Source: an uncultured Bacilli bacterium
GTDB taxonomy: Bacteria; Bacillota_I; Bacilli_A; RF39; UBA660
Assembly (NCBI GenBank): GCA_944358115.1
Contig: CALVQH010000002.1
Coordinates: 1,353-65,352, forward strand
DNA length: 64,000 nt
Reading direction: 5' to 3'
Every line of letters starts with the position of its first letter. Positions within the stretch are counted from its first letter, which is position 1. This document shows, piece after piece, positions 1 through 64,000 of this stretch. A program made the position numbers and the translations under genes. Below the pieces are notes generated by a model that was given only the letters and a program-made list of their open reading frames with translations, was not told the origin of the DNA and ran no database searches.

Positions 1-740
1 GCACATAACTCAATTAACTTTTTATCACCGCAAATATAAGCCCCATTACTAGCTATGGATCCTCCTAAGTTTTTAATTAAAGAGCCAACAATCACATTTG
101 CTCCTACTTCTAAAGGAGATGTTTTTTCCACCATTTCACAATAGCAGTTATCTACCATAATAATAACTTCTTTATCTACTTCTCTTATTTTCTCAATTAC
201 TTCTTTTATCTCATCAATTAAAATACTTTTTCTGGCAGAATATCCCCTACTTCTTTGTATTTCAATTAATTTTATTTTTTTCTCTTTTAATTTTTTTGTG
301 ATTGCTTCGATATCAAAATGATTATCAATTAAATCAATTTGTTCATAGTGAATACCAAAACTTTTTAGGGAGCTAGGATTTTCTTTAATTCCAATTACTT
401 CATGTAAGGTATCGTAAGGAAGGCCTGTCATAGAAAGCATGACATCCCCTGGACGAAGAAGAGCAAAAAGAGTGGTTGATAAAGCATGAGATCCACTGAT
501 AAATTGATTTCTAACTAAAGCAGATTCTCCTTTTAATACTCTAGCAAATACTTTTTCAATCGCATCTCTACCTACATCATTGTAACCATATCCCGTGGTC
601 ATATTAAAGTGACTTTCACTTATTTTTTCTTCTCTAAAAGCATTTAAAACTAAATCACTAAAATAGTTTTCCGTTTCTTCGATTTTTTTAAACTCATCTG
701 CGCATTCTAATTCACATTTTTTTACTAATTCATCGATCAT
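1..740 (-). CDS. PLP-dependent methionine gamma-lyase family protein (YnbB / aluminium-resistance family); N-terminal part only, gene runs off window start
   Basis: Not in the ORF track because it is open at the window edge. Own reverse-strand translation from the ATG at 740..738 gives MIDELVKKCELECADEFKKIEETENYF...EEKISESHFNMTTGYGYNDVGRDAIEKVFARVLKGESALVRNQFISGSHALSTTLFALLRPGDVMLSMTGLPYDTLHEVIG...IEIQRSRGYSARKS...VDNCYCEMVE...GSLIKNLGG. This is collinear with the YnbB family. ATGA start/stop overlap with the SDR gene. Confidence 0.75.
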   Translation of the reverse strand, partial: MIDELVKKCELECADEFKKIEETENYFSDLVLNAFREEKISESHFNMTTGYGYNDVGRDAIEKVFARVLKGESALVRNQFISGSHALSTTLFALLRPGDVMLSMTGLPYDTLHEVIGIKENPSSLKSFGIHYEQIDLIDNHFDIEAITKKLKEKKIKLIEIQRSRGYSARKSILIDEIKEVIEKIREVDKEVIIMVDNCYCEMVEKTSPLEVGANVIVGSLIKNLGGSIASNGAYICGDKKLIELC

Positions 741-1468
741 TTTAATCCTCCATCTACTCTTATAATAGAGCCATTGATATAACTTGCTTTTTTACTTGCT
801 AAGAAAAAGACAACACTTGCTACTTCGCTTGGTTCGGCAAAACGATGCAATAAAATCTTCTTACATTCCTCTTTTTTAAATTCTTCATCTAATTCTTTAT
901 TCATGTCGGTATTCATCCAACCAGGAGCAATCGCATTTACTCTAATATTAGGAGCATATTCTACTGCTAAATTATGCGTTAGAGAAATAAGCCCAGCTTT
1001 GGATGCATCATAATCTAGACTATAAGGATAATAAGTATCGATACCATTAGTTGATGCAATATTGATGATGCAGCCTTCATTCATTATTTTACGGCCATAT
1101 TTGCACACTAAAAAGGAACCAATGAGATTGGTTTGTAAAACACTTGTAAAACTTTCTTTGGTTTTATCTTCTACTAAAGAATCTTTATCTATTCCGGCAT
1201 TATTGACAATAACATCTAAGTGTCCTTGCTCTTTCTTTATTTTTTCAATCATTTCTTTTACTTCTGCCTCATTTGCTACATCACAATATATAGGAAATGC
1301 TTTTTGATACTTACGACATAAATCTTCTGCTTCATTTTTACTATGAAAATAATTTACATAAACTATATCTTTATTTTCTAAAAAGGTTTGGGCAATACTT
1401 GCTCCTAAACCACGTGATGCCCCTGTTACTAATACAACTCGATTCATGTACTCACCTCTTGAATTCAT
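737..1468 (-). CDS. SDR-family oxidoreductase (3-oxoacyl-ACP reductase-like)
   Basis: 243-aa ORF with VVLVTGASRGLG Rossmann motif, NNAG, and catalytic YDASK (YxxxK). Confidence 0.85.
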   Translation of the reverse strand: MNSRGEYMNRVVLVTGASRGLGASIAQTFLENKDIVYVNYFHSKNEAEDLCRKYQKAFPIYCDVANEAEVKEMIEKIKKEQGHLDVIVNNAGIDKDSLVEDKTKESFTSVLQTNLIGSFLVCKYGRKIMNEGCIINIASTNGIDTYYPYSLDYDASKAGLISLTHNLAVEYAPNIRVNAIAPGWMNTDMNKELDEEFKKEECKKILLHRFAEPSEVASVVFFLASKKASYINGSIIRVDGGLK

Positions 1469-2759
1469 TATTATACACGTTTGTATTGGTTAAGTCTACA
1501 TTAATTAATTCATCACCATAATAATATTGAATATCAGCTTCTCCTCTTGTCCCTGTATCTAAATAGCGAAGAACATTCCATATGTAGTTTGGATCTCCAT
1601 AGTTTGTTCCTTTTGCATTGGTAATCATATTTAGCCATGAAAAATCCGTAAAATCATTTTTATAATGCTCTAACTGTTCTTCTGTGCAACAATTAGATAA
1701 ACAATATAATCCTTTATTATAGGCATCTACAGCAATGAAAATATTTTTATAGCGATCGATACACCTTCTTAATACGGCACACCCAATTTGAAAGTTATCT
1801 TCCAAATTTTGCATTACTAAATAATTTTTACCCTCTAGTCTTGGGTCATCTAAATGACGAGCATCAGCAACATAAAACTCATCGTATTCTCCTGTTAATT
1901 TACCATTTTCATAAACTGGTACTGTTATCTTTTCAATTGCATTTTCATTATGATATTGGTCTACCTGGAGTTGCATAGGTCCAACTGATCCGAGAGAATT
2001 TATAGTTAAATCAAAAGTTCCTGATTCTTGACATACTAAGGCATAAGTAAGATCTTGGGGTAATCCGTATCTTTCAATCCACTCATCTAAATAAGGGGCA
2101 CAATTTTGGATGGTTTGTTCTAATTTTCCATTTGCAGTTTCATCGTTAAAAGCAAGTTCAACTTGAACTACATTATCATTATCTTTAGCAGAAATATTTT
2201 CTTCTTCGATTGGTAACTCAGGCATACTTACTTTGGGTACACTATAACTAATTTCTTGTTCTACCTTTAAATCTCCTACTTTTTGTTTTTCTAAAGTAGA
2301 AGCTAGGCAAGATATAGCGATAGATAAAGAAAGAAGGCTTGCTGTAATCATGGTTTTAGTTGGTAATTTACTCTTTTTCTTTCTACTTACAGCAGGAATA
2401 TGATTTTTAGGTAATTTTTCTTGATAGTCTTTCCAATTTGATTTTTCTAACGCTGTATTTAATTTATTTAAAAGGCTTTCAAAATAGTGATCAAAAAAAT
2501 CATGATGGGGAAAAAATATTTTTAAATTATCTATAATTAGAGTAATTCCATTATTAAATGTTATTTCCATAGATTTACCTTGATCATGTATTTCTTTTAT
2601 TTTATCTTTAGAAATACTAGATAACAATGTTAAAATATCCTTATCTTTTAAAGAAACATATTTGATTTGGTCATTAAGATATTCATAGGCATAATATTTA
2701 CGTCCTTTATTTTCATCAATATAAAACTTATTCACTTTGCTCACCCATTTTACTTTCAA
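1452..2759 (-). CDS. membrane-anchored protein with C-terminal lytic-transglycosylase (SLT)-like domain
   Basis: 435-aa ORF with a central TM segment (MITASLLSLSIAISCLAS) and SLT-type motifs ALVCQESGTFD, GPMQLQ and AYNKG. Confidence 0.6.
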   Translation of the reverse strand: MKVKWVSKVNKFYIDENKGRKYYAYEYLNDQIKYVSLKDKDILTLLSSISKDKIKEIHDQGKSMEITFNNGITLIIDNLKIFFPHHDFFDHYFESLLNKLNTALEKSNWKDYQEKLPKNHIPAVSRKKKSKLPTKTMITASLLSLSIAISCLASTLEKQKVGDLKVEQEISYSVPKVSMPELPIEEENISAKDNDNVVQVELAFNDETANGKLEQTIQNCAPYLDEWIERYGLPQDLTYALVCQESGTFDLTINSLGSVGPMQLQVDQYHNENAIEKITVPVYENGKLTGEYDEFYVADARHLDDPRLEGKNYLVMQNLEDNFQIGCAVLRRCIDRYKNIFIAVDAYNKGLYCLSNCCTEEQLEHYKNDFTDFSWLNMITNAKGTNYGDPNYIWNVLRYLDTGTRGEADIQYYYGDELINVDLTNTNVYNNEFKR

Positions 2760-2967
2760 TTACTTTGTCAATCATATCATACTCTGCACTTGATAAATCA
2801 TTATCAATAATATATTTATCATCAACAATCTCATAAGAAGATGCTAGTAAATCATTGTCTACTAAATAGACAATATAATTTTTTCCAAAATGATAATCAA
2901 AATGAGTAAATAAAAATGTTGCCTTTATTTTGTTTCCATCGATATCTTCAAGAATCATTTCATTCAT
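2728..2967 (-). CDS. small DUF1292-like protein
   Basis: The track ORF is 2728..3048. I prefer the start at MNEMILEDIDGN (ATG 2967..2965, GGGTGAAG RBS). The pattern ILEDIDGNKIKATFLFTHF...KNYIVYLVDND resembles the DUF1292/UPF0473 family. Confidence 0.5.
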   Translation of the reverse strand: MNEMILEDIDGNKIKATFLFTHFDYHFGKNYIVYLVDNDLLASSYEIVDDKYIIDNDLSSAEYDMIDKVIESKMGEQSE

Positions 2968-3062
2968 AAGCTTCACCCTATCTTTATTATAAATTATTTT
3001 TCGCGTAATCGCTAGATAGAATGCAAAAAAACGTATATAAAAAGTCAACTTTTTGGGTTGAC

Positions 3063-3323
3063 TTATTTTTTAGTTACAATTAACTTCATTGCTGTTTTAT
3101 CTTCACCATTAATTACTACATCATTAAATGCTGGTATTACAACTAAATTATCACCACTAGGTGCTACAAAACCTCTGGCAATTGCAATTCCTTTAATTGC
3201 TTGATTTAAGGAACCAGCTCCAATTGTTTGAATTTCAACTGTTCCTTTCTCTCTAAATATATTAGCAATTGCTCCTGCTACTTTACTAGGATTTGATTTA
3301 CTAGATACTTTTAATATTTCCAT
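3063..3323 (-). CDS. spoVS: stage V sporulation protein S
   Basis: 86 aa. MEILKVSSKSNPSKVAGAIANIFREKGTVEIQTIGAGSLNQAIKGIAIARGFVAPSG is the highly conserved SpoVS sequence. Confidence 0.9.
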   Translation of the reverse strand: MEILKVSSKSNPSKVAGAIANIFREKGTVEIQTIGAGSLNQAIKGIAIARGFVAPSGDNLVVIPAFNDVVINGEDKTAMKLIVTKK

Positions 3324-3369
3324 ATATTTTCCTCGACTTTCTAATTAAATATATGAAAAATAAACGCAA

Positions 3370-3726
3370 TTATTCTTCTAAATTGATTGAATCATAAGCT
3401 CCTAAATCATATACTTCGTAACCTAATTCTAAAAGTTTTAGAGCGGCAATTTTGCTTCTATTTCCACTTTTACAATAAACAAACAAAATCGTATCTTTAG
3501 GAATATCAATTAAATTGGTGATTTCATCATATGGTAAATTGTATGCTCCTTCAATATGATTTTCATCAAATTCATCTCGACTTCTTACATCTAAAACCAT
3601 AAAGCTTTCGCTTTCTTTCATAATGGTTAGTGCTTCAGCGCTATCAATTTTTTCATAACTGTATTTTGTCTCATTAGAACAGCCTAATAAAAGAAAACAA
3701 CAAAATATTACCAAAATATATTTCAT
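3370..3726 (-). CDS. rhodanese-domain lipoprotein
   Basis: Lipobox LLLGCSN and rhodanese active-site loop VYCKSGNRS. Start chosen at MKYILV. Confidence 0.8.
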   Translation of the reverse strand: MKYILVIFCCFLLLGCSNETKYSYEKIDSAEALTIMKESESFMVLDVRSRDEFDENHIEGAYNLPYDEITNLIDIPKDTILFVYCKSGNRSKIAALKLLELGYEVYDLGAYDSINLEE

Positions 3727-4589
3727 TTTTCGCCTTCCCATCTAGCATAAATTCCACAAGGAAGAATTAGTTTTGAATTTTTTACTGGTAAACCTAATTC
3801 ATCGCTACTAACAATTCCTTTGTACTTACTATCGATATGCAAATATAAAAGATCTTCCAATACTGTTTTGGATAATCCTGTAGTATAAGAATTGATTAAA
3901 AATAATAATGGATCACTACTTAATAGCTCGGCAGTATCTTTTAGTAAATCATCTAAGTCGGTTTCGATATTCCATACTTCACTTTTAGATCCTCTACCAA
4001 ATGAAGGGGGATCCATGATAATTATATCATATTTATTTCCTCTTCTAATTTCTCTTTTAACAAATTTTCTAACATCATCTACTAAGAAACGAACGGGAGC
4101 ATTTTCTAAGCCATTTAATTTTACATTTTCTTTGGCCCAATCAATCATGCCACGAGAAGAATCCACATGAACGACGCTTGCTCCGGCGCTAAGAGCTGCA
4201 ATAGTGGCTGCACCAGTATAAGCAAACAAATTTAATACTTTAATTTCTCTACCAGCACTTTTAATTTTTTCGCGAATTAAATTCCAGTTGTAGGCTTGTT
4301 CGGGAAATAGGCCGGTATGTTTGAATCCCATTAATTTTAAATTAAATTTTAAATCATGATAATTAATTACCCATGAAGAAGGAATATTTTTTTTAATCTG
4401 CCACTTTCCTCCTCCAGTATTACTTCGATCATATATTGCATCTGCTGACTTCCAAAGAGCATTTTCTTCTTTTTTCCATATTACCTGAGGATCTGGTCTA
4501 CTTAAAACAATACCATTCCATGATTCTAATTTCTTGCCATTATTTAAATCTAAGATTTGATATTCAGTAAAATCTGTGACTAGTTTCAT
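3723..4589 (-). CDS. class I SAM-dependent methyltransferase (RlmI/YwbD-like rRNA methyltransferase family)
   Basis: 288 aa with SAM motif VLNLFAYTGAATIAA and IIMDPPSFG. Confidence 0.7.
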   Translation of the reverse strand: MKLVTDFTEYQILDLNNGKKLESWNGIVLSRPDPQVIWKKEENALWKSADAIYDRSNTGGGKWQIKKNIPSSWVINYHDLKFNLKLMGFKHTGLFPEQAYNWNLIREKIKSAGREIKVLNLFAYTGAATIAALSAGASVVHVDSSRGMIDWAKENVKLNGLENAPVRFLVDDVRKFVKREIRRGNKYDIIIMDPPSFGRGSKSEVWNIETDLDDLLKDTAELLSSDPLLFLINSYTTGLSKTVLEDLLYLHIDSKYKGIVSSDELGLPVKNSKLILPCGIYARWEGEK

Positions 4590-5110
4590 TTTTTAGACTC
4601 CATTAAATACATAGCAATTGGATCAATGGTATCTAATACACCATTTAAAAAGAAGAAAAAGCCAACAATAATAGTTTGAACAGATGCCTCGTAATATAAA
4701 TTAATTCCTGTTAGTAACCCTGAAGTTAAAAAGACAAATAACATAAATAAACGAAGAATCCACATTTTATTTTGCTTGTCGTGATAAAAGTCAGCTTTTT
4801 TTAGTTTAATTAAGCACATGATACCCATCCAAATTAATAATACTAACACCATATTTTTTGTAGTAAATTCTATCAAAAATAAACTTATTAATGCTCCTAA
4901 AGAGATGAGACAAGTAAACAAACTTTCAAAATCTTTTTCTTTGATAATTAATATAAATTGGGTTAGTTTAATTAAAGCGTAAAAACCAAATATCGTTTTT
5001 AAAATAAAACTCAAATCATTTACTTTAAATGATGGTAATAAAAGGATTACTCCCGCTAGTAACATTAAAGATAAACCTGTTATTAAATCTACTAATTCTT
5101 TTTTCTTCAT
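4586..5110 (-). CDS. polytopic membrane protein, unknown function
   Basis: Several hydrophobic helices. Start moved to MKKKELVDL (GAGGTG RBS), so the terminator at 5143-5173 stays intergenic. Confidence 0.6.
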   Translation of the reverse strand: MKKKELVDLITGLSLMLLAGVILLLPSFKVNDLSFILKTIFGFYALIKLTQFILIIKEKDFESLFTCLISLGALISLFLIEFTTKNMVLVLLIWMGIMCLIKLKKADFYHDKQNKMWILRLFMLFVFLTSGLLTGINLYYEASVQTIIVGFFFFLNGVLDTIDPIAMYLMESKK

Positions 5111-5142
5111 AACACACCTCTTAAACATTATAGCACATTTTA

Positions 5143-5173
5143 TAAAAGAAAAATACAAGTAATTAAACTTGTA
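5143..5173 (-). terminator. Rho-independent terminator of the 5176..6504 gene
   Basis: Perfect 8-bp stem ATACAAGT (5152-5159) / ACTTGTAT (5166-5173), followed on the minus strand by a T-rich run (plus-strand A-run 5143-5151). Confidence 0.6.
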
Positions 5174-5175
5174 TC

Positions 5176-6504
5176 TTAACTTACGATATATGGGTCTGTA
5201 GCTGTACCAGAACCGACTAATTCAAGATCACCTCGTAAATTGATGACAGGACGAATACCAGAATTATAAATGGTCCAATTAAGAAATCCAGTAAATCCAA
5301 CATAGTACATACCAGCACTAAGAGCACTATGAGGAGATATCGTCCAATAATTTTGCCTTGTATATAAACAATAATCACTATTTTCTACATAATAAACTCC
5401 ACCAGAATAAACAGTTTCATCGGCAGTGATTAATCCTATTGAATAAAGAAGTGCCTTATTACCATTGCTTGCATCACTTGCGGTGAACAAATCATTATTA
5501 TTTGTACATTTAAAACTTGGTGTTTTATTAATTTGTACTCTAAAATATGGTGCATAGTATGTTTTATTTGTTCCTGCACCGCCTAATCCGTTACTACTAG
5601 TATTGCTTGTACTTGGATAACGATCATTGCAAAATCCTGCATTTATATCAATATAATTTGTATAATCTAATAAATTAATTTGATACCATTGATCTATCAC
5701 TTCTTTTACTTTGCTATTATTTATATTACTATGTGTTGTTTCATAATTTGAACTACCTACGGTTCCATACATATATCCCACATAAGCATTGTCACTATCT
5801 GAATCATTAAATAAACTTGTACCAATTTGAGTTCCTTCACCGTTTGTATTTGCACTTGTCCCTTGATAAATCATTCTTATAGAGCCAGTACCATTAATTC
5901 GAATAATTCGCCAATAAAAACCGCCAAATCGCACCCAGTTGTCAGTTGGATTTCCAGCAAAATAATAAACTTCTCCATCATTATCATATTGCGTTTCGTC
6001 TAGTGATTTATAAATTGTACCTGTTGTTGTATTTGTTACCGTTGTACTAAAATCATTTCTTGTTAATATAGTGTCATAATGAGATAAAATATAATCTCTT
6101 CCCGTATATGGATTATATTCATCAAAATACAAAGTACATTTTGTTTCCTTTGTTGTATATGGAGTAATACTAAATGCTCCCGTATCACTATCATAGTTTA
6201 ATGTTAAATTATCAATTGTTGTTCCATCTTTATAAGTACATGTACTATTTGTTGTATCTAATGTATAAGTCGTATTACTATCTAATTCTTCTGCTTCTAC
6301 TCCATCGATATATAAAGCTACAATATTTAAGTCTGCCAAACTATAATTAATCGTTCCATTTACTAAAGGTATCGATTGTGTCACTCGGTATTTTGCTCTG
6401 GTAAAGTTTAATACTATAGCACTAATAATTAGTACTGCTACTACTCCTATAATAATGTTCCTTTTTAAATGGCTCTTTTTTAAAATTTCAAACTTCATAT
6501 ACAT
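5176..6504 (-). CDS. N-terminally membrane-anchored extracellular protein (442 aa), Thr/Asn-rich, C-terminal YWT.SP...IRPVINL module
   Basis: TM anchor NIIIGVVAVLIISAIVL, no other TM. The C-terminal pattern YWTISPHS...GIRPVINLRGDL is reminiscent of DUF6273-type extracellular domains (weak, from memory). Paralogue remnants lie at 12965-13225 and 52883-52981. Confidence 0.7.
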   Translation of the reverse strand: MYMKFEILKKSHLKRNIIIGVVAVLIISAIVLNFTRAKYRVTQSIPLVNGTINYSLADLNIVALYIDGVEAEELDSNTTYTLDTTNSTCTYKDGTTIDNLTLNYDSDTGAFSITPYTTKETKCTLYFDEYNPYTGRDYILSHYDTILTRNDFSTTVTNTTTGTIYKSLDETQYDNDGEVYYFAGNPTDNWVRFGGFYWRIIRINGTGSIRMIYQGTSANTNGEGTQIGTSLFNDSDSDNAYVGYMYGTVGSSNYETTHSNINNSKVKEVIDQWYQINLLDYTNYIDINAGFCNDRYPSTSNTSSNGLGGAGTNKTYYAPYFRVQINKTPSFKCTNNNDLFTASDASNGNKALLYSIGLITADETVYSGGVYYVENSDYCLYTRQNYWTISPHSALSAGMYYVGFTGFLNWTIYNSGIRPVINLRGDLELVGSGTATDPYIVS

Positions 6505-6549
6505 GTCACCTACTTTATTTTAGTTTATCATAGCATTTTTTGTTAGTCG

Positions 6550-6625
6550 ATACCTAACAATGAATATTTGTATGTAAAGTATTACTTTACATATTTTTGT
6601 GAGTTAATACCTTACAATAATATTA
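6550..6625. promoter_or_regulatory. divergent promoter/operator region: perfect 21-bp palindrome flanked by a direct repeat
   Basis: ATGTAAAGTA-T-TACTTTACAT at 6572-6592 is a perfect palindrome. ATACCTAACAATGAATATT (6550-6568) and ATACCTTACAATAATATT (6608-6625) flank it. The region lies between the divergent 5176..6504 gene and the XRE gene. Confidence 0.5.
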
Positions 6626-6626
6626 G

Positions 6627-6878
6627 GTGATTAATTTGAAGCAATTAGAGTTTGACAGCAATATTTATGACACAATAAGAAAGAATATTAGAAAATATAG
6701 AAAAGAGAAAAAAATGACTAGTGCAGAGCTTTCTGAATTAGTTGGTTTATCTCATGAATTTATAAGACAAATACAAAGCGATAAAGCTGCTTATAATTTT
6801 TCGGTAGAAACGTTTTATAAAATTTCAGTAGCACTTGGGGTTAGCTTAGATGATTTAATAAAAAAAGATTCAGATTAG
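6627..6878 (+). CDS. XRE-family helix-turn-helix transcriptional regulator
   Basis: 83 aa. KKMTSAELSELVGLSHEFIRQIQS is a typical HTH_3 motif. The true start may be the TTG at 6636 (AGGTGA RBS). Confidence 0.8.
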   Translation: MINLKQLEFDSNIYDTIRKNIRKYRKEKKMTSAELSELVGLSHEFIRQIQSDKAAYNFSVETFYKISVALGVSLDDLIKKDSD

Positions 6879-6895
6879 TCTTCTGAATTTTTTTA
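6868..6895 (+). terminator. Rho-independent terminator of the XRE gene
   Basis: ATTCAGA (6868-6874) / TCTGAAT (6882-6888) stem followed by T7. Confidence 0.6.
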
Positions 6896-6898
6896 GTT

Positions 6899-6977
6899 AT
6901 CACGTTTTTAGGCACGAATATTTTCTTGTTTCATCACGTTTTTGGCACGAATAAATTAGCTTTCCATCACGTTTTTA
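6899..6977. repeat. three direct copies (third truncated) of ATCACGTTTTT(A)GGCACGAATA at 33-34 bp spacing
   Basis: Copies at 6899-6920, 6933-6953 and 6966-6977 (ATCACGTTTTTA only), read directly from the sequence. Confidence 0.7.
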
Positions 6978-7006
6978 AAAAAAAAGATACTATTTCTAGC
7001 ATCTTT
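6977..7006 (-). terminator. Rho-independent terminator of the ABC exporter operon
   Basis: Minus-strand hairpin AAAGATGC...GTATCTTT (one mismatch) followed by T9 (plus-strand A-run 6977-6985). It overlaps the stop codon at 7005-7007. Confidence 0.55.
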
Positions 7007-8807
7007 ATGAAACTTTTTCAAATTGAGAATTATATATTTTGGCATAGAAGCCTTTTTTAGCAAGTAGTTCTTCATGGCGACCCACTTCAACAATGTCTCC
7101 TTCATTCATAACAAGAATTAAATCTGCATTTTTGATTGTTGATAATCTATGGGCAATGATAAATGAAGTTCTACCTTCCATTACTTTATCCATGGCTTGT
7201 TGGATTAATTCTTCGGTACGTGTATCAACATTTGATGTTGCTTCATCTAATATCAATACTTTTGGATTAGCAAGTATAGCTCTAGCAATCGTAAGTAATT
7301 GTTTTTGCCCACCACTAATGTTGTTTGTTTCTTCATTGATCATAGAATTATATCCATCTGGAAGTGTTCTAATAAAGAAGTCAGCACTAGCAGTTTTAGC
7401 GGCATCCATTACTTCTTTATCTGAAGCGTTTAAATTACCATAACGTAAATTATCTAATATTGTTCCATTGAATAACCAAGTATCTTGAAGAACCATGGCA
7501 AATACAGTTTCATATTCTTTTCGTTTATAATCTTTAATATTTACACCATCAAGAAGAATTTCACCACCATTTAATTCATAGAAACGCATGAGTAGTTTTA
7601 CCATAGTTGTTTTTCCGGCACCAGTTGGTCCTACAATTGCAATTTTTTGTCCACTACTTACTTTCGCATTAAAATCTTTAATGATAATTTTATTAGGATC
7701 ATAGCCAAATTTAACATGTTTAAATTCGATATTTCCTTTTACTTTACTACAATCTTTTGTTCCTTCATCGGTATATTCTTCTAATTCTAGGAAGTTAAAT
7801 ACTCGTTCACTAGCAGCGATCATACTTTGAATTAAACTAGAAATTTGAGCTAGTTGAGCAATTGGATTGGTAAAGTTTCTAGAGTATTGAATAAAACTTT
7901 GAATATTACCAATTGTTATTTTACCATTAATTGCAAAGATCGCACCTAAAATAGCAATGATGGTATAGTTTAAGTTTGCTACAAAGTTCATAATTGGATG
8001 CATAAGTCCAGATAAGAATTGAGCTTTAAATCCAGCATCACATAATTTAGCATTATCTCGATCAAAGTTTTTCATTGATTTTTCTTCAGCATTAAAGGCT
8101 TTAATAACTGTATGTCCACTAATCATTTCTTCCACTTCACCATCAACACTACCTAAGTAATTTTGTTGATTTACGAAGTGTTTTTGACTCTTTTTTACAA
8201 TTATCATTACAATAATACTTGCTATAGGTAAAATAAGAGCCGTAATAATTGCTAGGGTTATATTGATTGTACACATCATAATGAAAATACCAACTAAGGT
8301 TACAATTGATGAAACAAGTTGCGTTGCAGATTGATTTAAATTTAGTTGTAATGTATCAATATCATTCGTTATAACAGATAAAATATCACCTGTATTTTGT
8401 TTATCATAATAACTCATAGACAACTTGTTTAATTTATGAGAAATCATACGTCTTAATTTATAACTAGCTCTTTGTGATACATGGGTCATAATTAAGTTTT
8501 GAATATAATTAAATAACGCACTTACGCCATATAAAGCAGCTAAACAAATGAGGATTGTTTTAATAGCACCAAAATCAATTCCACCCGTACCATTTATTTT
8601 AGCAATTAATCCATTGTAAATTTCGGTGGTAGCATTCCCTAAAATTTTGGGAGATATAATAGCAAAAATAGTACTACCTATAGCAAATATAAAGGCTAAA
8701 ATGATTAATATTTTATATTCAGAAATTACTTTTAATAATTTTTTTAATGTTCCTTTAAAGTCTTTTGCTTTTTCGACGGCGCCTGGGCCTCCCATTCTTC
8801 TAGCCAT
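7005..8807 (-). CDS. ABC exporter, fused permease/ATPase subunit (heterodimer partner B)
   Basis: 600 aa with N-terminal 6-TM domain, Walker A GPTGAGKTT, signature ISGGQKQ and Walker B LILDEATS. Confidence 0.9.
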   Translation of the reverse strand: MARRMGGPGAVEKAKDFKGTLKKLLKVISEYKILIILAFIFAIGSTIFAIISPKILGNATTEIYNGLIAKINGTGGIDFGAIKTILICLAALYGVSALFNYIQNLIMTHVSQRASYKLRRMISHKLNKLSMSYYDKQNTGDILSVITNDIDTLQLNLNQSATQLVSSIVTLVGIFIMMCTINITLAIITALILPIASIIVMIIVKKSQKHFVNQQNYLGSVDGEVEEMISGHTVIKAFNAEEKSMKNFDRDNAKLCDAGFKAQFLSGLMHPIMNFVANLNYTIIAILGAIFAINGKITIGNIQSFIQYSRNFTNPIAQLAQISSLIQSMIAASERVFNFLELEEYTDEGTKDCSKVKGNIEFKHVKFGYDPNKIIIKDFNAKVSSGQKIAIVGPTGAGKTTMVKLLMRFYELNGGEILLDGVNIKDYKRKEYETVFAMVLQDTWLFNGTILDNLRYGNLNASDKEVMDAAKTASADFFIRTLPDGYNSMINEETNNISGGQKQLLTIARAILANPKVLILDEATSNVDTRTEELIQQAMDKVMEGRTSFIIAHRLSTIKNADLILVMNEGDIVEVGRHEELLAKKGFYAKIYNSQFEKVS

Positions 8808-11026
8808 TATAACTCCTCCTCCTTTAATTGTGATAAAGCAATCTCTTTATAAATTTGACAATTTTTTAAGAGTTCCTTATGAGTACCACTACCAACAACT
8901 TCTCCTTCATTTAAAACAATGATGTTATCAGCATTCATAATTGTACTAATTCTTTGGGCCACAATTAAAACAGTAGCATTTTTGGCATATTTGAATAAAG
9001 CTTTTCTTAAGGCCGCATCCGTTTTGAAATCAAGGGCACTAAAAGAATCATCAAATATATAAATTTCTGGATTTTTGGCAATTGCTCTAGCAATAGATAA
9101 ACGTTGTTTTTGGCCACCACTTACATTGGTACCACCTTGAGATATCTCACTATCAAATTTATCTTTTTTCTCATTAATAAATTCTAGAGATTGACTTACT
9201 TTGGCTGCTTCTTCCATTTCTTCTTCGGTTAGATTGTCATTTCCAAGCATTAAATTGGATTTAATGGTTCCTGAGAAAAGCATTCCTTTTTGAGGAACAT
9301 AACCAATTCTGTTTCTAAGTTCTACTACAGATGCATCTTTAATATTGACGCCATCGACTATAATTTCACCACTTGTGGCATCAAAGAATCTAGGAATTAA
9401 GTTAATTAAAGTAGATTTACCAGAGCCTGTTGAACCAATAAATGCTGTAGTCGTTCCTGGTGTTGCTTTAAAACTGACATTTTTTAGCATTGCTTCATCC
9501 GCATCAGGATATTTGAAACTGACATTTTTAAATTCAATTACTCCTCTTTCATTTTCTTTAAATGGGATTGGACTCTCTGGTTCTACAATTGAAACATTTT
9601 TCTTTAATATTTCTTTAATTCTTTTTAATGATACTAAAGCACGGGGAAGCATTACAGATACTAGTGAAATCATTAAGAAAGACATAATAATTTGCATGGT
9701 ATAAGTAATGAATGCTAGAAGTGTTCCTACTTGTAATGTTCCAAAATCAATTTCTTTGGCACCATACCATACAATTAGAATACTAATAATATTCATAACT
9801 AACATCATACTAGGCATCATAATACCCATTAAGCGATTTACAAATAAGTTTGTTTTGGTTAGTTTTGCATTGGCTTTATCGAATCTTTCTTCTTCATATT
9901 TTTCAGTCCCAAACGTTCTAATAACTGGCATTCCTGTGATGATTTCTCTTGATACTAAATTCATTTTATCAATTAATTTTTGCATACTTTTAAATTTTGG
10001 CATGGCTAGTCCAAATAAAATGCCAATTAAAACAAGAATAATGATTAAAGCAATTCCAATAATCCAATTAAGAGGATTATCACTTACTTTAATGAATGCG
10101 CCAATTCCCATGATAGGTGCAAACACAACGATACGAAGTAACATAATAAAAAACATCTTTATTTGTTCAATATCATTCGTAGCTCTAGTAATTAGACTTG
10201 ATGCCCCGAATTCTTTAAATTCAGAGGAAGAAAAACTCATGATTTTTCTTACTACTTTACTTCTTAATACATAGCCTATTTTAGCGGCTAATTTAGCAAC
10301 TAGGAAGCCAACAATGATCGCTATTACCATTCCAGCTGCGGCAATGGCAAGCATCATCATTCCTTTATTAATAATATAATTCATTTGATAGTGATTCATA
10401 TCCATGCCTATTTCTTGATAAATGAGGCTTACACTAGAGATAGCGTATTGATCTAATATGGAAGAATCTAGGTTTGTTAGTGATCCTTTAATAGAATCAA
10501 TTACCATATTAAACGTATTATTATCCATCGCTAAAACAACATCTAAAAGTGTTTCCTCTTCGGGAATTGATACATTTAATAAATTTGCAAGGCTTTCATT
10601 ATTACTATATAACATGGTGGTAATAATGAGTGGAATCTTTATCTTTTCTTCCACGATACTTGCTTCTTCTTCTGTTAAATCATTTAATAAATAAAGATTT
10701 TCACTTTTTAATAGCGGATAATCATTGCTTAATTTTTCAAAGTCTTGCGTACTTAAGTTATCAGCAATATAAAGATCGTAACTTGCCATGATTGCAGGAT
10801 CGTCGTTGCTTATTTTGACAATCGCATCAAACATATCAACTGTTAATACTTCTGGTAAACCGGAATCAACACCACCTTGTTGAATTCCATTGTTGATAAT
10901 ATCTGAAGTATAGCTTGGTAATTCTAGATCACATAAAGCTTGAACAGCCAGTAGGCCAATTACCACAATAATCGGAATTACAAAAGCTAAAAAAATATTA
11001 TTCTTTTTCAAAAAAATCCCTCCCAT
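8807..11026 (-). CDS. ABC exporter, fused permease/ATPase subunit (heterodimer partner A) with a large extracytoplasmic insert after TM1
   Basis: 739 aa with Walker A GSTGSGKST, signature VSGGQKQR and Walker B YIFDDSFS. About 190 aa lie between the first and second TM segments. Confidence 0.9.
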   Translation of the reverse strand: MGGIFLKKNNIFLAFVIPIIVVIGLLAVQALCDLELPSYTSDIINNGIQQGGVDSGLPEVLTVDMFDAIVKISNDDPAIMASYDLYIADNLSTQDFEKLSNDYPLLKSENLYLLNDLTEEEASIVEEKIKIPLIITTMLYSNNESLANLLNVSIPEEETLLDVVLAMDNNTFNMVIDSIKGSLTNLDSSILDQYAISSVSLIYQEIGMDMNHYQMNYIINKGMMMLAIAAAGMVIAIIVGFLVAKLAAKIGYVLRSKVVRKIMSFSSSEFKEFGASSLITRATNDIEQIKMFFIMLLRIVVFAPIMGIGAFIKVSDNPLNWIIGIALIIILVLIGILFGLAMPKFKSMQKLIDKMNLVSREIITGMPVIRTFGTEKYEEERFDKANAKLTKTNLFVNRLMGIMMPSMMLVMNIISILIVWYGAKEIDFGTLQVGTLLAFITYTMQIIMSFLMISLVSVMLPRALVSLKRIKEILKKNVSIVEPESPIPFKENERGVIEFKNVSFKYPDADEAMLKNVSFKATPGTTTAFIGSTGSGKSTLINLIPRFFDATSGEIIVDGVNIKDASVVELRNRIGYVPQKGMLFSGTIKSNLMLGNDNLTEEEMEEAAKVSQSLEFINEKKDKFDSEISQGGTNVSGGQKQRLSIARAIAKNPEIYIFDDSFSALDFKTDAALRKALFKYAKNATVLIVAQRISTIMNADNIIVLNEGEVVGSGTHKELLKNCQIYKEIALSQLKEEEL

Positions 11027-11140
11027 TTATTATATTAGTCGTACGTCTAATTATATCAAAAAATGATGTATTTGTTAACTAAAAGTTATTTTTTATAGAC
11101 ATAATTTTTAGATGTGGTAAAATAAAGATAAGGTGATCAT

Positions 11141-11461
11141 ATGAAAGCATATATAGATGCATATATTAAAGTGTTAGAAGATAAGATTCAAAATAAGGAT
11201 GTTAGTCAAGAATTAAAGGATGAACTTTTAATTAAAATTAATTTTTTTAATAAAGAGAGAATCATCCATTTAATCATTACTCTTTTTTATGCTTTATTTA
11301 CAGTATTGTTTATTTGTCATATTAGAGATTCTCTCTTATATTTAATTTTTGCTCTTTTTATGGTTTGTTTTTTAATTCCTTACATCATTTATTATTTTCG
11401 ATTAGAAGCACGAGTTCAATATTTATATAAATTATATGACAAAATAAAAAATTCAGATTAA
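11141..11461 (+). CDS. small membrane protein, unknown function
   Basis: 106 aa with two hydrophobic helices and an AAGGTGA RBS upstream of the ATG. Confidence 0.55.
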   Translation: MKAYIDAYIKVLEDKIQNKDVSQELKDELLIKINFFNKERIIHLIITLFYALFTVLFICHIRDSLLYLIFALFMVCFLIPYIIYYFRLEARVQYLYKLYDKIKNSD

Positions 11462-11476
11462 TTTCTGAATTTTTTT
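11451..11476. terminator. bidirectional hairpin terminator between the convergent 11141..11461 and hup genes
   Basis: ATTCAGA / TCTGAAT stem flanked by an A-run on the left and a T-run on the right. Confidence 0.55.
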
Positions 11477-11486
11477 AACTGCTAAA

Positions 11487-11759
11487 TTAGTTTAAAGCGT
11501 CTTTTAATTTGCTTCCAGCTTTGAATGAAGCAACAGTCTTAGCAGGAATTTTGATAGCTTCTTTTGTTAAAGGATTGATTCCTTCACGTGCAGCACGTTT
11601 TTTTGCACTAAAAGTTCCAAATCCAACTAAAGTTACTTTTCCTTCTTTTTTTAGTCCAGTTTGGATACCTTCTAATAAAGCATCTAATACACGTCCTACT
11701 TCTGCTTTTGATACTTCCGTTTTTGCAGCAGCAAATTCTACTAATTCAGTTCTTGACAT
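11487..11759 (-). CDS. hup: DNA-binding protein HU
   Basis: 90 aa. VTLVGFGTFSAKKRAAREGINPLTKEAIKIPAKTVASFKAGSKLKDAL is a canonical HU/IHF arm. Confidence 0.9.
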   Translation of the reverse strand: MSRTELVEFAAAKTEVSKAEVGRVLDALLEGIQTGLKKEGKVTLVGFGTFSAKKRAAREGINPLTKEAIKIPAKTVASFKAGSKLKDALN

Positions 11760-11907
11760 TTTAATTTACCTCCCAACTTCAAAAACTAAAATTTATAAGG
11801 TCTTTACCTTACATAATAACATTATCAAAAAATGCCCGTAAAATCAAGGATTTTTTTACTTTTTTCATCATATTTCTACAACAAAAATTCAATTTTACTC
11901 TTGTTTT

Positions 11908-11938
11908 ACAAAAAATAGAGTATGTTTTATACTCTATT
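11908..11938 (-). terminator. Rho-independent terminator of the Pro-rich protein gene
   Basis: Perfect 10-bp stem AATAGAGTAT (11914-11923) / ATACTCTATT (11929-11938), followed by a T-run on the minus strand. Confidence 0.6.
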
Positions 11939-12884
11939 CACTCTTCCTAGCTGGTAAATCAATTCGTTTTGGTAACTCAATTCTTTCTTTTGGAGTTTCT
12001 TTTGGCTCTTCTCTAACATATACAGAACTAAAAGTTTCTGGTTGTTTTGATTGATGATTTGTTACTTCACTCATTGGTGTTACTTTTACTTCATCATATT
12101 TTTTAGAATCATTTTCTAGTTCATCTAGTTCTTTAGAAATTGATTTTGCTAAGGCATCAAAATCTATATTTGGTACTTTAATTTGTTCTGCTTCAGTTTT
12201 TTCTACTGGTTGATAATAAGTATTGATAACTGGTTCTTCATTGATTTGAAGAATTGGTTCTTCTTCTTTAATAACAGGAGCTACTGGTTCTTCTTTTACT
12301 TCGTTAATTGGTGTTGGATCTGCTACATTAGTAACAGGTCTTACAGGTTCAGCTGGTATTTCAATTTTGGTAGGTTCTAATTTAATAGGAGCTTCTACCT
12401 CTTTTTTTTCTGTAACAATTGGTGTTACTGGTGTAATAATTGGTTCTACCTTTGGCGTATTTATTACTGGAGTAGGAGCTGGTTCTTCTACTGTTAAATT
12501 ATCAACATAATCATTATTTTCTTCTTTTATTGGTGGTACAGGCATTACTGGAGTTACCGGTTCAGGAGTTACAGAAGGTGCAACTGGCTCCACTGGTAGT
12601 GGCTTAACTGGCTCTACTACCGTTGGTGCTGGTTCCAAATTGATAGGAGCTACTGGCTCTGGATCCTTTGGAATTTCTACCGGTGTCGGTGTACTCGTTT
12701 CTTTAAATGTATTTTGAGCATTTATGTTTTGCGTTGCTTCTAGCTTTCTTTTCTTTTCATCCTTCTTACCAAAAAATAAAACAATCAAAAATGTTACTAC
12801 TAAAAAGGCAATAACTGCAAATAAACCAATACCAAAATAATTACTACTATATAATTTATCAAGGAAATCCATCCTTAACACCAC
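11934..12884 (-). CDS. N-terminally anchored proline-rich (PV/EP repeat) protein
   Basis: 316 aa with TM FGIGLFAVIAFLVVTFLIVLFF, then an extended low-complexity P/V/E/T region. Confidence 0.7.
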   Translation of the reverse strand: MVLRMDFLDKLYSSNYFGIGLFAVIAFLVVTFLIVLFFGKKDEKKRKLEATQNINAQNTFKETSTPTPVEIPKDPEPVAPINLEPAPTVVEPVKPLPVEPVAPSVTPEPVTPVMPVPPIKEENNDYVDNLTVEEPAPTPVINTPKVEPIITPVTPIVTEKKEVEAPIKLEPTKIEIPAEPVRPVTNVADPTPINEVKEEPVAPVIKEEEPILQINEEPVINTYYQPVEKTEAEQIKVPNIDFDALAKSISKELDELENDSKKYDEVKVTPMSEVTNHQSKQPETFSSVYVREEPKETPKERIELPKRIDLPARKSE

Positions 12885-12924
12885 CTTTTATTCTATTTAT
12901 AAGTCTACCATATCTATATGCGAA

Positions 12925-12960
12925 AATCAAGAATAAAATGTAAAGTTTTTTACTTTACAT
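12925..12960 (-). terminator. hairpin + T-run downstream of the gene fragment / recombinase read-through
   Basis: ATGTAAAGT (12938-12946) / ACTTTACAT (12952-12960), followed on the minus strand by TTTATTCTTGATTTT. Confidence 0.45.
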
Positions 12961-12964
12961 TCAT

Positions 12965-13225
12965 TTACATTGCTACTTGATATGGGTCTGTTGCTGTTCC
13001 GGAACCGGTTAGTGAGACATCTGCACGTAAGTTGATGACAGGTCGGACATATGAATTATCCGCGTGATCCTGGGAGAGAGTTCCAACTGAAACTACGTAA
13101 CCCAAGACGGCCTGTGGATAGCTTAATGGAGACATAGTCCAATAGCTTTGCCCTGTGTATAGGTAATAATAAGGATTTGGAGTTCCATTTACTCCTCCAG
13201 CAAAGGCTACTTCGCCTGTCTTTAT
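12965..13225 (-). pseudogene. C-terminal 86-codon fragment of a paralogue of the 5176..6504 surface-protein gene
   Basis: Own translation (frame +1 relative to the recombinase ORF): IKTGEVAFAGGVNGTPNPYYYLYTGQSYWTMSPLSYPQAVLGYVVSVGTLSQDHADNSYVRPVINLRADVSLTGSGTATDPYQVAM*. This aligns with ITADETVYSGGV...CLYTRQNYWTISP...IRPVINLRGDLELVGSGTATDPYIVS* of the intact gene. An in-frame TAG lies immediately upstream. Confidence 0.8.
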
Positions 13226-14933
13226 CTAATGACAACCTATCATTTTTAATAAGTTCCTCATTAGATAAAGAGGAATTTTCCAACTTTTTATGGTTTTCTT
13301 CTTCTAAATTAAACTTATATTCTTTACCAGTTTTAAGAATAAAATTTATAGCATAAGGATCTTTAGTACCATCTTCATTTATAGCACCAACAATAATACA
13401 TTCTACTAAATTTTCAAATATTTCTTTATCAAATTCCTTAAGCGAAGTTTTTGAATTTAGTATTTTTTCTATTTTTTGCAATCTATCATTTATGTTTTCA
13501 GTCTCTTGTATTTTACTATAAATTTTTTCATTTTCCTGTTCATAATACTTAATTTTATTATTTATTTCCTGTTCTTTTAAAATATAAGTTTCCTTATCAA
13601 TGTAATTTTCAAGTTTCATATCTACTAACTTTGATTTCTTATCTTTTAGATGTTGTATCTCATCATTGTTTTTTTGCAGATCTTTTTCAAAATCTAAATT
13701 TACTAGTGTTGATTTAATTGTTTCAAATAGTTTCTTTTTATCTTTTTTATGAGTGTTGCAAATATTTTGGAAAACTTTCAAAAAAATTTCTTTTAAATAA
13801 TCATCTCTAATACTTCTGCTTTCACAAACTGAACCAGATGCTACTCTATGTGAACATGCCCAATACACATGTTTACCTTCACCATTTTTCTTTTTACAGG
13901 TTCTCCTCACATAATAGCAATTACAAAATGCACATATAATTTTACTACTAAAAGCATAACGTCTACTATACTTATCACAATGTGTATGTCCATCAGGCTT
14001 TGCTTGTTTACTTCTTTTTTTGTATATTTCTTGTGCCTTATTCCAAGTTTCTCTATCTATTATCGCAACATGATGATTCATGGTATAATATTTATCCATT
14101 TCACCATAATTTAACTTCTTTTTATGAGTCAAAGGATCTTCTACATAACTTTTTTGCGTCATTAAATCTCCCACATATTTTTCATTTGTTATGATTCTAA
14201 CGATAGTCGCTTGTTGCCAATTAGACTTTCCTTTTGCAGTAGGTATTCCTTCTTTAGTTAGAATCTTTGCAATTCTACCAGTTCCAACACCATCTATATA
14301 CAATTGAAAAATTCTTCTAACAACTTCTGCTTGGTGTTCGATTATGACATACTCTTTTTTTTCTTTATCCCAATGTAAGCCATAACATCCGTAAAAACCT
14401 ACAGCTTTACCCTCTTTCATTTTTGCTTTCAATCCTAATTTTATATTCGTTGAAATAGATTCGCTTTCGCCTTGTGCAAAAGCACTATAAAGGGTAAGCC
14501 ACATTTCACTATTCATATCTAATGTATGAATATTTTCCTTTTCAAAATAAACATCTACATTATGTTCTCTAAGAAGTCTTATGTATTTTAAAGTATCCAT
14601 AGTATTTCTAGCAAACCTAGATATTGATTTTGCAATTATAATATCAATTTTTCCATCTAAAGCATCTTGTATCATTTTCTGAAATTGTATTCTTTTTTTT
14701 ACCTGAGTTCCGGATATTCCTTCGTCGGCATAGACGCCTACAAATTGCCAATCTGGATTACTTTTTATCATTTTAGAATAATGCTTGATTTGAGAAATAT
14801 AGCTAGTTTTTTGATCCTCACTGTCTGTACTTACTCTTGCATAAACACAAACCCTGAATAATCCACTTCTAATTACATTTTTAAGAGTTTTGTTAAAGAG
14901 ATTAGTTGCTGCAATAACCTCTACTAAAGCCAA
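13056..14933 (-). CDS. large serine recombinase (ICE integrase); last ~57 codons read out-of-frame through the flanking gene fragment
   Basis: TTG start with AGGAGG RBS. Resolvase catalytic motif VCVYARVSTDSEDQ, then SISRFARNTMDTLKYIRLL. Recombinase domain, zinc ribbon CAFCNCYYVRRTC...WACSHRVASGSVCES, and a long coiled-coil region. Confidence 0.9.
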   Translation of the reverse strand: MALVEVIAATNLFNKTLKNVIRSGLFRVCVYARVSTDSEDQKTSYISQIKHYSKMIKSNPDWQFVGVYADEGISGTQVKKRIQFQKMIQDALDGKIDIIIAKSISRFARNTMDTLKYIRLLREHNVDVYFEKENIHTLDMNSEMWLTLYSAFAQGESESISTNIKLGLKAKMKEGKAVGFYGCYGLHWDKEKKEYVIIEHQAEVVRRIFQLYIDGVGTGRIAKILTKEGIPTAKGKSNWQQATIVRIITNEKYVGDLMTQKSYVEDPLTHKKKLNYGEMDKYYTMNHHVAIIDRETWNKAQEIYKKRSKQAKPDGHTHCDKYSRRYAFSSKIICAFCNCYYVRRTCKKKNGEGKHVYWACSHRVASGSVCESRSIRDDYLKEIFLKVFQNICNTHKKDKKKLFETIKSTLVNLDFEKDLQKNNDEIQHLKDKKSKLVDMKLENYIDKETYILKEQEINNKIKYYEQENEKIYSKIQETENINDRLQKIEKILNSKTSLKEFDKEIFENLVECIIVGAINEDGTKDPYAINFILKTGKEYKFNLEEENHKKLENSSLSNEELIKNDRLSLDKDRRSSLCWRSKWNSKSLLLPIHRAKLLDYVSIKLSTGRLGLRSFSWNSLPGSRG

Positions 14934-14992
14934 GTTTACCTCCTTTTCTGACCTGCAGCATCTCCATTTAAATTATAACGCTAAAACTAATT

Positions 14993-15136
14993 TTATACAG
15001 CCTGTTTCTTTAATTTTTCTTTTAAAATCACAAACTCTTTTTCAGTTAATAATTTTTTCTTATATAAATTCAAAATTATTGCCAAATTGATACAATACTC
15101 TATTGTTTTATCTTGATTTTCATTTTTATCATTCAT
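14993..15136 (-). CDS. small protein (47 aa) immediately upstream of the integrase; candidate excision/directionality accessory
   Basis: Own translation MNDKNENQDKTIEYCINLAIILNLYKKKLLTEKEFVILKEKLKKQAV*. Strong GGGGGT RBS 5 nt upstream of the ATG. Not in the ORF track (short). Confidence 0.45.
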   Translation of the reverse strand: MNDKNENQDKTIEYCINLAIILNLYKKKLLTEKEFVILKEKLKKQAV

Positions 15137-15233
15137 GATTACCCCCATTCAATTCATTGCATTAGCTAATCTTTTCCAAAACCCCTTTTTTATTCATAAT
15201 AAATAATTCCTCTTATTCTTTTATTTTTCTTCA

Positions 15234-15566
15234 TTACAATTCTTTTTCTTTTTCACTTAAATATGTTTGAAAATCTCCTAACATATCTAGCGCATTAGAC
15301 AAAGATTTACTATCAAAAAAGGTTTCAATATCCATATCCAATGACAGATTATATAGAGTGTCAAAAACATCACTTGTTTTCAACAAGTATGTTAGTTGCG
15401 CAGAATTTAAATCTTTATAATTTAAAAATGGTAAGTGATTTTTAAAAACTATTTCATCTGCGTCATCACTTATCTCCATTTTTGACTTTTTTACTATTTT
15501 AATTAAATAGCTAGAATGTGAATCCATTATTTTTGATTCCAACATTTTTAAAAATATATCATTCAT
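15234..15566 (-). CDS. hypothetical protein (110 aa)
   Basis: ORF overlaps the upstream gene by 4 nt (operon). No motif recognised. Confidence 0.6.
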   Translation of the reverse strand: MNDIFLKMLESKIMDSHSSYLIKIVKKSKMEISDDADEIVFKNHLPFLNYKDLNSAQLTYLLKTSDVFDTLYNLSLDMDIETFFDSKSLSNALDMLGDFQTYLSEKEKEL

Positions 15567-16099
15567 TTTTCAATATCACACTCCTCGTTATTTAGAACTA
15601 AATCAGAAATATTTAATTGCTTTTCTAAATAATTAACTACACTTTGGATGTCATATCCTATTTCTTTATCAAAAGAACCAGCTATACTTAAAAAAGTAGT
15701 TTTCCCATCCGTTACTCCTTCCATTACATTTCCAAATAGTCCATCATAACCGGTCCTTAAAGCAACAGAAGGTTGCCATATATCTCGTACTTTAATAATC
15801 TCATTGGCTTGCTGATTAGTTCCTATAGAAATACATGCTGTGTCCATACCAATTTGATGTTTTATTAGACCATCTGCTTTGTATCTAAACCCATGCTCTA
15901 CAAAAACACAATCATTGTCATTTTTCTTCAATAAAATTTCAAAATCTATAAATTCTCCATCATCAGTAATATCTAGTTCGCTAATCCAATCATCCCCATC
16001 TAGTTGATCATTTTCATATCTACATTCCACATTCTTATCATAACTAGGATCAGATACAATGACATGTTTTAAATTTTTAATTAAACCTCTATATCGCAT
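15563..16099 (-). CDS. hypothetical protein (178 aa)
   Basis: ORF is translationally coupled on both sides. No motif recognised with confidence. Confidence 0.6.
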   Translation of the reverse strand: MRYRGLIKNLKHVIVSDPSYDKNVECRYENDQLDGDDWISELDITDDGEFIDFEILLKKNDNDCVFVEHGFRYKADGLIKHQIGMDTACISIGTNQQANEIIKVRDIWQPSVALRTGYDGLFGNVMEGVTDGKTTFLSIAGSFDKEIGYDIQSVVNYLEKQLNISDLVLNNEECDIEK

Positions 16100-16829
16100 T
16101 TATTTCATCCCCCTTATCATCATTTTTATTTATTTCCTCTTCAAAAAGCCACTTAAGAGCATCGACTTCATTATTAAATTCTTCTGTCCAACAATTTCCA
16201 CCAATATTATCAACTGCAACAAAAAAATCGCCATCAACACAATAAAGGCGATTTGAAACAATAGGCGTTTTTTTACCTTCATCCCAGCATTTTATATATT
16301 CGTTCAATATATCTTTAGAAACTAAATTTATTTTTGAATATCCATCATAAAAGCATTCTTCTGAAGAACTTTTACAATAACAAAGATTGTTCTCATTATC
16401 CGATATGTACACTTCATTATTTATATTGTCTTTAAAATATTTTCTTGCTTTATCTAATGCTTTAAAAAAATTTTCATCTGTTTCAATTTCTTTTTTCTCA
16501 TTTACATTATTTTCCATTGCAATTATTGTATATTTTTTAGTTTGCTTACTATCTAAATTTTTACTTTTATCCACTTCAAAATCATAAAAATTTTCATCAC
16601 ATTCTTTACACAAATAAGAATAATCTATTAGATCACTTATTAAGAGTTTATTATTACAATGAGGACAGTCGAAATCAGTATTTAAAAGTTTACTGTCTTC
16701 ATTTTCTGTAATCTCATATAATGTTTCATAAATATTTTTCAATGTATCTAATGTGATTTTAATATCATTTTTTGCAGATTTGTCATTCTGAATATAGTCA
16801 TTCAAATCCTGAATGTAATTATAGGCCAC
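16089..16829 (-). CDS. hypothetical protein with Cys4 zinc-ribbon (246 aa)
   Basis: CPHCNNKL...(17 aa)...CKECDENF. Confidence 0.6.
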   Translation of the reverse strand: MAYNYIQDLNDYIQNDKSAKNDIKITLDTLKNIYETLYEITENEDSKLLNTDFDCPHCNNKLLISDLIDYSYLCKECDENFYDFEVDKSKNLDSKQTKKYTIIAMENNVNEKKEIETDENFFKALDKARKYFKDNINNEVYISDNENNLCYCKSSSEECFYDGYSKINLVSKDILNEYIKCWDEGKKTPIVSNRLYCVDGDFFVAVDNIGGNCWTEEFNNEVDALKWLFEEEINKNDDKGDEINAI

Positions 16830-16863
16830 TTTTATATTTTCTAGTTTTTTAATATTATTAATA

Positions 16864-19176
16864 TTAATCTCCCCTATCTAATTTATTTTCGTTTACTTTT
16901 TCGCTCCAGACTGATAACAAAGTTTTTTTGCTTAATAGATTTTCACCTATTACCAATTTGATATTCTTACTCTTTTCTCTATTAATTTTGGCTATTTCAA
17001 ATTTATTTAATAAAGCATTTATTTCAAAAGTGTATATGTCATCAGAAATTACTTGATTAGAAATTTTATTTCTAAATGTATTCCTAATATTTTCTAAAAA
17101 CAAAAACAATTCTTCGTAAAACTCATCTTTTGAAATATTATTTTTCTTAATCTTTTTTCGCTCTGTGTTTTTCATTCGTGTGTCATATAATTTTGCCAAA
17201 TGATTTATCATATTTCCATTATCTGATGTTCCCTTACTATATAACTCTCTAAGTTTTTCAACTGTATAATAATTATCTGTAATTCTTTTAAAAATGCTTG
17301 TTTTACGTTCGTAAATTTTTAGATTCTTACATTCTGGATATAAATCACTATAAAGGTATGTGTCTCGAAAAATTGGATTTCCGACTATTGGAAAAATAAT
17401 TGTTTTATATTGTAATCTTAAAATTTCAGTTGCTGTTAATAATTCTTTTCCAATTAAACTTTTTGTTTTGTTTCCTCCTACTTTAAAGACATCAGTACTC
17501 ATACTTAGAGATTGCGTTTCTATTGTTTCTTTTCCCAATTTCTTTGCAATCACTTCTGCACATTCTATACTATTTGTTTTTAAATAGCATAAAGCACAGT
17601 TATCTTGAATAATATTTGATGTTTCTTTACCATAAACCAAATCAAGTTGTGCAAAACTTTGGATAAAAAATATAAAATTCATTCCTCTTGATCGAGCTAC
17701 TGAAATTGTTGTTTCAATAGCATCAATCGGGGGACAGTTTGCAAATTCATCTAGTAGCCAAGTTACTTTTATTGGAAGAACTCCAGCATTTTGAGGTAGA
17801 TTTGCAAATTTCGTTAAATCCTTAATAAGCATACCCAAAATAATAGTAACCAATTGATAATAGGCTCGATCTTCGTCTGGAATTATTAAATATAAAGCAG
17901 ATTTTTTAGTAGCCAATATAGTAAAATCAAATTCATTTTCACTTGTTATATTTTCTACATTTAAATCATCAAATATCGCCATCTTTTCTGAAAATACAGC
18001 CGTAATGGATTTATAAGTATTTTCTGCAGCAGATAAGATAGAAGTTAAATAATCACGTGATAAACTCCCATAAGGTCTTTCACTTAAATTCTTTTGCAAA
18101 TATGTTTGATTTTCTTTTATCAAAGATGACGTCTGAAACTTTTTGATACTAGATATACTAATTTTCTTTTCATCAATTAATTCATTTTTGTAATCTTCTA
18201 AAAAAATTCCTGCTATACCAATAAATAGCTGTTTAGCGGAATTAATCCAAAAAGGATCTTTAGTATTTTTTTCAACAAAAATTAGATTTGATAAAGAAAT
18301 TACTAATAGATTAGTTTCGGCCTGATGTTGCGCACTTTTATTCTGATTTATTTTTATTTCTTCCAAGATTTTTTTATTATCCATATTCTCGAAGTAGTTT
18401 TTTACATCTTTACTACAATATTCTTTTAAAATATCTTTTTCATACATCTTTTTATTTTTTATATTTTTCTGTATTTCATTGGCATTTACCTTAATAATGT
18501 CTAAAATATATTCTTCGAGTAAATATTTTTCTTTTAAAGTTTCAATATATTTTTTATTATTGGAAATTATTTTAGATATAGATATTTTATTATCCTTTAA
18601 AAAATGCGATAAAAAAATCATCATTATTTTATGATGATAGCAATGTTTTTTCCACTCATTAATAATAGGTTGCATCACATTTATTTTAGTGGATTTAGAA
18701 GGATCTCTAAAATCCAATGTAATTATATTGTAATTATTTTTGGCAAACACATAGGCAGTTTTTTGGAACAGTTCACCCTTAGGATCTGTTATTACAACAG
18801 ATCGTTCTTCTTTAGCATTGGCAATATGAAGAGCTAGAGGAATAGATACAGTAGCAGATTTACCAGAACCAGTTGAACCAATAAGTAAGTAATGACTTGA
18901 TTGATTGTCAAAATATACATTAGTAAAATTTCCTTTTTTCTTTTCATACCAAACTGGAAATCCAGTAGCATTTATATTTCTTAAATTTTCTTTACGAAAT
19001 AACTTTTTAATTTCTCTTAAACTTGCAAATTTGCTTGATCCATATTCATTATGATTTTGTAGTCTCTTTTTAGATAAATATGGATCAACAATAGCAAAAA
19101 AGATTATAAGCGATATCGTAATAAATAGTGCTATCATTAATGGATTAGAAATAGAGCCAAATTTTATATCAGTCAT
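16864..19176 (-). CDS. type IV coupling protein (VirD4/TraG family)
   Basis: 770 aa with N-terminal TM, Walker A LLIGSTGSGKSATV and Walker B-like WLLDEFANCP. Family-typical size. Confidence 0.85.
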   Translation of the reverse strand: MTDIKFGSISNPLMIALFITISLIIFFAIVDPYLSKKRLQNHNEYGSSKFASLREIKKLFRKENLRNINATGFPVWYEKKKGNFTNVYFDNQSSHYLLIGSTGSGKSATVSIPLALHIANAKEERSVVITDPKGELFQKTAYVFAKNNYNIITLDFRDPSKSTKINVMQPIINEWKKHCYHHKIMMIFLSHFLKDNKISISKIISNNKKYIETLKEKYLLEEYILDIIKVNANEIQKNIKNKKMYEKDILKEYCSKDVKNYFENMDNKKILEEIKINQNKSAQHQAETNLLVISLSNLIFVEKNTKDPFWINSAKQLFIGIAGIFLEDYKNELIDEKKISISSIKKFQTSSLIKENQTYLQKNLSERPYGSLSRDYLTSILSAAENTYKSITAVFSEKMAIFDDLNVENITSENEFDFTILATKKSALYLIIPDEDRAYYQLVTIILGMLIKDLTKFANLPQNAGVLPIKVTWLLDEFANCPPIDAIETTISVARSRGMNFIFFIQSFAQLDLVYGKETSNIIQDNCALCYLKTNSIECAEVIAKKLGKETIETQSLSMSTDVFKVGGNKTKSLIGKELLTATEILRLQYKTIIFPIVGNPIFRDTYLYSDLYPECKNLKIYERKTSIFKRITDNYYTVEKLRELYSKGTSDNGNMINHLAKLYDTRMKNTERKKIKKNNISKDEFYEELFLFLENIRNTFRNKISNQVISDDIYTFEINALLNKFEIAKINREKSKNIKLVIGENLLSKKTLLSVWSEKVNENKLDRGD

Positions 19177-19565
19177 ATATCTAATCCTTGAATATTATTC
19201 AAATATTCTAAAGGCAGTTTTTCTTTTCTTGAAATTACAGCACTATTTTTTTCTAATAATAGATTATTAATATATAAAATATCCAAATAGTTTCTAGATA
19301 GTGTGGAAATAGATGGTGTAAATATAAAATTTATTTTATCATGTTGCAAATCATTTATAAGTCTTTTATATTCTTCTCTATTTGAATCAATACCATTCGG
19401 ACAAATATCTATATAGTATTCTAAATTATTAAGATCATAATCTTTTAAATAATAAGATATTGAAGATAAGGCATAATCCATTCTCTCGTTTTTGTCAAAT
19501 TCATTTTTAAAGCGTAAATAAATAGCATTTTTGCGGTTGTTACTACAATTATTTCTCATTTTCAC
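19173..19565 (-). CDS. degenerate resolvase-N-terminal-domain-like protein lacking the catalytic serine
   Basis: 130 aa. AIYLRFKNEFD aligns with the resolvase A.Y.RVStdeQ motif (Ser replaced by Lys). SISTLSRNYLDIL matches the ldRlsRn motif. No HTH or recombinase domain. ATGA overlap with the T4CP gene. Confidence 0.5.
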   Translation of the reverse strand: MKMRNNCSNNRKNAIYLRFKNEFDKNERMDYALSSISYYLKDYDLNNLEYYIDICPNGIDSNREEYKRLINDLQHDKINFIFTPSISTLSRNYLDILYINNLLLEKNSAVISRKEKLPLEYLNNIQGLDI

Positions 19566-19686
19566 CCATTTTTTCCAATACTAATTGTTCTATTCGAAAC
19601 AAGACGCAATCTTCTTCAATACATTTATAGCAGAGTGGACAAATTTGACAATATTCTGATATTTCAAATAAAATTTCATCTTTCAT
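19549..19686 (-). CDS. Cys-rich micro-protein (45 aa)
   Basis: Own translation MKDEILFEISEYCQICPLCYKCIEEDCVLFRIEQLVLEKMGENEK*, with a CxxCxxCxxC...C pattern. It is coupled (ATGA) to the upstream micro-ORF and overlaps the start of the downstream gene. Confidence 0.45.
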   Translation of the reverse strand: MKDEILFEISEYCQICPLCYKCIEEDCVLFRIEQLVLEKMGENEK

Positions 19687-19775
19687 ATATTTGTATCACC
19701 TTCAACGATAGCTAAACACTCATAAAATATGATTCTATTCATTTTTGATATTTTTCTATTTATAAATAAATCCAT
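19683..19775 (-). CDS. micro-ORF (30 aa)
   Basis: MDLFINRKISKMNRIIFYECLAIVEGDTNI*, preceded by a strong AAAGGAGGAG RBS. Confidence 0.4.
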   Translation of the reverse strand: MDLFINRKISKMNRIIFYECLAIVEGDTNI

Positions 19776-19792
19776 TTTACTCCTCCTTTATT

Positions 19793-20269
19793 TTAAATTT
19801 GCATTTCAGAATCATAAGCATTATTTTGAACTAATTTTTCATTAATTATATCCCAATCTTTTAATGCTCTGATTATAAAATTATATTCTCTGCTTTCAAT
19901 TTTCCCAGTAATTTTCTTATTATAAAAGATTTTAGTATAGTGTAGATATTTTAAAAAATTGATTAAATCGCATCTCACAGATGAATTATCTATATTTTTA
20001 TTAATCTGAGATAATTTTATATTTTTAAATAAGTTATCAGACAGTATATACTCCGACAAATAATCTTCTATATGTTCATTAAGAATTTTCAAAAGTGATT
20101 TTCCATTAATAAATCTTTCGACATCATATTCATCAAAGCCATAATTGTATAACAAATTAGCACTCCTAATCATTAAAAAATCTTTATTACATATAATAGG
20201 TTCATGTTTATCGAGTCTATTATGATTCAGACTATTTTCTTTAAAATAGTTGGTTTTCATCTTTCGCAT
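19793..20269 (-). CDS. hypothetical protein (158 aa)
   Basis: ORF overlaps the upstream paralogue gene by 29 nt. Confidence 0.6.
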   Translation of the reverse strand: MRKMKTNYFKENSLNHNRLDKHEPIICNKDFLMIRSANLLYNYGFDEYDVERFINGKSLLKILNEHIEDYLSEYILSDNLFKNIKLSQINKNIDNSSVRCDLINFLKYLHYTKIFYNKKITGKIESREYNFIIRALKDWDIINEKLVQNNAYDSEMQI

Positions 20270-20912
20270 ATGACTGCTCCTTATAATCTTTTACAAAATC
20301 GTTTGTAGATGTTAAACCTTCAACCCATTTAATGATTCCTCTATCATCATATTTATTAACGTAATCTCGAATAACATTTTCGTTTTCATATCTGTCAATA
20401 TAAGCATAAAAATCTTCAATAGTATTATCTATATCCATTAATTCTTGATTGCTTAAATTTTCTTTTAATTTTTCACCATCATAAACACCATTTAAATAAC
20501 GAAAAGGCTCATGATCCACATTATTATTAACTTTACTTATTAAAGTGCCTTTAAAATACGAATCTACAAAACTATTCATTCTGATAGAATTGTATTTACA
20601 ATATTTTTCTGAAATATATTTTATCAGCATACCACTATGATCCATCGACACATCATTTTTAAAAAGCGAATCTATAAATACACCGCCAAAAGCATCTTTT
20701 TCAATACTTTCATCCATTAATTTCATAGCTGCCTTTGTATTCATATAAACATAATAATCGTCAGTACAGTAGTAATAACATATATCATTATCACAATACA
20801 TTAAACTGCATTCCCTTCTTAAAGCATTATTATTACTTAATTTCATATTCCAATCGTCTTTTGAACGTTCCTTAATTCTTATTGGAATTTTATAATTTAA
20901 TACAGTACTCAT
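20241..20912 (-). CDS. paralogue family member 1 (LMYCDNDICYY family), 223 aa
   Basis: Shares LMYCDNDICYYYC..YVYMNT, KYNSIRMNSFVDSYFK and LSNQELMDIDNTIEDFY with 22134..22793 and, more distantly, 20960..21955. Confidence 0.7.
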   Translation of the reverse strand: MSTVLNYKIPIRIKERSKDDWNMKLSNNNALRRECSLMYCDNDICYYYCTDDYYVYMNTKAAMKLMDESIEKDAFGGVFIDSLFKNDVSMDHSGMLIKYISEKYCKYNSIRMNSFVDSYFKGTLISKVNNNVDHEPFRYLNGVYDGEKLKENLSNQELMDIDNTIEDFYAYIDRYENENVIRDYVNKYDDRGIIKWVEGLTSTNDFVKDYKEQSYAKDENQLF

Positions 20913-20959
20913 TATATCTAGTTCATTTATACATATCCCCCCTTTTTATACATAATCTG

Positions 20960-21955
20960 TTATATTTGCATATCTTTCTTTAAACTATCTTTTAAATCTA
21001 ACATATCATAGATTTTTTCTATTTCTTTGCAAACCATTTCTACTCCATTCCACGCTTTTGTTTCTAAAATGATTTTAGTTTTATCATCAAAAGTTATTTC
21101 TGTTAAATAAGCACCATCTTTCATCCCGTTTATAGTATCAAGATATTTAAATGAAATGTCTAAATCTTCTAATATATCTTGGTACATTGAAGAAAGAGAA
21201 TATAAGCCATAATCATCATCGCTTCCATATTTCATTAAATCTTTAATGTTATGATTATCAAAGTATTTTTTAACAGCTTCTTGAATAAAATTCTTTTCCT
21301 TGAAACATTTTACAAAGCCCTCTGTTGATACTACCCCCTCTAGCCATTTTACAGCATTAGAATTTCCATATTTAGTTATATAATCATTCATAGTATCTTG
21401 TTCACCCATATATTTAAATTTGTAAGACAAATAATCCTTCACAACTTTTTCAAGTTTTACAAGTTTCCTTTTATTAAGTTCTCTCTTTAGAATATTGTAA
21501 TTGCCAAAACGAGAAATACAACACAAAGGATCGTAGTCATTAATAGCACTTTCTAAAATATCTTTAAAATAATCCGTAATGTAACAGTTCATTTTTATAG
21601 AGTTGTAATTTTTATATTTATAGGCAATTTCTTTGATTAGTTTACCACTATAATCTATTGAAATATCGTTTTCGGAAAGAGAATTTACATTTATTGCTCC
21701 AAAGCTATCATGAGCAAAATTTTCATTCATTTGTTTTATTGCTTGATTAGTATTCATATAAAGATAATCACCATCAAAGCAATTGTAATAACAAATATCA
21801 TTATCGCAATATAATAACTCGTTTTTATTATCTAACATTATTGTTTCTAAATAAGATTTATCTCCTAATAATTCATCAGGACAATCAAGATATTCTTTTA
21901 TAACTAAAGGTATTTTATATTCATTTATTAATTGTTTAATATTTAATTCTTTCAT
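20960..21955 (-). CDS. paralogue family member 2 with C-terminal extension, 331 aa
   Basis: LLYCDNDICYYNC..YLYMNT and NYNSIKMNCYITDYFK, plus an extra ~110-aa C-terminal region. Confidence 0.7.
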   Translation of the reverse strand: MKELNIKQLINEYKIPLVIKEYLDCPDELLGDKSYLETIMLDNKNELLYCDNDICYYNCFDGDYLYMNTNQAIKQMNENFAHDSFGAINVNSLSENDISIDYSGKLIKEIAYKYKNYNSIKMNCYITDYFKDILESAINDYDPLCCISRFGNYNILKRELNKRKLVKLEKVVKDYLSYKFKYMGEQDTMNDYITKYGNSNAVKWLEGVVSTEGFVKCFKEKNFIQEAVKKYFDNHNIKDLMKYGSDDDYGLYSLSSMYQDILEDLDISFKYLDTINGMKDGAYLTEITFDDKTKIILETKAWNGVEMVCKEIEKIYDMLDLKDSLKKDMQI

Positions 21956-21969
21956 TTTAAACCACCTTT

Positions 21970-22140
21970 CTATCTTTCTAATTCTTTTTCTTCCAACATT
22001 TTATAAAACTCTTGTGCAATTTTATCTTGTTCATATAATAATCTGTTTAAAGTTTTGATAGTCTCATACTTAATTGTCTACCCATTTAAAATATTTTAAG
22101 TACTTTAATGCGCGTTTTTAACAAGTTATTTTTTTAAGAT
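21970..22140 (-). pseudogene. duplicated, frameshifted 3' remnant of the relaxase gene
   Basis: About 157 bp (21981-22137) aligns by eye with 22821-22978 with few mismatches. It translates to ...KTLNRLLYEQDKIAQEFYKMLEEKELER*, against ...KTLNRLVYEQDKIAQEFYKMLEEKEYEK* for the relaxase C-terminus. A frameshift and stops lie upstream. Confidence 0.75.
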
Positions 22141-22793
22141 AATTGTGTTTCATTTTCTGTTTCTTTAATATTTTTTATAAGATCTTCTGTATTAGTGAGT
22201 CCCACGAACCATTTGATGATGCCAGCACTATCATATTTATCAATATAGTCTTGAATAATACTTTCACTATCATATTTGTTAGTATAAATATAAAAATCTT
22301 CAATGGTATTATCTATATCTATTAATTCTTGATTGCTCAAATATTCTTTTAGTTTTTCATTATCGCAAATATTGTCTAAATAGCGAAAAAAAATGTTGGA
22401 TTCACTAATCAAATACTTTTTAAAATCCGAATCTACAAAACTATTCATTTTAATGGAATTATATTTATTATAATCGTCACTTATTTTCTCTATTATCGAG
22501 CCATTATAATCCTTGTTAAAAAGGAATAACCCTAATATATTGAGTTTTTCAGATTTACAATTTCTTTTTTCAACATAATTAATTAAATTTCTAGTATTTA
22601 TATAAATGTATTCTCCATTATTAAAATCATAATAGCAAATGTCATTATCACAGTACATTAAATTAGCTTGTAAATGTTGTGTTTCTTTATGAACCACATT
22701 ATTATTTATAAAATCAAATGTAGGAAAAGCAATTATTAATACTCGTGGAATCATATTTTCATTTATCAAACTTTTTATATTCAATTCTTCCAA
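22134..22793 (-). CDS. paralogue family member 3, 219 aa
   Basis: LMYCDNDICYYDF..YIYINT, KYNSIKMNSFVDSDFK and LSNQELIDIDNTIEDFY. Confidence 0.7.
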   Translation of the reverse strand: MEELNIKSLINENMIPRVLIIAFPTFDFINNNVVHKETQHLQANLMYCDNDICYYDFNNGEYIYINTRNLINYVEKRNCKSEKLNILGLFLFNKDYNGSIIEKISDDYNKYNSIKMNSFVDSDFKKYLISESNIFFRYLDNICDNEKLKEYLSNQELIDIDNTIEDFYIYTNKYDSESIIQDYIDKYDSAGIIKWFVGLTNTEDLIKNIKETENETQLS

Positions 22794-22809
22794 CCAACAT
22801 CACCTCTAC

Positions 22810-24273
22810 TTATTTTTCGTATTCTTTTTCTTCTAGCATTTTATAAAACTCTTGTGCAATTTTATCCTGTTCATATACTAATCTGTTTAATGTTTTGATA
22901 ATCTCATATTTAGTTGTATTCCCTTTAAAAACATTTTTAAGTATATTACTACGTATTTTTAACAAACTATTTTTTTTAGAATTTTTATAATTTTCTGTAT
23001 AACTATCATAAGAAATCTCTTGAATTATATCTTCTAATTTAAAATCGCTTTTTTCCAATTTTTTCTTTCGATAACTATGATTATATAATGCGTGATTGAC
23101 AATAGCATTCAAAATATAACTATCATTTCTTTCTAATTTTTGATTAAGCATTTTATTTTCTAATTCATTCTTAAATTCAATTACATTAATATTATTTCTT
23201 TTATCAATATCAATTAAAATACCATTAATATCTCTAACAGTTTCCATTATTTTATTTTGAATCTGTTTAATTTTCGGATCTTTAAAAATTTCCCGCTTAA
23301 TCTCTTTTGTAATATTTCTAATTTCTATACCTAACTCATTACGTGGTAAAGAGTTATACTTAATATATTTTCTATCGGTCCCTCTTATTTGATTTAATAA
23401 ATATCCAAGTTTTACAATTTTTTCTTCAATTTCGACATTATGAATGTTTTTTAGAGTAAAATTACAATCATTTGGATTAAAATATTTTTTTAAGTCATCT
23501 AAATTTTTTTCTAATTTTTTTAACGCAGGAGTATATACTTTTTGCCTTTCTATTGTTAGTACTGCCTGTCTTTTTAAAAAATTTCTTTCTTCACCGGTTA
23601 TTTTTAATTTTCTTCTATAAGATAAATTACCATTTTTACTTTTATAGCATGGATTCTTTTCTACCCATGAAATATGATAGTGATAATTATTTTCATTATC
23701 AGTATGTAGTGCCACAACCCATTCTAAACTTTTCTTTGGATTATCATATCCACAATATTTCAAAAATTTGGGCATAACGTCCACGGCAATCTTTTTTTGT
23801 AGATCTTTTGCATTGATATTTCGATCAATATATTCCCGATAAAAAGATAAAACTGATAATTGTATGTTACTATTTTCTATATAATTGCTCCATCTTTTCT
23901 GTAATTTTGGAACGTCTTTATCTAACAAAAAAGAGCCATCTTTTAAGATAGCCATTTGTTCTCTTTTCATTTGATTTGTATACATTGTTTCTTTACTTTT
24001 CTTACTTCCCAAAAAATACTGGAACATACCATTTTCATTATTATGTAAATAATCAAAAATTGACACATAACTTTTTTCTTCATTTCTACTATAATCAAAA
24101 AATCCTATTATGTATTGTTTAATTTTTTGACGGTATTCTTCTTTTGTTGTACATTGTATAAATGTCCATTTATTGGAATTTTTAGCTTTATGATAAATTC
24201 TCAAATTATTATCAGGATTATTTACTGCATAATAAGGATGAGTAATAAAAATCGTTTTAGAATCATTAAACAT
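22810..24273 (-). CDS. conjugative relaxase (MobL / MOB_P-like HUH nuclease)
   Basis: 487 aa. Histidine-triad-type motif ALHTDNENNYHYHISW (HxDxxxxxHxH) and N-terminal Tyr-containing FDYSRNEE. Positioned with an RHH accessory gene. Confidence 0.6.
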   Translation of the reverse strand: MFNDSKTIFITHPYYAVNNPDNNLRIYHKAKNSNKWTFIQCTTKEEYRQKIKQYIIGFFDYSRNEEKSYVSIFDYLHNNENGMFQYFLGSKKSKETMYTNQMKREQMAILKDGSFLLDKDVPKLQKRWSNYIENSNIQLSVLSFYREYIDRNINAKDLQKKIAVDVMPKFLKYCGYDNPKKSLEWVVALHTDNENNYHYHISWVEKNPCYKSKNGNLSYRRKLKITGEERNFLKRQAVLTIERQKVYTPALKKLEKNLDDLKKYFNPNDCNFTLKNIHNVEIEEKIVKLGYLLNQIRGTDRKYIKYNSLPRNELGIEIRNITKEIKREIFKDPKIKQIQNKIMETVRDINGILIDIDKRNNINVIEFKNELENKMLNQKLERNDSYILNAIVNHALYNHSYRKKKLEKSDFKLEDIIQEISYDSYTENYKNSKKNSLLKIRSNILKNVFKGNTTKYEIIKTLNRLVYEQDKIAQEFYKMLEEKEYEK

Positions 24274-24496
24274 TTCTTTTTTCCAATAATTGGATTAAAT
24301 TATCTATTTTGGGCAATAAATTATCTATTAGCTGTTTTAATTCTAAATCCTCGTTAAATTTTAATATGCCTAATTCTAAAAGTTCAATGATTAGATCATT
24401 CTTATAAGTATACGAATATTTACTTGCCATATCATTTATTCGCTTGTTTAAATCATTAGATATACTTATACTTCTCCTAATAAATTCTTTTGACAT
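24266..24496 (-). CDS. ribbon-helix-helix protein, probable relaxosome accessory factor
   Basis: 76 aa. N-terminal beta-strand RRSISISNDLNKRINDMA, followed by helices. Overlaps the relaxase start by 8 nt. Confidence 0.5.
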   Translation of the reverse strand: MSKEFIRRSISISNDLNKRINDMASKYSYTYKNDLIIELLELGILKFNEDLELKQLIDNLLPKIDNLIQLLEKRNV

Positions 24497-24525
24497 AAAA
24501 ACCCCACATCTTTTTATATGAAATA

Positions 24526-25515
24526 TTATATATTCATGGTGTTTTCTTCTATTTCATAATCTTGGTATAAATCTATTAGATTAGTGTATCCTTCAATATA
24601 TAAATAATCATTTAATATTATTCCATACCGTTGACAAAGTTGTTCTAGCTTTTGTTTACTTTTATCTTTTGATCTTCTGAATTCTTGACTAATTGTATTC
24701 GTTATCTTATCAGCTTTATCTAATTCTAATCTTTCAAAATTACGATCGTCATTAAATAATGTTATTAAATCTCCATAACCCAAAACAAGATATTCCCCAG
24801 TATCTATTTCCAAAACTTCTTCTAATCCGTACTTCTTTACCTCTTTTTTTAAGAAATCAATATCATCTTTAGAATATTCTTCATTATAAAAATCATTCCA
24901 TCCTTCATAATCAATATGACACATTTCACTATCACTGCTATAAACCCCGTCATATACATCCTGCAATATTTTAGAACAGTTTGATACTTTAGGAAGTTTT
25001 GTGTATTGTTCAAAATTCTTATACATTAAATTTTTGATTTTAGTTACCAAATAGATACTTTTGCCATTGTTTTCTATTTCAAAACTATCAGCAATGTTAG
25101 CTACTGGAATATTGTGTTGGTATAAAATTGCATTAACACCAAAATCTCCAAAATCTCTAGACCAAATAGCTATAATTTCAACTTCTCTATTATTGTTTTC
25201 ATAGCCATCCCAAGTCCATCCAAGAGAGCCAAAATCATACAATTCTTTTTCACCATCGATAGTATCTATAATCTTTTTTTTCACAATTTCTGTACTTATT
25301 TCATTATCACTTTCAGTTATTTTACAAATAAAACAATCCTTATATTTATCATAAGTTATTTCATATCCTAAACTACTAAAATCATGAGCAATTAGTATTG
25401 CATTTACTTTATCAAAATATGGCATTGCCCAACCATTCCAACTCTGATTTTTATTATAATATCCTTCATAATAGTCTGAATCTTCTATACAAAAAAAACC
25501 TTTTTCTATATTCAT
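24526..25515 (-). CDS. hypothetical protein (329 aa)
   Basis: Long ORF with no recognised motif. Confidence 0.65.
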   Translation of the reverse strand: MNIEKGFFCIEDSDYYEGYYNKNQSWNGWAMPYFDKVNAILIAHDFSSLGYEITYDKYKDCFICKITESDNEISTEIVKKKIIDTIDGEKELYDFGSLGWTWDGYENNNREVEIIAIWSRDFGDFGVNAILYQHNIPVANIADSFEIENNGKSIYLVTKIKNLMYKNFEQYTKLPKVSNCSKILQDVYDGVYSSDSEMCHIDYEGWNDFYNEEYSKDDIDFLKKEVKKYGLEEVLEIDTGEYLVLGYGDLITLFNDDRNFERLELDKADKITNTISQEFRRSKDKSKQKLEQLCQRYGIILNDYLYIEGYTNLIDLYQDYEIEENTMNI

Positions 25516-25843
25516 TTTACCCCCCTTTTTATTTTTAATATATAAATTAAGTTCAATACATTACTTAGTATTTCTTTTATTATCTAACTCTATAAAAATT
25601 AAAAAGAGTAACCCAACTGTTACTATTTCAAAAAGAGAACTACCTTCTAAAATCAATCCCATTAAACTAAATATTAGCAATAAAATCATAAAAATCTTTT
25701 CCAATATTTCCACCCGCCTTTTCTTTATTTTGTGATATCTATTTTAAATAATTTTATTATAAATTTTTAATATATTAATTATATTGAATTTCAAGAACTC
25801 TAGTAAGATATACTAACGTTTCTGATAATTTATTTGAATGTTC

Positions 25844-26161
25844 TTAAAAATCTACGTACTTTTTAAAATTTTTATCATAAAACTCACGTAGCAAGAGATT
25901 ATCCTCTAATTTTTCATTCATAGGGAATCCCAAATTTGCATATATTTGTTCTAACAATTTTTTATTAATATTTTCTCTATATAACAAACGATTTAACTTA
26001 TTATTTATATCTGAAAAAAGAAGCATTATTTCATTTGATTCACTTGCTTCTTTAATACATTTTTTTATAGCTGCACTTTTTGTAGATAATTTATTTTTTT
26101 TCATATATTCTTTTATCTGTTGTTCTAAGTTTTGATCTGCAACTATAGTATACCTTGTCAT
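25844..26161 (-). CDS. small RHH-like protein (105 aa)
   Basis: N-terminus MTRYTIVADQNLEQQIKEYMKKNKLSTKSAAIKKCIKEA fits the beta-strand/helix/helix pattern of the CopG/Arc family. Confidence 0.4.
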   Translation of the reverse strand: MTRYTIVADQNLEQQIKEYMKKNKLSTKSAAIKKCIKEASESNEIMLLFSDINNKLNRLLYRENINKKLLEQIYANLGFPMNEKLEDNLLLREFYDKNFKKYVDF

Positions 26162-26252
26162 TTATCCTCACCCCTTTTTAATAAAATCAAAAATTATCAT
26201 TCTTTATTTTTTAGTTATAAAATATATCTAAAGTTTAAAAATGGTACTTTCT

Positions 26253-27083
26253 TCAAGTACCACTTATTTTTACTAAAAGATCATACACTTTTATACATTC
26301 ACCTGATGGAAAATCTATAACATAGTTTGATTTATATTTTCCTCTAGTAGCATATGAATTAAATATTTCAGAAATCAATTCTTGTGTTGGCATTATGCCA
26401 ATATTAGCTAAAGATTGCACAACATATCTAGTTGCATTTATAACATAATCGTAATTAACAATTGCAACCGGATGATAATCTAAAGAACTAAAGTCAATAT
26501 CTTTATCTATTTCATCTTTTGAAAGCTCTACAAGTTGGAATATTTTTTGTGGATTAATAATTGCTTCTTTTTCAAAGCAAGCTGTTTTATCCAAATAACA
26601 AATAATATCTTCTTTTTTTATTTTCGCTTTAAATACCGTTCCCTTAGAACCATATTTTTTATAGAACCATATTGCCCTTTTTCTATCAATAGTCCATGAT
26701 ATAGCATTCGAATCACCATTTTCATTTGTACCACGATAAATAGTTACTTCATTTGGAAATTTTAAAAATCTTCTATAATCTGCACCCATTATTTTTTTAG
26801 GATCAGCCATTTTAAATAAATCCAAAATTTCCTCTAATGATAATTTACTTTCTTTTGAATTAACGCCTAAAGTTTTTGTGTAAGCATATTTAAGACCGCG
26901 ACAATAATCATCTGGTGATAATAATTGACTTATTTGTTTAAAAATATACAATCTATACTCAGGCAATAATACCTGTATTATGGTATGCAAATCCGCTGAT
27001 TCAAGTAAAGCAAGAGTATTACCTAGATAATTACTATATTTCTTTTTTAATAAATAAACAATCGAATCATACTTATAATTCAT
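26253..27083 (-). CDS. hypothetical protein with possible R-S-E ADP-ribosyltransferase-like C-terminal half
   Basis: 276 aa. VTIYRGT ... AISWTIDRKRAIWF ... CFEKEAIINP gives candidate Arg / S-x-T / E-x-E positions. The spacing between Arg and S-x-T is shorter than in classical ARTs. Confidence 0.3.
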   Translation of the reverse strand: MNYKYDSIVYLLKKKYSNYLGNTLALLESADLHTIIQVLLPEYRLYIFKQISQLLSPDDYCRGLKYAYTKTLGVNSKESKLSLEEILDLFKMADPKKIMGADYRRFLKFPNEVTIYRGTNENGDSNAISWTIDRKRAIWFYKKYGSKGTVFKAKIKKEDIICYLDKTACFEKEAIINPQKIFQLVELSKDEIDKDIDFSSLDYHPVAIVNYDYVINATRYVVQSLANIGIMPTQELISEIFNSYATRGKYKSNYVIDFPSGECIKVYDLLVKISGT

Positions 27084-27141
27084 GTTATACCACCCACTGA
27101 CATCAAGATAGTATTATACAGTAGGTTTTTAAAATATGCAA

Positions 27142-27444
27142 TTAAATATTAATTTCTAATTCTTCTTTTCGATTATAATATTCAGATACAATTCTTTTAA
27201 AAGAATTATATTGAAAATCATCTTTCATTTCATTAGAGATATAATCAACTATTTCATTTACTTGTTTCTGTGTTAAAACCTGATTGTAAACTTCTTCTAA
27301 TTCTTTTTGCTGTTTCTCTGTTCCTAGAGATAATTGCAAAGGAGTATCGCTAAGATACTTTTTTTCAACTAAACAATGAGCTAACGACTCTCTATATTCA
27401 CCATCTAAAGAAAGTAAACTTTCTTCAAGCATACTTATTGTCAT
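27142..27444 (-). CDS. hypothetical protein (100 aa)
   Basis: ORF only. Confidence 0.55.
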   Translation of the reverse strand: MTISMLEESLLSLDGEYRESLAHCLVEKKYLSDTPLQLSLGTEKQQKELEEVYNQVLTQKQVNEIVDYISNEMKDDFQYNSFKRIVSEYYNRKEELEINI

Positions 27445-27521
27445 AATCTTGTCCTCCTTCCCATTTATTTCTATAATTTCCCTTATTTTTACAACTTTAA
27501 AAATTAAACAGGATATGGTGT

Positions 27522-27640
27522 TTGCACCAGTTAAAAGAACAAACCCTTATTTTATAAGGCTTTTTCTTTTATTTTACTGGTGCAATTCTATTTTTGCACT
27601 CGCAAAAATACATACTTTTTACATATAAAAATATGTATTT
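27522..27640. promoter_or_regulatory. cluster of nested inverted repeats (candidate oriT / single-strand origin / terminator-promoter hub)
   Basis: TTGCACCAGT (27522-27531) / ACTGGTGCAA (27576-27585) encloses CCTTAT-TTT-ATAAGG. TTTTTGC-ACTC-GCAAAAA lies at 27591-27608, and AAATACATA (27607-27615) / TATGTATTT (27632-27640) follows. Confidence 0.4.
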
Positions 27641-27698
27641 TATTTTAAAAAACCAGGTAAACTCTAGCTTAATTGGTAAGTATTTATTTTTAAAGTTG

Positions 27699-28160
27699 CT
27701 AATTTTCATTATTCTTATTTATTTGTAACATTTTTTCTTGTGTATTTAAATTAACATCTCTTTTTGTGCTTATTTTTTGCTTTTTTTCAATATATTCATT
27801 CATACAGCCAATAATCTCTAAGAAAATGGTTTGTAAATTATTTTCTTTTTCTATCTCTTTAATTACTTTTTTTGGATTAAAATTTTTAGCAATTCGATTA
27901 TCAGAATATTGATAATTCATACTGATTAGATTCATATCATTATCATAATTAATTTGAATATCATTTATTTTATTTTTATAGTTAGAGATATTAAAAACAA
28001 TCTCTTTAATATAATCCGAATCTAAATAATTTATATTAAAATCAACCCCATATTTATTTTTTATTTCTACCATTTTTTGTTGATAATCAAATCTTGCTTT
28101 TTGCTGTTCCTTCATTTTTTCTTTGATTAAATTTTGACTATCATAATACAATATCCTCAC
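27699..28160 (-). CDS. hypothetical protein (153 aa)
   Basis: ORF overlaps the primase gene end by 20 nt. Confidence 0.6.
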   Translation of the reverse strand: MRILYYDSQNLIKEKMKEQQKARFDYQQKMVEIKNKYGVDFNINYLDSDYIKEIVFNISNYKNKINDIQINYDNDMNLISMNYQYSDNRIAKNFNPKKVIKEIEKENNLQTIFLEIIGCMNEYIEKKQKISTKRDVNLNTQEKMLQINKNNEN

Positions 28161-29094
28161 CCTCTTTTTCAGTTCTTAAATAATTGTCGTATTTATAAAG
28201 AGCATTAATGTATTGAAAACTCTCTTTTAATTTTTTCTTATTTTTCACTAAGGCCTCATTAATATCTTTTGCATTATCTACAAATGCAGATAAATTACAA
28301 TCATAAGACTTAACTCCTAAACAAGATAATTTTTCCTTCAATTCTTTACTCGCTTTTATCCCTGACTCATCATTATCAAACGTAATAACAATTGCACCTT
28401 TATAATTACTCTTCTTTATCGCTTGAATCAATGAATTGATATTCCCTACTCCATTAATACTTGTTGTTTTAACCTTATTATCGACCATTTCTAATGATAA
28501 AGAATCAATAATACCTTCAGTTACATAAATCAGATCTTCCTTACTACCATTTAAAAAATAGTGCTTATTCCATATATCACTATTTCCCTTACTTTTTAAT
28601 TTAAGATCATTATTTACTGAACGAGCATAATAACAATATTTATTAATAGGAAAGATAACTAATTGCCTTTCGTTATCATAACCAATTCTATATTTATCAA
28701 TTAGTTCTTGTGATATTCCTCTTTGTAATAAATAATTTGTTTCATGAATATTTTTAATACACTTATTAAAATAATTGGTATAATCATACTTAATTATTTT
28801 TTGATTAAATTCTGATTTTTCTGGGACATAATTTAAAAACAATTCTTCAACCTTTTTTATTTGCTCTTGAAAAGAAGATAAATGAAAATCTAATTTTACT
28901 AATGAAAATATATCGTAGTGTACTCCACATGCAAAACATTTACATATATTATATTTGGGTGTATAGATCATACTAGGATGTTCATCCCCATGTTCGGGGT
29001 TTAAACATCGAAAAAATTTTTTTGGATTTGTTATTCCATGATATTTTTTTAAATAATCAGGTAAATATTTTCTATATTCATTTATATCTTTCAT
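28141..29094 (-). CDS. DNA primase (CHC2 zinc finger + Toprim)
   Basis: CLNPEHGDEHPS...CKCFACGVHYDIFSLV (zf-CHC2). Toprim motifs YVTEGIIDSLSL and ITFDNDESG. Confidence 0.85.
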   Translation of the reverse strand: MKDINEYRKYLPDYLKKYHGITNPKKFFRCLNPEHGDEHPSMIYTPKYNICKCFACGVHYDIFSLVKLDFHLSSFQEQIKKVEELFLNYVPEKSEFNQKIIKYDYTNYFNKCIKNIHETNYLLQRGISQELIDKYRIGYDNERQLVIFPINKYCYYARSVNNDLKLKSKGNSDIWNKHYFLNGSKEDLIYVTEGIIDSLSLEMVDNKVKTTSINGVGNINSLIQAIKKSNYKGAIVITFDNDESGIKASKELKEKLSCLGVKSYDCNLSAFVDNAKDINEALVKNKKKLKESFQYINALYKYDNYLRTEKEGEDIVL

Positions 29095-30032
29095 AATGTA
29101 TATTCTTTTTTTAACGAATTTTCATAATTTCGATCAACATAGATTGGTTTATTTCTATATTCTATTTTGTAAATATCATTAAAATTAAAATCCGTATATT
29201 TTCCAAATTGCTTTTCATATTCCCTACGATCAGAAGCTGACATATTATAAGTAGAAATATAAGAATTAGATACACTATTCATCAATGATGTTTTATCATA
29301 TTTAAAATCAAATGCTATATCATTTTTATAAATATATACATGTACCGTTGAAGCAGCAATTTTTTCCAAAGATATTCTTATTTCTCGCGCCTTATGTAGT
29401 GGATGATTTTTATTATTAAGAATTGAAGTTAAATATTCATTCTTAACATCGTTATCTTTTAGATTTTCACCTATATACTTTTTATTTTTTTGAATGTAAT
29501 CAAATGCCCAATCAAAAACATATTCTTCATGGTCTAAATATTTTAAAATATCTTCGTTTGATATTTTAGATATATTAGTATTGTATTTGTAATTCGTTTT
29601 TCCTCTTATAAAATCAGATTCAATATCACTAACGTCAACATATCCTTTATAATCATTGACCGCTTTATAAAATTCTTCTTTATTTTGATATACGTAATCA
29701 TTAATACAAGTATTTAACTTGGAAATTAATCCCAATTCTAACTCTGACAGATCTTTGAATATTTTATCATCCCAAGAAAGTTTTAAAGCATTTTTTAAAT
29801 TATAATCTATAGCAAATAAAACATTTTTTTCTTTATCATATATTCCAGCATATTTTAAACTGCTACCAATACCAACATAACTAAGATAATTCCCATAGAT
29901 TAAATCTAAATTTTCTGAATATGGATATTTAATAAATATATAATCTGAATCATAAAAGATCATATTATCAGATTTAAGCCATTGAAATATTTTGCTATTG
30001 TATACTTCTGATTCTAATTTATCTCTCATCAT
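29091..30032 (-). CDS. hypothetical protein (313 aa)
   Basis: ORF with a 4-nt overlap with the primase gene. Confidence 0.65.
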   Translation of the reverse strand: MMRDKLESEVYNSKIFQWLKSDNMIFYDSDYIFIKYPYSENLDLIYGNYLSYVGIGSSLKYAGIYDKEKNVLFAIDYNLKNALKLSWDDKIFKDLSELELGLISKLNTCINDYVYQNKEEFYKAVNDYKGYVDVSDIESDFIRGKTNYKYNTNISKISNEDILKYLDHEEYVFDWAFDYIQKNKKYIGENLKDNDVKNEYLTSILNNKNHPLHKAREIRISLEKIAASTVHVYIYKNDIAFDFKYDKTSLMNSVSNSYISTYNMSASDRREYEKQFGKYTDFNFNDIYKIEYRNKPIYVDRNYENSLKKEYTL

Positions 30033-30053
30033 ACTCCCCCTTTCAATAATTAA

Positions 30054-30455
30054 TTACCAAATGGTACTATAGCATATTGGCAAGAAAAAAAAGAAAATTA
30101 ATATCATTAGAACAGCAACAACTATAAAAAGACAAAAGTTGATGTCATCATTTTTATACTCAAAATTATTAAATGTTCTATTATAACTATTTAAACCATA
30201 CCCATCACTAATTTTATTATCATTTACACTATCTTCTAAATGGTAAACTTTTAACTTATTTAAAGAATCTGCTAAATCATTAAAACCTTTTAATCTTAAT
30301 TTTTCAATATTATCTAAATCTTTTTCGTTTATATAAAGATCATCATTTATTTGTATAATTGAAAATCTATAATTTCTTATTTCTTTTAAACTTAAAACAA
30401 TTTTATCTTTCATTTCTACCTCCAAACTAAAAATTATATTCTTTGTTTTCGTCAA
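30054..30455 (-). CDS. hypothetical protein with C-terminal TM anchor (133 aa)
   Basis: C-terminal FCLFIVVAVLMILIFFFFLPI. Confidence 0.55.
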   Translation of the reverse strand: MTKTKNIIFSLEVEMKDKIVLSLKEIRNYRFSIIQINDDLYINEKDLDNIEKLRLKGFNDLADSLNKLKVYHLEDSVNDNKISDGYGLNSYNRTFNNFEYKNDDINFCLFIVVAVLMILIFFFFLPICYSTIW

Positions 30456-31185
30456 CTACATATTCCACAGAATTATTATTTAATTCTATATTATTATTTG
30501 GCATATGTCTTGTAATTGTATGACTATCTTCCTTTTCAATAGTACTAATGATTTGGTTCGCAATGCTAGATGAAAAAAATAATTCATTATTATTCATAAC
30601 AGAGTTTTTATAAATATCATTCAATCTATGGACTAAATTAGTATCTATATCTCTTGGATTATCTATTAAATTGCAAAAATGAATTGCTATAGCTCTAAAA
30701 ATAGTTTCATTATCTTTTTGAGCTAAATAATTTACTAAACTTCTAGTAATGTCTTTTTCATTTGTCATTGGTTCTATAACTAGTTCACTTTCATTCAATT
30801 TTTTAAGAAATTCATAATGTGGAAGTGGACATGTATCAACTAAACTATTTTTAAACTCTTCTGTACTATACAAATAATTTGCAAATCGATCAAAATCTTC
30901 TAAATCATTACAATGTATATGTACTTCCTCTGTATAAACTTCAGCTTTATTGCTAGCCCTATCATAATAACTGACTTTAACATCTGGATTTGAAAAACAT
31001 ATAGACTGATTATTTTTATCAATCATAATAGTCCTCATATCTTTGCTTTCATAATATTCATCTAAAATATTCATGAAATCCAAATTATTATTAATGTAAG
31101 TAGTATATTTATTACTATACTCATTATTGTTATTTAATAACAGAATAACTAGTTGACAGTTAATTTTATAGTTGTTCATAGACAT
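30427..31185 (-). CDS. hypothetical protein (252 aa)
   Basis: ORF only. Confidence 0.6.
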   Translation of the reverse strand: MSMNNYKINCQLVILLLNNNNEYSNKYTTYINNNLDFMNILDEYYESKDMRTIMIDKNNQSICFSNPDVKVSYYDRASNKAEVYTEEVHIHCNDLEDFDRFANYLYSTEEFKNSLVDTCPLPHYEFLKKLNESELVIEPMTNEKDITRSLVNYLAQKDNETIFRAIAIHFCNLIDNPRDIDTNLVHRLNDIYKNSVMNNNELFFSSSIANQIISTIEKEDSHTITRHMPNNNIELNNNSVEYVVDENKEYNF

Positions 31186-31471
31186 CTTCCTTTTCTACTT
31201 CTTCTTCGATTATATTAGACTTTTCTTTTTCACGATACCAGAGTTTCATGGTTTTGCCTGTATTTTTGTTATATGCTAGCCAATATAAATAAGCATCACT
31301 AAATGGAGTTATCTTTCCTTGTAAAAGAAGATTAAAGCCTTCCTTTTTTAAATAATCAATCACGTCTTTTTGAATATGCTTTTTCTTATTAGTTTTTAAA
31401 GACATTATTGTATCTTTTGTATCATAGTCGTAAATTTCAATAATTTTCATATTTACCCCGTTATTATGCAA
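31166..31471 (-). CDS. hypothetical protein (101 aa)
   Basis: ORF only. Confidence 0.55.
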   Translation of the reverse strand: MHNNGVNMKIIEIYDYDTKDTIMSLKTNKKKHIQKDVIDYLKKEGFNLLLQGKITPFSDAYLYWLAYNKNTGKTMKLWYREKEKSNIIEEEVEKEDVYEQL

Positions 31472-32156
31472 GTGGTATTTCTTCTATTCCACTTTTATCT
31501 TGCATATTTTCGTGTAACTTTTTATTATAAACATACTGAGGGGTATAAAACACAGAATACACCTTTTGAGTTAAAGTGTCCTGATGTTTTACTACTCCAC
31601 TAGCTCCATACAATGATAAATTAAGATAAGTCATACATGCACAAAATAATGATACGTCATCACCTTCTACAAAAACACAATCTAAATCAATACCTTTTTT
31701 TTCAAGATATTTTAAAGCAGAAAGAAGTGTTCTGCCACTTCCACAAGCAGGATCATTAATTGAAATATATCCTTTTTTCTTTATTGTATTATTTACATCT
31801 ATATTTTCTAGGGTGATTTGCGTCATTAGATTACACAAATGTTCTGGTGTGAAGTACTGCCTATTTATTGAATTAAATAGACCGAATTCTTCATATAATT
31901 CACCAAGAATATCTCGTGGGTTTTCCTTAGCATATTCTAATGTTAGATATGCAATCATTTCAGCAAATCCATCCAAATCTTCGTTTTGATATTTACTAGA
32001 AATTGCTAAATATTGATCTTCTTTTGATTGATCATAGTACACAGAATTAGATATAGCATAAGCAGCACAGATTACAAAATCTTCAAATACTGTTTTAATG
32101 TTTTTCTTATTGCCAATCTCTAAAATTTTTTGCTTTATAAGTTCTTTATTTTTCAT
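31464..32156 (-). CDS. N6-adenine DNA-methyltransferase-like protein lacking a recognisable catalytic NPPY/F motif
   Basis: Start moved to MKNKELIK (GGAGGAGG RBS). RQYFTPEHLCNLM (motif X-like), NDPACGSGRTLL (SAM motif I) and MTYLNLSLYG (HsdM-like). The ORF ends ~35 aa later with no (D/N)PP(Y/F/W). Confidence 0.6.
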   Translation of the reverse strand: MKNKELIKQKILEIGNKKNIKTVFEDFVICAAYAISNSVYYDQSKEDQYLAISSKYQNEDLDGFAEMIAYLTLEYAKENPRDILGELYEEFGLFNSINRQYFTPEHLCNLMTQITLENIDVNNTIKKKGYISINDPACGSGRTLLSALKYLEKKGIDLDCVFVEGDDVSLFCACMTYLNLSLYGASGVVKHQDTLTQKVYSVFYTPQYVYNKKLHENMQDKSGIEEIPLA

Positions 32157-32508
32157 TATCCTCCTCCATTTTATGATTTTTAACTTGTATAATTGCATCA
32201 CCAAGAGCCTGTGTAAATTGCATCATAGATAAAATCTCATAAGGATTAGATGTTCCCCAATTTAAGTTATATAAAAAAATCTTTTCATACTTTGGCCTAA
32301 CAAATTGCATATAAAAAGAATCGAGAACATCTGCGATTCTTAATATAAGCTGTGGTTCAGGACACTTTATAGCTCCTATTTCAATTTCATAAATAGTATC
32401 TTTATCACAATCTACTAAGTGAGCAAAATGTGCAATGGAATAGCCAAAAACATCTCTTCTTAAATGTCTTATCTTTCTTCCAAAATTTCTTCTATAAATA
32501 TTTATCAT
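32146..32508 (-). CDS. XRE-type HTH protein
   Basis: FGRKIRHLRRDVFGYSIAHFAHLVDCDKDTIYEIEIG. Confidence 0.6.
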   Translation of the reverse strand: MINIYRRNFGRKIRHLRRDVFGYSIAHFAHLVDCDKDTIYEIEIGAIKCPEPQLILRIADVLDSFYMQFVRPKYEKIFLYNLNWGTSNPYEILSMMQFTQALGDAIIQVKNHKMEEDNEK

Positions 32509-32523
32509 ATTTCCCCCTAACTT

Positions 32524-32934
32524 TTAATAGCTATAATCATATTGATTAGAATTCACCTTTTCAATGATTTGTTCATATATTTGTGAAGCTGTCTCTTCAA
32601 ATCCAAACCATGCTAATAAATTCTTGTTTGTAATATCTAAAACTAACGGATCTTCTTTATCAAATTTATCACCAAAAATTTCTTCCATTGGAATGCCTAT
32701 ATTACTAACCATTTTATTAATGTTATTTTTATATTTATCATAAAAATTTGTTGTATCTTCATAATATATTAAATTTGGAATAATACCAGAAATACAACCA
32801 TACTTCATTAAATCTTCCATTGCTAAAATCATTTTTTCCATTGTAGAATCTTTATAATTTTCTATATAATAATCAATTACATAGTTTTTTAAATCATCAC
32901 CATTTCTAACTTCTTCAAGATATTTTTCTACCAT
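32524..32934 (-). CDS. hypothetical acidic protein (136 aa)
   Basis: ORF only. Confidence 0.6.
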   Translation of the reverse strand: MVEKYLEEVRNGDDLKNYVIDYYIENYKDSTMEKMILAMEDLMKYGCISGIIPNLIYYEDTTNFYDKYKNNINKMVSNIGIPMEEIFGDKFDKEDPLVLDITNKNLLAWFGFEETASQIYEQIIEKVNSNQYDYSY

Positions 32935-33976
32935 AAATTCCCCCTTCTGTTATATTACCTTGATATTTTTCGAACCCAAACTGTACATATTCCATGAAAT
33001 CCATGTAAATTCCTTTATCATTTACAACGTCAATATGTAAATGAGGTCCCGTACTCCGACCAGTAGTTGAAGTTAAACCTAGCAAATCATTTCTTTCTAC
33101 TCTTGTACCTTCTCTAATACCATATGGCATACTCATATACTTAATGTGTCGATAAGTTACTATTAGACCATTGTCGCACTTGACTGATATATAATTACCA
33201 GTTGCATTTTTAGATTCATTGTAGGACAAATCATTATTTTGTGTCATAATCACTTCATCAATTGTTCCGTTACATACTGAATAAAATTCAGTTCCAATGG
33301 GTACAGCAAAATCCCATCCAGAATGAAAATTAGCAGAGGCTTGTTCCTCCTCTGTTAAATCTAAATTTACTTCTCTATTTTCAAAAACAAAAGAAGTAGT
33401 AGTAAAGTCTTGTTCTAAATCAAATGGAAATGAAAACGGAAGATATGGATAATCTTCAGTATAATCATCTGAAGTCGCCACATCTTTATCTAATACATAA
33501 CAAAGATTTAAAGCCTCAATTTCAACGCCATTTTCATTTGTTCCACTTTCAATTGTATATTCTGGTAAATCTTCATTTTCTTTTAATTCTTTACAAACAG
33601 TTTTAATCGGTTTCATTTGCCTAGATTGCACATTTAAATTTGCCAAATAAGCCTCTTTCCATGTTTCATCAGATAGCGTTGTAACATCTAAAACATTATT
33701 TGTTCTTTGTAAATAAAATACAAGTCTTTCTAAACTAACATATCCGTTGGCAACCATAAGTTCATCTAGCAGTAATCTATATCGCTGGGCATAGATCTGA
33801 TTATTTACAACTGCTGACATCCCCCTATAATCTCCAGCTAAATTATTCGCACTCTCATATCCGATATTTACTCCAAAAATAGCCGCAATTAATGAAATTA
33901 CGATTACAAAAAAACCAACTACTCCAATTAGGATGCACACAATTTTAATCGTCAATAATTTCTTGAGTAATTTCAT
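32915..33976 (-). CDS. membrane-anchored M23-family peptidoglycan endopeptidase (conjugation cell-wall hydrolase)
   Basis: N-terminal TM, with M23 motifs HSGWDFAVPIGTEFYSV and TGPHLHIDV. Confidence 0.85.
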   Translation of the reverse strand: MKLLKKLLTIKIVCILIGVVGFFVIVISLIAAIFGVNIGYESANNLAGDYRGMSAVVNNQIYAQRYRLLLDELMVANGYVSLERLVFYLQRTNNVLDVTTLSDETWKEAYLANLNVQSRQMKPIKTVCKELKENEDLPEYTIESGTNENGVEIEALNLCYVLDKDVATSDDYTEDYPYLPFSFPFDLEQDFTTTSFVFENREVNLDLTEEEQASANFHSGWDFAVPIGTEFYSVCNGTIDEVIMTQNNDLSYNESKNATGNYISVKCDNGLIVTYRHIKYMSMPYGIREGTRVERNDLLGLTSTTGRSTGPHLHIDVVNDKGIYMDFMEYVQFGFEKYQGNITEGGIYGRKIS

Positions 33977-36389
33977 CTACTTCCCCCATAAAATATTTCT
34001 GTATTGGAGTTGCAAAAACTTTAGTTCTTATTCGATTTTTGTTGGTAATATTTAACAAGAATTCCCCTTGATTACATTTTGCTAAAAAGTTCTTTTGCGT
34101 TTCTGTAAGTGGAGTATTTGTATATAATTTAGCTACTGCCTCTACATCATTATCTTTTAACATACCAAAAATTTGATATTGGCAATTGTTAAACATCGCA
34201 GAAGCATGACGTAGAATATTATTTGTACTTGTAAAATCACTTGGTTGCTGACTAGCAAGAACAACTGATAATTTATACTTTCTAGCACGTCTACTAATTT
34301 GATCCATATACTTAATTAATGTAGGATTATCTTCATCAATATAATTATGAGCTTCATCAAATACCATCATCATTTTATTAAACTCATGATCCAATTCATT
34401 TTTATTTTTATTATCAACAATTACATTGCTAAGATAAGTAAGCAGGTTTAACATTTGGGTATTAATTATTCTTCTACTAGAATTAAAAAATAGTTCTTGT
34501 AAATTAAATACAATTAAATTATTGTTTAAATCTATTGTAGTAATTCCATTAAATAAATTACTATCCTGGCCTATAACTAATCTTTTAACTAAAACTTCCA
34601 AGCTTGAAAGAATTGATGACATTTCTAAGCTAATATTATCCTTTTGCTTCTCTAATATATAAGCATACAAGTCAGAAAAAATTGGATAATCTTTGGAAGT
34701 CATCCTTTGATACTCTTCTAATTTTGTTTCATTAGTTATACCACGAGAATTATAAAACTTTTCAACTATATCTAATAAAACCACTAGTTCCTTTTCAGAT
34801 ATATCATTAAAAATAGTTATAAAGAAATTTTCTAAAAATCCCAAATGCTTACTTAAAATTGATGTATCATCATCATCTGTTAAAACATATCTAACTTGAA
34901 GTGGGTTAATTAAAGATTTATTTGCTAAATTAATTATCTCTCCACCACACCTTTTACATAATTTCGAATACTCATTTTCTATATCAAAAACAACAATTCT
35001 AGTATTTCTAGCAAACTCATTTAATATCATTAATTTTAGTAGGAAACTCTTACCTGCCCCAGAAGTACCTAAAATAGATATATTATGATTAATACGATTT
35101 TTACTTAAAGAATAAGGATCAAAGAATATAGGTAAACCATAAACATCTTCTCCTACAAGCCAGCCAGTTGTATCATTATGATAGCTTTCTGTAAAAAAGA
35201 ATCCAGCAGCCAAAGTTTGTGTCGGAAAGTACATTTCATACCCCTTGAGACTTTTATCAGTTAAATCATAAGTTTGCCAAGCAGATAATTGCAAAAATCT
35301 TGGAATATCTACTTTAATTTGATAAAGATCTGCATTTCTTTTAATCTCTTTAACTATTTCTTCTCGTTCTTCTTTTGTTCCAGAAATTGCTAGAACAATA
35401 TCCACTTCTTTTATTTTTTCATCATTTGCAGTAATTTGTTCAATTAATAACCGATAGTTATCTAACAACGATCTCATTTCAGTAGAATCACTTAAGTTCT
35501 TATTTGAATTATAATCAGCTAATACAGCTTTATAACTACTATTCAAATTATTAATTAAACTACTTTGATTCTCAATATTTTTTATAGTAATAGACGCTTT
35601 TACATTTGGTAAATTAATTATTCGATCCAAAAAATGATCCTCTATAAAAAGTGGATAATTTTTTATTGTTAGAAGTTGAATATCTTTATCATCAAATTTT
35701 AAAGAAGATACCATTTCTCTAACTGTGGAAGGTACTAATAAATCTACCATATCATAATAGAGAATTTGATCTAAATTAACATCTGAAAAATAAAGATTAG
35801 CAAAAATTTTAACTAAAAATTTAATATTAGAAATAAGTTCAATGTTTAAACTCGGAACTATTGAGGCACATGCCATTTCAAAAATCTCTTTATTTTTCTC
35901 TAATTCTTCTTCACTTTTACAAATAATTGCAAAAAAATAAGAACTAGCTGATGTCATATTTTCCTGTTCTATTCGTTCTATAAAATTTAAATTATTGGAT
36001 AAAATACTTTTGGCATTTTCATTATTAGAATTATGAATCAAACTTTGTAATTCTTCTTTATTTTTATTTAAATTGATCTTGTCATCTATTTTATATGCTT
36101 TAATAGTAAAAGGTAATCGATATAATTTTGATAAAGTATTATAAAAAATATTTTTTTCACGTTCCGTTGTGAGAGATAAGTCTATGGAACTAACTTTATA
36201 CATCAAAGCAAATTGATTAGTTTTTAAATGAATTACTCCATTACTCTCTATGCTACTAATATTAGTAATAAACTGAGAATTATGAATTTTCTTTTTCAGA
36301 TCATTCATTGTTAGATATTTTGTTGTTCGCAATTTTCTTATTTTATCAACATTTCTATTTTCCTTCTTTTTTATTTTTTCAATATTCAC
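33945..36389 (-). CDS. VirB4-family conjugation ATPase
   Basis: 814 aa with Walker A ILGTSGAGKSFLLK and Walker B MMVFDEAHNYI. Size and position match the family. Confidence 0.85.
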   Translation of the reverse strand: MNIEKIKKKENRNVDKIRKLRTTKYLTMNDLKKKIHNSQFITNISSIESNGVIHLKTNQFALMYKVSSIDLSLTTEREKNIFYNTLSKLYRLPFTIKAYKIDDKINLNKNKEELQSLIHNSNNENAKSILSNNLNFIERIEQENMTSASSYFFAIICKSEEELEKNKEIFEMACASIVPSLNIELISNIKFLVKIFANLYFSDVNLDQILYYDMVDLLVPSTVREMVSSLKFDDKDIQLLTIKNYPLFIEDHFLDRIINLPNVKASITIKNIENQSSLINNLNSSYKAVLADYNSNKNLSDSTEMRSLLDNYRLLIEQITANDEKIKEVDIVLAISGTKEEREEIVKEIKRNADLYQIKVDIPRFLQLSAWQTYDLTDKSLKGYEMYFPTQTLAAGFFFTESYHNDTTGWLVGEDVYGLPIFFDPYSLSKNRINHNISILGTSGAGKSFLLKLMILNEFARNTRIVVFDIENEYSKLCKRCGGEIINLANKSLINPLQVRYVLTDDDDTSILSKHLGFLENFFITIFNDISEKELVVLLDIVEKFYNSRGITNETKLEEYQRMTSKDYPIFSDLYAYILEKQKDNISLEMSSILSSLEVLVKRLVIGQDSNLFNGITTIDLNNNLIVFNLQELFFNSSRRIINTQMLNLLTYLSNVIVDNKNKNELDHEFNKMMMVFDEAHNYIDEDNPTLIKYMDQISRRARKYKLSVVLASQQPSDFTSTNNILRHASAMFNNCQYQIFGMLKDNDVEAVAKLYTNTPLTETQKNFLAKCNQGEFLLNITNKNRIRTKVFATPIQKYFMGEVDEITQEIIDD

Positions 36390-36661
36390 TAATTTTCCCC
36401 CTTTCCAAATACATAAACTTTTGCCCTAATTAAAAATTCAAAAAAAAGAATTCCTAATTTATACACTCTGTTACATTTACTGAAATCAACTGGAAGCAAT
36501 GATATAATACCTCCACTTAAAATCAAAAATGACAAAGTATAAAAATGAAGGAGAAAAAATATAGTGAATAAAAAGCCAATTATAAATCCCAATGCCAAGT
36601 CTTCTGTTTCTAATTTGAAGAAACTTATATTCTTTTTTATACTTTTTAATGTTATATACAT
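36389..36661 (-). CDS. small two-TM protein (VirB3/PrgI-like position)
   Basis: 90 aa with two hydrophobic helices, immediately upstream of virB4 with a 1-nt overlap. Confidence 0.5.
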   Translation of the reverse strand: MYITLKSIKKNISFFKLETEDLALGFIIGFLFTIFFLLHFYTLSFLILSGGIISLLPVDFSKCNRVYKLGILFFEFLIRAKVYVFGKGEN

Positions 36662-36677
36662 TTATTTTCCCCCTTTT

Positions 36678-38342
36678 TTAAATACTTTCACTTTCATTAG
36701 ATAATCCTGATACTTTTGGTCGATTTTTATACCTAGCATGGTTTGGATTTCCAAAGTTTCTAATGCTATCAAAAGTTCCACCAAAACCACTTTTTATAGC
36801 ATTGATATTTGCTTTTGATTCTTCCATTTTATTTTTTAGATGCTCTGGATTATATTTGTTATTTACAAAATCCCATTTACTAGCAGCATCATTAATTTTA
36901 TTTTCTCCCTTTGCAACCAAATTTCTGCCATAGGCACGTATAAATGGATTAGAACTCTGTTGCATCATTGTTCCTCTTGTCATATTTGCAGCTCCTTTAT
37001 TAACTTTATTAGCTTCTCTTTTTCCATAGAAACTACTAAATCCAGGTGATAAAGAAGTTGCAGCACCTACGATAGTATCTTTCACTTGAGATGCTCCACT
37101 TCTAGCTAATTGAGATATTCCTTTTCTACTCTGATTTAAATTAGAGCTAACATTCTTACCTGTTTTTAAAACATCTTTTACCATTCCTCCAGCAGCAATA
37201 GCGGAGCCTCCAATTCCTAACATAGATGTTAACATGTCTCTACCACTATTTGCCGATACATTTTCACCAATAAATCGATTTAGTGATGTAGAACCAGTAA
37301 GTAATAACGTAGCACATCCAATATATAAAATAGATTGAGCAACAATTTTCATAAAATATGACATTTCATTAATCACTTCACTATTTTGAATGGCACTAAA
37401 CATAATAGATGTTAGACCAATTAGAAGCATCATTGCTGCTGCTTGCAACACAAGTGAAGCAAGTTGCTGATATAAAGCCGATCGTTGTTCTTTACGACAA
37501 ACCGATGTAGCAAAAACTAAAGGTGCTATTGTCATTAAAAAAACTATTTCAAATTGCCTTCGTCCTAATTGAATTACTGCAAATGCAATGGCAAAAAGAA
37601 ATATTATGCCAATTACAATTCCAAACAAAAAATTATAATTAAAAGCATAATCTTCTCCATCGTTAAAAAATCCTTTTTTATAAATCTCACATCGATAGCT
37701 AAATGATCCTGAATCACTAACAATAGAAGCATCTAAAGTACCATTTCGCACCAGTTTTTCAAAATCTTCCATTGTCGTTGCATTTGAAACATCAGCATAT
37801 CCCTCTAATTGTTCTTTTAAGCCATTTACATTCGATTCGTCCTTACTTTCCCCAGCTGATTCTGCAAAACATGCTTCATTCGCTGTCAAATATGCTGTTT
37901 TCATTTTATCTCCAATAGTTGAACTTTCAGTAGTAAAATTATCATAAACCATCTTAGAAAATTGTACACCAATATTAATAGATGTATTAAATAATAAGTA
38001 AGTACAAAAAATAAGAACACCACATTTTACAATTTCTTTTACTATTTCAAATAATGGTGTTTCTTGAGAATCAGCATCTAAAATTTTAAAAGTAATTTTC
38101 CATACTGAAAACAAGAATAAAACTGTAAATGACAAAATAAAAAAAGCATTAAATACTTTTACAAATATTGATCCATCCATATCCTTTAGTAAATCGATAA
38201 AATTAATACTATTTATTTTTTCTGCCACTTCATATAAAGTATCTATTGTATTATAAATGGTATTCACAATAGACATGCCAAGCCCACGCAACACATCAAA
38301 TATTCCGAATCTAATATCGGAAACAATACTAGCTATCATCAT
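36678..38342 (-). CDS. polytopic membrane protein (VirB6-like channel component)
   Basis: 554 aa with at least 6 TM helices and a Gly/Ser/Asn-rich cytoplasmic tail. Position matches T4SS operons. Confidence 0.6.
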   Translation of the reverse strand: MMIASIVSDIRFGIFDVLRGLGMSIVNTIYNTIDTLYEVAEKINSINFIDLLKDMDGSIFVKVFNAFFILSFTVLFLFSVWKITFKILDADSQETPLFEIVKEIVKCGVLIFCTYLLFNTSINIGVQFSKMVYDNFTTESSTIGDKMKTAYLTANEACFAESAGESKDESNVNGLKEQLEGYADVSNATTMEDFEKLVRNGTLDASIVSDSGSFSYRCEIYKKGFFNDGEDYAFNYNFLFGIVIGIIFLFAIAFAVIQLGRRQFEIVFLMTIAPLVFATSVCRKEQRSALYQQLASLVLQAAAMMLLIGLTSIMFSAIQNSEVINEMSYFMKIVAQSILYIGCATLLLTGSTSLNRFIGENVSANSGRDMLTSMLGIGGSAIAAGGMVKDVLKTGKNVSSNLNQSRKGISQLARSGASQVKDTIVGAATSLSPGFSSFYGKREANKVNKGAANMTRGTMMQQSSNPFIRAYGRNLVAKGENKINDAASKWDFVNNKYNPEHLKNKMEESKANINAIKSGFGGTFDSIRNFGNPNHARYKNRPKVSGLSNESESI

Positions 38343-38740
38343 GTTTCACTAACCACTAATGAATCAATAATTAAATTAATAATTGATGGAGCTAAAATTA
38401 GTAATACTATACCCCCAAGTGTATATAAAATTGTCTTTTTTCTTCTTTGTTTCAATTCATCATCACCATATATAAATTGAACTATAAAGACCACTAAAAC
38501 AACAAATGCTATAAAAATACCTATTCCTTGTATTGTCGTAGCTGTATTATAAATCATAGTTTTTAAATCCGTTTCTGTTAAATCACCACCTTCGATCTTT
38601 TCTACAGCTCTTACATTATTTATATTTACACATAATGTAAAAAGAAAAACGGTAGTAATTAAAAGCCAATTACGAATTTTTTGTATTGTCTTTTTGCTAT
38701 TTTTGTTATATAATTTTTTTGGTTTTTTGTTGAAAACCAC
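38339..38740 (-). CDS. small secreted two-TM protein (VirB2/TrbC-like candidate)
   Basis: 133 aa with signal-like WLLITTVFLFTLCVNINNVRA and two C-terminal TM helices. The GTG start is uncertain. Confidence 0.45.
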   Translation of the reverse strand: MVFNKKPKKLYNKNSKKTIQKIRNWLLITTVFLFTLCVNINNVRAVEKIEGGDLTETDLKTMIYNTATTIQGIGIFIAFVVLVVFIVQFIYGDDELKQRRKKTILYTLGGIVLLILAPSIINLIIDSLVVSET

Positions 38741-38826
38741 TGCATTTATACTAGAAGTCTTGTTGGGAAGGACTTCTAGTTTTTTTGTTCTTTTTATACT
38801 ATTTTCCCCCCTTTTTTTACTCTTTT

Positions 38827-39402
38827 TTACATTAAAAGTTCCTCACAATTTTTTTGATAATCTAAAATTAATTTCAAATTATTTTTTAATAACTCATCTG
38901 TTTCCTGTTCATACTTCTTTTCTAAATCTTCTAATAGTCCATGGTTTTCTTTTGAAAAAGTATAAACACCATCATATAAATCACAACCAACTGAATTCTC
39001 TACTATTAAATAGACAATTCCATCTTCAAAATCACTTTTAGGTCTTTCTTCTAAATCTTGTGCTTTTGTTAACTCATCAAGAGTTTTTAGAGTATATCTA
39101 CCAGCTGGTATGTTAATGTCAGATGTTCTCACAACTATTGCTACAATATCTAAATCCACTATATTCTCCTCCCTATCAAATTTAAAACACACTTTTTTTG
39201 CTTGTTCTTCGCTTAACTTCAAATAATCATGTTTAGAAGTATGATTCACAGATCTAAAAACAGATACTTTATCAGTACCTGTTTTTAATAATAACTCTAA
39301 TTCTCCATTTGCGTTATTTCCAAGTTTACGAAATTCTAAATTATATAATACATACTTATCTAATAATTCTTGCATCTCATAAATTTTATTTTTGTCAAAC
39401 AT
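38827..39402 (-). CDS. hypothetical protein (191 aa)
   Basis: ORF only. Confidence 0.6.
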   Translation of the reverse strand: MFDKNKIYEMQELLDKYVLYNLEFRKLGNNANGELELLLKTGTDKVSVFRSVNHTSKHDYLKLSEEQAKKVCFKFDREENIVDLDIVAIVVRTSDINIPAGRYTLKTLDELTKAQDLEERPKSDFEDGIVYLIVENSVGCDLYDGVYTFSKENHGLLEDLEKKYEQETDELLKNNLKLILDYQKNCEELLM

Positions 39403-39403
39403 A

Positions 39404-39772
39404 TTAAACTTCTATACCTTCAGTTTCTTTACTGCTTTCTACATTCTTATTTAGATCTTTTTTATTTTGAATATGAGTATATTGGGTTACAACAGGCCAT
39501 GGTTTTTCAATAACTTTATCACCGACTTTTTCTTTTTTAGTAACAATATACCCCTTAATTTGAACTAAAGATCCTTTTTTACTTAGCTTACATAAATTTT
39601 CAGCTTTTTTATTCCATAAAGCAAATTTTAAAAAGTCTGTTTTCTTTTTTCCATTTTTATCTTTATAATCCCGATCCACTGCTACAGTTACATTGACAAC
39701 TTTATCATTATTCTCTAGCATTTTAAGTTCTGGATCGTCTGTTAATCTTCCGATAATACAAAATTCATTCAT
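39404..39772 (-). CDS. ssb: single-stranded DNA-binding protein
   Basis: 122 aa OB-fold pattern: NEFCIIGRLTDDPELKMLENN.KVVNVTVAVDR...DFLKFALWNKKAENLCKLSKKGSLVQIKGYI. Confidence 0.75.
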   Translation of the reverse strand: MNEFCIIGRLTDDPELKMLENNDKVVNVTVAVDRDYKDKNGKKKTDFLKFALWNKKAENLCKLSKKGSLVQIKGYIVTKKEKVGDKVIEKPWPVVTQYTHIQNKKDLNKNVESSKETEGIEV

Positions 39773-39807
39773 TTTTTAATTCCCCCTTTAAATTTGTATT
39801 ATATATT

Positions 39808-40956
39808 TTAAATTCTAATCGTATCACATTTTTGCGATTTATTTCCAGCATTATCAATTGCCGTTGCACAGAAGGTTCTGCCAGTTGATTCTTGCAAATA
39901 TAAAACATTAGTGAATACTCTTGATTGAGTTTCATGAATTGTTGAACCACTACCATTTTTATAAGGTTCAATCCACATCTGATATTTTTGAATACCAGTT
40001 CCATTATCATAAGCATTTATCGTAACACGAATATTCCAGCCAGCTGCTGGTCCTTTATCTGGATTATAATATCCTAGGTTTTCAACTGTAAAACTGGTAA
40101 TTGTAGGTGCAATATTATCATACCAGCTAGGATTAATTACCAAATTTCCGTTTACTGTCCAAGTTTGATCTCTAAATGAGGTTACACTATATCCATCTCG
40201 ATCATAAACATATACTCTAACTTTAGAACCATAGTTAACAGAGTTATTATAGTAATCGGTAACCCTATTAGCCACTAGAACTCCGTCAATCCAAACCGTA
40301 AAAGTAAAACCATTTAACCCAGAAGCATATGAAACATTCTGAATAATCGAATTAATATCTACTGAATATTTTTTTGCTTTCCAGTTAGCAGTAAAAGTTT
40401 TATTTCCAGTTGAATTAGTTATTGTTAAATTAGTTGTCGGTGTACTTACACCAGTACCAGTCCAACCAGCAAAATCATATCCAGTCCGAGTAGGAATTGG
40501 TAAAGTAAAAGTTTCTTCTATATTGTAACTAGTTTTAGGATTGCTTAAAGTACCACCATTCAAATTGTACTGAATAGTATAACTTTCTACACCCCAATTA
40601 GCATAAAGCAATTGGTTATTAATACTCTCTACATTATTAATTGAAGAAGAATATTTAATTTCACCATTCAAAGATGTACTATACCCTAAAAAATCGTATC
40701 CACTTTTTATAGGTGTAGGTAAAACAACGTTGTTATTGTCAATAATAACATTATTTTCATTATACTTTCCACCATTTGGATTTATTTTTAATTGATAATC
40801 AATCGTTTTTATATTATTAGTAATAGAATCCATTGTTGTAAAAGATGCAAAAGTTGATGATAAAGGTAAAATAATAGCTAGTAAAAGAGATGATATTTTA
40901 AGTACTTTTTTCAAATTTTGCGCCCTCTTTCTTTTTATGTTGTTTATAAATATCAT
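39808..40956 (-). CDS. secreted protein with SipW-type signal peptide and Listeria-Bacteroides (InlB B-repeat) modules
   Basis: The signal region ends LSSTFASFTTMDSITNNI. Repeats GYDFLGYS...ANW and GYDFAGWTG...ANW. Overlaps the sipW gene by 59 nt. Confidence 0.65.
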   Translation of the reverse strand: MIFINNIKRKRAQNLKKVLKISSLLLAIILPLSSTFASFTTMDSITNNIKTIDYQLKINPNGGKYNENNVIIDNNNVVLPTPIKSGYDFLGYSTSLNGEIKYSSSINNVESINNQLLYANWGVESYTIQYNLNGGTLSNPKTSYNIEETFTLPIPTRTGYDFAGWTGTGVSTPTTNLTITNSTGNKTFTANWKAKKYSVDINSIIQNVSYASGLNGFTFTVWIDGVLVANRVTDYYNNSVNYGSKVRVYVYDRDGYSVTSFRDQTWTVNGNLVINPSWYDNIAPTITSFTVENLGYYNPDKGPAAGWNIRVTINAYDNGTGIQKYQMWIEPYKNGSGSTIHETQSRVFTNVLYLQESTGRTFCATAIDNAGNKSQKCDTIRI

Positions 40957-41410
40957 TACATATATCTACGACAATTAAGCCTAAACTGATGTAAAGAAGA
41001 TATTTATGATTGTATATGAAATCAGCATAATACCCAATATATGGTATTGACCAATTTGTTCCTTTACCAAGCACTTGATTCTCATTTACTAAGTTTGGAT
41101 CAAATGTATTATTTGCATCTCCCTTAGTTACAAAATTTAAGTCAATTATATCGATGATACGATGAGATATAATATGATCTTTTGTTTTATAAACTAAAAT
41201 ATCTCCATCTTTTAAATCATTTAAATCCACTTCTTCATAATATAGAATTCCACCTACCTTCAAAATTGGCTCCATAGATCCTGACATTACAACTAAGGGT
41301 TTTGAACCCCACAAACACGGAATATAAATAACTAAATAAATGATAACAAAAAAGTAAATTACACCAAAAATTATATTTTTAATCTTTAATAACATAATCA
41401 TTCTCCCCAA
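40898..41410 (-). CDS. sipW: signal peptidase I, SipW (ER/archaeal) type
   Basis: 170 aa with N-terminal TM, catalytic-Ser box VVMSGSMEPILKVGGIL, His box IISHRII and a C-terminal TM. Confidence 0.8.
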   Translation of the reverse strand: MGRMIMLLKIKNIIFGVIYFFVIIYLVIYIPCLWGSKPLVVMSGSMEPILKVGGILYYEEVDLNDLKDGDILVYKTKDHIISHRIIDIIDLNFVTKGDANNTFDPNLVNENQVLGKGTNWSIPYIGYYADFIYNHKYLLYISLGLIVVDICNDIYKQHKKKEGAKFEKST

Positions 41411-41434
41411 TTAAAGAGATTATAAATCTCTTAT

Positions 41435-42034
41435 CTACCAAACGTTTGTAGCTTGATCATACTGAATTGTGTCAATAGTGATAGTAAGCACATAAGTAGC
41501 ATTATCATAACCTTCGCAACTCGATGTATAAGTAATTGTTTTGCCATCAGCAGAAACTTTCTTAACTAATTTAGCTGAAATATTCTCATTAAACGTTACA
41601 CTATTTATAAAAGACGAAGATGTTTCATCTTTATTTAGTTTTGTTAAATTTTCCTTAGATCCATAATAATAATATCCATCAGAATTTTTAGTCCAATCAT
41701 CATTAAAATTTATTATCGCTGCCCTATTATCATTTTCATCAACTAATGAAATTTCCTCACCATTTCCATTAATCCACTTTTCGACATAACTAGCTCTAAG
41801 AGCCATAGGAATACTTCCTTCATTGGTAACACTAATTGTTTTCTCTGTTGTTGTTCCTGGTGTCCAATCGCTAGGTGATTCAAAATTTTCAACTATCTTA
41901 TGTTGATATAAAGCTGTTTCAAAATTGTTTGTTATACTATCACTTGTTGTAAAGTAAGCTAGTGTACCACCTATTACAGCAACTACACTAACCCCTAATA
42001 ATATTAATAATCCTTTTTTCTTTTTATTTTTCAT
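41435..42034 (-). CDS. TasA/camelysin (CalY)-like secreted protein with SipW-cognate signal peptide
   Basis: 199 aa. KKKKGLLILLGVSVVAVIGGTLAYFTTSDSITNNF matches the SipW-cognate signal class (..GT.AYF(S/T)D..). Size and beta-rich composition resemble TasA family members. Confidence 0.6.
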   Translation of the reverse strand: MKNKKKKGLLILLGVSVVAVIGGTLAYFTTSDSITNNFETALYQHKIVENFESPSDWTPGTTTEKTISVTNEGSIPMALRASYVEKWINGNGEEISLVDENDNRAAIINFNDDWTKNSDGYYYYGSKENLTKLNKDETSSSFINSVTFNENISAKLVKKVSADGKTITYTSSCEGYDNATYVLTITIDTIQYDQATNVW

Positions 42035-42055
42035 AATTACATCCTTCTTTCTATT

Positions 42056-42697
42056 TTAATAATTTTCTGTATTAATTAATTTAGCAGTAATTACTATCTG
42101 CTTAGTTTTATCTTTTTGATCACAAGTAGTTAAAATTAAATAACTCTCTTGCTCTAATTTAGAAATTGTAATTGTTCCATCTTTGTCTTGATATTCTATT
42201 TTCACAATTTCATATTCATATTTTAATCCTTGATAATAAATATAAGCATTATCATTTATCTTTAACTTATATAAGTTTCTAAAAAAAGCATATCGTCCTG
42301 TTCCTGAATGAGCTGCCAAAACTAGATTTCCGTTTTTTATATTAGGCATATCTGATTCTTCTAAAATCTCTACATTTTTAGAAATTGTATTTAAAGAACT
42401 ATTTTTTTCAAAAAAGCCTTTTTTTAAATTAATAGTTGGAATTTCTAAAACCCCTAAATATTTTTCACTTATAGATAAATCATTAGAAGTTTTAGTTTCT
42501 GAATTATCTGCTTGTACATTTTGATATTCGTTAGTTGTGCTTTCAATATACAAGTCTATCAATTTAGATTCTTGTTTCTCATATTGATAATCTAGTAATG
42601 TTTTTACAACAATGATACCTATACCTATGGCAATAAGAAAAGAGCCTATTATAAATAAGCTCCATTTCTTAATTCTTTTTCTTTTTAACAAAGCCAT
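42056..42697 (-). CDS. sortase-family transpeptidase (atypical: no Arg after the catalytic Cys)
   Basis: N-terminal TM, His motif LVLAAHSG and Cys motif LILTTCD. The remaining C-terminus DQKDKTKQIVITAKLINTENY contains no arginine. Confidence 0.7.
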   Translation of the reverse strand: MALLKRKRIKKWSLFIIGSFLIAIGIGIIVVKTLLDYQYEKQESKLIDLYIESTTNEYQNVQADNSETKTSNDLSISEKYLGVLEIPTINLKKGFFEKNSSLNTISKNVEILEESDMPNIKNGNLVLAAHSGTGRYAFFRNLYKLKINDNAYIYYQGLKYEYEIVKIEYQDKDGTITISKLEQESYLILTTCDQKDKTKQIVITAKLINTENY

Positions 42698-51204: not shown

Positions 51205-51524
51205 AGCAAATCCCCCTTAAATTTGCTACTTACTTTAACATAAAACCATCAAAATGTCAATTATTCTTATTTAAACTATTACTTAAATAGTTAAATGCAA
51301 CTTTTAATTACATATTCTTTAAGAGAGTAAATCTTTTAATACTCTGCTATTAATTATGAGTTATATTATAATATGTCTCTATATTTCACCAAATAATTCC
51401 AATTAAAGTTTTTTGTAGCACTCTCTCATAAGATATTTAAAATAAAAAGCTAGGAATAATTCCTAACTTTAAATAGATAATAAAAATAAAGTACATTCTA
51501 TTATTTTAGCTATAATAGATAAAA

Positions 51525-51812
51525 CTAAATCTCTAATAAATATTCTTTCAAATTTTCACAATACAGTTCTAAAATATGATTATTATCTATTTTTAAATAA
51601 TTCATACCATGTTCATATCGAAATTTTTCTATTTTCTTTTTATCAAGTTCAAAAATCATTTCATATTTTGGTCTGTATCCATTTAATGTGATTGGGGCAA
51701 CTCTAAAAAGTATTCTGTTTATATCTTGAAATAAAAGTAGCCTTTGGGTAGTTATACATATTGCTAAAATATATTCATTATCATCTGCTCGAACTGTGAT
51801 ATCTTCTAACAT
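51525..51812 (-). CDS. hypothetical protein (95 aa)
   Basis: ORF only. Confidence 0.5.
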   Translation of the reverse strand: MLEDITVRADDNEYILAICITTQRLLLFQDINRILFRVAPITLNGYRPKYEMIFELDKKKIEKFRYEHGMNYLKIDNNHILELYCENLKEYLLEI

Positions 51813-51856
51813 GATTAATATTTTTTCACTAGGCTGTAAATCAACAACTTCTAAAT

Positions 51857-52807
51857 TTATAATGTTGCACTAACTCCTTTCATGTTATCAAAATATCCAC
51901 TTATAGTTGAATTATTAAATTTAAACACTCCGCCATAGCCACCACTATTAAATTTAAATTTTAGAGCATCCGAAGAAGAAATCCTTTGTTGAGAATGTTG
52001 ATAAGATGCGTTGACAGTTACTGTACTATTTGGATATGATGCAATATTTCCCATTAAAGTAAAATCATAACCAACATTTTGCCCAACAACTACGATGCCA
52101 ACTCCTCCTTCTGATTCATTACAAACATTTACTGTTGCATATAATTGCATTGCAACTGCTACTCCGCGATAAGAAAGTGGTATTATTTCTTCATGTTTCC
52201 AAGCCGTAGATAATTTGTCAAATTCATAGTTACGTGTAACAGTATTCATATAACCAGCACAAGCCAAATTAGGATTACCAATGTATTCAGTAGCTTTTTG
52301 AATTGCACTAGCTTGAGTAATTCCCATACCATCAACTAAATAAAAACCAAACAAATCGAAACTTTTAACTTTTGGCACCTTTTTCCAATGTAATTTTGCT
52401 ACAGCGACTCTAGCTGTGGGATTAGTTAAATGATTACTTAAAGTTAAAGTTAATTTTTTATAATTTGTTTCATGGCTACTCGCTAAAGGAACAATATCCG
52501 AAGAACCATTATATTCCTCCTCGGTTATTTCTTGAGTTTGAATGTTACTATAACCAGAAGGTGTATATACTTCAACATCTTTAAAATATTTAGTTACTGT
52601 AACTTGTTCTCCAACAACAAAATCTTTATAATCATTAAAGTCACTTTCACTTAAATAGATAATATCATCATCTGTTAAACCTAAATTTTTTAAATTATTA
52701 TATTCATCTGTAGTTAGTTCTCTGTCTATATTAACATTTGTAATTGCATCAACATTTGGTAAATAAATAAAAAACATTAAAATTAATAAAAAAACACTTT
52801 TTTTCAT
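51857..52807 (-). CDS. secreted protein, unknown function (316 aa)
   Basis: Signal peptide MKKSVFLLILMFFIYLPNVDA. No anchor motif seen. Confidence 0.65.
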   Translation of the reverse strand: MKKSVFLLILMFFIYLPNVDAITNVNIDRELTTDEYNNLKNLGLTDDDIIYLSESDFNDYKDFVVGEQVTVTKYFKDVEVYTPSGYSNIQTQEITEEEYNGSSDIVPLASSHETNYKKLTLTLSNHLTNPTARVAVAKLHWKKVPKVKSFDLFGFYLVDGMGITQASAIQKATEYIGNPNLACAGYMNTVTRNYEFDKLSTAWKHEEIIPLSYRGVAVAMQLYATVNVCNESEGGVGIVVVGQNVGYDFTLMGNIASYPNSTVTVNASYQHSQQRISSSDALKFKFNSGGYGGVFKFNNSTISGYFDNMKGVSATL

Positions 52808-52882
52808 CTTTCACATTCCTTTCCAAATATTTTTTATTAACTATTTCATAAATTATTACATAGCTATAACCTCCATTCGTAG

Positions 52883-52981
52883 TTAAAAACTATGTTGGAA
52901 GAAGAATATAAATATGATGAGTACTGCTACTATACCAACTAATATGATTATATCATGCTTTTTTATTAAAGTAAACTTATT
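52883..52981 (-). pseudogene. N-terminal remnant (32 codons, no start codon) of a paralogue of the 5176..6504 gene
   Basis: Own translation NKFTLIKKHDIIILVGIVAVLIIFIFFFQHSF*, against MKFEILKKSHLKRNIIIGVVAVLIISAIVLNF of the intact gene. The DNA shares GTAGCAGTACT. AAT replaces the ATG and a stop lies upstream. Confidence 0.4.
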
Positions 52982-53417
52982 TTATTTCTAAATATTTAAA
53001 TTTATTTTTAGGTAATTTACGTTCTATAAATTCTATTATTTTGTTTGAAAAATAAAATATAGCCACACTAAAATTTTATAGTATTCATACATTCAAATAA
53101 AAAAGTCAAAAATAAAATCAACTCAATATTGATTTTATTAATAGCTTACAAAATATAGTTCCCTACCCACCTACATTGTATAAGAAATACTTAATAATAA
53201 CTAATTGAACTTTTTTGTATATTTATTTTAAAAGCATTTAAAAAGAGCAGTTTGTTTTTTCTTCTTATACTAACCCAATCAAGATATGCAAATTTATGGT
53301 ATGGACTTAAATTTTTAATCTTGATTAATCTTATTATACCACAAAGGTCGGTGTCAATGTCAAAAAACTCAAATATTTTTACAAAAATGTAAAATCATAA
53401 TTAGAGGAAGTGGTATA

Positions 53418-53891
53418 ATGAGAATAAATACTAATATAGGCGAATCACTAAAAAATATACGCAATTATTTTGGATATACTCAACAAGAAATAGCTGATCA
53501 AATTAATATAAAAAGATCTTTATATTCTAATTACGAAACTAATGATTGCTTAATTCCATTAAAAAATTTAATTAAACTAGCTAATTTCTATAAAATTACA
53601 GTTGACTCATTACTCGCATTTACAGATTTAGAAAAAAGCAATAAAGACATTGAATTAAATTCTGAAATAATAAGTAGAAATATTAAAGCTATAAGGCAAG
53701 AATTAAATTTAAGTCAAAAGAAACTAGCAGATTTATTAAATATAGGCAAGAGTACAATCGTTGATTATGAAAAGCAAAAATACCAAATCAGCACCGCTTA
53801 TATTTACGATTTATCACGTCTTTCTGGAATATCAGTAGATTGGATTTTAGGTATTCAAAAAAACAAATATATAATAGCCAAAAACAAATAA
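53418..53891 (+). CDS. double-HTH XRE-family regulator (paralogue 1)
   Basis: 157 aa with two HTH_3 units: LKNIRNYFGYTQQEIADQINIKRSLYSNYE and IKAIRQELNLSQKKLADLLNIGKSTIVDYE. Confidence 0.8.
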   Translation: MRINTNIGESLKNIRNYFGYTQQEIADQINIKRSLYSNYETNDCLIPLKNLIKLANFYKITVDSLLAFTDLEKSNKDIELNSEIISRNIKAIRQELNLSQKKLADLLNIGKSTIVDYEKQKYQISTAYIYDLSRLSGISVDWILGIQKNKYIIAKNK

Positions 53892-53904
53892 ACTCAAAGT
53901 TTTG

Positions 53905-54354
53905 CTATATTAAATTGGCAAGAATTGATAATTCCAAAAGAATATATTTTATCACTTTTACTATATTTTCTTTTGGAATATCATAGTCAATCTTCAATTC
54001 TAAATCCCTTAAAGTAATGGGCAAAACAAGCATTCTATCATTTTTTCCCAAAGCTTTATAGCACAAATCATTTACAATTAACCATACTTCATCAAGTAAG
54101 TCATCCTCCGACTTAGCATCTTCATTATATTGAAAAAACATAATAAGATCTTCACATTCTTTATCCATATTTTCAAAATTTGAAATATCCGCTTTGTTCT
54201 TTATTAATTGTAAGTAAAAATTTATTGCCTCAACTATTTCTTCTAAGGTATAACTTTCCAAAATTTTTTCAAGATAAAATTTTTTTTGAGATTTTAATGA
54301 AAATTTTTTTATCTCATTAAAATTCTTACTCAAGTCCCTCATAATTTTTTCCAT
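53905..54354 (-). CDS. hypothetical protein (149 aa)
   Basis: ORF convergent with XRE paralogue 1. Confidence 0.55.
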   Translation of the reverse strand: MEKIMRDLSKNFNEIKKFSLKSQKKFYLEKILESYTLEEIVEAINFYLQLIKNKADISNFENMDKECEDLIMFFQYNEDAKSEDDLLDEVWLIVNDLCYKALGKNDRMLVLPITLRDLELKIDYDIPKENIVKVIKYILLELSILANLI

Positions 54355-54394
54355 TTAATAAAACTCCTTTATAATTATATATTTTTTATAAAAA

Positions 54395-54769
54395 TTATTT
54401 ATTATTCACAAAATCATCTTCGAAGATTATAATATTTTGAAGAAGCTCTTGTTTTATTATTTTATTTTTTGGTATTGTTGCTCCCTGCTTTTTAGAATAA
54501 AAATAATCAAGCAACTGGTTTAAACAAAGGTTTAATTCTTTTGATAGTCCCTGCTCCCTACAATGGTTAGCAAAATCTTCTAAATAAAATAAACATCTTA
54601 TTGTTTCTTCATTTAAAGAACTTATTTTTGTATTTCCATCTTTAACTTCATTTACTTTAGTTACTATTAATTGATGGTTCTTGTTTTCAATTTTAACTCC
54701 TTTAGTTGTAGCTGAATCAAATATTATAATAGTATCAGATAGTTTCAAATCTAAGCATTTTTCTTCCAT
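54395..54769 (-). CDS. hypothetical protein (124 aa)
   Basis: ORF divergent from XRE paralogue 2. Confidence 0.55.
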   Translation of the reverse strand: MEEKCLDLKLSDTIIIFDSATTKGVKIENKNHQLIVTKVNEVKDGNTKISSLNEETIRCLFYLEDFANHCREQGLSKELNLCLNQLLDYFYSKKQGATIPKNKIIKQELLQNIIIFEDDFVNNK

Positions 54770-54870
54770 TTCTAATCCTCCAATGTATATATTATAACAT
54801 TTAATATCGCATTTGTCTGTATTTGTTAATAATTTTTTTAATAAATGAGAAAATTATCTTGGTGATATAT

Positions 54871-55323
54871 ATGTTTCCAAAGATTAGAGAATTAAGAAAA
54901 AGCAATAATTTAACACAAAAAGATATGGCAAGTAAATTAGAAGTAACGCAACAAACTTATCAAATGTTTGAATCATCAACTAAGATCATCCCATTAAAGC
55001 ATTTAATAAAATTATGTAATTATTATAAAGTATCGCTTAATTATATTAGTGGACTTACTAATACCAATAGTCAAACAAATTTGCACATTAATTTAGATCA
55101 AATAGAAATTGGGAAAAGAATCAAGTTAATCAGATTAAAATGCAATTTATTGCAAATAGATCTTGCGAGATTATTAAACACTTCTCAATCTCAAATTAGT
55201 AGTTATGAACATGGTACAAGACTCATAAGCACTGCTTTTGCATACCAAATATGTAAAACATACAATATATCTTTAGATTGGCTTATAAATGGAACTGGCA
55301 AAGTATTTTTAAATGATAATTAA
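54871..55323 (+). CDS. double-HTH XRE-family regulator (paralogue 2)
   Basis: Start moved to MFPKIRELRK (GGTGA RBS). Two HTH_3 units: IRELRKSNNLTQKDMASKLEVTQQTYQMFE and IKLIRLKCNLLQIDLARLLNTSQSQISSYE. Confidence 0.8.
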   Translation: MFPKIRELRKSNNLTQKDMASKLEVTQQTYQMFESSTKIIPLKHLIKLCNYYKVSLNYISGLTNTNSQTNLHINLDQIEIGKRIKLIRLKCNLLQIDLARLLNTSQSQISSYEHGTRLISTAFAYQICKTYNISLDWLINGTGKVFLNDN

Positions 55324-55363
55324 TAGAAGTTAATTCAAATTGTATAAATAACTTCTATTTTTG
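55324..55363 (+). terminator. Rho-independent terminator after XRE paralogue 2
   Basis: TAGAAGTTA (55324-55332) / TAACTTCTA (55349-55357) followed by T5. Confidence 0.5.
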
Positions 55364-55698
55364 TTTAAAATTAATTATAAATTAAAAATTATGCTTTTAT
55401 AATAATTTTGAAGCAAAATATCATTCCTTAAAACCAAAATACCACATTAAAGATTAAATCAATGATATAATAAATGAGCAAGTATACGTAGTACAATATA
55501 CTTGCTATTAATTTTCAAGGAGTGGTGAAGTTTTCCCCACTCTTATGTTATATATTAGCCCCTAAATATTTCATAGGAACCATATTAATTCTATCATAAG
55601 ATTGTTTCTGTGTCTATATTTTTCTTCTTGTGAATATAATTTTCTTAGAATTGTTATTTAGTAGTATAAAATGTAGTTGTTCCAAAGGAGAAAACAAT

Positions 55699-56166
55699 AT
55701 GCAAATTATTAATACGACAATTCATGAGAGGTTAAAATTTACTAGAATATATTTTGGATATTCCCAAACTGAATTAGCAAAAATGCTTGATGTTAAACAA
55801 AGTGTATATGCTAACTGGGAGTTAAATAAAAGATTAATTCCTTTAAGGCATCTTATATCTTTAGCAAATATTTATCAAATTAATGTAGACTATTTACTTG
55901 CACTAACGGATATACAAATTCATCAAAAACCTATAAATGTAGATAAAGTTATTATAAGTCGCAACTTAAGAATTTTATTATATGAATTAAAAATTAATGT
56001 TAAAACATTTGCCAAAAATCTAAATGTAAGTTGCTCTCCTATTTATAATTATTTAAATTGTAAAAATCTGATACCAACATACGTCTTATATGATATAGCT
56101 CGTAATTATAATATTTCGACGGATTGGATATTAGGTAGAACTTCGCAAAAAAATATATTAAAATAA
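55699..56166 (+). CDS. double-HTH XRE-family regulator (paralogue 3)
   Basis: Start moved to MQIINTTIHE (AAAGGAG RBS). LKFTRIYFGYSQTELAKMLDVKQSVYANWE, plus a second degenerate HTH unit. Confidence 0.75.
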   Translation: MQIINTTIHERLKFTRIYFGYSQTELAKMLDVKQSVYANWELNKRLIPLRHLISLANIYQINVDYLLALTDIQIHQKPINVDKVIISRNLRILLYELKINVKTFAKNLNVSCSPIYNYLNCKNLIPTYVLYDIARNYNISTDWILGRTSQKNILK

Positions 56167-56199
56167 TAAAAGAGCAAAAGCCCTTTTATTTAATAGAGA

Positions 56200-56802
56200 T
56201 TATGAGTAGATTATTTTAGATAATCTTTTTTTGTTACCAGAATAACAACTAATTATAAAATCTAAAACTTCCAACTCCAATTCATCTAATTCACTAAATG
56301 ATTTATCTTTTAAATGTATGCGACATGTTTCCTCTAAAAAAATATTAAAATTAAATATATTCTTATTTAATTTTTTTGAATATTTTTTTACACACATGAT
56401 GACTTCAATCTCATATTGAAATTGTTTCTCCATAACTAACTTATATATAATAGCAGCTACAAAATTTAGATCAAATTCAGGACTGATAAAAAGATAAGCA
56501 ACTAAGTCTTGGCTCAGTAATTCTAAACTAAAAATCATATTAAATAAAAAATCTAGGCCTGCTTTATTAAAAAAAGCCACAAAAGAATCAATAATAAATT
56601 TTTCAAATTCTTTAGTAAGTTCTTGTTTAGTTAGCACATAAATTTCAGTTAAATCTTTCCACATACTATATGAACTAATTAGATTGTACTTTTGCATATT
56701 ATACATTATTTTAATTCCTTTTTCTAAAGCTTCTAAGTTAAAGTCGTTATACTTTAAAAAAATAAAATCTTTAATCAATTGTTGTTCTTTTCTTAATTTC
56801 AT
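56200..56802 (-). CDS. hypothetical protein (200 aa)
   Basis: ORF convergent with XRE paralogue 3. Confidence 0.55.
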   Translation of the reverse strand: MKLRKEQQLIKDFIFLKYNDFNLEALEKGIKIMYNMQKYNLISSYSMWKDLTEIYVLTKQELTKEFEKFIIDSFVAFFNKAGLDFLFNMIFSLELLSQDLVAYLFISPEFDLNFVAAIIYKLVMEKQFQYEIEVIMCVKKYSKKLNKNIFNFNIFLEETCRIHLKDKSFSELDELELEVLDFIISCYSGNKKRLSKIIYS

Positions 56803-56830
56803 AATAATCCTCCTTTCCAGGAAGATATTA

Positions 56831-56866
56831 TATAAAAAAGATTGTAAAATTCATTATACAATCTTT
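56831..56866 (-). terminator. Rho-independent terminator of the ABC-F/APH operon
   Basis: AAAGATTGTA (56837-56846) / TACAATCTTT (56857-56866), followed by a T-run on the minus strand. Confidence 0.55.
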
Positions 56867-57642
56867 TATAAATACAATTCCATCATTAATAAATAGTAGG
56901 TTATTTTAAAATCATCTCGTTTTATATTCAAAACCTCATAAAACTTATTTACATATTCCTGCCCATAGTTTCTTAAAATAGATTTTTCACATATAGCTAA
57001 ATCAAACCATTTATCTGCTATACCACTCTCACCCACATCAATAAAGCCAGAAAACTTATCTTTGATGGCAAATATATTAGGCAAACTAGTATCTCCATGT
57101 GAAAAAACTAATTCTTCTGGAAAACGATTACTTTGCAAATATTGTAATAAATTTTGTACTGTTCCGAACCTTTTTCTTGTTTCTGGACTTAGAGATAAAT
57201 TATTTACTAATCCTTTACTTACATTATTTTCAATTAGAGATAACTTATATTCATTTGAAACATCAAATGGACAATTTGATATATCTACAGAAAATATATT
57301 TTGAAAAGCATCTTTTAAAACTAGTATAGCAATATCAGGATTATTTATATAATATTCATCACACAACATTTTTCCTGGCATTTCCTCCGTAATTAAATAA
57401 TCATTTCCATACTCTTGAACAAAGTCAATTATTTTAGGTACTGGTAATTTTGTAGATAACCACATCAACTTTTTATATTCCTGAAGCAATTTATTTTCTT
57501 TCATTATTTTTAAATAAAAAGTTTTATTCTCTTTTTTTATTCTAACAACTTGTGAATCAGAACAACCTATACTTATTTCTTTTAACTCTGAATCATTTAT
57601 AATTTTTTTTATTGTAATTGGCAACGGATATTTAAAACTCAT
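56866..57642 (-). CDS. aminoglycoside 3'-phosphotransferase-like kinase (APH(3') family)
   Basis: 258 aa. FSHGDTSLPNIF (HGDxxxxN catalytic loop) and SGFIDVGESGIADKWFDLAICEKSI are collinear with the APH(3')-III motifs FSHGDLGDSNIF...SGFIDLGRSGRADKWYDIAFCVRSI. Confidence 0.8.
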   Translation of the reverse strand: MSFKYPLPITIKKIINDSELKEISIGCSDSQVVRIKKENKTFYLKIMKENKLLQEYKKLMWLSTKLPVPKIIDFVQEYGNDYLITEEMPGKMLCDEYYINNPDIAILVLKDAFQNIFSVDISNCPFDVSNEYKLSLIENNVSKGLVNNLSLSPETRKRFGTVQNLLQYLQSNRFPEELVFSHGDTSLPNIFAIKDKFSGFIDVGESGIADKWFDLAICEKSILRNYGQEYVNKFYEVLNIKRDDFKITYYLLMMELYL

Positions 57643-57643
57643 T

Positions 57644-59311
57644 TTATTTCCTACCCTTTAAATTAGTATCATTGTTCAGAGATAATGTTCTTGATTTTTG
57701 TTCTTTATAATAATCATAATTTCCTAAATAATTAACAAAATGCTGATCTTCAATATTTTCAATTCTTTCAGCTAATTGATTAATAAAATATCTATCATGT
57801 GATATAAAGAATAATGTTCCTTCATATTCTTTTAGTGCCTCTTCTAACATCTCTTTAGTATCTATATCTATATGGTTTGTCGGTTCATCTAATATTAATA
57901 AATTAGCTTTCTTTTGGATTAATTCAAATAACTTTAATCTCACTTTTTCTCCACCAGATAATGATCCAACTCTTTTAAATACATTTTCACCATAGAATAA
58001 AAATTTGGCTAGAGAAGCTCTTAAATGAGTTTCTGTTCCATCAAATGCTTTTCTAGCAACATCTAATACTGTTGCACTTTCATTTTCAAATTTAATTTCT
58101 TGTGGAATATATCCAATAGAAACTCTACTTCCGATCTTTATTTCACCCTGACAAATAAAATCCGAATTAGGATCCAAAACTGCCTTTATAAAAGTAGATT
58201 TTCCAGCACCGTTCTTTCCCATTAAGCAAACTTTTTCACCATATCTTAATGACATTTCAGCACCATCTAATAATACTTTATCACCAGCAACCAGCCCTAA
58301 GTCATCTACTACCAAAACATCTTTACCAGATCTCCCTTGAATTTCAAAATCCAAAGGTAATGTTTTCTTGGTTTCTGGTTTATCCAACATTTCCATCTTT
58401 TCTAGTCGTCTTTCAATACAAGCTGCACGTCTAAAAAATCTTGGATTGTCGCCTTGAGTTCCCCACTCTCTTAATTTTTTTACCGTATTTTTCATTGCTT
58501 CAATTTGCTTTTGCTGATTTTTATATTCTTCAAACTCTGCTAAAGCTCTTCTTTCACTTTCTTGCAAATAATACGTATAATTTCCATGATAAACATCAGC
58601 TTTTCCCTTATCAATAAATATGGTCTTTGTAGCCACTTTATCCAAGAAATATCTGTCATGTGAACTAATAATTATTGTTCCTTTATAACTAGTTAAAAAA
58701 TGTTCAAACCATTCTAAAGTGTCAATATCCAAATGATTTGTAGGCTCATCCAATAAAAGGATATCAGGATTGCTAATAATTAGGGAGGCTAAATTAACAA
58801 TTGTTTTTTCACCACCTGAAAGGGTGTTAAAAGTTCTACTCAACATTTCATCAGAGATTTTAAATCCATTACAAATTTTACTTACTTTTTCATCGATTTC
58901 ATATCCACCCATTTCTTGAAAATAGTCTTGTAATTTTCCATAAGATGTTAGTATGGAATCCATTTTATCTGGTGAAATCGTAGCTAATTTCTGTTCGCAT
59001 TCTCTCATTTTCTTTTCAACTTCAAATAATTTTTGAAAATCTTTCACTAATAAATCTTTAACAGTATAGTCATCTGGAACCTTTGGAGGCATCTGAGACA
59101 AAAAACCAATGGTAGCACCTTTTCTTGTTGTAACAATTCCACTGTCTAATTTTTCTTCTCCAACTATTATTTTAAAGATAGTAGTTTTCCCACATCCATT
59201 TGGACCTATTAAAGCAATTCTCTCTCCTGTTGTTGCTTCTAAATCAAAATCATCTAAAACATTTTTAAAACCAAAGCTCTTTTTCGCACCATTTAGTGTA
59301 ACTTCTATCAT
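57644..59311 (-). CDS. ABC-F family ATPase (possible ribosome-protection / antibiotic-resistance type)
   Basis: Start moved to MIEVTLNG (GAGAGGTG RBS). Two NBDs (GPNGCGKTT/LSGGEKT/LLLDEPTNHLD and GKNGAGKST/LSGGEKVR/LILDEPTNHID), no TM domain, and a charged inter-domain linker. The stop lies 1 nt from the APH start. Confidence 0.85.
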   Translation of the reverse strand: MIEVTLNGAKKSFGFKNVLDDFDLEATTGERIALIGPNGCGKTTIFKIIVGEEKLDSGIVTTRKGATIGFLSQMPPKVPDDYTVKDLLVKDFQKLFEVEKKMRECEQKLATISPDKMDSILTSYGKLQDYFQEMGGYEIDEKVSKICNGFKISDEMLSRTFNTLSGGEKTIVNLASLIISNPDILLLDEPTNHLDIDTLEWFEHFLTSYKGTIIISSHDRYFLDKVATKTIFIDKGKADVYHGNYTYYLQESERRALAEFEEYKNQQKQIEAMKNTVKKLREWGTQGDNPRFFRRAACIERRLEKMEMLDKPETKKTLPLDFEIQGRSGKDVLVVDDLGLVAGDKVLLDGAEMSLRYGEKVCLMGKNGAGKSTFIKAVLDPNSDFICQGEIKIGSRVSIGYIPQEIKFENESATVLDVARKAFDGTETHLRASLAKFLFYGENVFKRVGSLSGGEKVRLKLFELIQKKANLLILDEPTNHIDIDTKEMLEEALKEYEGTLFFISHDRYFINQLAERIENIEDQHFVNYLGNYDYYKEQKSRTLSLNNDTNLKGRK

Positions 59312-59353
59312 TTTTTCACCTCTCTCATAAGATTGCTTTTTCAATCGATACAT

Positions 59354-59381
59354 ATTATAACATATTTTATTAAAAAGTTAA
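59354..59381 (-). promoter_or_regulatory. candidate extended -10 promoter for the ABC-F/APH pair
   Basis: The minus strand reads TTAACT-N16-(TGT)TATAAT (-35 at 59381-59376, -10 at 59359-59354), about 40 nt upstream of the ABC-F ATG. Confidence 0.4.
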
Positions 59382-59394
59382 ACTTTATTAACCA

Positions 59395-60378
59395 TTAATT
59401 ATTAATCATTAATTTTTTTAACTTAGATATTTTTGATTTATAGTTAGTATTAGATACTCTAGTCCTTAATAAAATAATATTAGATTTTATTTTACAATTA
59501 TTAATAATAATTGCTTTTGTTTTCACAACTGGTAAAGAATCAACTTCGATTTTATGTGGTAATTGATATTCAATTCCACAAGTATCTAATAGTTTTAAAA
59601 AATAATTGAAATATTGCTCATTTTCTATCCAAATTGGAAACCTATGCCAAGTATTAAGATAATTATTTTGAATAAAATAAATATTCTTATTGTCTTTAAA
59701 TAAATCCATATAATATTTAGCAACTTTCCTTTGTTTATTCACAATTTTATCAGCATTATCCATCAACTTTTTTATATTAATTTTATTACATAACGGATAA
59801 GCATATGAATATAATATATTTTTACCTTCCCTACTAACATTATCGCAAAAATCAATTTTATTTAAAATACTCTCATTGTTTGTCATTATAGCTCCACCAA
59901 TTCCATAAGACAAGGGTTTTGTTTTTCCAAAAGAGGTAACAATATAATCACTATAGTTACCTACTTTGTAATTTTTTTGGCTTATGTCCCATGATTGTGC
60001 TATATCTTCAATTATTTTAATATGGGGATAATTATGTTTGATTTTTGATATATTATTGACTAATCCAAATTGATGAACTAACAGAATACATCCTACTTGA
60101 TATTGTTGTAATACTTGCACTACTTCTTCATTAGTAAATATCATATCTTTTTGAGGATGAATTATTACAGGTGTTAAGCCCAATTTGATAATTGTATTTA
60201 TTATTGAACTACATACTTCACTTGATACTATTACACCAGTATTTTTGGGAAAATTGCAATCTATTAAAGCTAATTCTAAAGCTAATGTCCCCGAATAAGT
60301 TATAACACCTATACTTTTATCGAATTTTTGTGCCAAATATTTGCCCAATTTTAAATTATCATTTCGCAAAACAATCAC
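59395..60378 (-). CDS. DegT/DnrJ/EryC1/StrS-family PLP aminotransferase-like protein (short form)
   Basis: 327 aa with YSGTLALELAL, IIEDIAQSW and TSFGKTKPLSYGIGGAI (PLP-lysine context). Confidence 0.65.
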   Translation of the reverse strand: MIVLRNDNLKLGKYLAQKFDKSIGVITYSGTLALELALIDCNFPKNTGVIVSSEVCSSIINTIIKLGLTPVIIHPQKDMIFTNEEVVQVLQQYQVGCILLVHQFGLVNNISKIKHNYPHIKIIEDIAQSWDISQKNYKVGNYSDYIVTSFGKTKPLSYGIGGAIMTNNESILNKIDFCDNVSREGKNILYSYAYPLCNKINIKKLMDNADKIVNKQRKVAKYYMDLFKDNKNIYFIQNNYLNTWHRFPIWIENEQYFNYFLKLLDTCGIEYQLPHKIEVDSLPVVKTKAIIINNCKIKSNIILLRTRVSNTNYKSKISKLKKLMINN

Positions 60379-61103
60379 CTACTATCTAACTTTACATGAT
60401 ATATATGTTTATGGGTAAAATTCTTGTTTCCATAACCATAATCAATTTTTATAATTTTTAAATTATTATTTTTCAACAATTTATTAAACATTTTCTCGTT
60501 ATGATAATAATATTGCTCAGTTTCTAATAATTGTATCTTTTGTTGTTCTAAATTATAATTAACATTAAATTCAATATATTTATCATATCTTTTAGCAGAA
60601 TAATAAACAGAAACGTTATCTTTAACTTCTTCACTATAATCCTTAAATAAAAGAATATTTTTTTGCTTTTGTTTTGACTCAAAACTCTTAGATATGTCAA
60701 ACAATATTATTGTGTCAGTAGAAATAATCTTTATAAGTTGTTTTAAAATGCGATCAATTTCAATTTCGTTATTTGAAAATTGAATTGTACTATACGGAAA
60801 TACTATCATATCAAAATATTCTTTTGTATCAAAAATCTTTATATCACAACATATAGTTTTTAAATTTTTTGATTTTTCTCTTAATACTTCTAATCTAGCT
60901 TCATCAAAATCTAAAGCAATGACATTTGCAATATCGCTTAAAGGAATAGCTACTCTTCCCGTACCAGCACCAACAATTAATACATTTTTAGAATTGTAAT
61001 GTTTTATTTGATTTTTATAATACTGAATATCATCGTTTTGATCATGTAACATGTGCTTATTATAAAAATCATACATATATGCTAATGATTTCTTTTTATT
61101 CAT
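60375..61103 (-). CDS. class I SAM-dependent methyltransferase
   Basis: 242 aa with motif I VLIVGAGTGRVAIPL. 4-nt overlap with the downstream gene. Confidence 0.75.
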   Translation of the reverse strand: MNKKKSLAYMYDFYNKHMLHDQNDDIQYYKNQIKHYNSKNVLIVGAGTGRVAIPLSDIANVIALDFDEARLEVLREKSKNLKTICCDIKIFDTKEYFDMIVFPYSTIQFSNNEIEIDRILKQLIKIISTDTIILFDISKSFESKQKQKNILLFKDYSEEVKDNVSVYYSAKRYDKYIEFNVNYNLEQQKIQLLETEQYYYHNEKMFNKLLKNNNLKIIKIDYGYGNKNFTHKHIYHVKLDSR

Positions 61104-62065
61104 TATTTATCACCATATTCATACAAACCAGAATATATTTTTTCAATTTCATTATTTTTCCAATGAAGATTATAATATCTTTCTTGATAAGCACCAAAAG
61201 ACATATTAAAATCCTCTATACTTTCGTATACAGATCCTTCAAAATCCAAATATTGAACTTCTGTATTCTCTTTCAAATATTTTATCATGTTAAAATAAAT
61301 AGTAGTTATAGCACCTTTATTTTCATAATACGAATATAAGATATATGCAGTATGTTTATCCCATACTAAATGCACCCCTCCTAAAACTTCATCATTATTT
61401 TTTAAAACAAAACTCATTCCTCTATTTTGAGAAATACTTTCTAAAATATATTTTTTAACAAAAGTGGATGAGGAGGGAAAATTGTGTTTTTTTTCCCATT
61501 TCATTGCCTTATCGCAATCAAAATATTTTAGTTCATTATCACAAACCATTTTTGCTCCTATTTTGCTCATTTTTTTTATTTCTTTTTTTCTATCAGAGCC
61601 AAATTCTTTATACAATTCATCCATACTTTTATGTAAATCTAATTTATATGTATATCTAACTTCTGGGATAAATCCTGATCTTATGAATGGCATTATGTCA
61701 ATGATTTTAGGATCGATAGAAAAACTTATAGTAGTAAAATTGTTTTTTAAATATTGCGCTAGCAAATATTCGATATCACGGATTAACTTTATTTTATGGC
61801 GTTCTTTAGTAGGTAATTGCAATAATATAGGTCCACCATAAGGAATATACATAGTACTTTGAGATAACTTTTTTGGATTTTTTTCATCAATAAATAATGG
61901 CATAAATCCAATTATTTTTCCTTTTTCATTCAATATCACTAACATATAGGTAACTTTTTTTAAAAATAGAAACCAATCGTAGGCAAAACAAGTCCCATTA
62001 AAACTATTATCTATTAATTGATTCAAATCAATAAAACTATCTAGCCTTTTTAGTTCAATAGTCAT
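61103..62065 (-). CDS. FemAB/FemX-like (Acetyltransf_6-type) aminoacyl/acyl transferase
   Basis: 320 aa. The C-terminal LDFEGSVYESIEDFNMSFGA resembles the FemX-family .DFgG.....gl..FK..FG. motif, and the size fits. Confidence 0.5.
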   Translation of the reverse strand: MTIELKRLDSFIDLNQLIDNSFNGTCFAYDWFLFLKKVTYMLVILNEKGKIIGFMPLFIDEKNPKKLSQSTMYIPYGGPILLQLPTKERHKIKLIRDIEYLLAQYLKNNFTTISFSIDPKIIDIMPFIRSGFIPEVRYTYKLDLHKSMDELYKEFGSDRKKEIKKMSKIGAKMVCDNELKYFDCDKAMKWEKKHNFPSSSTFVKKYILESISQNRGMSFVLKNNDEVLGGVHLVWDKHTAYILYSYYENKGAITTIYFNMIKYLKENTEVQYLDFEGSVYESIEDFNMSFGAYQERYYNLHWKNNEIEKIYSGLYEYGDK

Positions 62066-62074
62066 ATAATCACC

Positions 62075-62917
62075 TCATTTACTAACCAATATATGGTATC
62101 TATCATTTTCACAATTCTTTAACGAATCATAGGTTGAGTTTCTTCTTCCCCAAAAATCTATATCTACTATTCCTTCCATTTTTTCTAATTTTTCTAAATG
62201 GTTATATAAGCAAAAGAAACCAGCATAATATTTTCTACCTAAATCAGAAGCCCCCCACTTTACTGCATACCATTGTTTTGTTAAATTGTTTTTAAAAAAC
62301 AAAGAATACGCTAACGGGATATTATCTTTATATATAACATTTAAAAATGAATCTTCATGATTATTAAAAAGAAATTTTTGATATTGTAAATCTTCTCTAT
62401 CTAAACTTTTCATATTACTATTTTCTCGATATTTCCAAGAACACTCATCAATTTTTAAAACATCATCCCACAATTCACATACATTATTGCTTTTCGAATC
62501 CAAAAAAGCAAAATTATTTTTATTTTTTTGATAATTTTTATAATTTTTTTTGGTTTGCATACCACATTCATTATTCAAATAATTTGCAATATTGTTTAAG
62601 AGCTTTAATTTAGGAGCACTCCACGAATCAATAACTTTTAAATTCACATTATTTTCATCACACCATACTTTTATGTTCTCATATAGATTTTGATCAATAT
62701 AATAAAATTGGAATTTAATTCCTTTATTTATATATTTTTTTACCTCATCATAATTTTGTATATTAATATGAAAATCGAAAAAGTGTTGGCATCGAAAAAC
62801 ACCGTTAATTTTTGCAAAGATTAAATCCCCAATTTCCAAAATATCTTTTTTTAAAAACCGATCATAAACTGCAGACTTCCAGAATGGTGATAATGTAAAA
62901 TTACCAGCAACGCACAT
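62075..62917 (-). CDS. GNAT-fold / FemAB-like (CelD-BcsL type) acyltransferase
   Basis: 280 aa. The C-terminal half (WYAVKWGASDLGRKYYAGFFCLYNHL...VDIDFWG) resembles the Acetyltransf_6 family. Weak call. Confidence 0.4.
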   Translation of the reverse strand: MCVAGNFTLSPFWKSAVYDRFLKKDILEIGDLIFAKINGVFRCQHFFDFHINIQNYDEVKKYINKGIKFQFYYIDQNLYENIKVWCDENNVNLKVIDSWSAPKLKLLNNIANYLNNECGMQTKKNYKNYQKNKNNFAFLDSKSNNVCELWDDVLKIDECSWKYRENSNMKSLDREDLQYQKFLFNNHEDSFLNVIYKDNIPLAYSLFFKNNLTKQWYAVKWGASDLGRKYYAGFFCLYNHLEKLEKMEGIVDIDFWGRRNSTYDSLKNCENDRYHILVSK

Positions 62918-64000
62918 TTTTATATTCCTCTAATTTTGAAACAATATATTTTAAATGTTTTCTTTTTAATTCAGCTGATAAATTAAACCAAGCAACTCTT
63001 TTAAATAAACTTTCTGCTTTCTCACACTTATTTGGAATATATTTTGTAAGAGAATATGGAAAATTATTTTTGTCCCAAGAATTTTGAAATTTAAAAGTAT
63101 CATATTTATCAATTAAATTACTACAATAGATATTAAACCCTATACCATGATTATTCATATACTTAATAAAATTATCACATTCTTCTTTTGTTGAGAAAAC
63201 AATTCCTAAACTCATTTTAAAAGAATTAGCCCCCTTTACAAATGGGCGAATTTTATAAAAATTTGTATCTATTCTATTAATTAAATATTGATATTTTCTT
63301 TCCTGAAAAGAAATAATTTTATCTATCTTTTTTAACTGCTCTAAAGCAATAGCACTTTGAATTTCAGTAATTTTAAAATTCTCACCAAAAAAAGTTTTTG
63401 TATTCTCCCATGTTGGATAACTGCAACCAACACGATATCCACCATTATCATGATACATTTTAGCTCTCATATATAAATCTTTATTATTAGTTACAAAAAA
63501 GCCACCCTCACCGCAAGTAATGGTCTTTCCAGCCTGTAAACTGAAAGCACCACAATCACCAAATGTTCCTACTTTTTTTCCATTTAATTCTGCTCCTAGT
63601 GCTTGAGCTGTATCTTCTATAACTTTTAAATTATGTTTTTTTGCTATTTTCATAATTTCTTTCATATTAGCTGGAGATCCTTGCATATGTACTACTATAA
63701 TTGCTTTCGTTCTTTCAGAAATATTCTGTTCGATTGATTTAGGATCTATATTCATCGTTTCATCAATATCAACAAATTTAGGAACAGCACCAACCGCCAG
63801 AATATTACTAGCCGATGCAATAAAAGTAAACGAAGGAACTAAAACTTCATCTCCAATACCAATGCCTAAAGCAATGCAGCTAAGTTTTAAAGCTGTGCCA
63901 CCATTAGAACATGCTAATACGTATTTGACATTAAGATATTCTTTCATAGCTTCTTCAAATTGATCTGTCATATATTGTAGATTAGGGCCTTGATATCTAA
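62901..64000 (-). CDS. DegT/DnrJ/EryC1/StrS-family sugar aminotransferase (5' end beyond window)
   Basis: ACSNGGTALKLSCIAL, VPSFTFIASA, IEDTAQALGA and FSLQAGKTITCGEGGF (PLP lysine). The reading frame stays open upstream of the listed Met (RYQGPNLQYMTDQ...), so the gene continues past 64000. Confidence 0.85.
   Translation of the reverse strand, partial: RYQGPNLQYMTDQFEEAMKEYLNVKYVLACSNGGTALKLSCIALGIGIGDEVLVPSFTFIASASNILAVGAVPKFVDIDETMNIDPKSIEQNISERTKAIIVVHMQGSPANMKEIMKIAKKHNLKVIEDTAQALGAELNGKKVGTFGDCGAFSLQAGKTITCGEGGFFVTNNKDLYMRAKMYHDNGGYRVGCSYPTWENTKTFFGENFKITEIQSAIALEQLKKIDKIISFQERKYQYLINRIDTNFYKIRPFVKGANSFKMSLGIVFSTKEECDNFIKYMNNHGIGFNIYCSNLIDKYDTFKFQNSWDKNNFPYSLTKYIPNKCEKAESLFKRVAWFNLSAELKRKHLKYIVSKLEEYKNVRCW

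Follow-up and report, generated by a model that had tools for sequence, protein, structure and literature searches.

The window, meaning the whole 64,000-nucleotide stretch of DNA analysed here, carries seven genes between 56866 and 64000, which a sequence-only reading had described as lying on one strand with tiny gaps or overlaps. Our analysis confirmed them gene for gene, in the same places and all on the minus strand. The features are as follows.

62901 to beyond 64000, minus strand: DegT1, a DegT/DnrJ/EryC1-family PLP aminotransferase (Pfam PF01041, DegT_DnrJ_EryC1, E = 3.5e-88)
62075-62917, minus strand: 280-aa tandem-GNAT protein (fold search of the predicted structure)
61103-62065, minus strand: 320-aa tandem-GNAT protein, FemX-like (fold search of the predicted structure)
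60375-61103, minus strand: SAM-dependent methyltransferase (Methyltransf_25, 1.4e-8)
59395-60369/60378, minus strand: DegT2, a short, divergent DegT-family PLP enzyme of 324 aa (PF01041, 8.6e-29)
59381-59354, minus strand: internal sigma-70-type promoter with an extended -10 box, TTAACT-N16-TG-T-TATAAT (sequence match and conservation)
57644-59311, minus strand: ABC-F ATPase, 555 aa (two ABC_tran domains and ABC_tran_Xtn)
56866-57642, minus strand: APH(3')-family O-phosphotransferase, 258 aa (NCBIfam NF033068 equivalog)
56200-56802, minus strand: 200-aa ORF with no family match, seen only in the ICE-borne copy
56165-56190, minus strand: terminator-like hairpin with a T-run, one of just 2 across 8.5 kb (chance expectation 1.5)

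The genes from DegT1 through DegT2 lie almost end to end, the first two overlapping by 17 nt and the next two 9 nt apart, followed by an overlap of 1 nt and finally about 5 nt. The promoter sits in an 83-nt gap (59312-59394) ahead of the ABC-F gene, whose ATG at 59311 is preceded by the RBS GAGAGGTG. The APH start codon follows the ABC-F stop after exactly 1 nt, as first described, a spacing that suggests translational coupling. The 200-aa ORF is probably co-transcribed, yet it is absent from all diverged loci and lies outside the conserved block. The hairpin is likely, on weak evidence, to mark the end of the transcription unit.

DegT1 is truly cut by the window edge, as had been noticed. The complete gene (1194 nt, 397 aa) lies on metagenome contig L001 at 8824-10017; its 3' 1100 nt are inside the window, and its first 94 nt are outside, with codons 1-31 beyond 64000. 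The lysine motif SLQAGKTITCGEGG is present. DegT2 retains the Schiff-base lysine motif SFGKTKPLSYGIGG, lysine included, and holds the same position in the orthologous loci. The best NCBIfam match of the methyltransferase is the daptide amine N-methyltransferase (3.2e-11, under that model's cut-off), and we propose that it is an N-methyltransferase.

The two middle proteins had been called Fem/GNAT-like. This call is not visible at the sequence level and was borne out by structure prediction and fold search. The 280-aa protein has no match in Pfam, NCBIfam or PDB sequences; its AF2 model (pLDDT 92.8) gave as top Foldseek matches the MprF C-terminal (DUF2156) domain, FemX and the aminoacyl-tRNA-dependent peptide synthases Sba18/Sbb17 (TMq 0.66-0.67, E about 1e-6 to 3e-9). 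The 320-aa protein shows only a weak, sub-threshold Acetyltransf_1 (GNAT) match in Pfam and NCBIfam (E = 0.0016), and two of its homologues carry PF13480; its AF2 model (pLDDT 73) is closest to FemX (1.9e-10), Sbb17/Sba18 and FemA. There is no detectable similarity between the two proteins. Both have the double-GNAT fold in common with Orf11/Sbb17/Sba18 (streptothricin-type BD-12), PacB, VlmA and DhpH/DhpK, and their best structural matches include Sbb17/Sba18 with the bound amino-sugar streptothrisamine. Orf11 acylates an amino-sugar amine using Gly-tRNA (review PMC12945691). Unlike FemX/MprF-type enzymes, to which they have no sequence-level similarity, the window proteins match neither Pfam FemAB nor DUF2156, and their tRNA dependence is putative.

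The upstream half of the cluster

Contig L001 is 99.992% identical to window positions 52075-64000 over 11,926 bp and runs on past 64000. It adds four genes before DegT1, encoding a PHP phosphoesterase, a 156-aa protein, a radical SAM enzyme and a 387-aa protein, and a LysR regulator gene upstream of all four. The seven window genes form the downstream half of a 12-gene operon block, which is conserved and common to many uncultured gut bacteria. The extension, which had been suggested as a check, revealed a cytosine peptidyl-nucleoside signature.

The 156-aa protein is, by sequence, a clear homologue of CMP N-glycosidases, with PDB matches to BcmB (4jen, 7e-23), MilB (2e-16) and BlsM (4e-16). 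For the 387-aa protein, 30/30 diverse homologues match TIGR04467 (CGA synthase) only, with a best E of 6.8e-15, and ten of ten more distant relatives also match only this model, at up to 74 bits; the family match is colinear along the model. Moreover, Rosetta-stone fusions join a CMP-glycosidase-like to a CGA-synthase-like domain (P0427) and a CGA-synthase-like domain to DegT (P0331). Remote homology plus gene fusions thus point to a CGA-synthase-like glycosyltransferase. The radical SAM family profile has BlsE as its top PDB match (7vob, 6e-21), followed by SkfB (1e-14) and BtrN (1.5e-9). The residues C...CxCxxHR[DE], invariant in the family, align with their counterparts in BlsE, though this second aligned stretch is not significant alone (score 0.0, conditional E = 0.021). 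Both the CGA-synthase and the BlsE assignments are remote: the 387-aa protein reaches 22.6 bits where the curated cut-off is 300, and the radical SAM enzyme about 61 bits where it is 400. Whereas CxxxCxMC is typical of BlsE, MilG and ArgF (PMC3715490), the enzyme here carries CxxxCxFC and extra conserved C-terminal cysteines, and its chemistry may therefore differ from that of BlsE.

The glycosyltransferase, the radical SAM enzyme, the CMP N-glycosidase and DegT1 make up the enzyme set that, for blasticidin S and mildiomycin, assembles the cytosyl-aminohexose core; the pathway roles of BlsD/MilC, BlsE/MilG, MilB and MilD have been described (PMC3715490, PMC12464687). The sequence-only reading had offered an aminoglycoside-like or an aminoacyl-nucleoside pathway, and these enzymes favour the latter, while the former and its butirosin analogy find no support. 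A butirosin-like aminoglycoside or aminocyclitol pathway, with APH(3') as classical producer self-resistance, would account for two DegT-family aminotransferases, an auxiliary-cluster-type radical SAM C-terminus with BtrN among the matches, and an APH above the APH(3') equivalog cut-off. We give it hardly any credence: none of the ~30 loci contains a 2-deoxy-scyllo-inosose synthase, an inositol-phosphate synthase or typical aminoglycoside glycosyltransferases, the committed pathway opens with a CMP N-glycosidase, the natural glycosidase-glycosyltransferase fusion in relatives would be senseless for an aminocyclitol, and the APH is without the acidic aminoglycoside-binding loop.

The glycosidase also raises the question of a free modified pyrimidine or cytosine-derived antimetabolite of the bacimethrin kind, in which the ABC-F would be regulatory or sensing, like LmrC, rather than protective. 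The bcm cluster of Clostridium botulinum, a low-G+C Firmicute, supplies the closest solved homologue, BcmB, and includes a methyltransferase and a kinase. ABC-Fs within BGCs can also transduce signals (PMC8546547). We nevertheless consider this reading unlikely: the thymidylate-synthase-like hydroxymethylase of bcm is missing here, bcm itself has no glycosyltransferase, radical SAM enzyme, DegT, tandem-GNAT or ABC-F, the first four of which would have no role in such chemistry, and the fusions link the glycosyltransferase both with the glycosidase and with DegT.

Conservation and the immunity genes

The order LysR-PHP-CMP N-glycosidase-radical SAM-glycosyltransferase-DegT1-280-320-methyltransferase-DegT2-ABC-F-APH is kept in about 27 species-level gut Bacilli MAGs (GTDB species) at 43-86% protein identity. 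The hosts are uncultured anaerobic gut Bacilli with 25% G+C. The chromosomal neighbours of the block are unrelated among species, and the copy in the window is carried by an ICE-like conjugative element. In the Clostridia variants, where the order is rearranged, the core is retained together with both GNATs, PHP and APH; ABC-F was seen in L035, the only such locus extending far enough.

Promoter-like matches in this AT-rich DNA are as frequent as in shuffled sequence (67 found, 66 expected), so a single match alone proves nothing. The promoter first noticed in the 83-nt gap is present, and its extended -10 box TGNTATAAT recurs in 14/14 diverged Bacilli-type orthologous loci, each time about 35-45 nt before the ABC-F start, a conservation well beyond chance. 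This internal promoter probably drives ABC-F and APH. Between the resistance pair and the tailoring genes there is no scar of an IS or transposon; their junction is the conserved promoter itself.

The ABC-F passes only NF000355 ("ribosomal protection-like ABC-F"; 448.6 bits, cut-off 380). It falls under the cut-offs for EttA, Uup, YbiT, YheS and every named ARE family, and scores 311 bits against 800 for the producer-family model TlrC/CarA/OleB/SrmB. It is the best-conserved protein of the block (64-86% identity). In metagenome loci with an ABC-F at least 74% identical, APH lies directly downstream in 16/16 and biosynthetic genes are present wherever there is enough upstream sequence, whereas both are missing from about 45 loci whose ABC-F is 50-58% identical; the close clade is exclusively cluster-linked. 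The APH scores 221 bits against the APH(3') equivalog NF033068 (cut-off 205) and matches APH(3')-IIIa full-length (7e-40). Its catalytic motifs, including those quoted earlier, are conserved in the orthologues as well. The acidic loop with which IIIa binds aminoglycosides is not conserved. Because of the conserved gene order, the 16/16 adjacency and the presence of TGNTATAAT in 14/14 loci, ABC-F and APH belong to the cluster as built-in immunity genes and are not chance-acquired resistance.

These data bear directly on the alternative, already raised from the sequence, of a surface-glycan or amino-sugar operon beside an acquired or housekeeping ABC-F and APH, with no functional link and no antibiotic. 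DegT, methyltransferase and Fem-type enzymes are all known in cell-envelope pathways, EttA is the closest solved structure to the ABC-F (283 bits), with a similarly short interdomain linker, and no exporter is conserved in the block on L001 or the orthologous loci inspected. Against this, the extended contig has no flippase, polymerase, teichoic-acid genes, initiating transferase or nucleotidyl-sugar synthase, and the ABC-F fails all housekeeping equivalogs and has relatives outside the cluster only at 58% identity or less. Wherever a locus is long enough, the synteny of ABC-F and APH with the biosynthetic genes holds: across chromosomal contexts, on the ICE and in the rearranged L035. The synteny over about 30 species leads us to reject this alternative, which we regard as very improbable. 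In contrast, the proposal of a ribosome-targeting natural-product locus with self-resistance is supported by the contig extension, the type of ABC-F and the lack of a scar, with product and target inferred.

Proposed pathway and known relatives

We propose a cytosine nucleoside pathway in which the LysR regulator would control the biosynthetic operon. The CMP N-glycosidase would free cytosine from CMP, and the glycosyltransferase would join it to UDP-hexuronate or UDP-hexose to give a cytosyl-pyranoside; no UDP-glucuronate supply gene lies within the block. The BlsE-like enzyme may then form a 4'-keto sugar by dehydration (like BlsE) or oxidation (like BtrN), and DegT1, as the C4' transaminase of the nucleoside sugar like BlsH/MilD, would yield the 4'-amine. 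The 280-aa protein, a proposed aminoacyl-tRNA-dependent amide-forming transferase, and the 320-aa protein, a second such transferase, would attach amino acids to the amine and/or each other's product. The methyltransferase would N-methylate an amine, and DegT2 may provide a second transamination or a sugar tailoring step that installs or modifies a further amino group.

This scheme resembles the Streptomyces bls/mil/arg pathways, which run from a CMP N-glycosidase (BlsM/MilB) through CGA synthase (BlsD/MilC) and a radical SAM enzyme (BlsE/MilG/ArgF) to a PLP transaminase (MilD/BlsH) and also include a SAM methyltransferase. The bls pathway likewise has an aminoacyl-tRNA-dependent step, a leucylation that is presumably the work of BlsK, a DUF2156-type leucyl-tRNA-dependent transferase. 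Leucylation of demethylblasticidin S has been proposed as a self-resistance mechanism (PMC5572114). Identity to the Streptomyces enzymes is very low, with all scores far under equivalog cut-offs. The window cluster is without arginine 2,3-aminomutase, ATP-grasp ligase, MilA-type hydroxymethylase and MFS exporter, has a second DegT and a PHP phosphoesterase, apparently assembles its peptide by two unrelated tandem-GNATs, and relies for immunity on ABC-F and APH, not an acetyltransferase, deaminase or exporter.

The predicted 4'-amino-cytosyl-hexuronate with a short peptide and an N-methylated residue also recalls gougerotin (gou) and its analogues from Bacillus circulans, the bagougeramines, for whose BGC our literature search found no paper. 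Oxidation in the gou pathway relies on a nucleotide-dependent dehydrogenase, not on radical SAM chemistry. The gou cluster differs further in using CoA-activated amino acids and an N-acetyltransferase instead of Fem-type tRNA-dependent enzymes, and in having an amidotransferase and an MFS exporter. GouA, gouF and gouH jointly form 4-amino-CGA, with the oxidation assigned to no particular one of these genes (PMC12835213).

The ABC-F, proposed to be a ribosome-protection immunity factor, would most likely act at the peptidyl-transferase centre to shield the producer ribosome. The APH(3')-like kinase, proposed to act on the cluster's own product or an intermediate, would most likely phosphorylate a hydroxyl to give an inactive form. 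The hygromycin A immunity pair similarly consists of the ABC-F Hyg28 and the O-phosphotransferase Hyg21; in Hyg21 and StrA/StrK (streptomycin) systems the producer phosphorylates its own antibiotic with an inactivating kinase, and a phosphatase takes the phosphate off again. The kinase here is of the APH(3') type, and the candidate partner phosphatase, PHP, is cytoplasmic rather than secreted; alternatively, PHP may supply CMP. With both APH and PHP apparently located in the cytoplasm, a pro-drug cycle of simple phosphorylation and dephosphorylation would be futile unless regulated. The window ABC-F stands outside the named ARE families and the producer family. Its placement inside a nucleoside-antibiotic BGC is that of Ard1 (A201A), which confers narrow-spectrum self-resistance (bioRxiv 10.1101/2022.12.05.519065).

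Taken together, we judge it probable that 56866-64000 is the distal half of a ~11-kb BGC whose product is a cytosine-based peptidyl nucleoside antibiotic in the blasticidin S/mildiomycin/gougerotin class and which carries its own immunity genes. From the gene set we infer the product, most likely cytosine with an amino sugar bearing amino acids (blasticidin/gougerotin-like), as well as the antibiotic target and resistance phenotypes. With ABC-F and APH expressed from their own conserved extended -10 promoter, immunity in these gut Bacilli would be independent of the induction of biosynthesis.

Gene content of the block and its continuation

The sequence-only reading had placed seven genes of a possible ribosome-targeting natural-product locus with self-resistance in 56866-64000. 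All seven were found where it had put them, on the - strand.

Genes of the block within the window
62901 to beyond 64000, - strand: DegT1, DegT-family protein (PF01041, E = 3.5e-88; 397 aa in full)
62075-62917, - strand: 280-aa protein, no sequence-level family annotation
61103-62065, - strand: 320-aa protein, sub-threshold GNAT match only (E = 0.0016)
60375-61103, - strand: methyltransferase (Methyltransf_25, 1.4e-8; best NCBIfam match a daptide amine N-methyltransferase, below cut-off)
59395-60369, - strand: DegT2 (PF01041, 8.6e-29; PLP-binding lysine motif retained)
57644-59311, - strand: ABC-F protein (two ABC_tran domains and ABC_tran_Xtn)
56866-57642, - strand: APH kinase (NF033068, 221.1 bits against a cut-off of 205, a marginal pass)

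The junctions in the block are gaps or overlaps of at most 17 nt, except for an 83-nt gap preceding the ABC-F gene, and the APH gene starts 1 nt past the ABC-F stop. G+C content is about 25% across the block. On the 3' side of the APH gene lie a 200-aa ORF, found only in this copy of the cluster, and then a terminator-like hairpin (56165-56190). Directly past the downstream end of the cluster, the + strand encodes three double-HTH XRE/CI-like regulators that are paralogues of one another (53418-53891, 54823-55323 and 55630-56166), with small ORFs of the - strand lying among them.

The upstream half of the cluster was taken not from the window DNA but from L001, a near-identical metagenome contig located by looking up the 280-aa protein, which is present on many such contigs. 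Window 52075-64000 aligns to L001 over 11,926 bp with 99.992% identity, window position 64000 corresponding to L001 position 8918, and L001 therefore served to continue the window sequence. Tightly packed upstream of DegT1, and in the same orientation, it carries genes for a 387-aa protein, a 349-aa radical SAM/SPASM protein, a 156-aa protein and a 305-aa PHP-domain protein, with a LysR regulator next upstream. The whole block, about 11 kb, runs from LysR to APH at L001 4276-16052, equivalent to window 56866-64000 and a further 4.6 kb past its end. Beyond LysR are a hybrid histidine kinase, an AMP-binding ligase and a DNA methylase. The AMP-binding (acyl-CoA-ligase-like) enzyme and the histidine kinase (HisKA-HATPase-REC-Hpt) flank the cluster at L001 144-4226, and their homologues (25-51% identity) border it, on one side or the other, in at least five further species (loci L022, L024, L025, L027 and L032); they could serve the cluster as accessory parts, in carboxylate activation or sensing for instance.

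Neither an exporter nor a UDP-GlcA supply gene is conserved in the block. A Wzx flippase, a Wzy polymerase and a priming glycosyl-phosphate transferase were found neither in the block nor conserved beside it, and the surface-glycan operon of the alternative reading was rejected. An aminoglycoside pathway was rejected because the block contains no 2-deoxy-scyllo-inosose synthase or other cyclitol-forming enzyme; this negative covers four gene-called contexts (L001 and near-identical copies, L008/L009 and L010) and family scans, the loci beyond them having been probed with the cluster's own proteins only. A bacimethrin-like pathway was also considered and rejected.

Probable cytosine-nucleoside enzymes and tandem-GNAT proteins

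The 156-aa protein (L001 6183-6653, 1.7-2.2 kb past the window end) belongs to the nucleoside 2-deoxyribosyltransferase fold class of BlsM and MilB. Its PDB matches are BcmB (4jen, 7e-23), MilB (2e-16) and BlsM (4e-16), with 130 of its 156 residues covered, and by homology it is unambiguously a CMP N-glycosidase homologue. MilB and BlsM hydrolyse CMP to cytosine, MilC and BlsD form CGA from cytosine and UDP-GlcA, and the radical SAM enzymes MilG and BlsE, together with the transaminase MilD, convert the C4'-OH into an amine (PMC3715490; PMC12464687).

The 387-aa protein gave no usable match in Pfam or PDB sequence searches. TIGR04467 (hydroxymethylcytosylglucuronate/cytosylglucuronate synthase) was the sole family match for each of the 30 diverse homologues (best E = 6.8e-15). 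The same held for every one of 10 proteins sampled from the wider family of 1145 representatives, with scores reaching 74 bits. The match is colinear, and its scores of 22.6-74 bits lie far under the curated cut-off of 300, which indicates remote homology to CGA synthase rather than membership. Natural fusion proteins of the wider family give independent support for placing this glycosyltransferase-like (GT-like) protein: P0427 joins a CMP-glycosidase-like domain (34% identity to the cluster's enzyme, E = 4e-14) to a GT-like domain, and P0331 joins a GT-like domain to a DegT aminotransferase. These two fusions put the 387-aa protein functionally between cytosine release and transamination. Beside the verified P0331 and P0427, further putative fusions were recognised from protein length and the position of the match within the protein: GT-like with DegT in P0352, P0362 and P0389 (like P0331, about 760-780 aa), and CMP-glycosidase-like with GT-like in P0425, P0436 and P0444 (like P0427, about 520-555 aa).

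The radical SAM protein, as a single sequence, matches SkfB and BlsE about equally and scores about 61 bits against TIGR04466 (cut-off 400). A profile of 10 orthologues places BlsE as the top PDB match (7vob, 6e-21), versus 1e-14 for SkfB and 1.5e-9 for BtrN. The invariant residues C255, C274, C276 and H279 align with the BlsE motif C...CxCxxHR[DE], a stretch that is not significant alone (score 0.0, conditional E = 0.021). The radical SAM motif is CxxxCxFC, and additional conserved C-terminal cysteines are present, whereas BlsE, MilG and ArgF carry CxxxCxMC (PMC3715490); given these differences, dehydration, oxidation or decarboxylation are each possible. The assignments of both the radical SAM and the GT-like protein thus stand as remote homology. 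DegT1 retains the catalytic lysine, its gene adjoins that of the GT-like protein, and a DegT domain is fused to a GT-like domain in relatives; it is a candidate PLP transaminase for the 4'-amine. As far as homology can tell, the upstream genes point to a cytosine nucleoside pathway of the blasticidin S/mildiomycin/gougerotin class.

The 280-aa and 320-aa proteins gave nothing usable in PDB, Pfam and NCBIfam sequence searches, and the two window proteins matched none of the FemAB, Acetyltransf_6 and DUF2156 models; among the 120 homologues listed for the 320-aa protein, just 2 carry PF13480. Homologue alignments were built and structures were predicted for both. The model of the 280-aa protein is confident (pLDDT 92.8, pTM 0.89), and its best PDB folds are the MprF aminoacyl-phosphatidylglycerol synthase domain, FemX and streptothrisamine-bound Sba18/Sbb17 (TMq 0.66-0.67). 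The model of the 320-aa protein is of moderate quality (pLDDT 73) and matches FemX best (1.9e-10), followed by Sbb17/Sba18 and FemA. These fold matches identify both as double-GNAT, Fem-type proteins, in agreement with the Fem-type call that the sequence-only reading had made for them. BLASTP and hhalign detected no relationship between the two families, so recent paralogy was rejected. Double-GNAT-fold enzymes transfer amino acids from aminoacyl-tRNA to amines of natural-product intermediates, amino sugars included (PMC12945691), and the predicted folds suggest that the 280-aa and 320-aa proteins are putative aminoacyl-tRNA-dependent transferases.

Conservation of the cluster and its ABC-F/APH module

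Scanning one genome per GTDB species returned 30 loci, on which the cluster proteins were then placed by tblastn. The order LysR, PHP, glycosidase, radical SAM, GT-like, DegT1, 280-aa, 320-aa, methyltransferase, DegT2, ABC-F, APH holds wherever the contig is long enough, at 43-86% protein identity. The host MAGs, which carry the labels Bacilli, Tenericutes, Erysipelotrichaceae or Mycoplasmataceae, come from the guts of humans, rabbits, goats and others, and the flanks vary (SMC, Peptidase_S11 and deformylase at one locus; Ddl and SAM synthetase at another). Three Clostridia MAGs retain the glycosidase, radical SAM, GT-like and DegT1 genes and both GNAT genes; PHP and APH are retained in two of the three, and the ABC-F gene is visible in L035, the sole contig reaching far enough, where PHP has been relocated beside an inverted APH. 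Cultured Paenibacillus periandrae PM10 (L038 2669-17438) and P. faecalis Marseille-P3787 (L039) carry only a four-gene core of glycosidase, radical SAM, GT-like protein and DegT. In both, tblastn with the cluster's own proteins found neither the Fem-type genes nor APH, and the ABC-F of L039 is a weak partial match (26% identity over 40% of the query). At the P. periandrae locus, the only Paenibacillus locus scanned with Pfam, the tailoring genes differ, encoding an aldo-keto reductase, a xylose-isomerase-like TIM barrel and a class III aminotransferase, alongside a chloramphenicol-phosphotransferase (CPT)-like kinase, a GNAT and an arginase-family protein.

Gene content also varies on a smaller scale. 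An extra 295-aa radical SAM gene (CX3CX2C) is present in L008 (14845-15732), L015, L025, L028, L017 (5285-6157) and L026 (1257-2108); a Ham1/ITPase-like gene lies just ahead of ABC-F in L010 (15853-16452); and L014 and L031 carry the cluster without the methyltransferase. Such variants suggest a family of related products.

The ABC-F protein has no membrane domain and passes NF000355 (ribosomal protection-like ABC-F) with 448.6 bits against a cut-off of 380. It fails the models of EttA (387 bits, cut-off 599), Uup (378, 900), YbiT (347, 762) and YheS (285, 917), and its close clade occurs only beside APH and the cluster; the protein is therefore not of the housekeeping type, as the resistance call had implied. 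Against the named ARE families (Vga, Lsa, Msr, Sal, OptrA, CplR and the producer proteins TlrC/CarA/OleB/SrmB) it scores 243-321 bits, with cut-offs of 680-1450. A caveat to the non-housekeeping call is that EttA (283 bits) is its nearest solved structure, with Uup, YheS and PoxtA next. The linker is as long as that of EttA. The linker tip (WGxxG-DNPRFFRRAACIE) is conserved throughout the clade linked to the cluster and not unique to it; neither linker length nor tip separates this clade from unlinked relatives.

In the reverse test, in which metagenome contigs were searched with the ABC-F protein, identity was bimodal. At 74% identity or above, APH lay directly downstream in 16 of 16 loci, and the biosynthetic genes were present at all of these loci with enough upstream sequence. 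About 45 loci with an ABC-F of 50-58% identity had neither APH nor biosynthetic genes, and these relatives likewise pass only the generic ribosomal-protection-like model. In about 20 human-gut contigs (L071-L095), from an abundant human-gut species, a 54-55%-identical ABC-F at 7001-8558 is split into two ORFs (375 and 152 aa), as checked in L071; match coordinates and locus length suggest the same for the rest. A pseudogene, a programmed frameshift or an assembly error common to these contigs could explain the split.

An extended -10 box, TGNTATAAT, lies 35-45 nt upstream of the ABC-F start in all 14 Bacilli-type loci, the remaining spacer having diverged. In shuffle statistics 67 promoter-like matches were found versus 66 expected, so match statistics alone are uninformative and the case for this promoter is its conservation across loci. 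Its position puts the transcription start downstream of the ATG at 59353, which makes 59311, preceded by GAGAGGTG, the true ABC-F start and leaves a 5' UTR of only about 35 nt. An Rfam scan of L001 returned no riboswitch or leader, so that attenuation control of ABC-F is unsupported. Synteny, the reverse test and promoter conservation together argue that ABC-F and APH form a conserved, separately promoted module of the cluster, and not, as the alternative reading had it, unlinked neighbours of a glycan operon. Moreover, no transposase or IS scar separates the resistance pair from the biosynthetic genes. ABC-F proteins have been described as narrow self-resistance to nucleoside antibiotics (Ard1; bioRxiv 10.1101/2022.12.05.519065) and with a signalling role (LmrC; PMC8546547).

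The APH aligns with APH(3')-IIIa end to end (7e-40) and retains the catalytic motifs HGDxxxxN and IDxG, with FSHGDTSLPNIF and GFIDVGE(S/C)G conserved in 15 orthologues. Its scores against the numbered APH(3') subclass models are all far under the cut-offs. The aminoglycoside-binding loop, strongly acidic in IIIa, has been replaced: counted by hand on the alignment, the loop carries a net charge of about -7 in IIIa and +3 in the window protein, with -3 and -2 in two orthologues. In addition, D261 of IIIa is Met, and the C-terminus is one residue longer. These differences suggest a substrate other than the classical aminoglycosides, most economically the cluster's own amino-sugar nucleoside. The PHP protein resembles RNase RNM (2e-30) and 3',5'-nucleoside bisphosphate phosphatases (2e-27), below cut-off, and could remove the phosphate added by APH or supply CMP; the relocation of PHP beside APH in the Clostridia variant favours the link to the kinase. 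We count it as a weak point that APH and PHP both appear to be cytoplasmic.

Mobile context and proposed product

Judged from its neighbours in the window, the biosynthetic cluster lies inside an ICE-like conjugative element, with components across 13056-46454.

Components of the ICE-like element
13056-14933: large serine recombinase
16864-19176: TraG/VirD4 type IV secretion coupling protein
33945-36389: VirB4-like ATPase
39808-40956: Listeria-Bacteroides-repeat protein
42669-45668: SpaA/thioester-domain adhesin, 999 aa

Near 15 kb of the window, G+C content drops to about 0.25 from a level of about 0.30. By coordinate arithmetic, the 61-kb contig behind L001 would end close to the recombinase gene and start about 10 kb past the window. 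The left end of the element would accordingly be close to the serine recombinase gene (13056-14933), and its right end over 10 kb past the window. Megablast of window 56800-64000 against plasmid and phage collections gave no match. A second, small LysR-headed unit occupies 47612-51204 on the - strand. It is made up of LysR (50341-51204), a 375-aa protein (49131-50258) that has a CX3CX2C motif and matches Radical_SAM weakly (E = 3e-4), and a 515-aa NUDIX-domain protein (47612-49159). This unit might represent a further module for nucleotide modification within the element.

Taken together, we propose that uncultured low-G+C gut Bacilli, prevalent in humans, rabbits, goats and other animals, make a new cytosyl peptidyl-nucleoside translation inhibitor whose peptide would be assembled wholly by aminoacyl-tRNA-dependent tandem-GNAT enzymes. 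Protection would come from two sources: a new ABC-F clade specific to this antibiotic class, and a kinase that descends from APH(3') and was re-purposed from aminoglycosides to a nucleoside, paired with a PHP phosphatase. The cluster would spread on conjugative elements. We put this combined reading forward tentatively, as a serious possibility that falls somewhat short of probable. The mechanism proposed for the cluster builds on directly established gene content, glycosidase homology, synteny, promoter conservation and the exclusive ABC-F/APH linkage, and on GNAT folds from predicted models. In this mechanism each enzyme would act on the substrate suggested by its homologues, the product would bind at the peptidyl-transferase centre, ABC-F would protect the producer's ribosome, and the nucleoside would be the phosphorylation target of the kinase. 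Blasticidin-class compounds also hit eukaryotic ribosomes, and the product of the combined reading could therefore act on gut fungi, protists or host cells.

A cytosine peptidyl-nucleoside biosynthetic gene cluster with self-resistance is an already known kind. To our knowledge, such antibiotics (blasticidin S, mildiomycin, gougerotin, amicetin) and their clusters have been characterised almost only from Streptomyces, and we found no description of the present cluster in the open-access literature. New here are the host group, the ABC-F plus APH(3')-like (plus PHP) immunity module and carriage on a conjugative element, and, if the predicted folds are a guide to function, tRNA-dependent peptide assembly by two unrelated double-GNAT enzymes.

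About 30 uncultured gut Firmicutes species, human-gut MAGs included, are thus seen to carry a version of this kind of cluster that has diverged strongly yet can still be recognised, and one copy rides a conjugative element. Resistome pipelines would currently label its kinase 'aminoglycoside resistance'. If the proposal is true, two new resistance determinants would be gained, namely the ABC-F clade and a kinase of APH(3') type whose substrate is not an aminoglycoside, and the cluster would add a new case in which a peptide is assembled tRNA-dependently on an amino sugar. The product, if real, would represent a new ribosome-targeting scaffold from obligate gut commensals.
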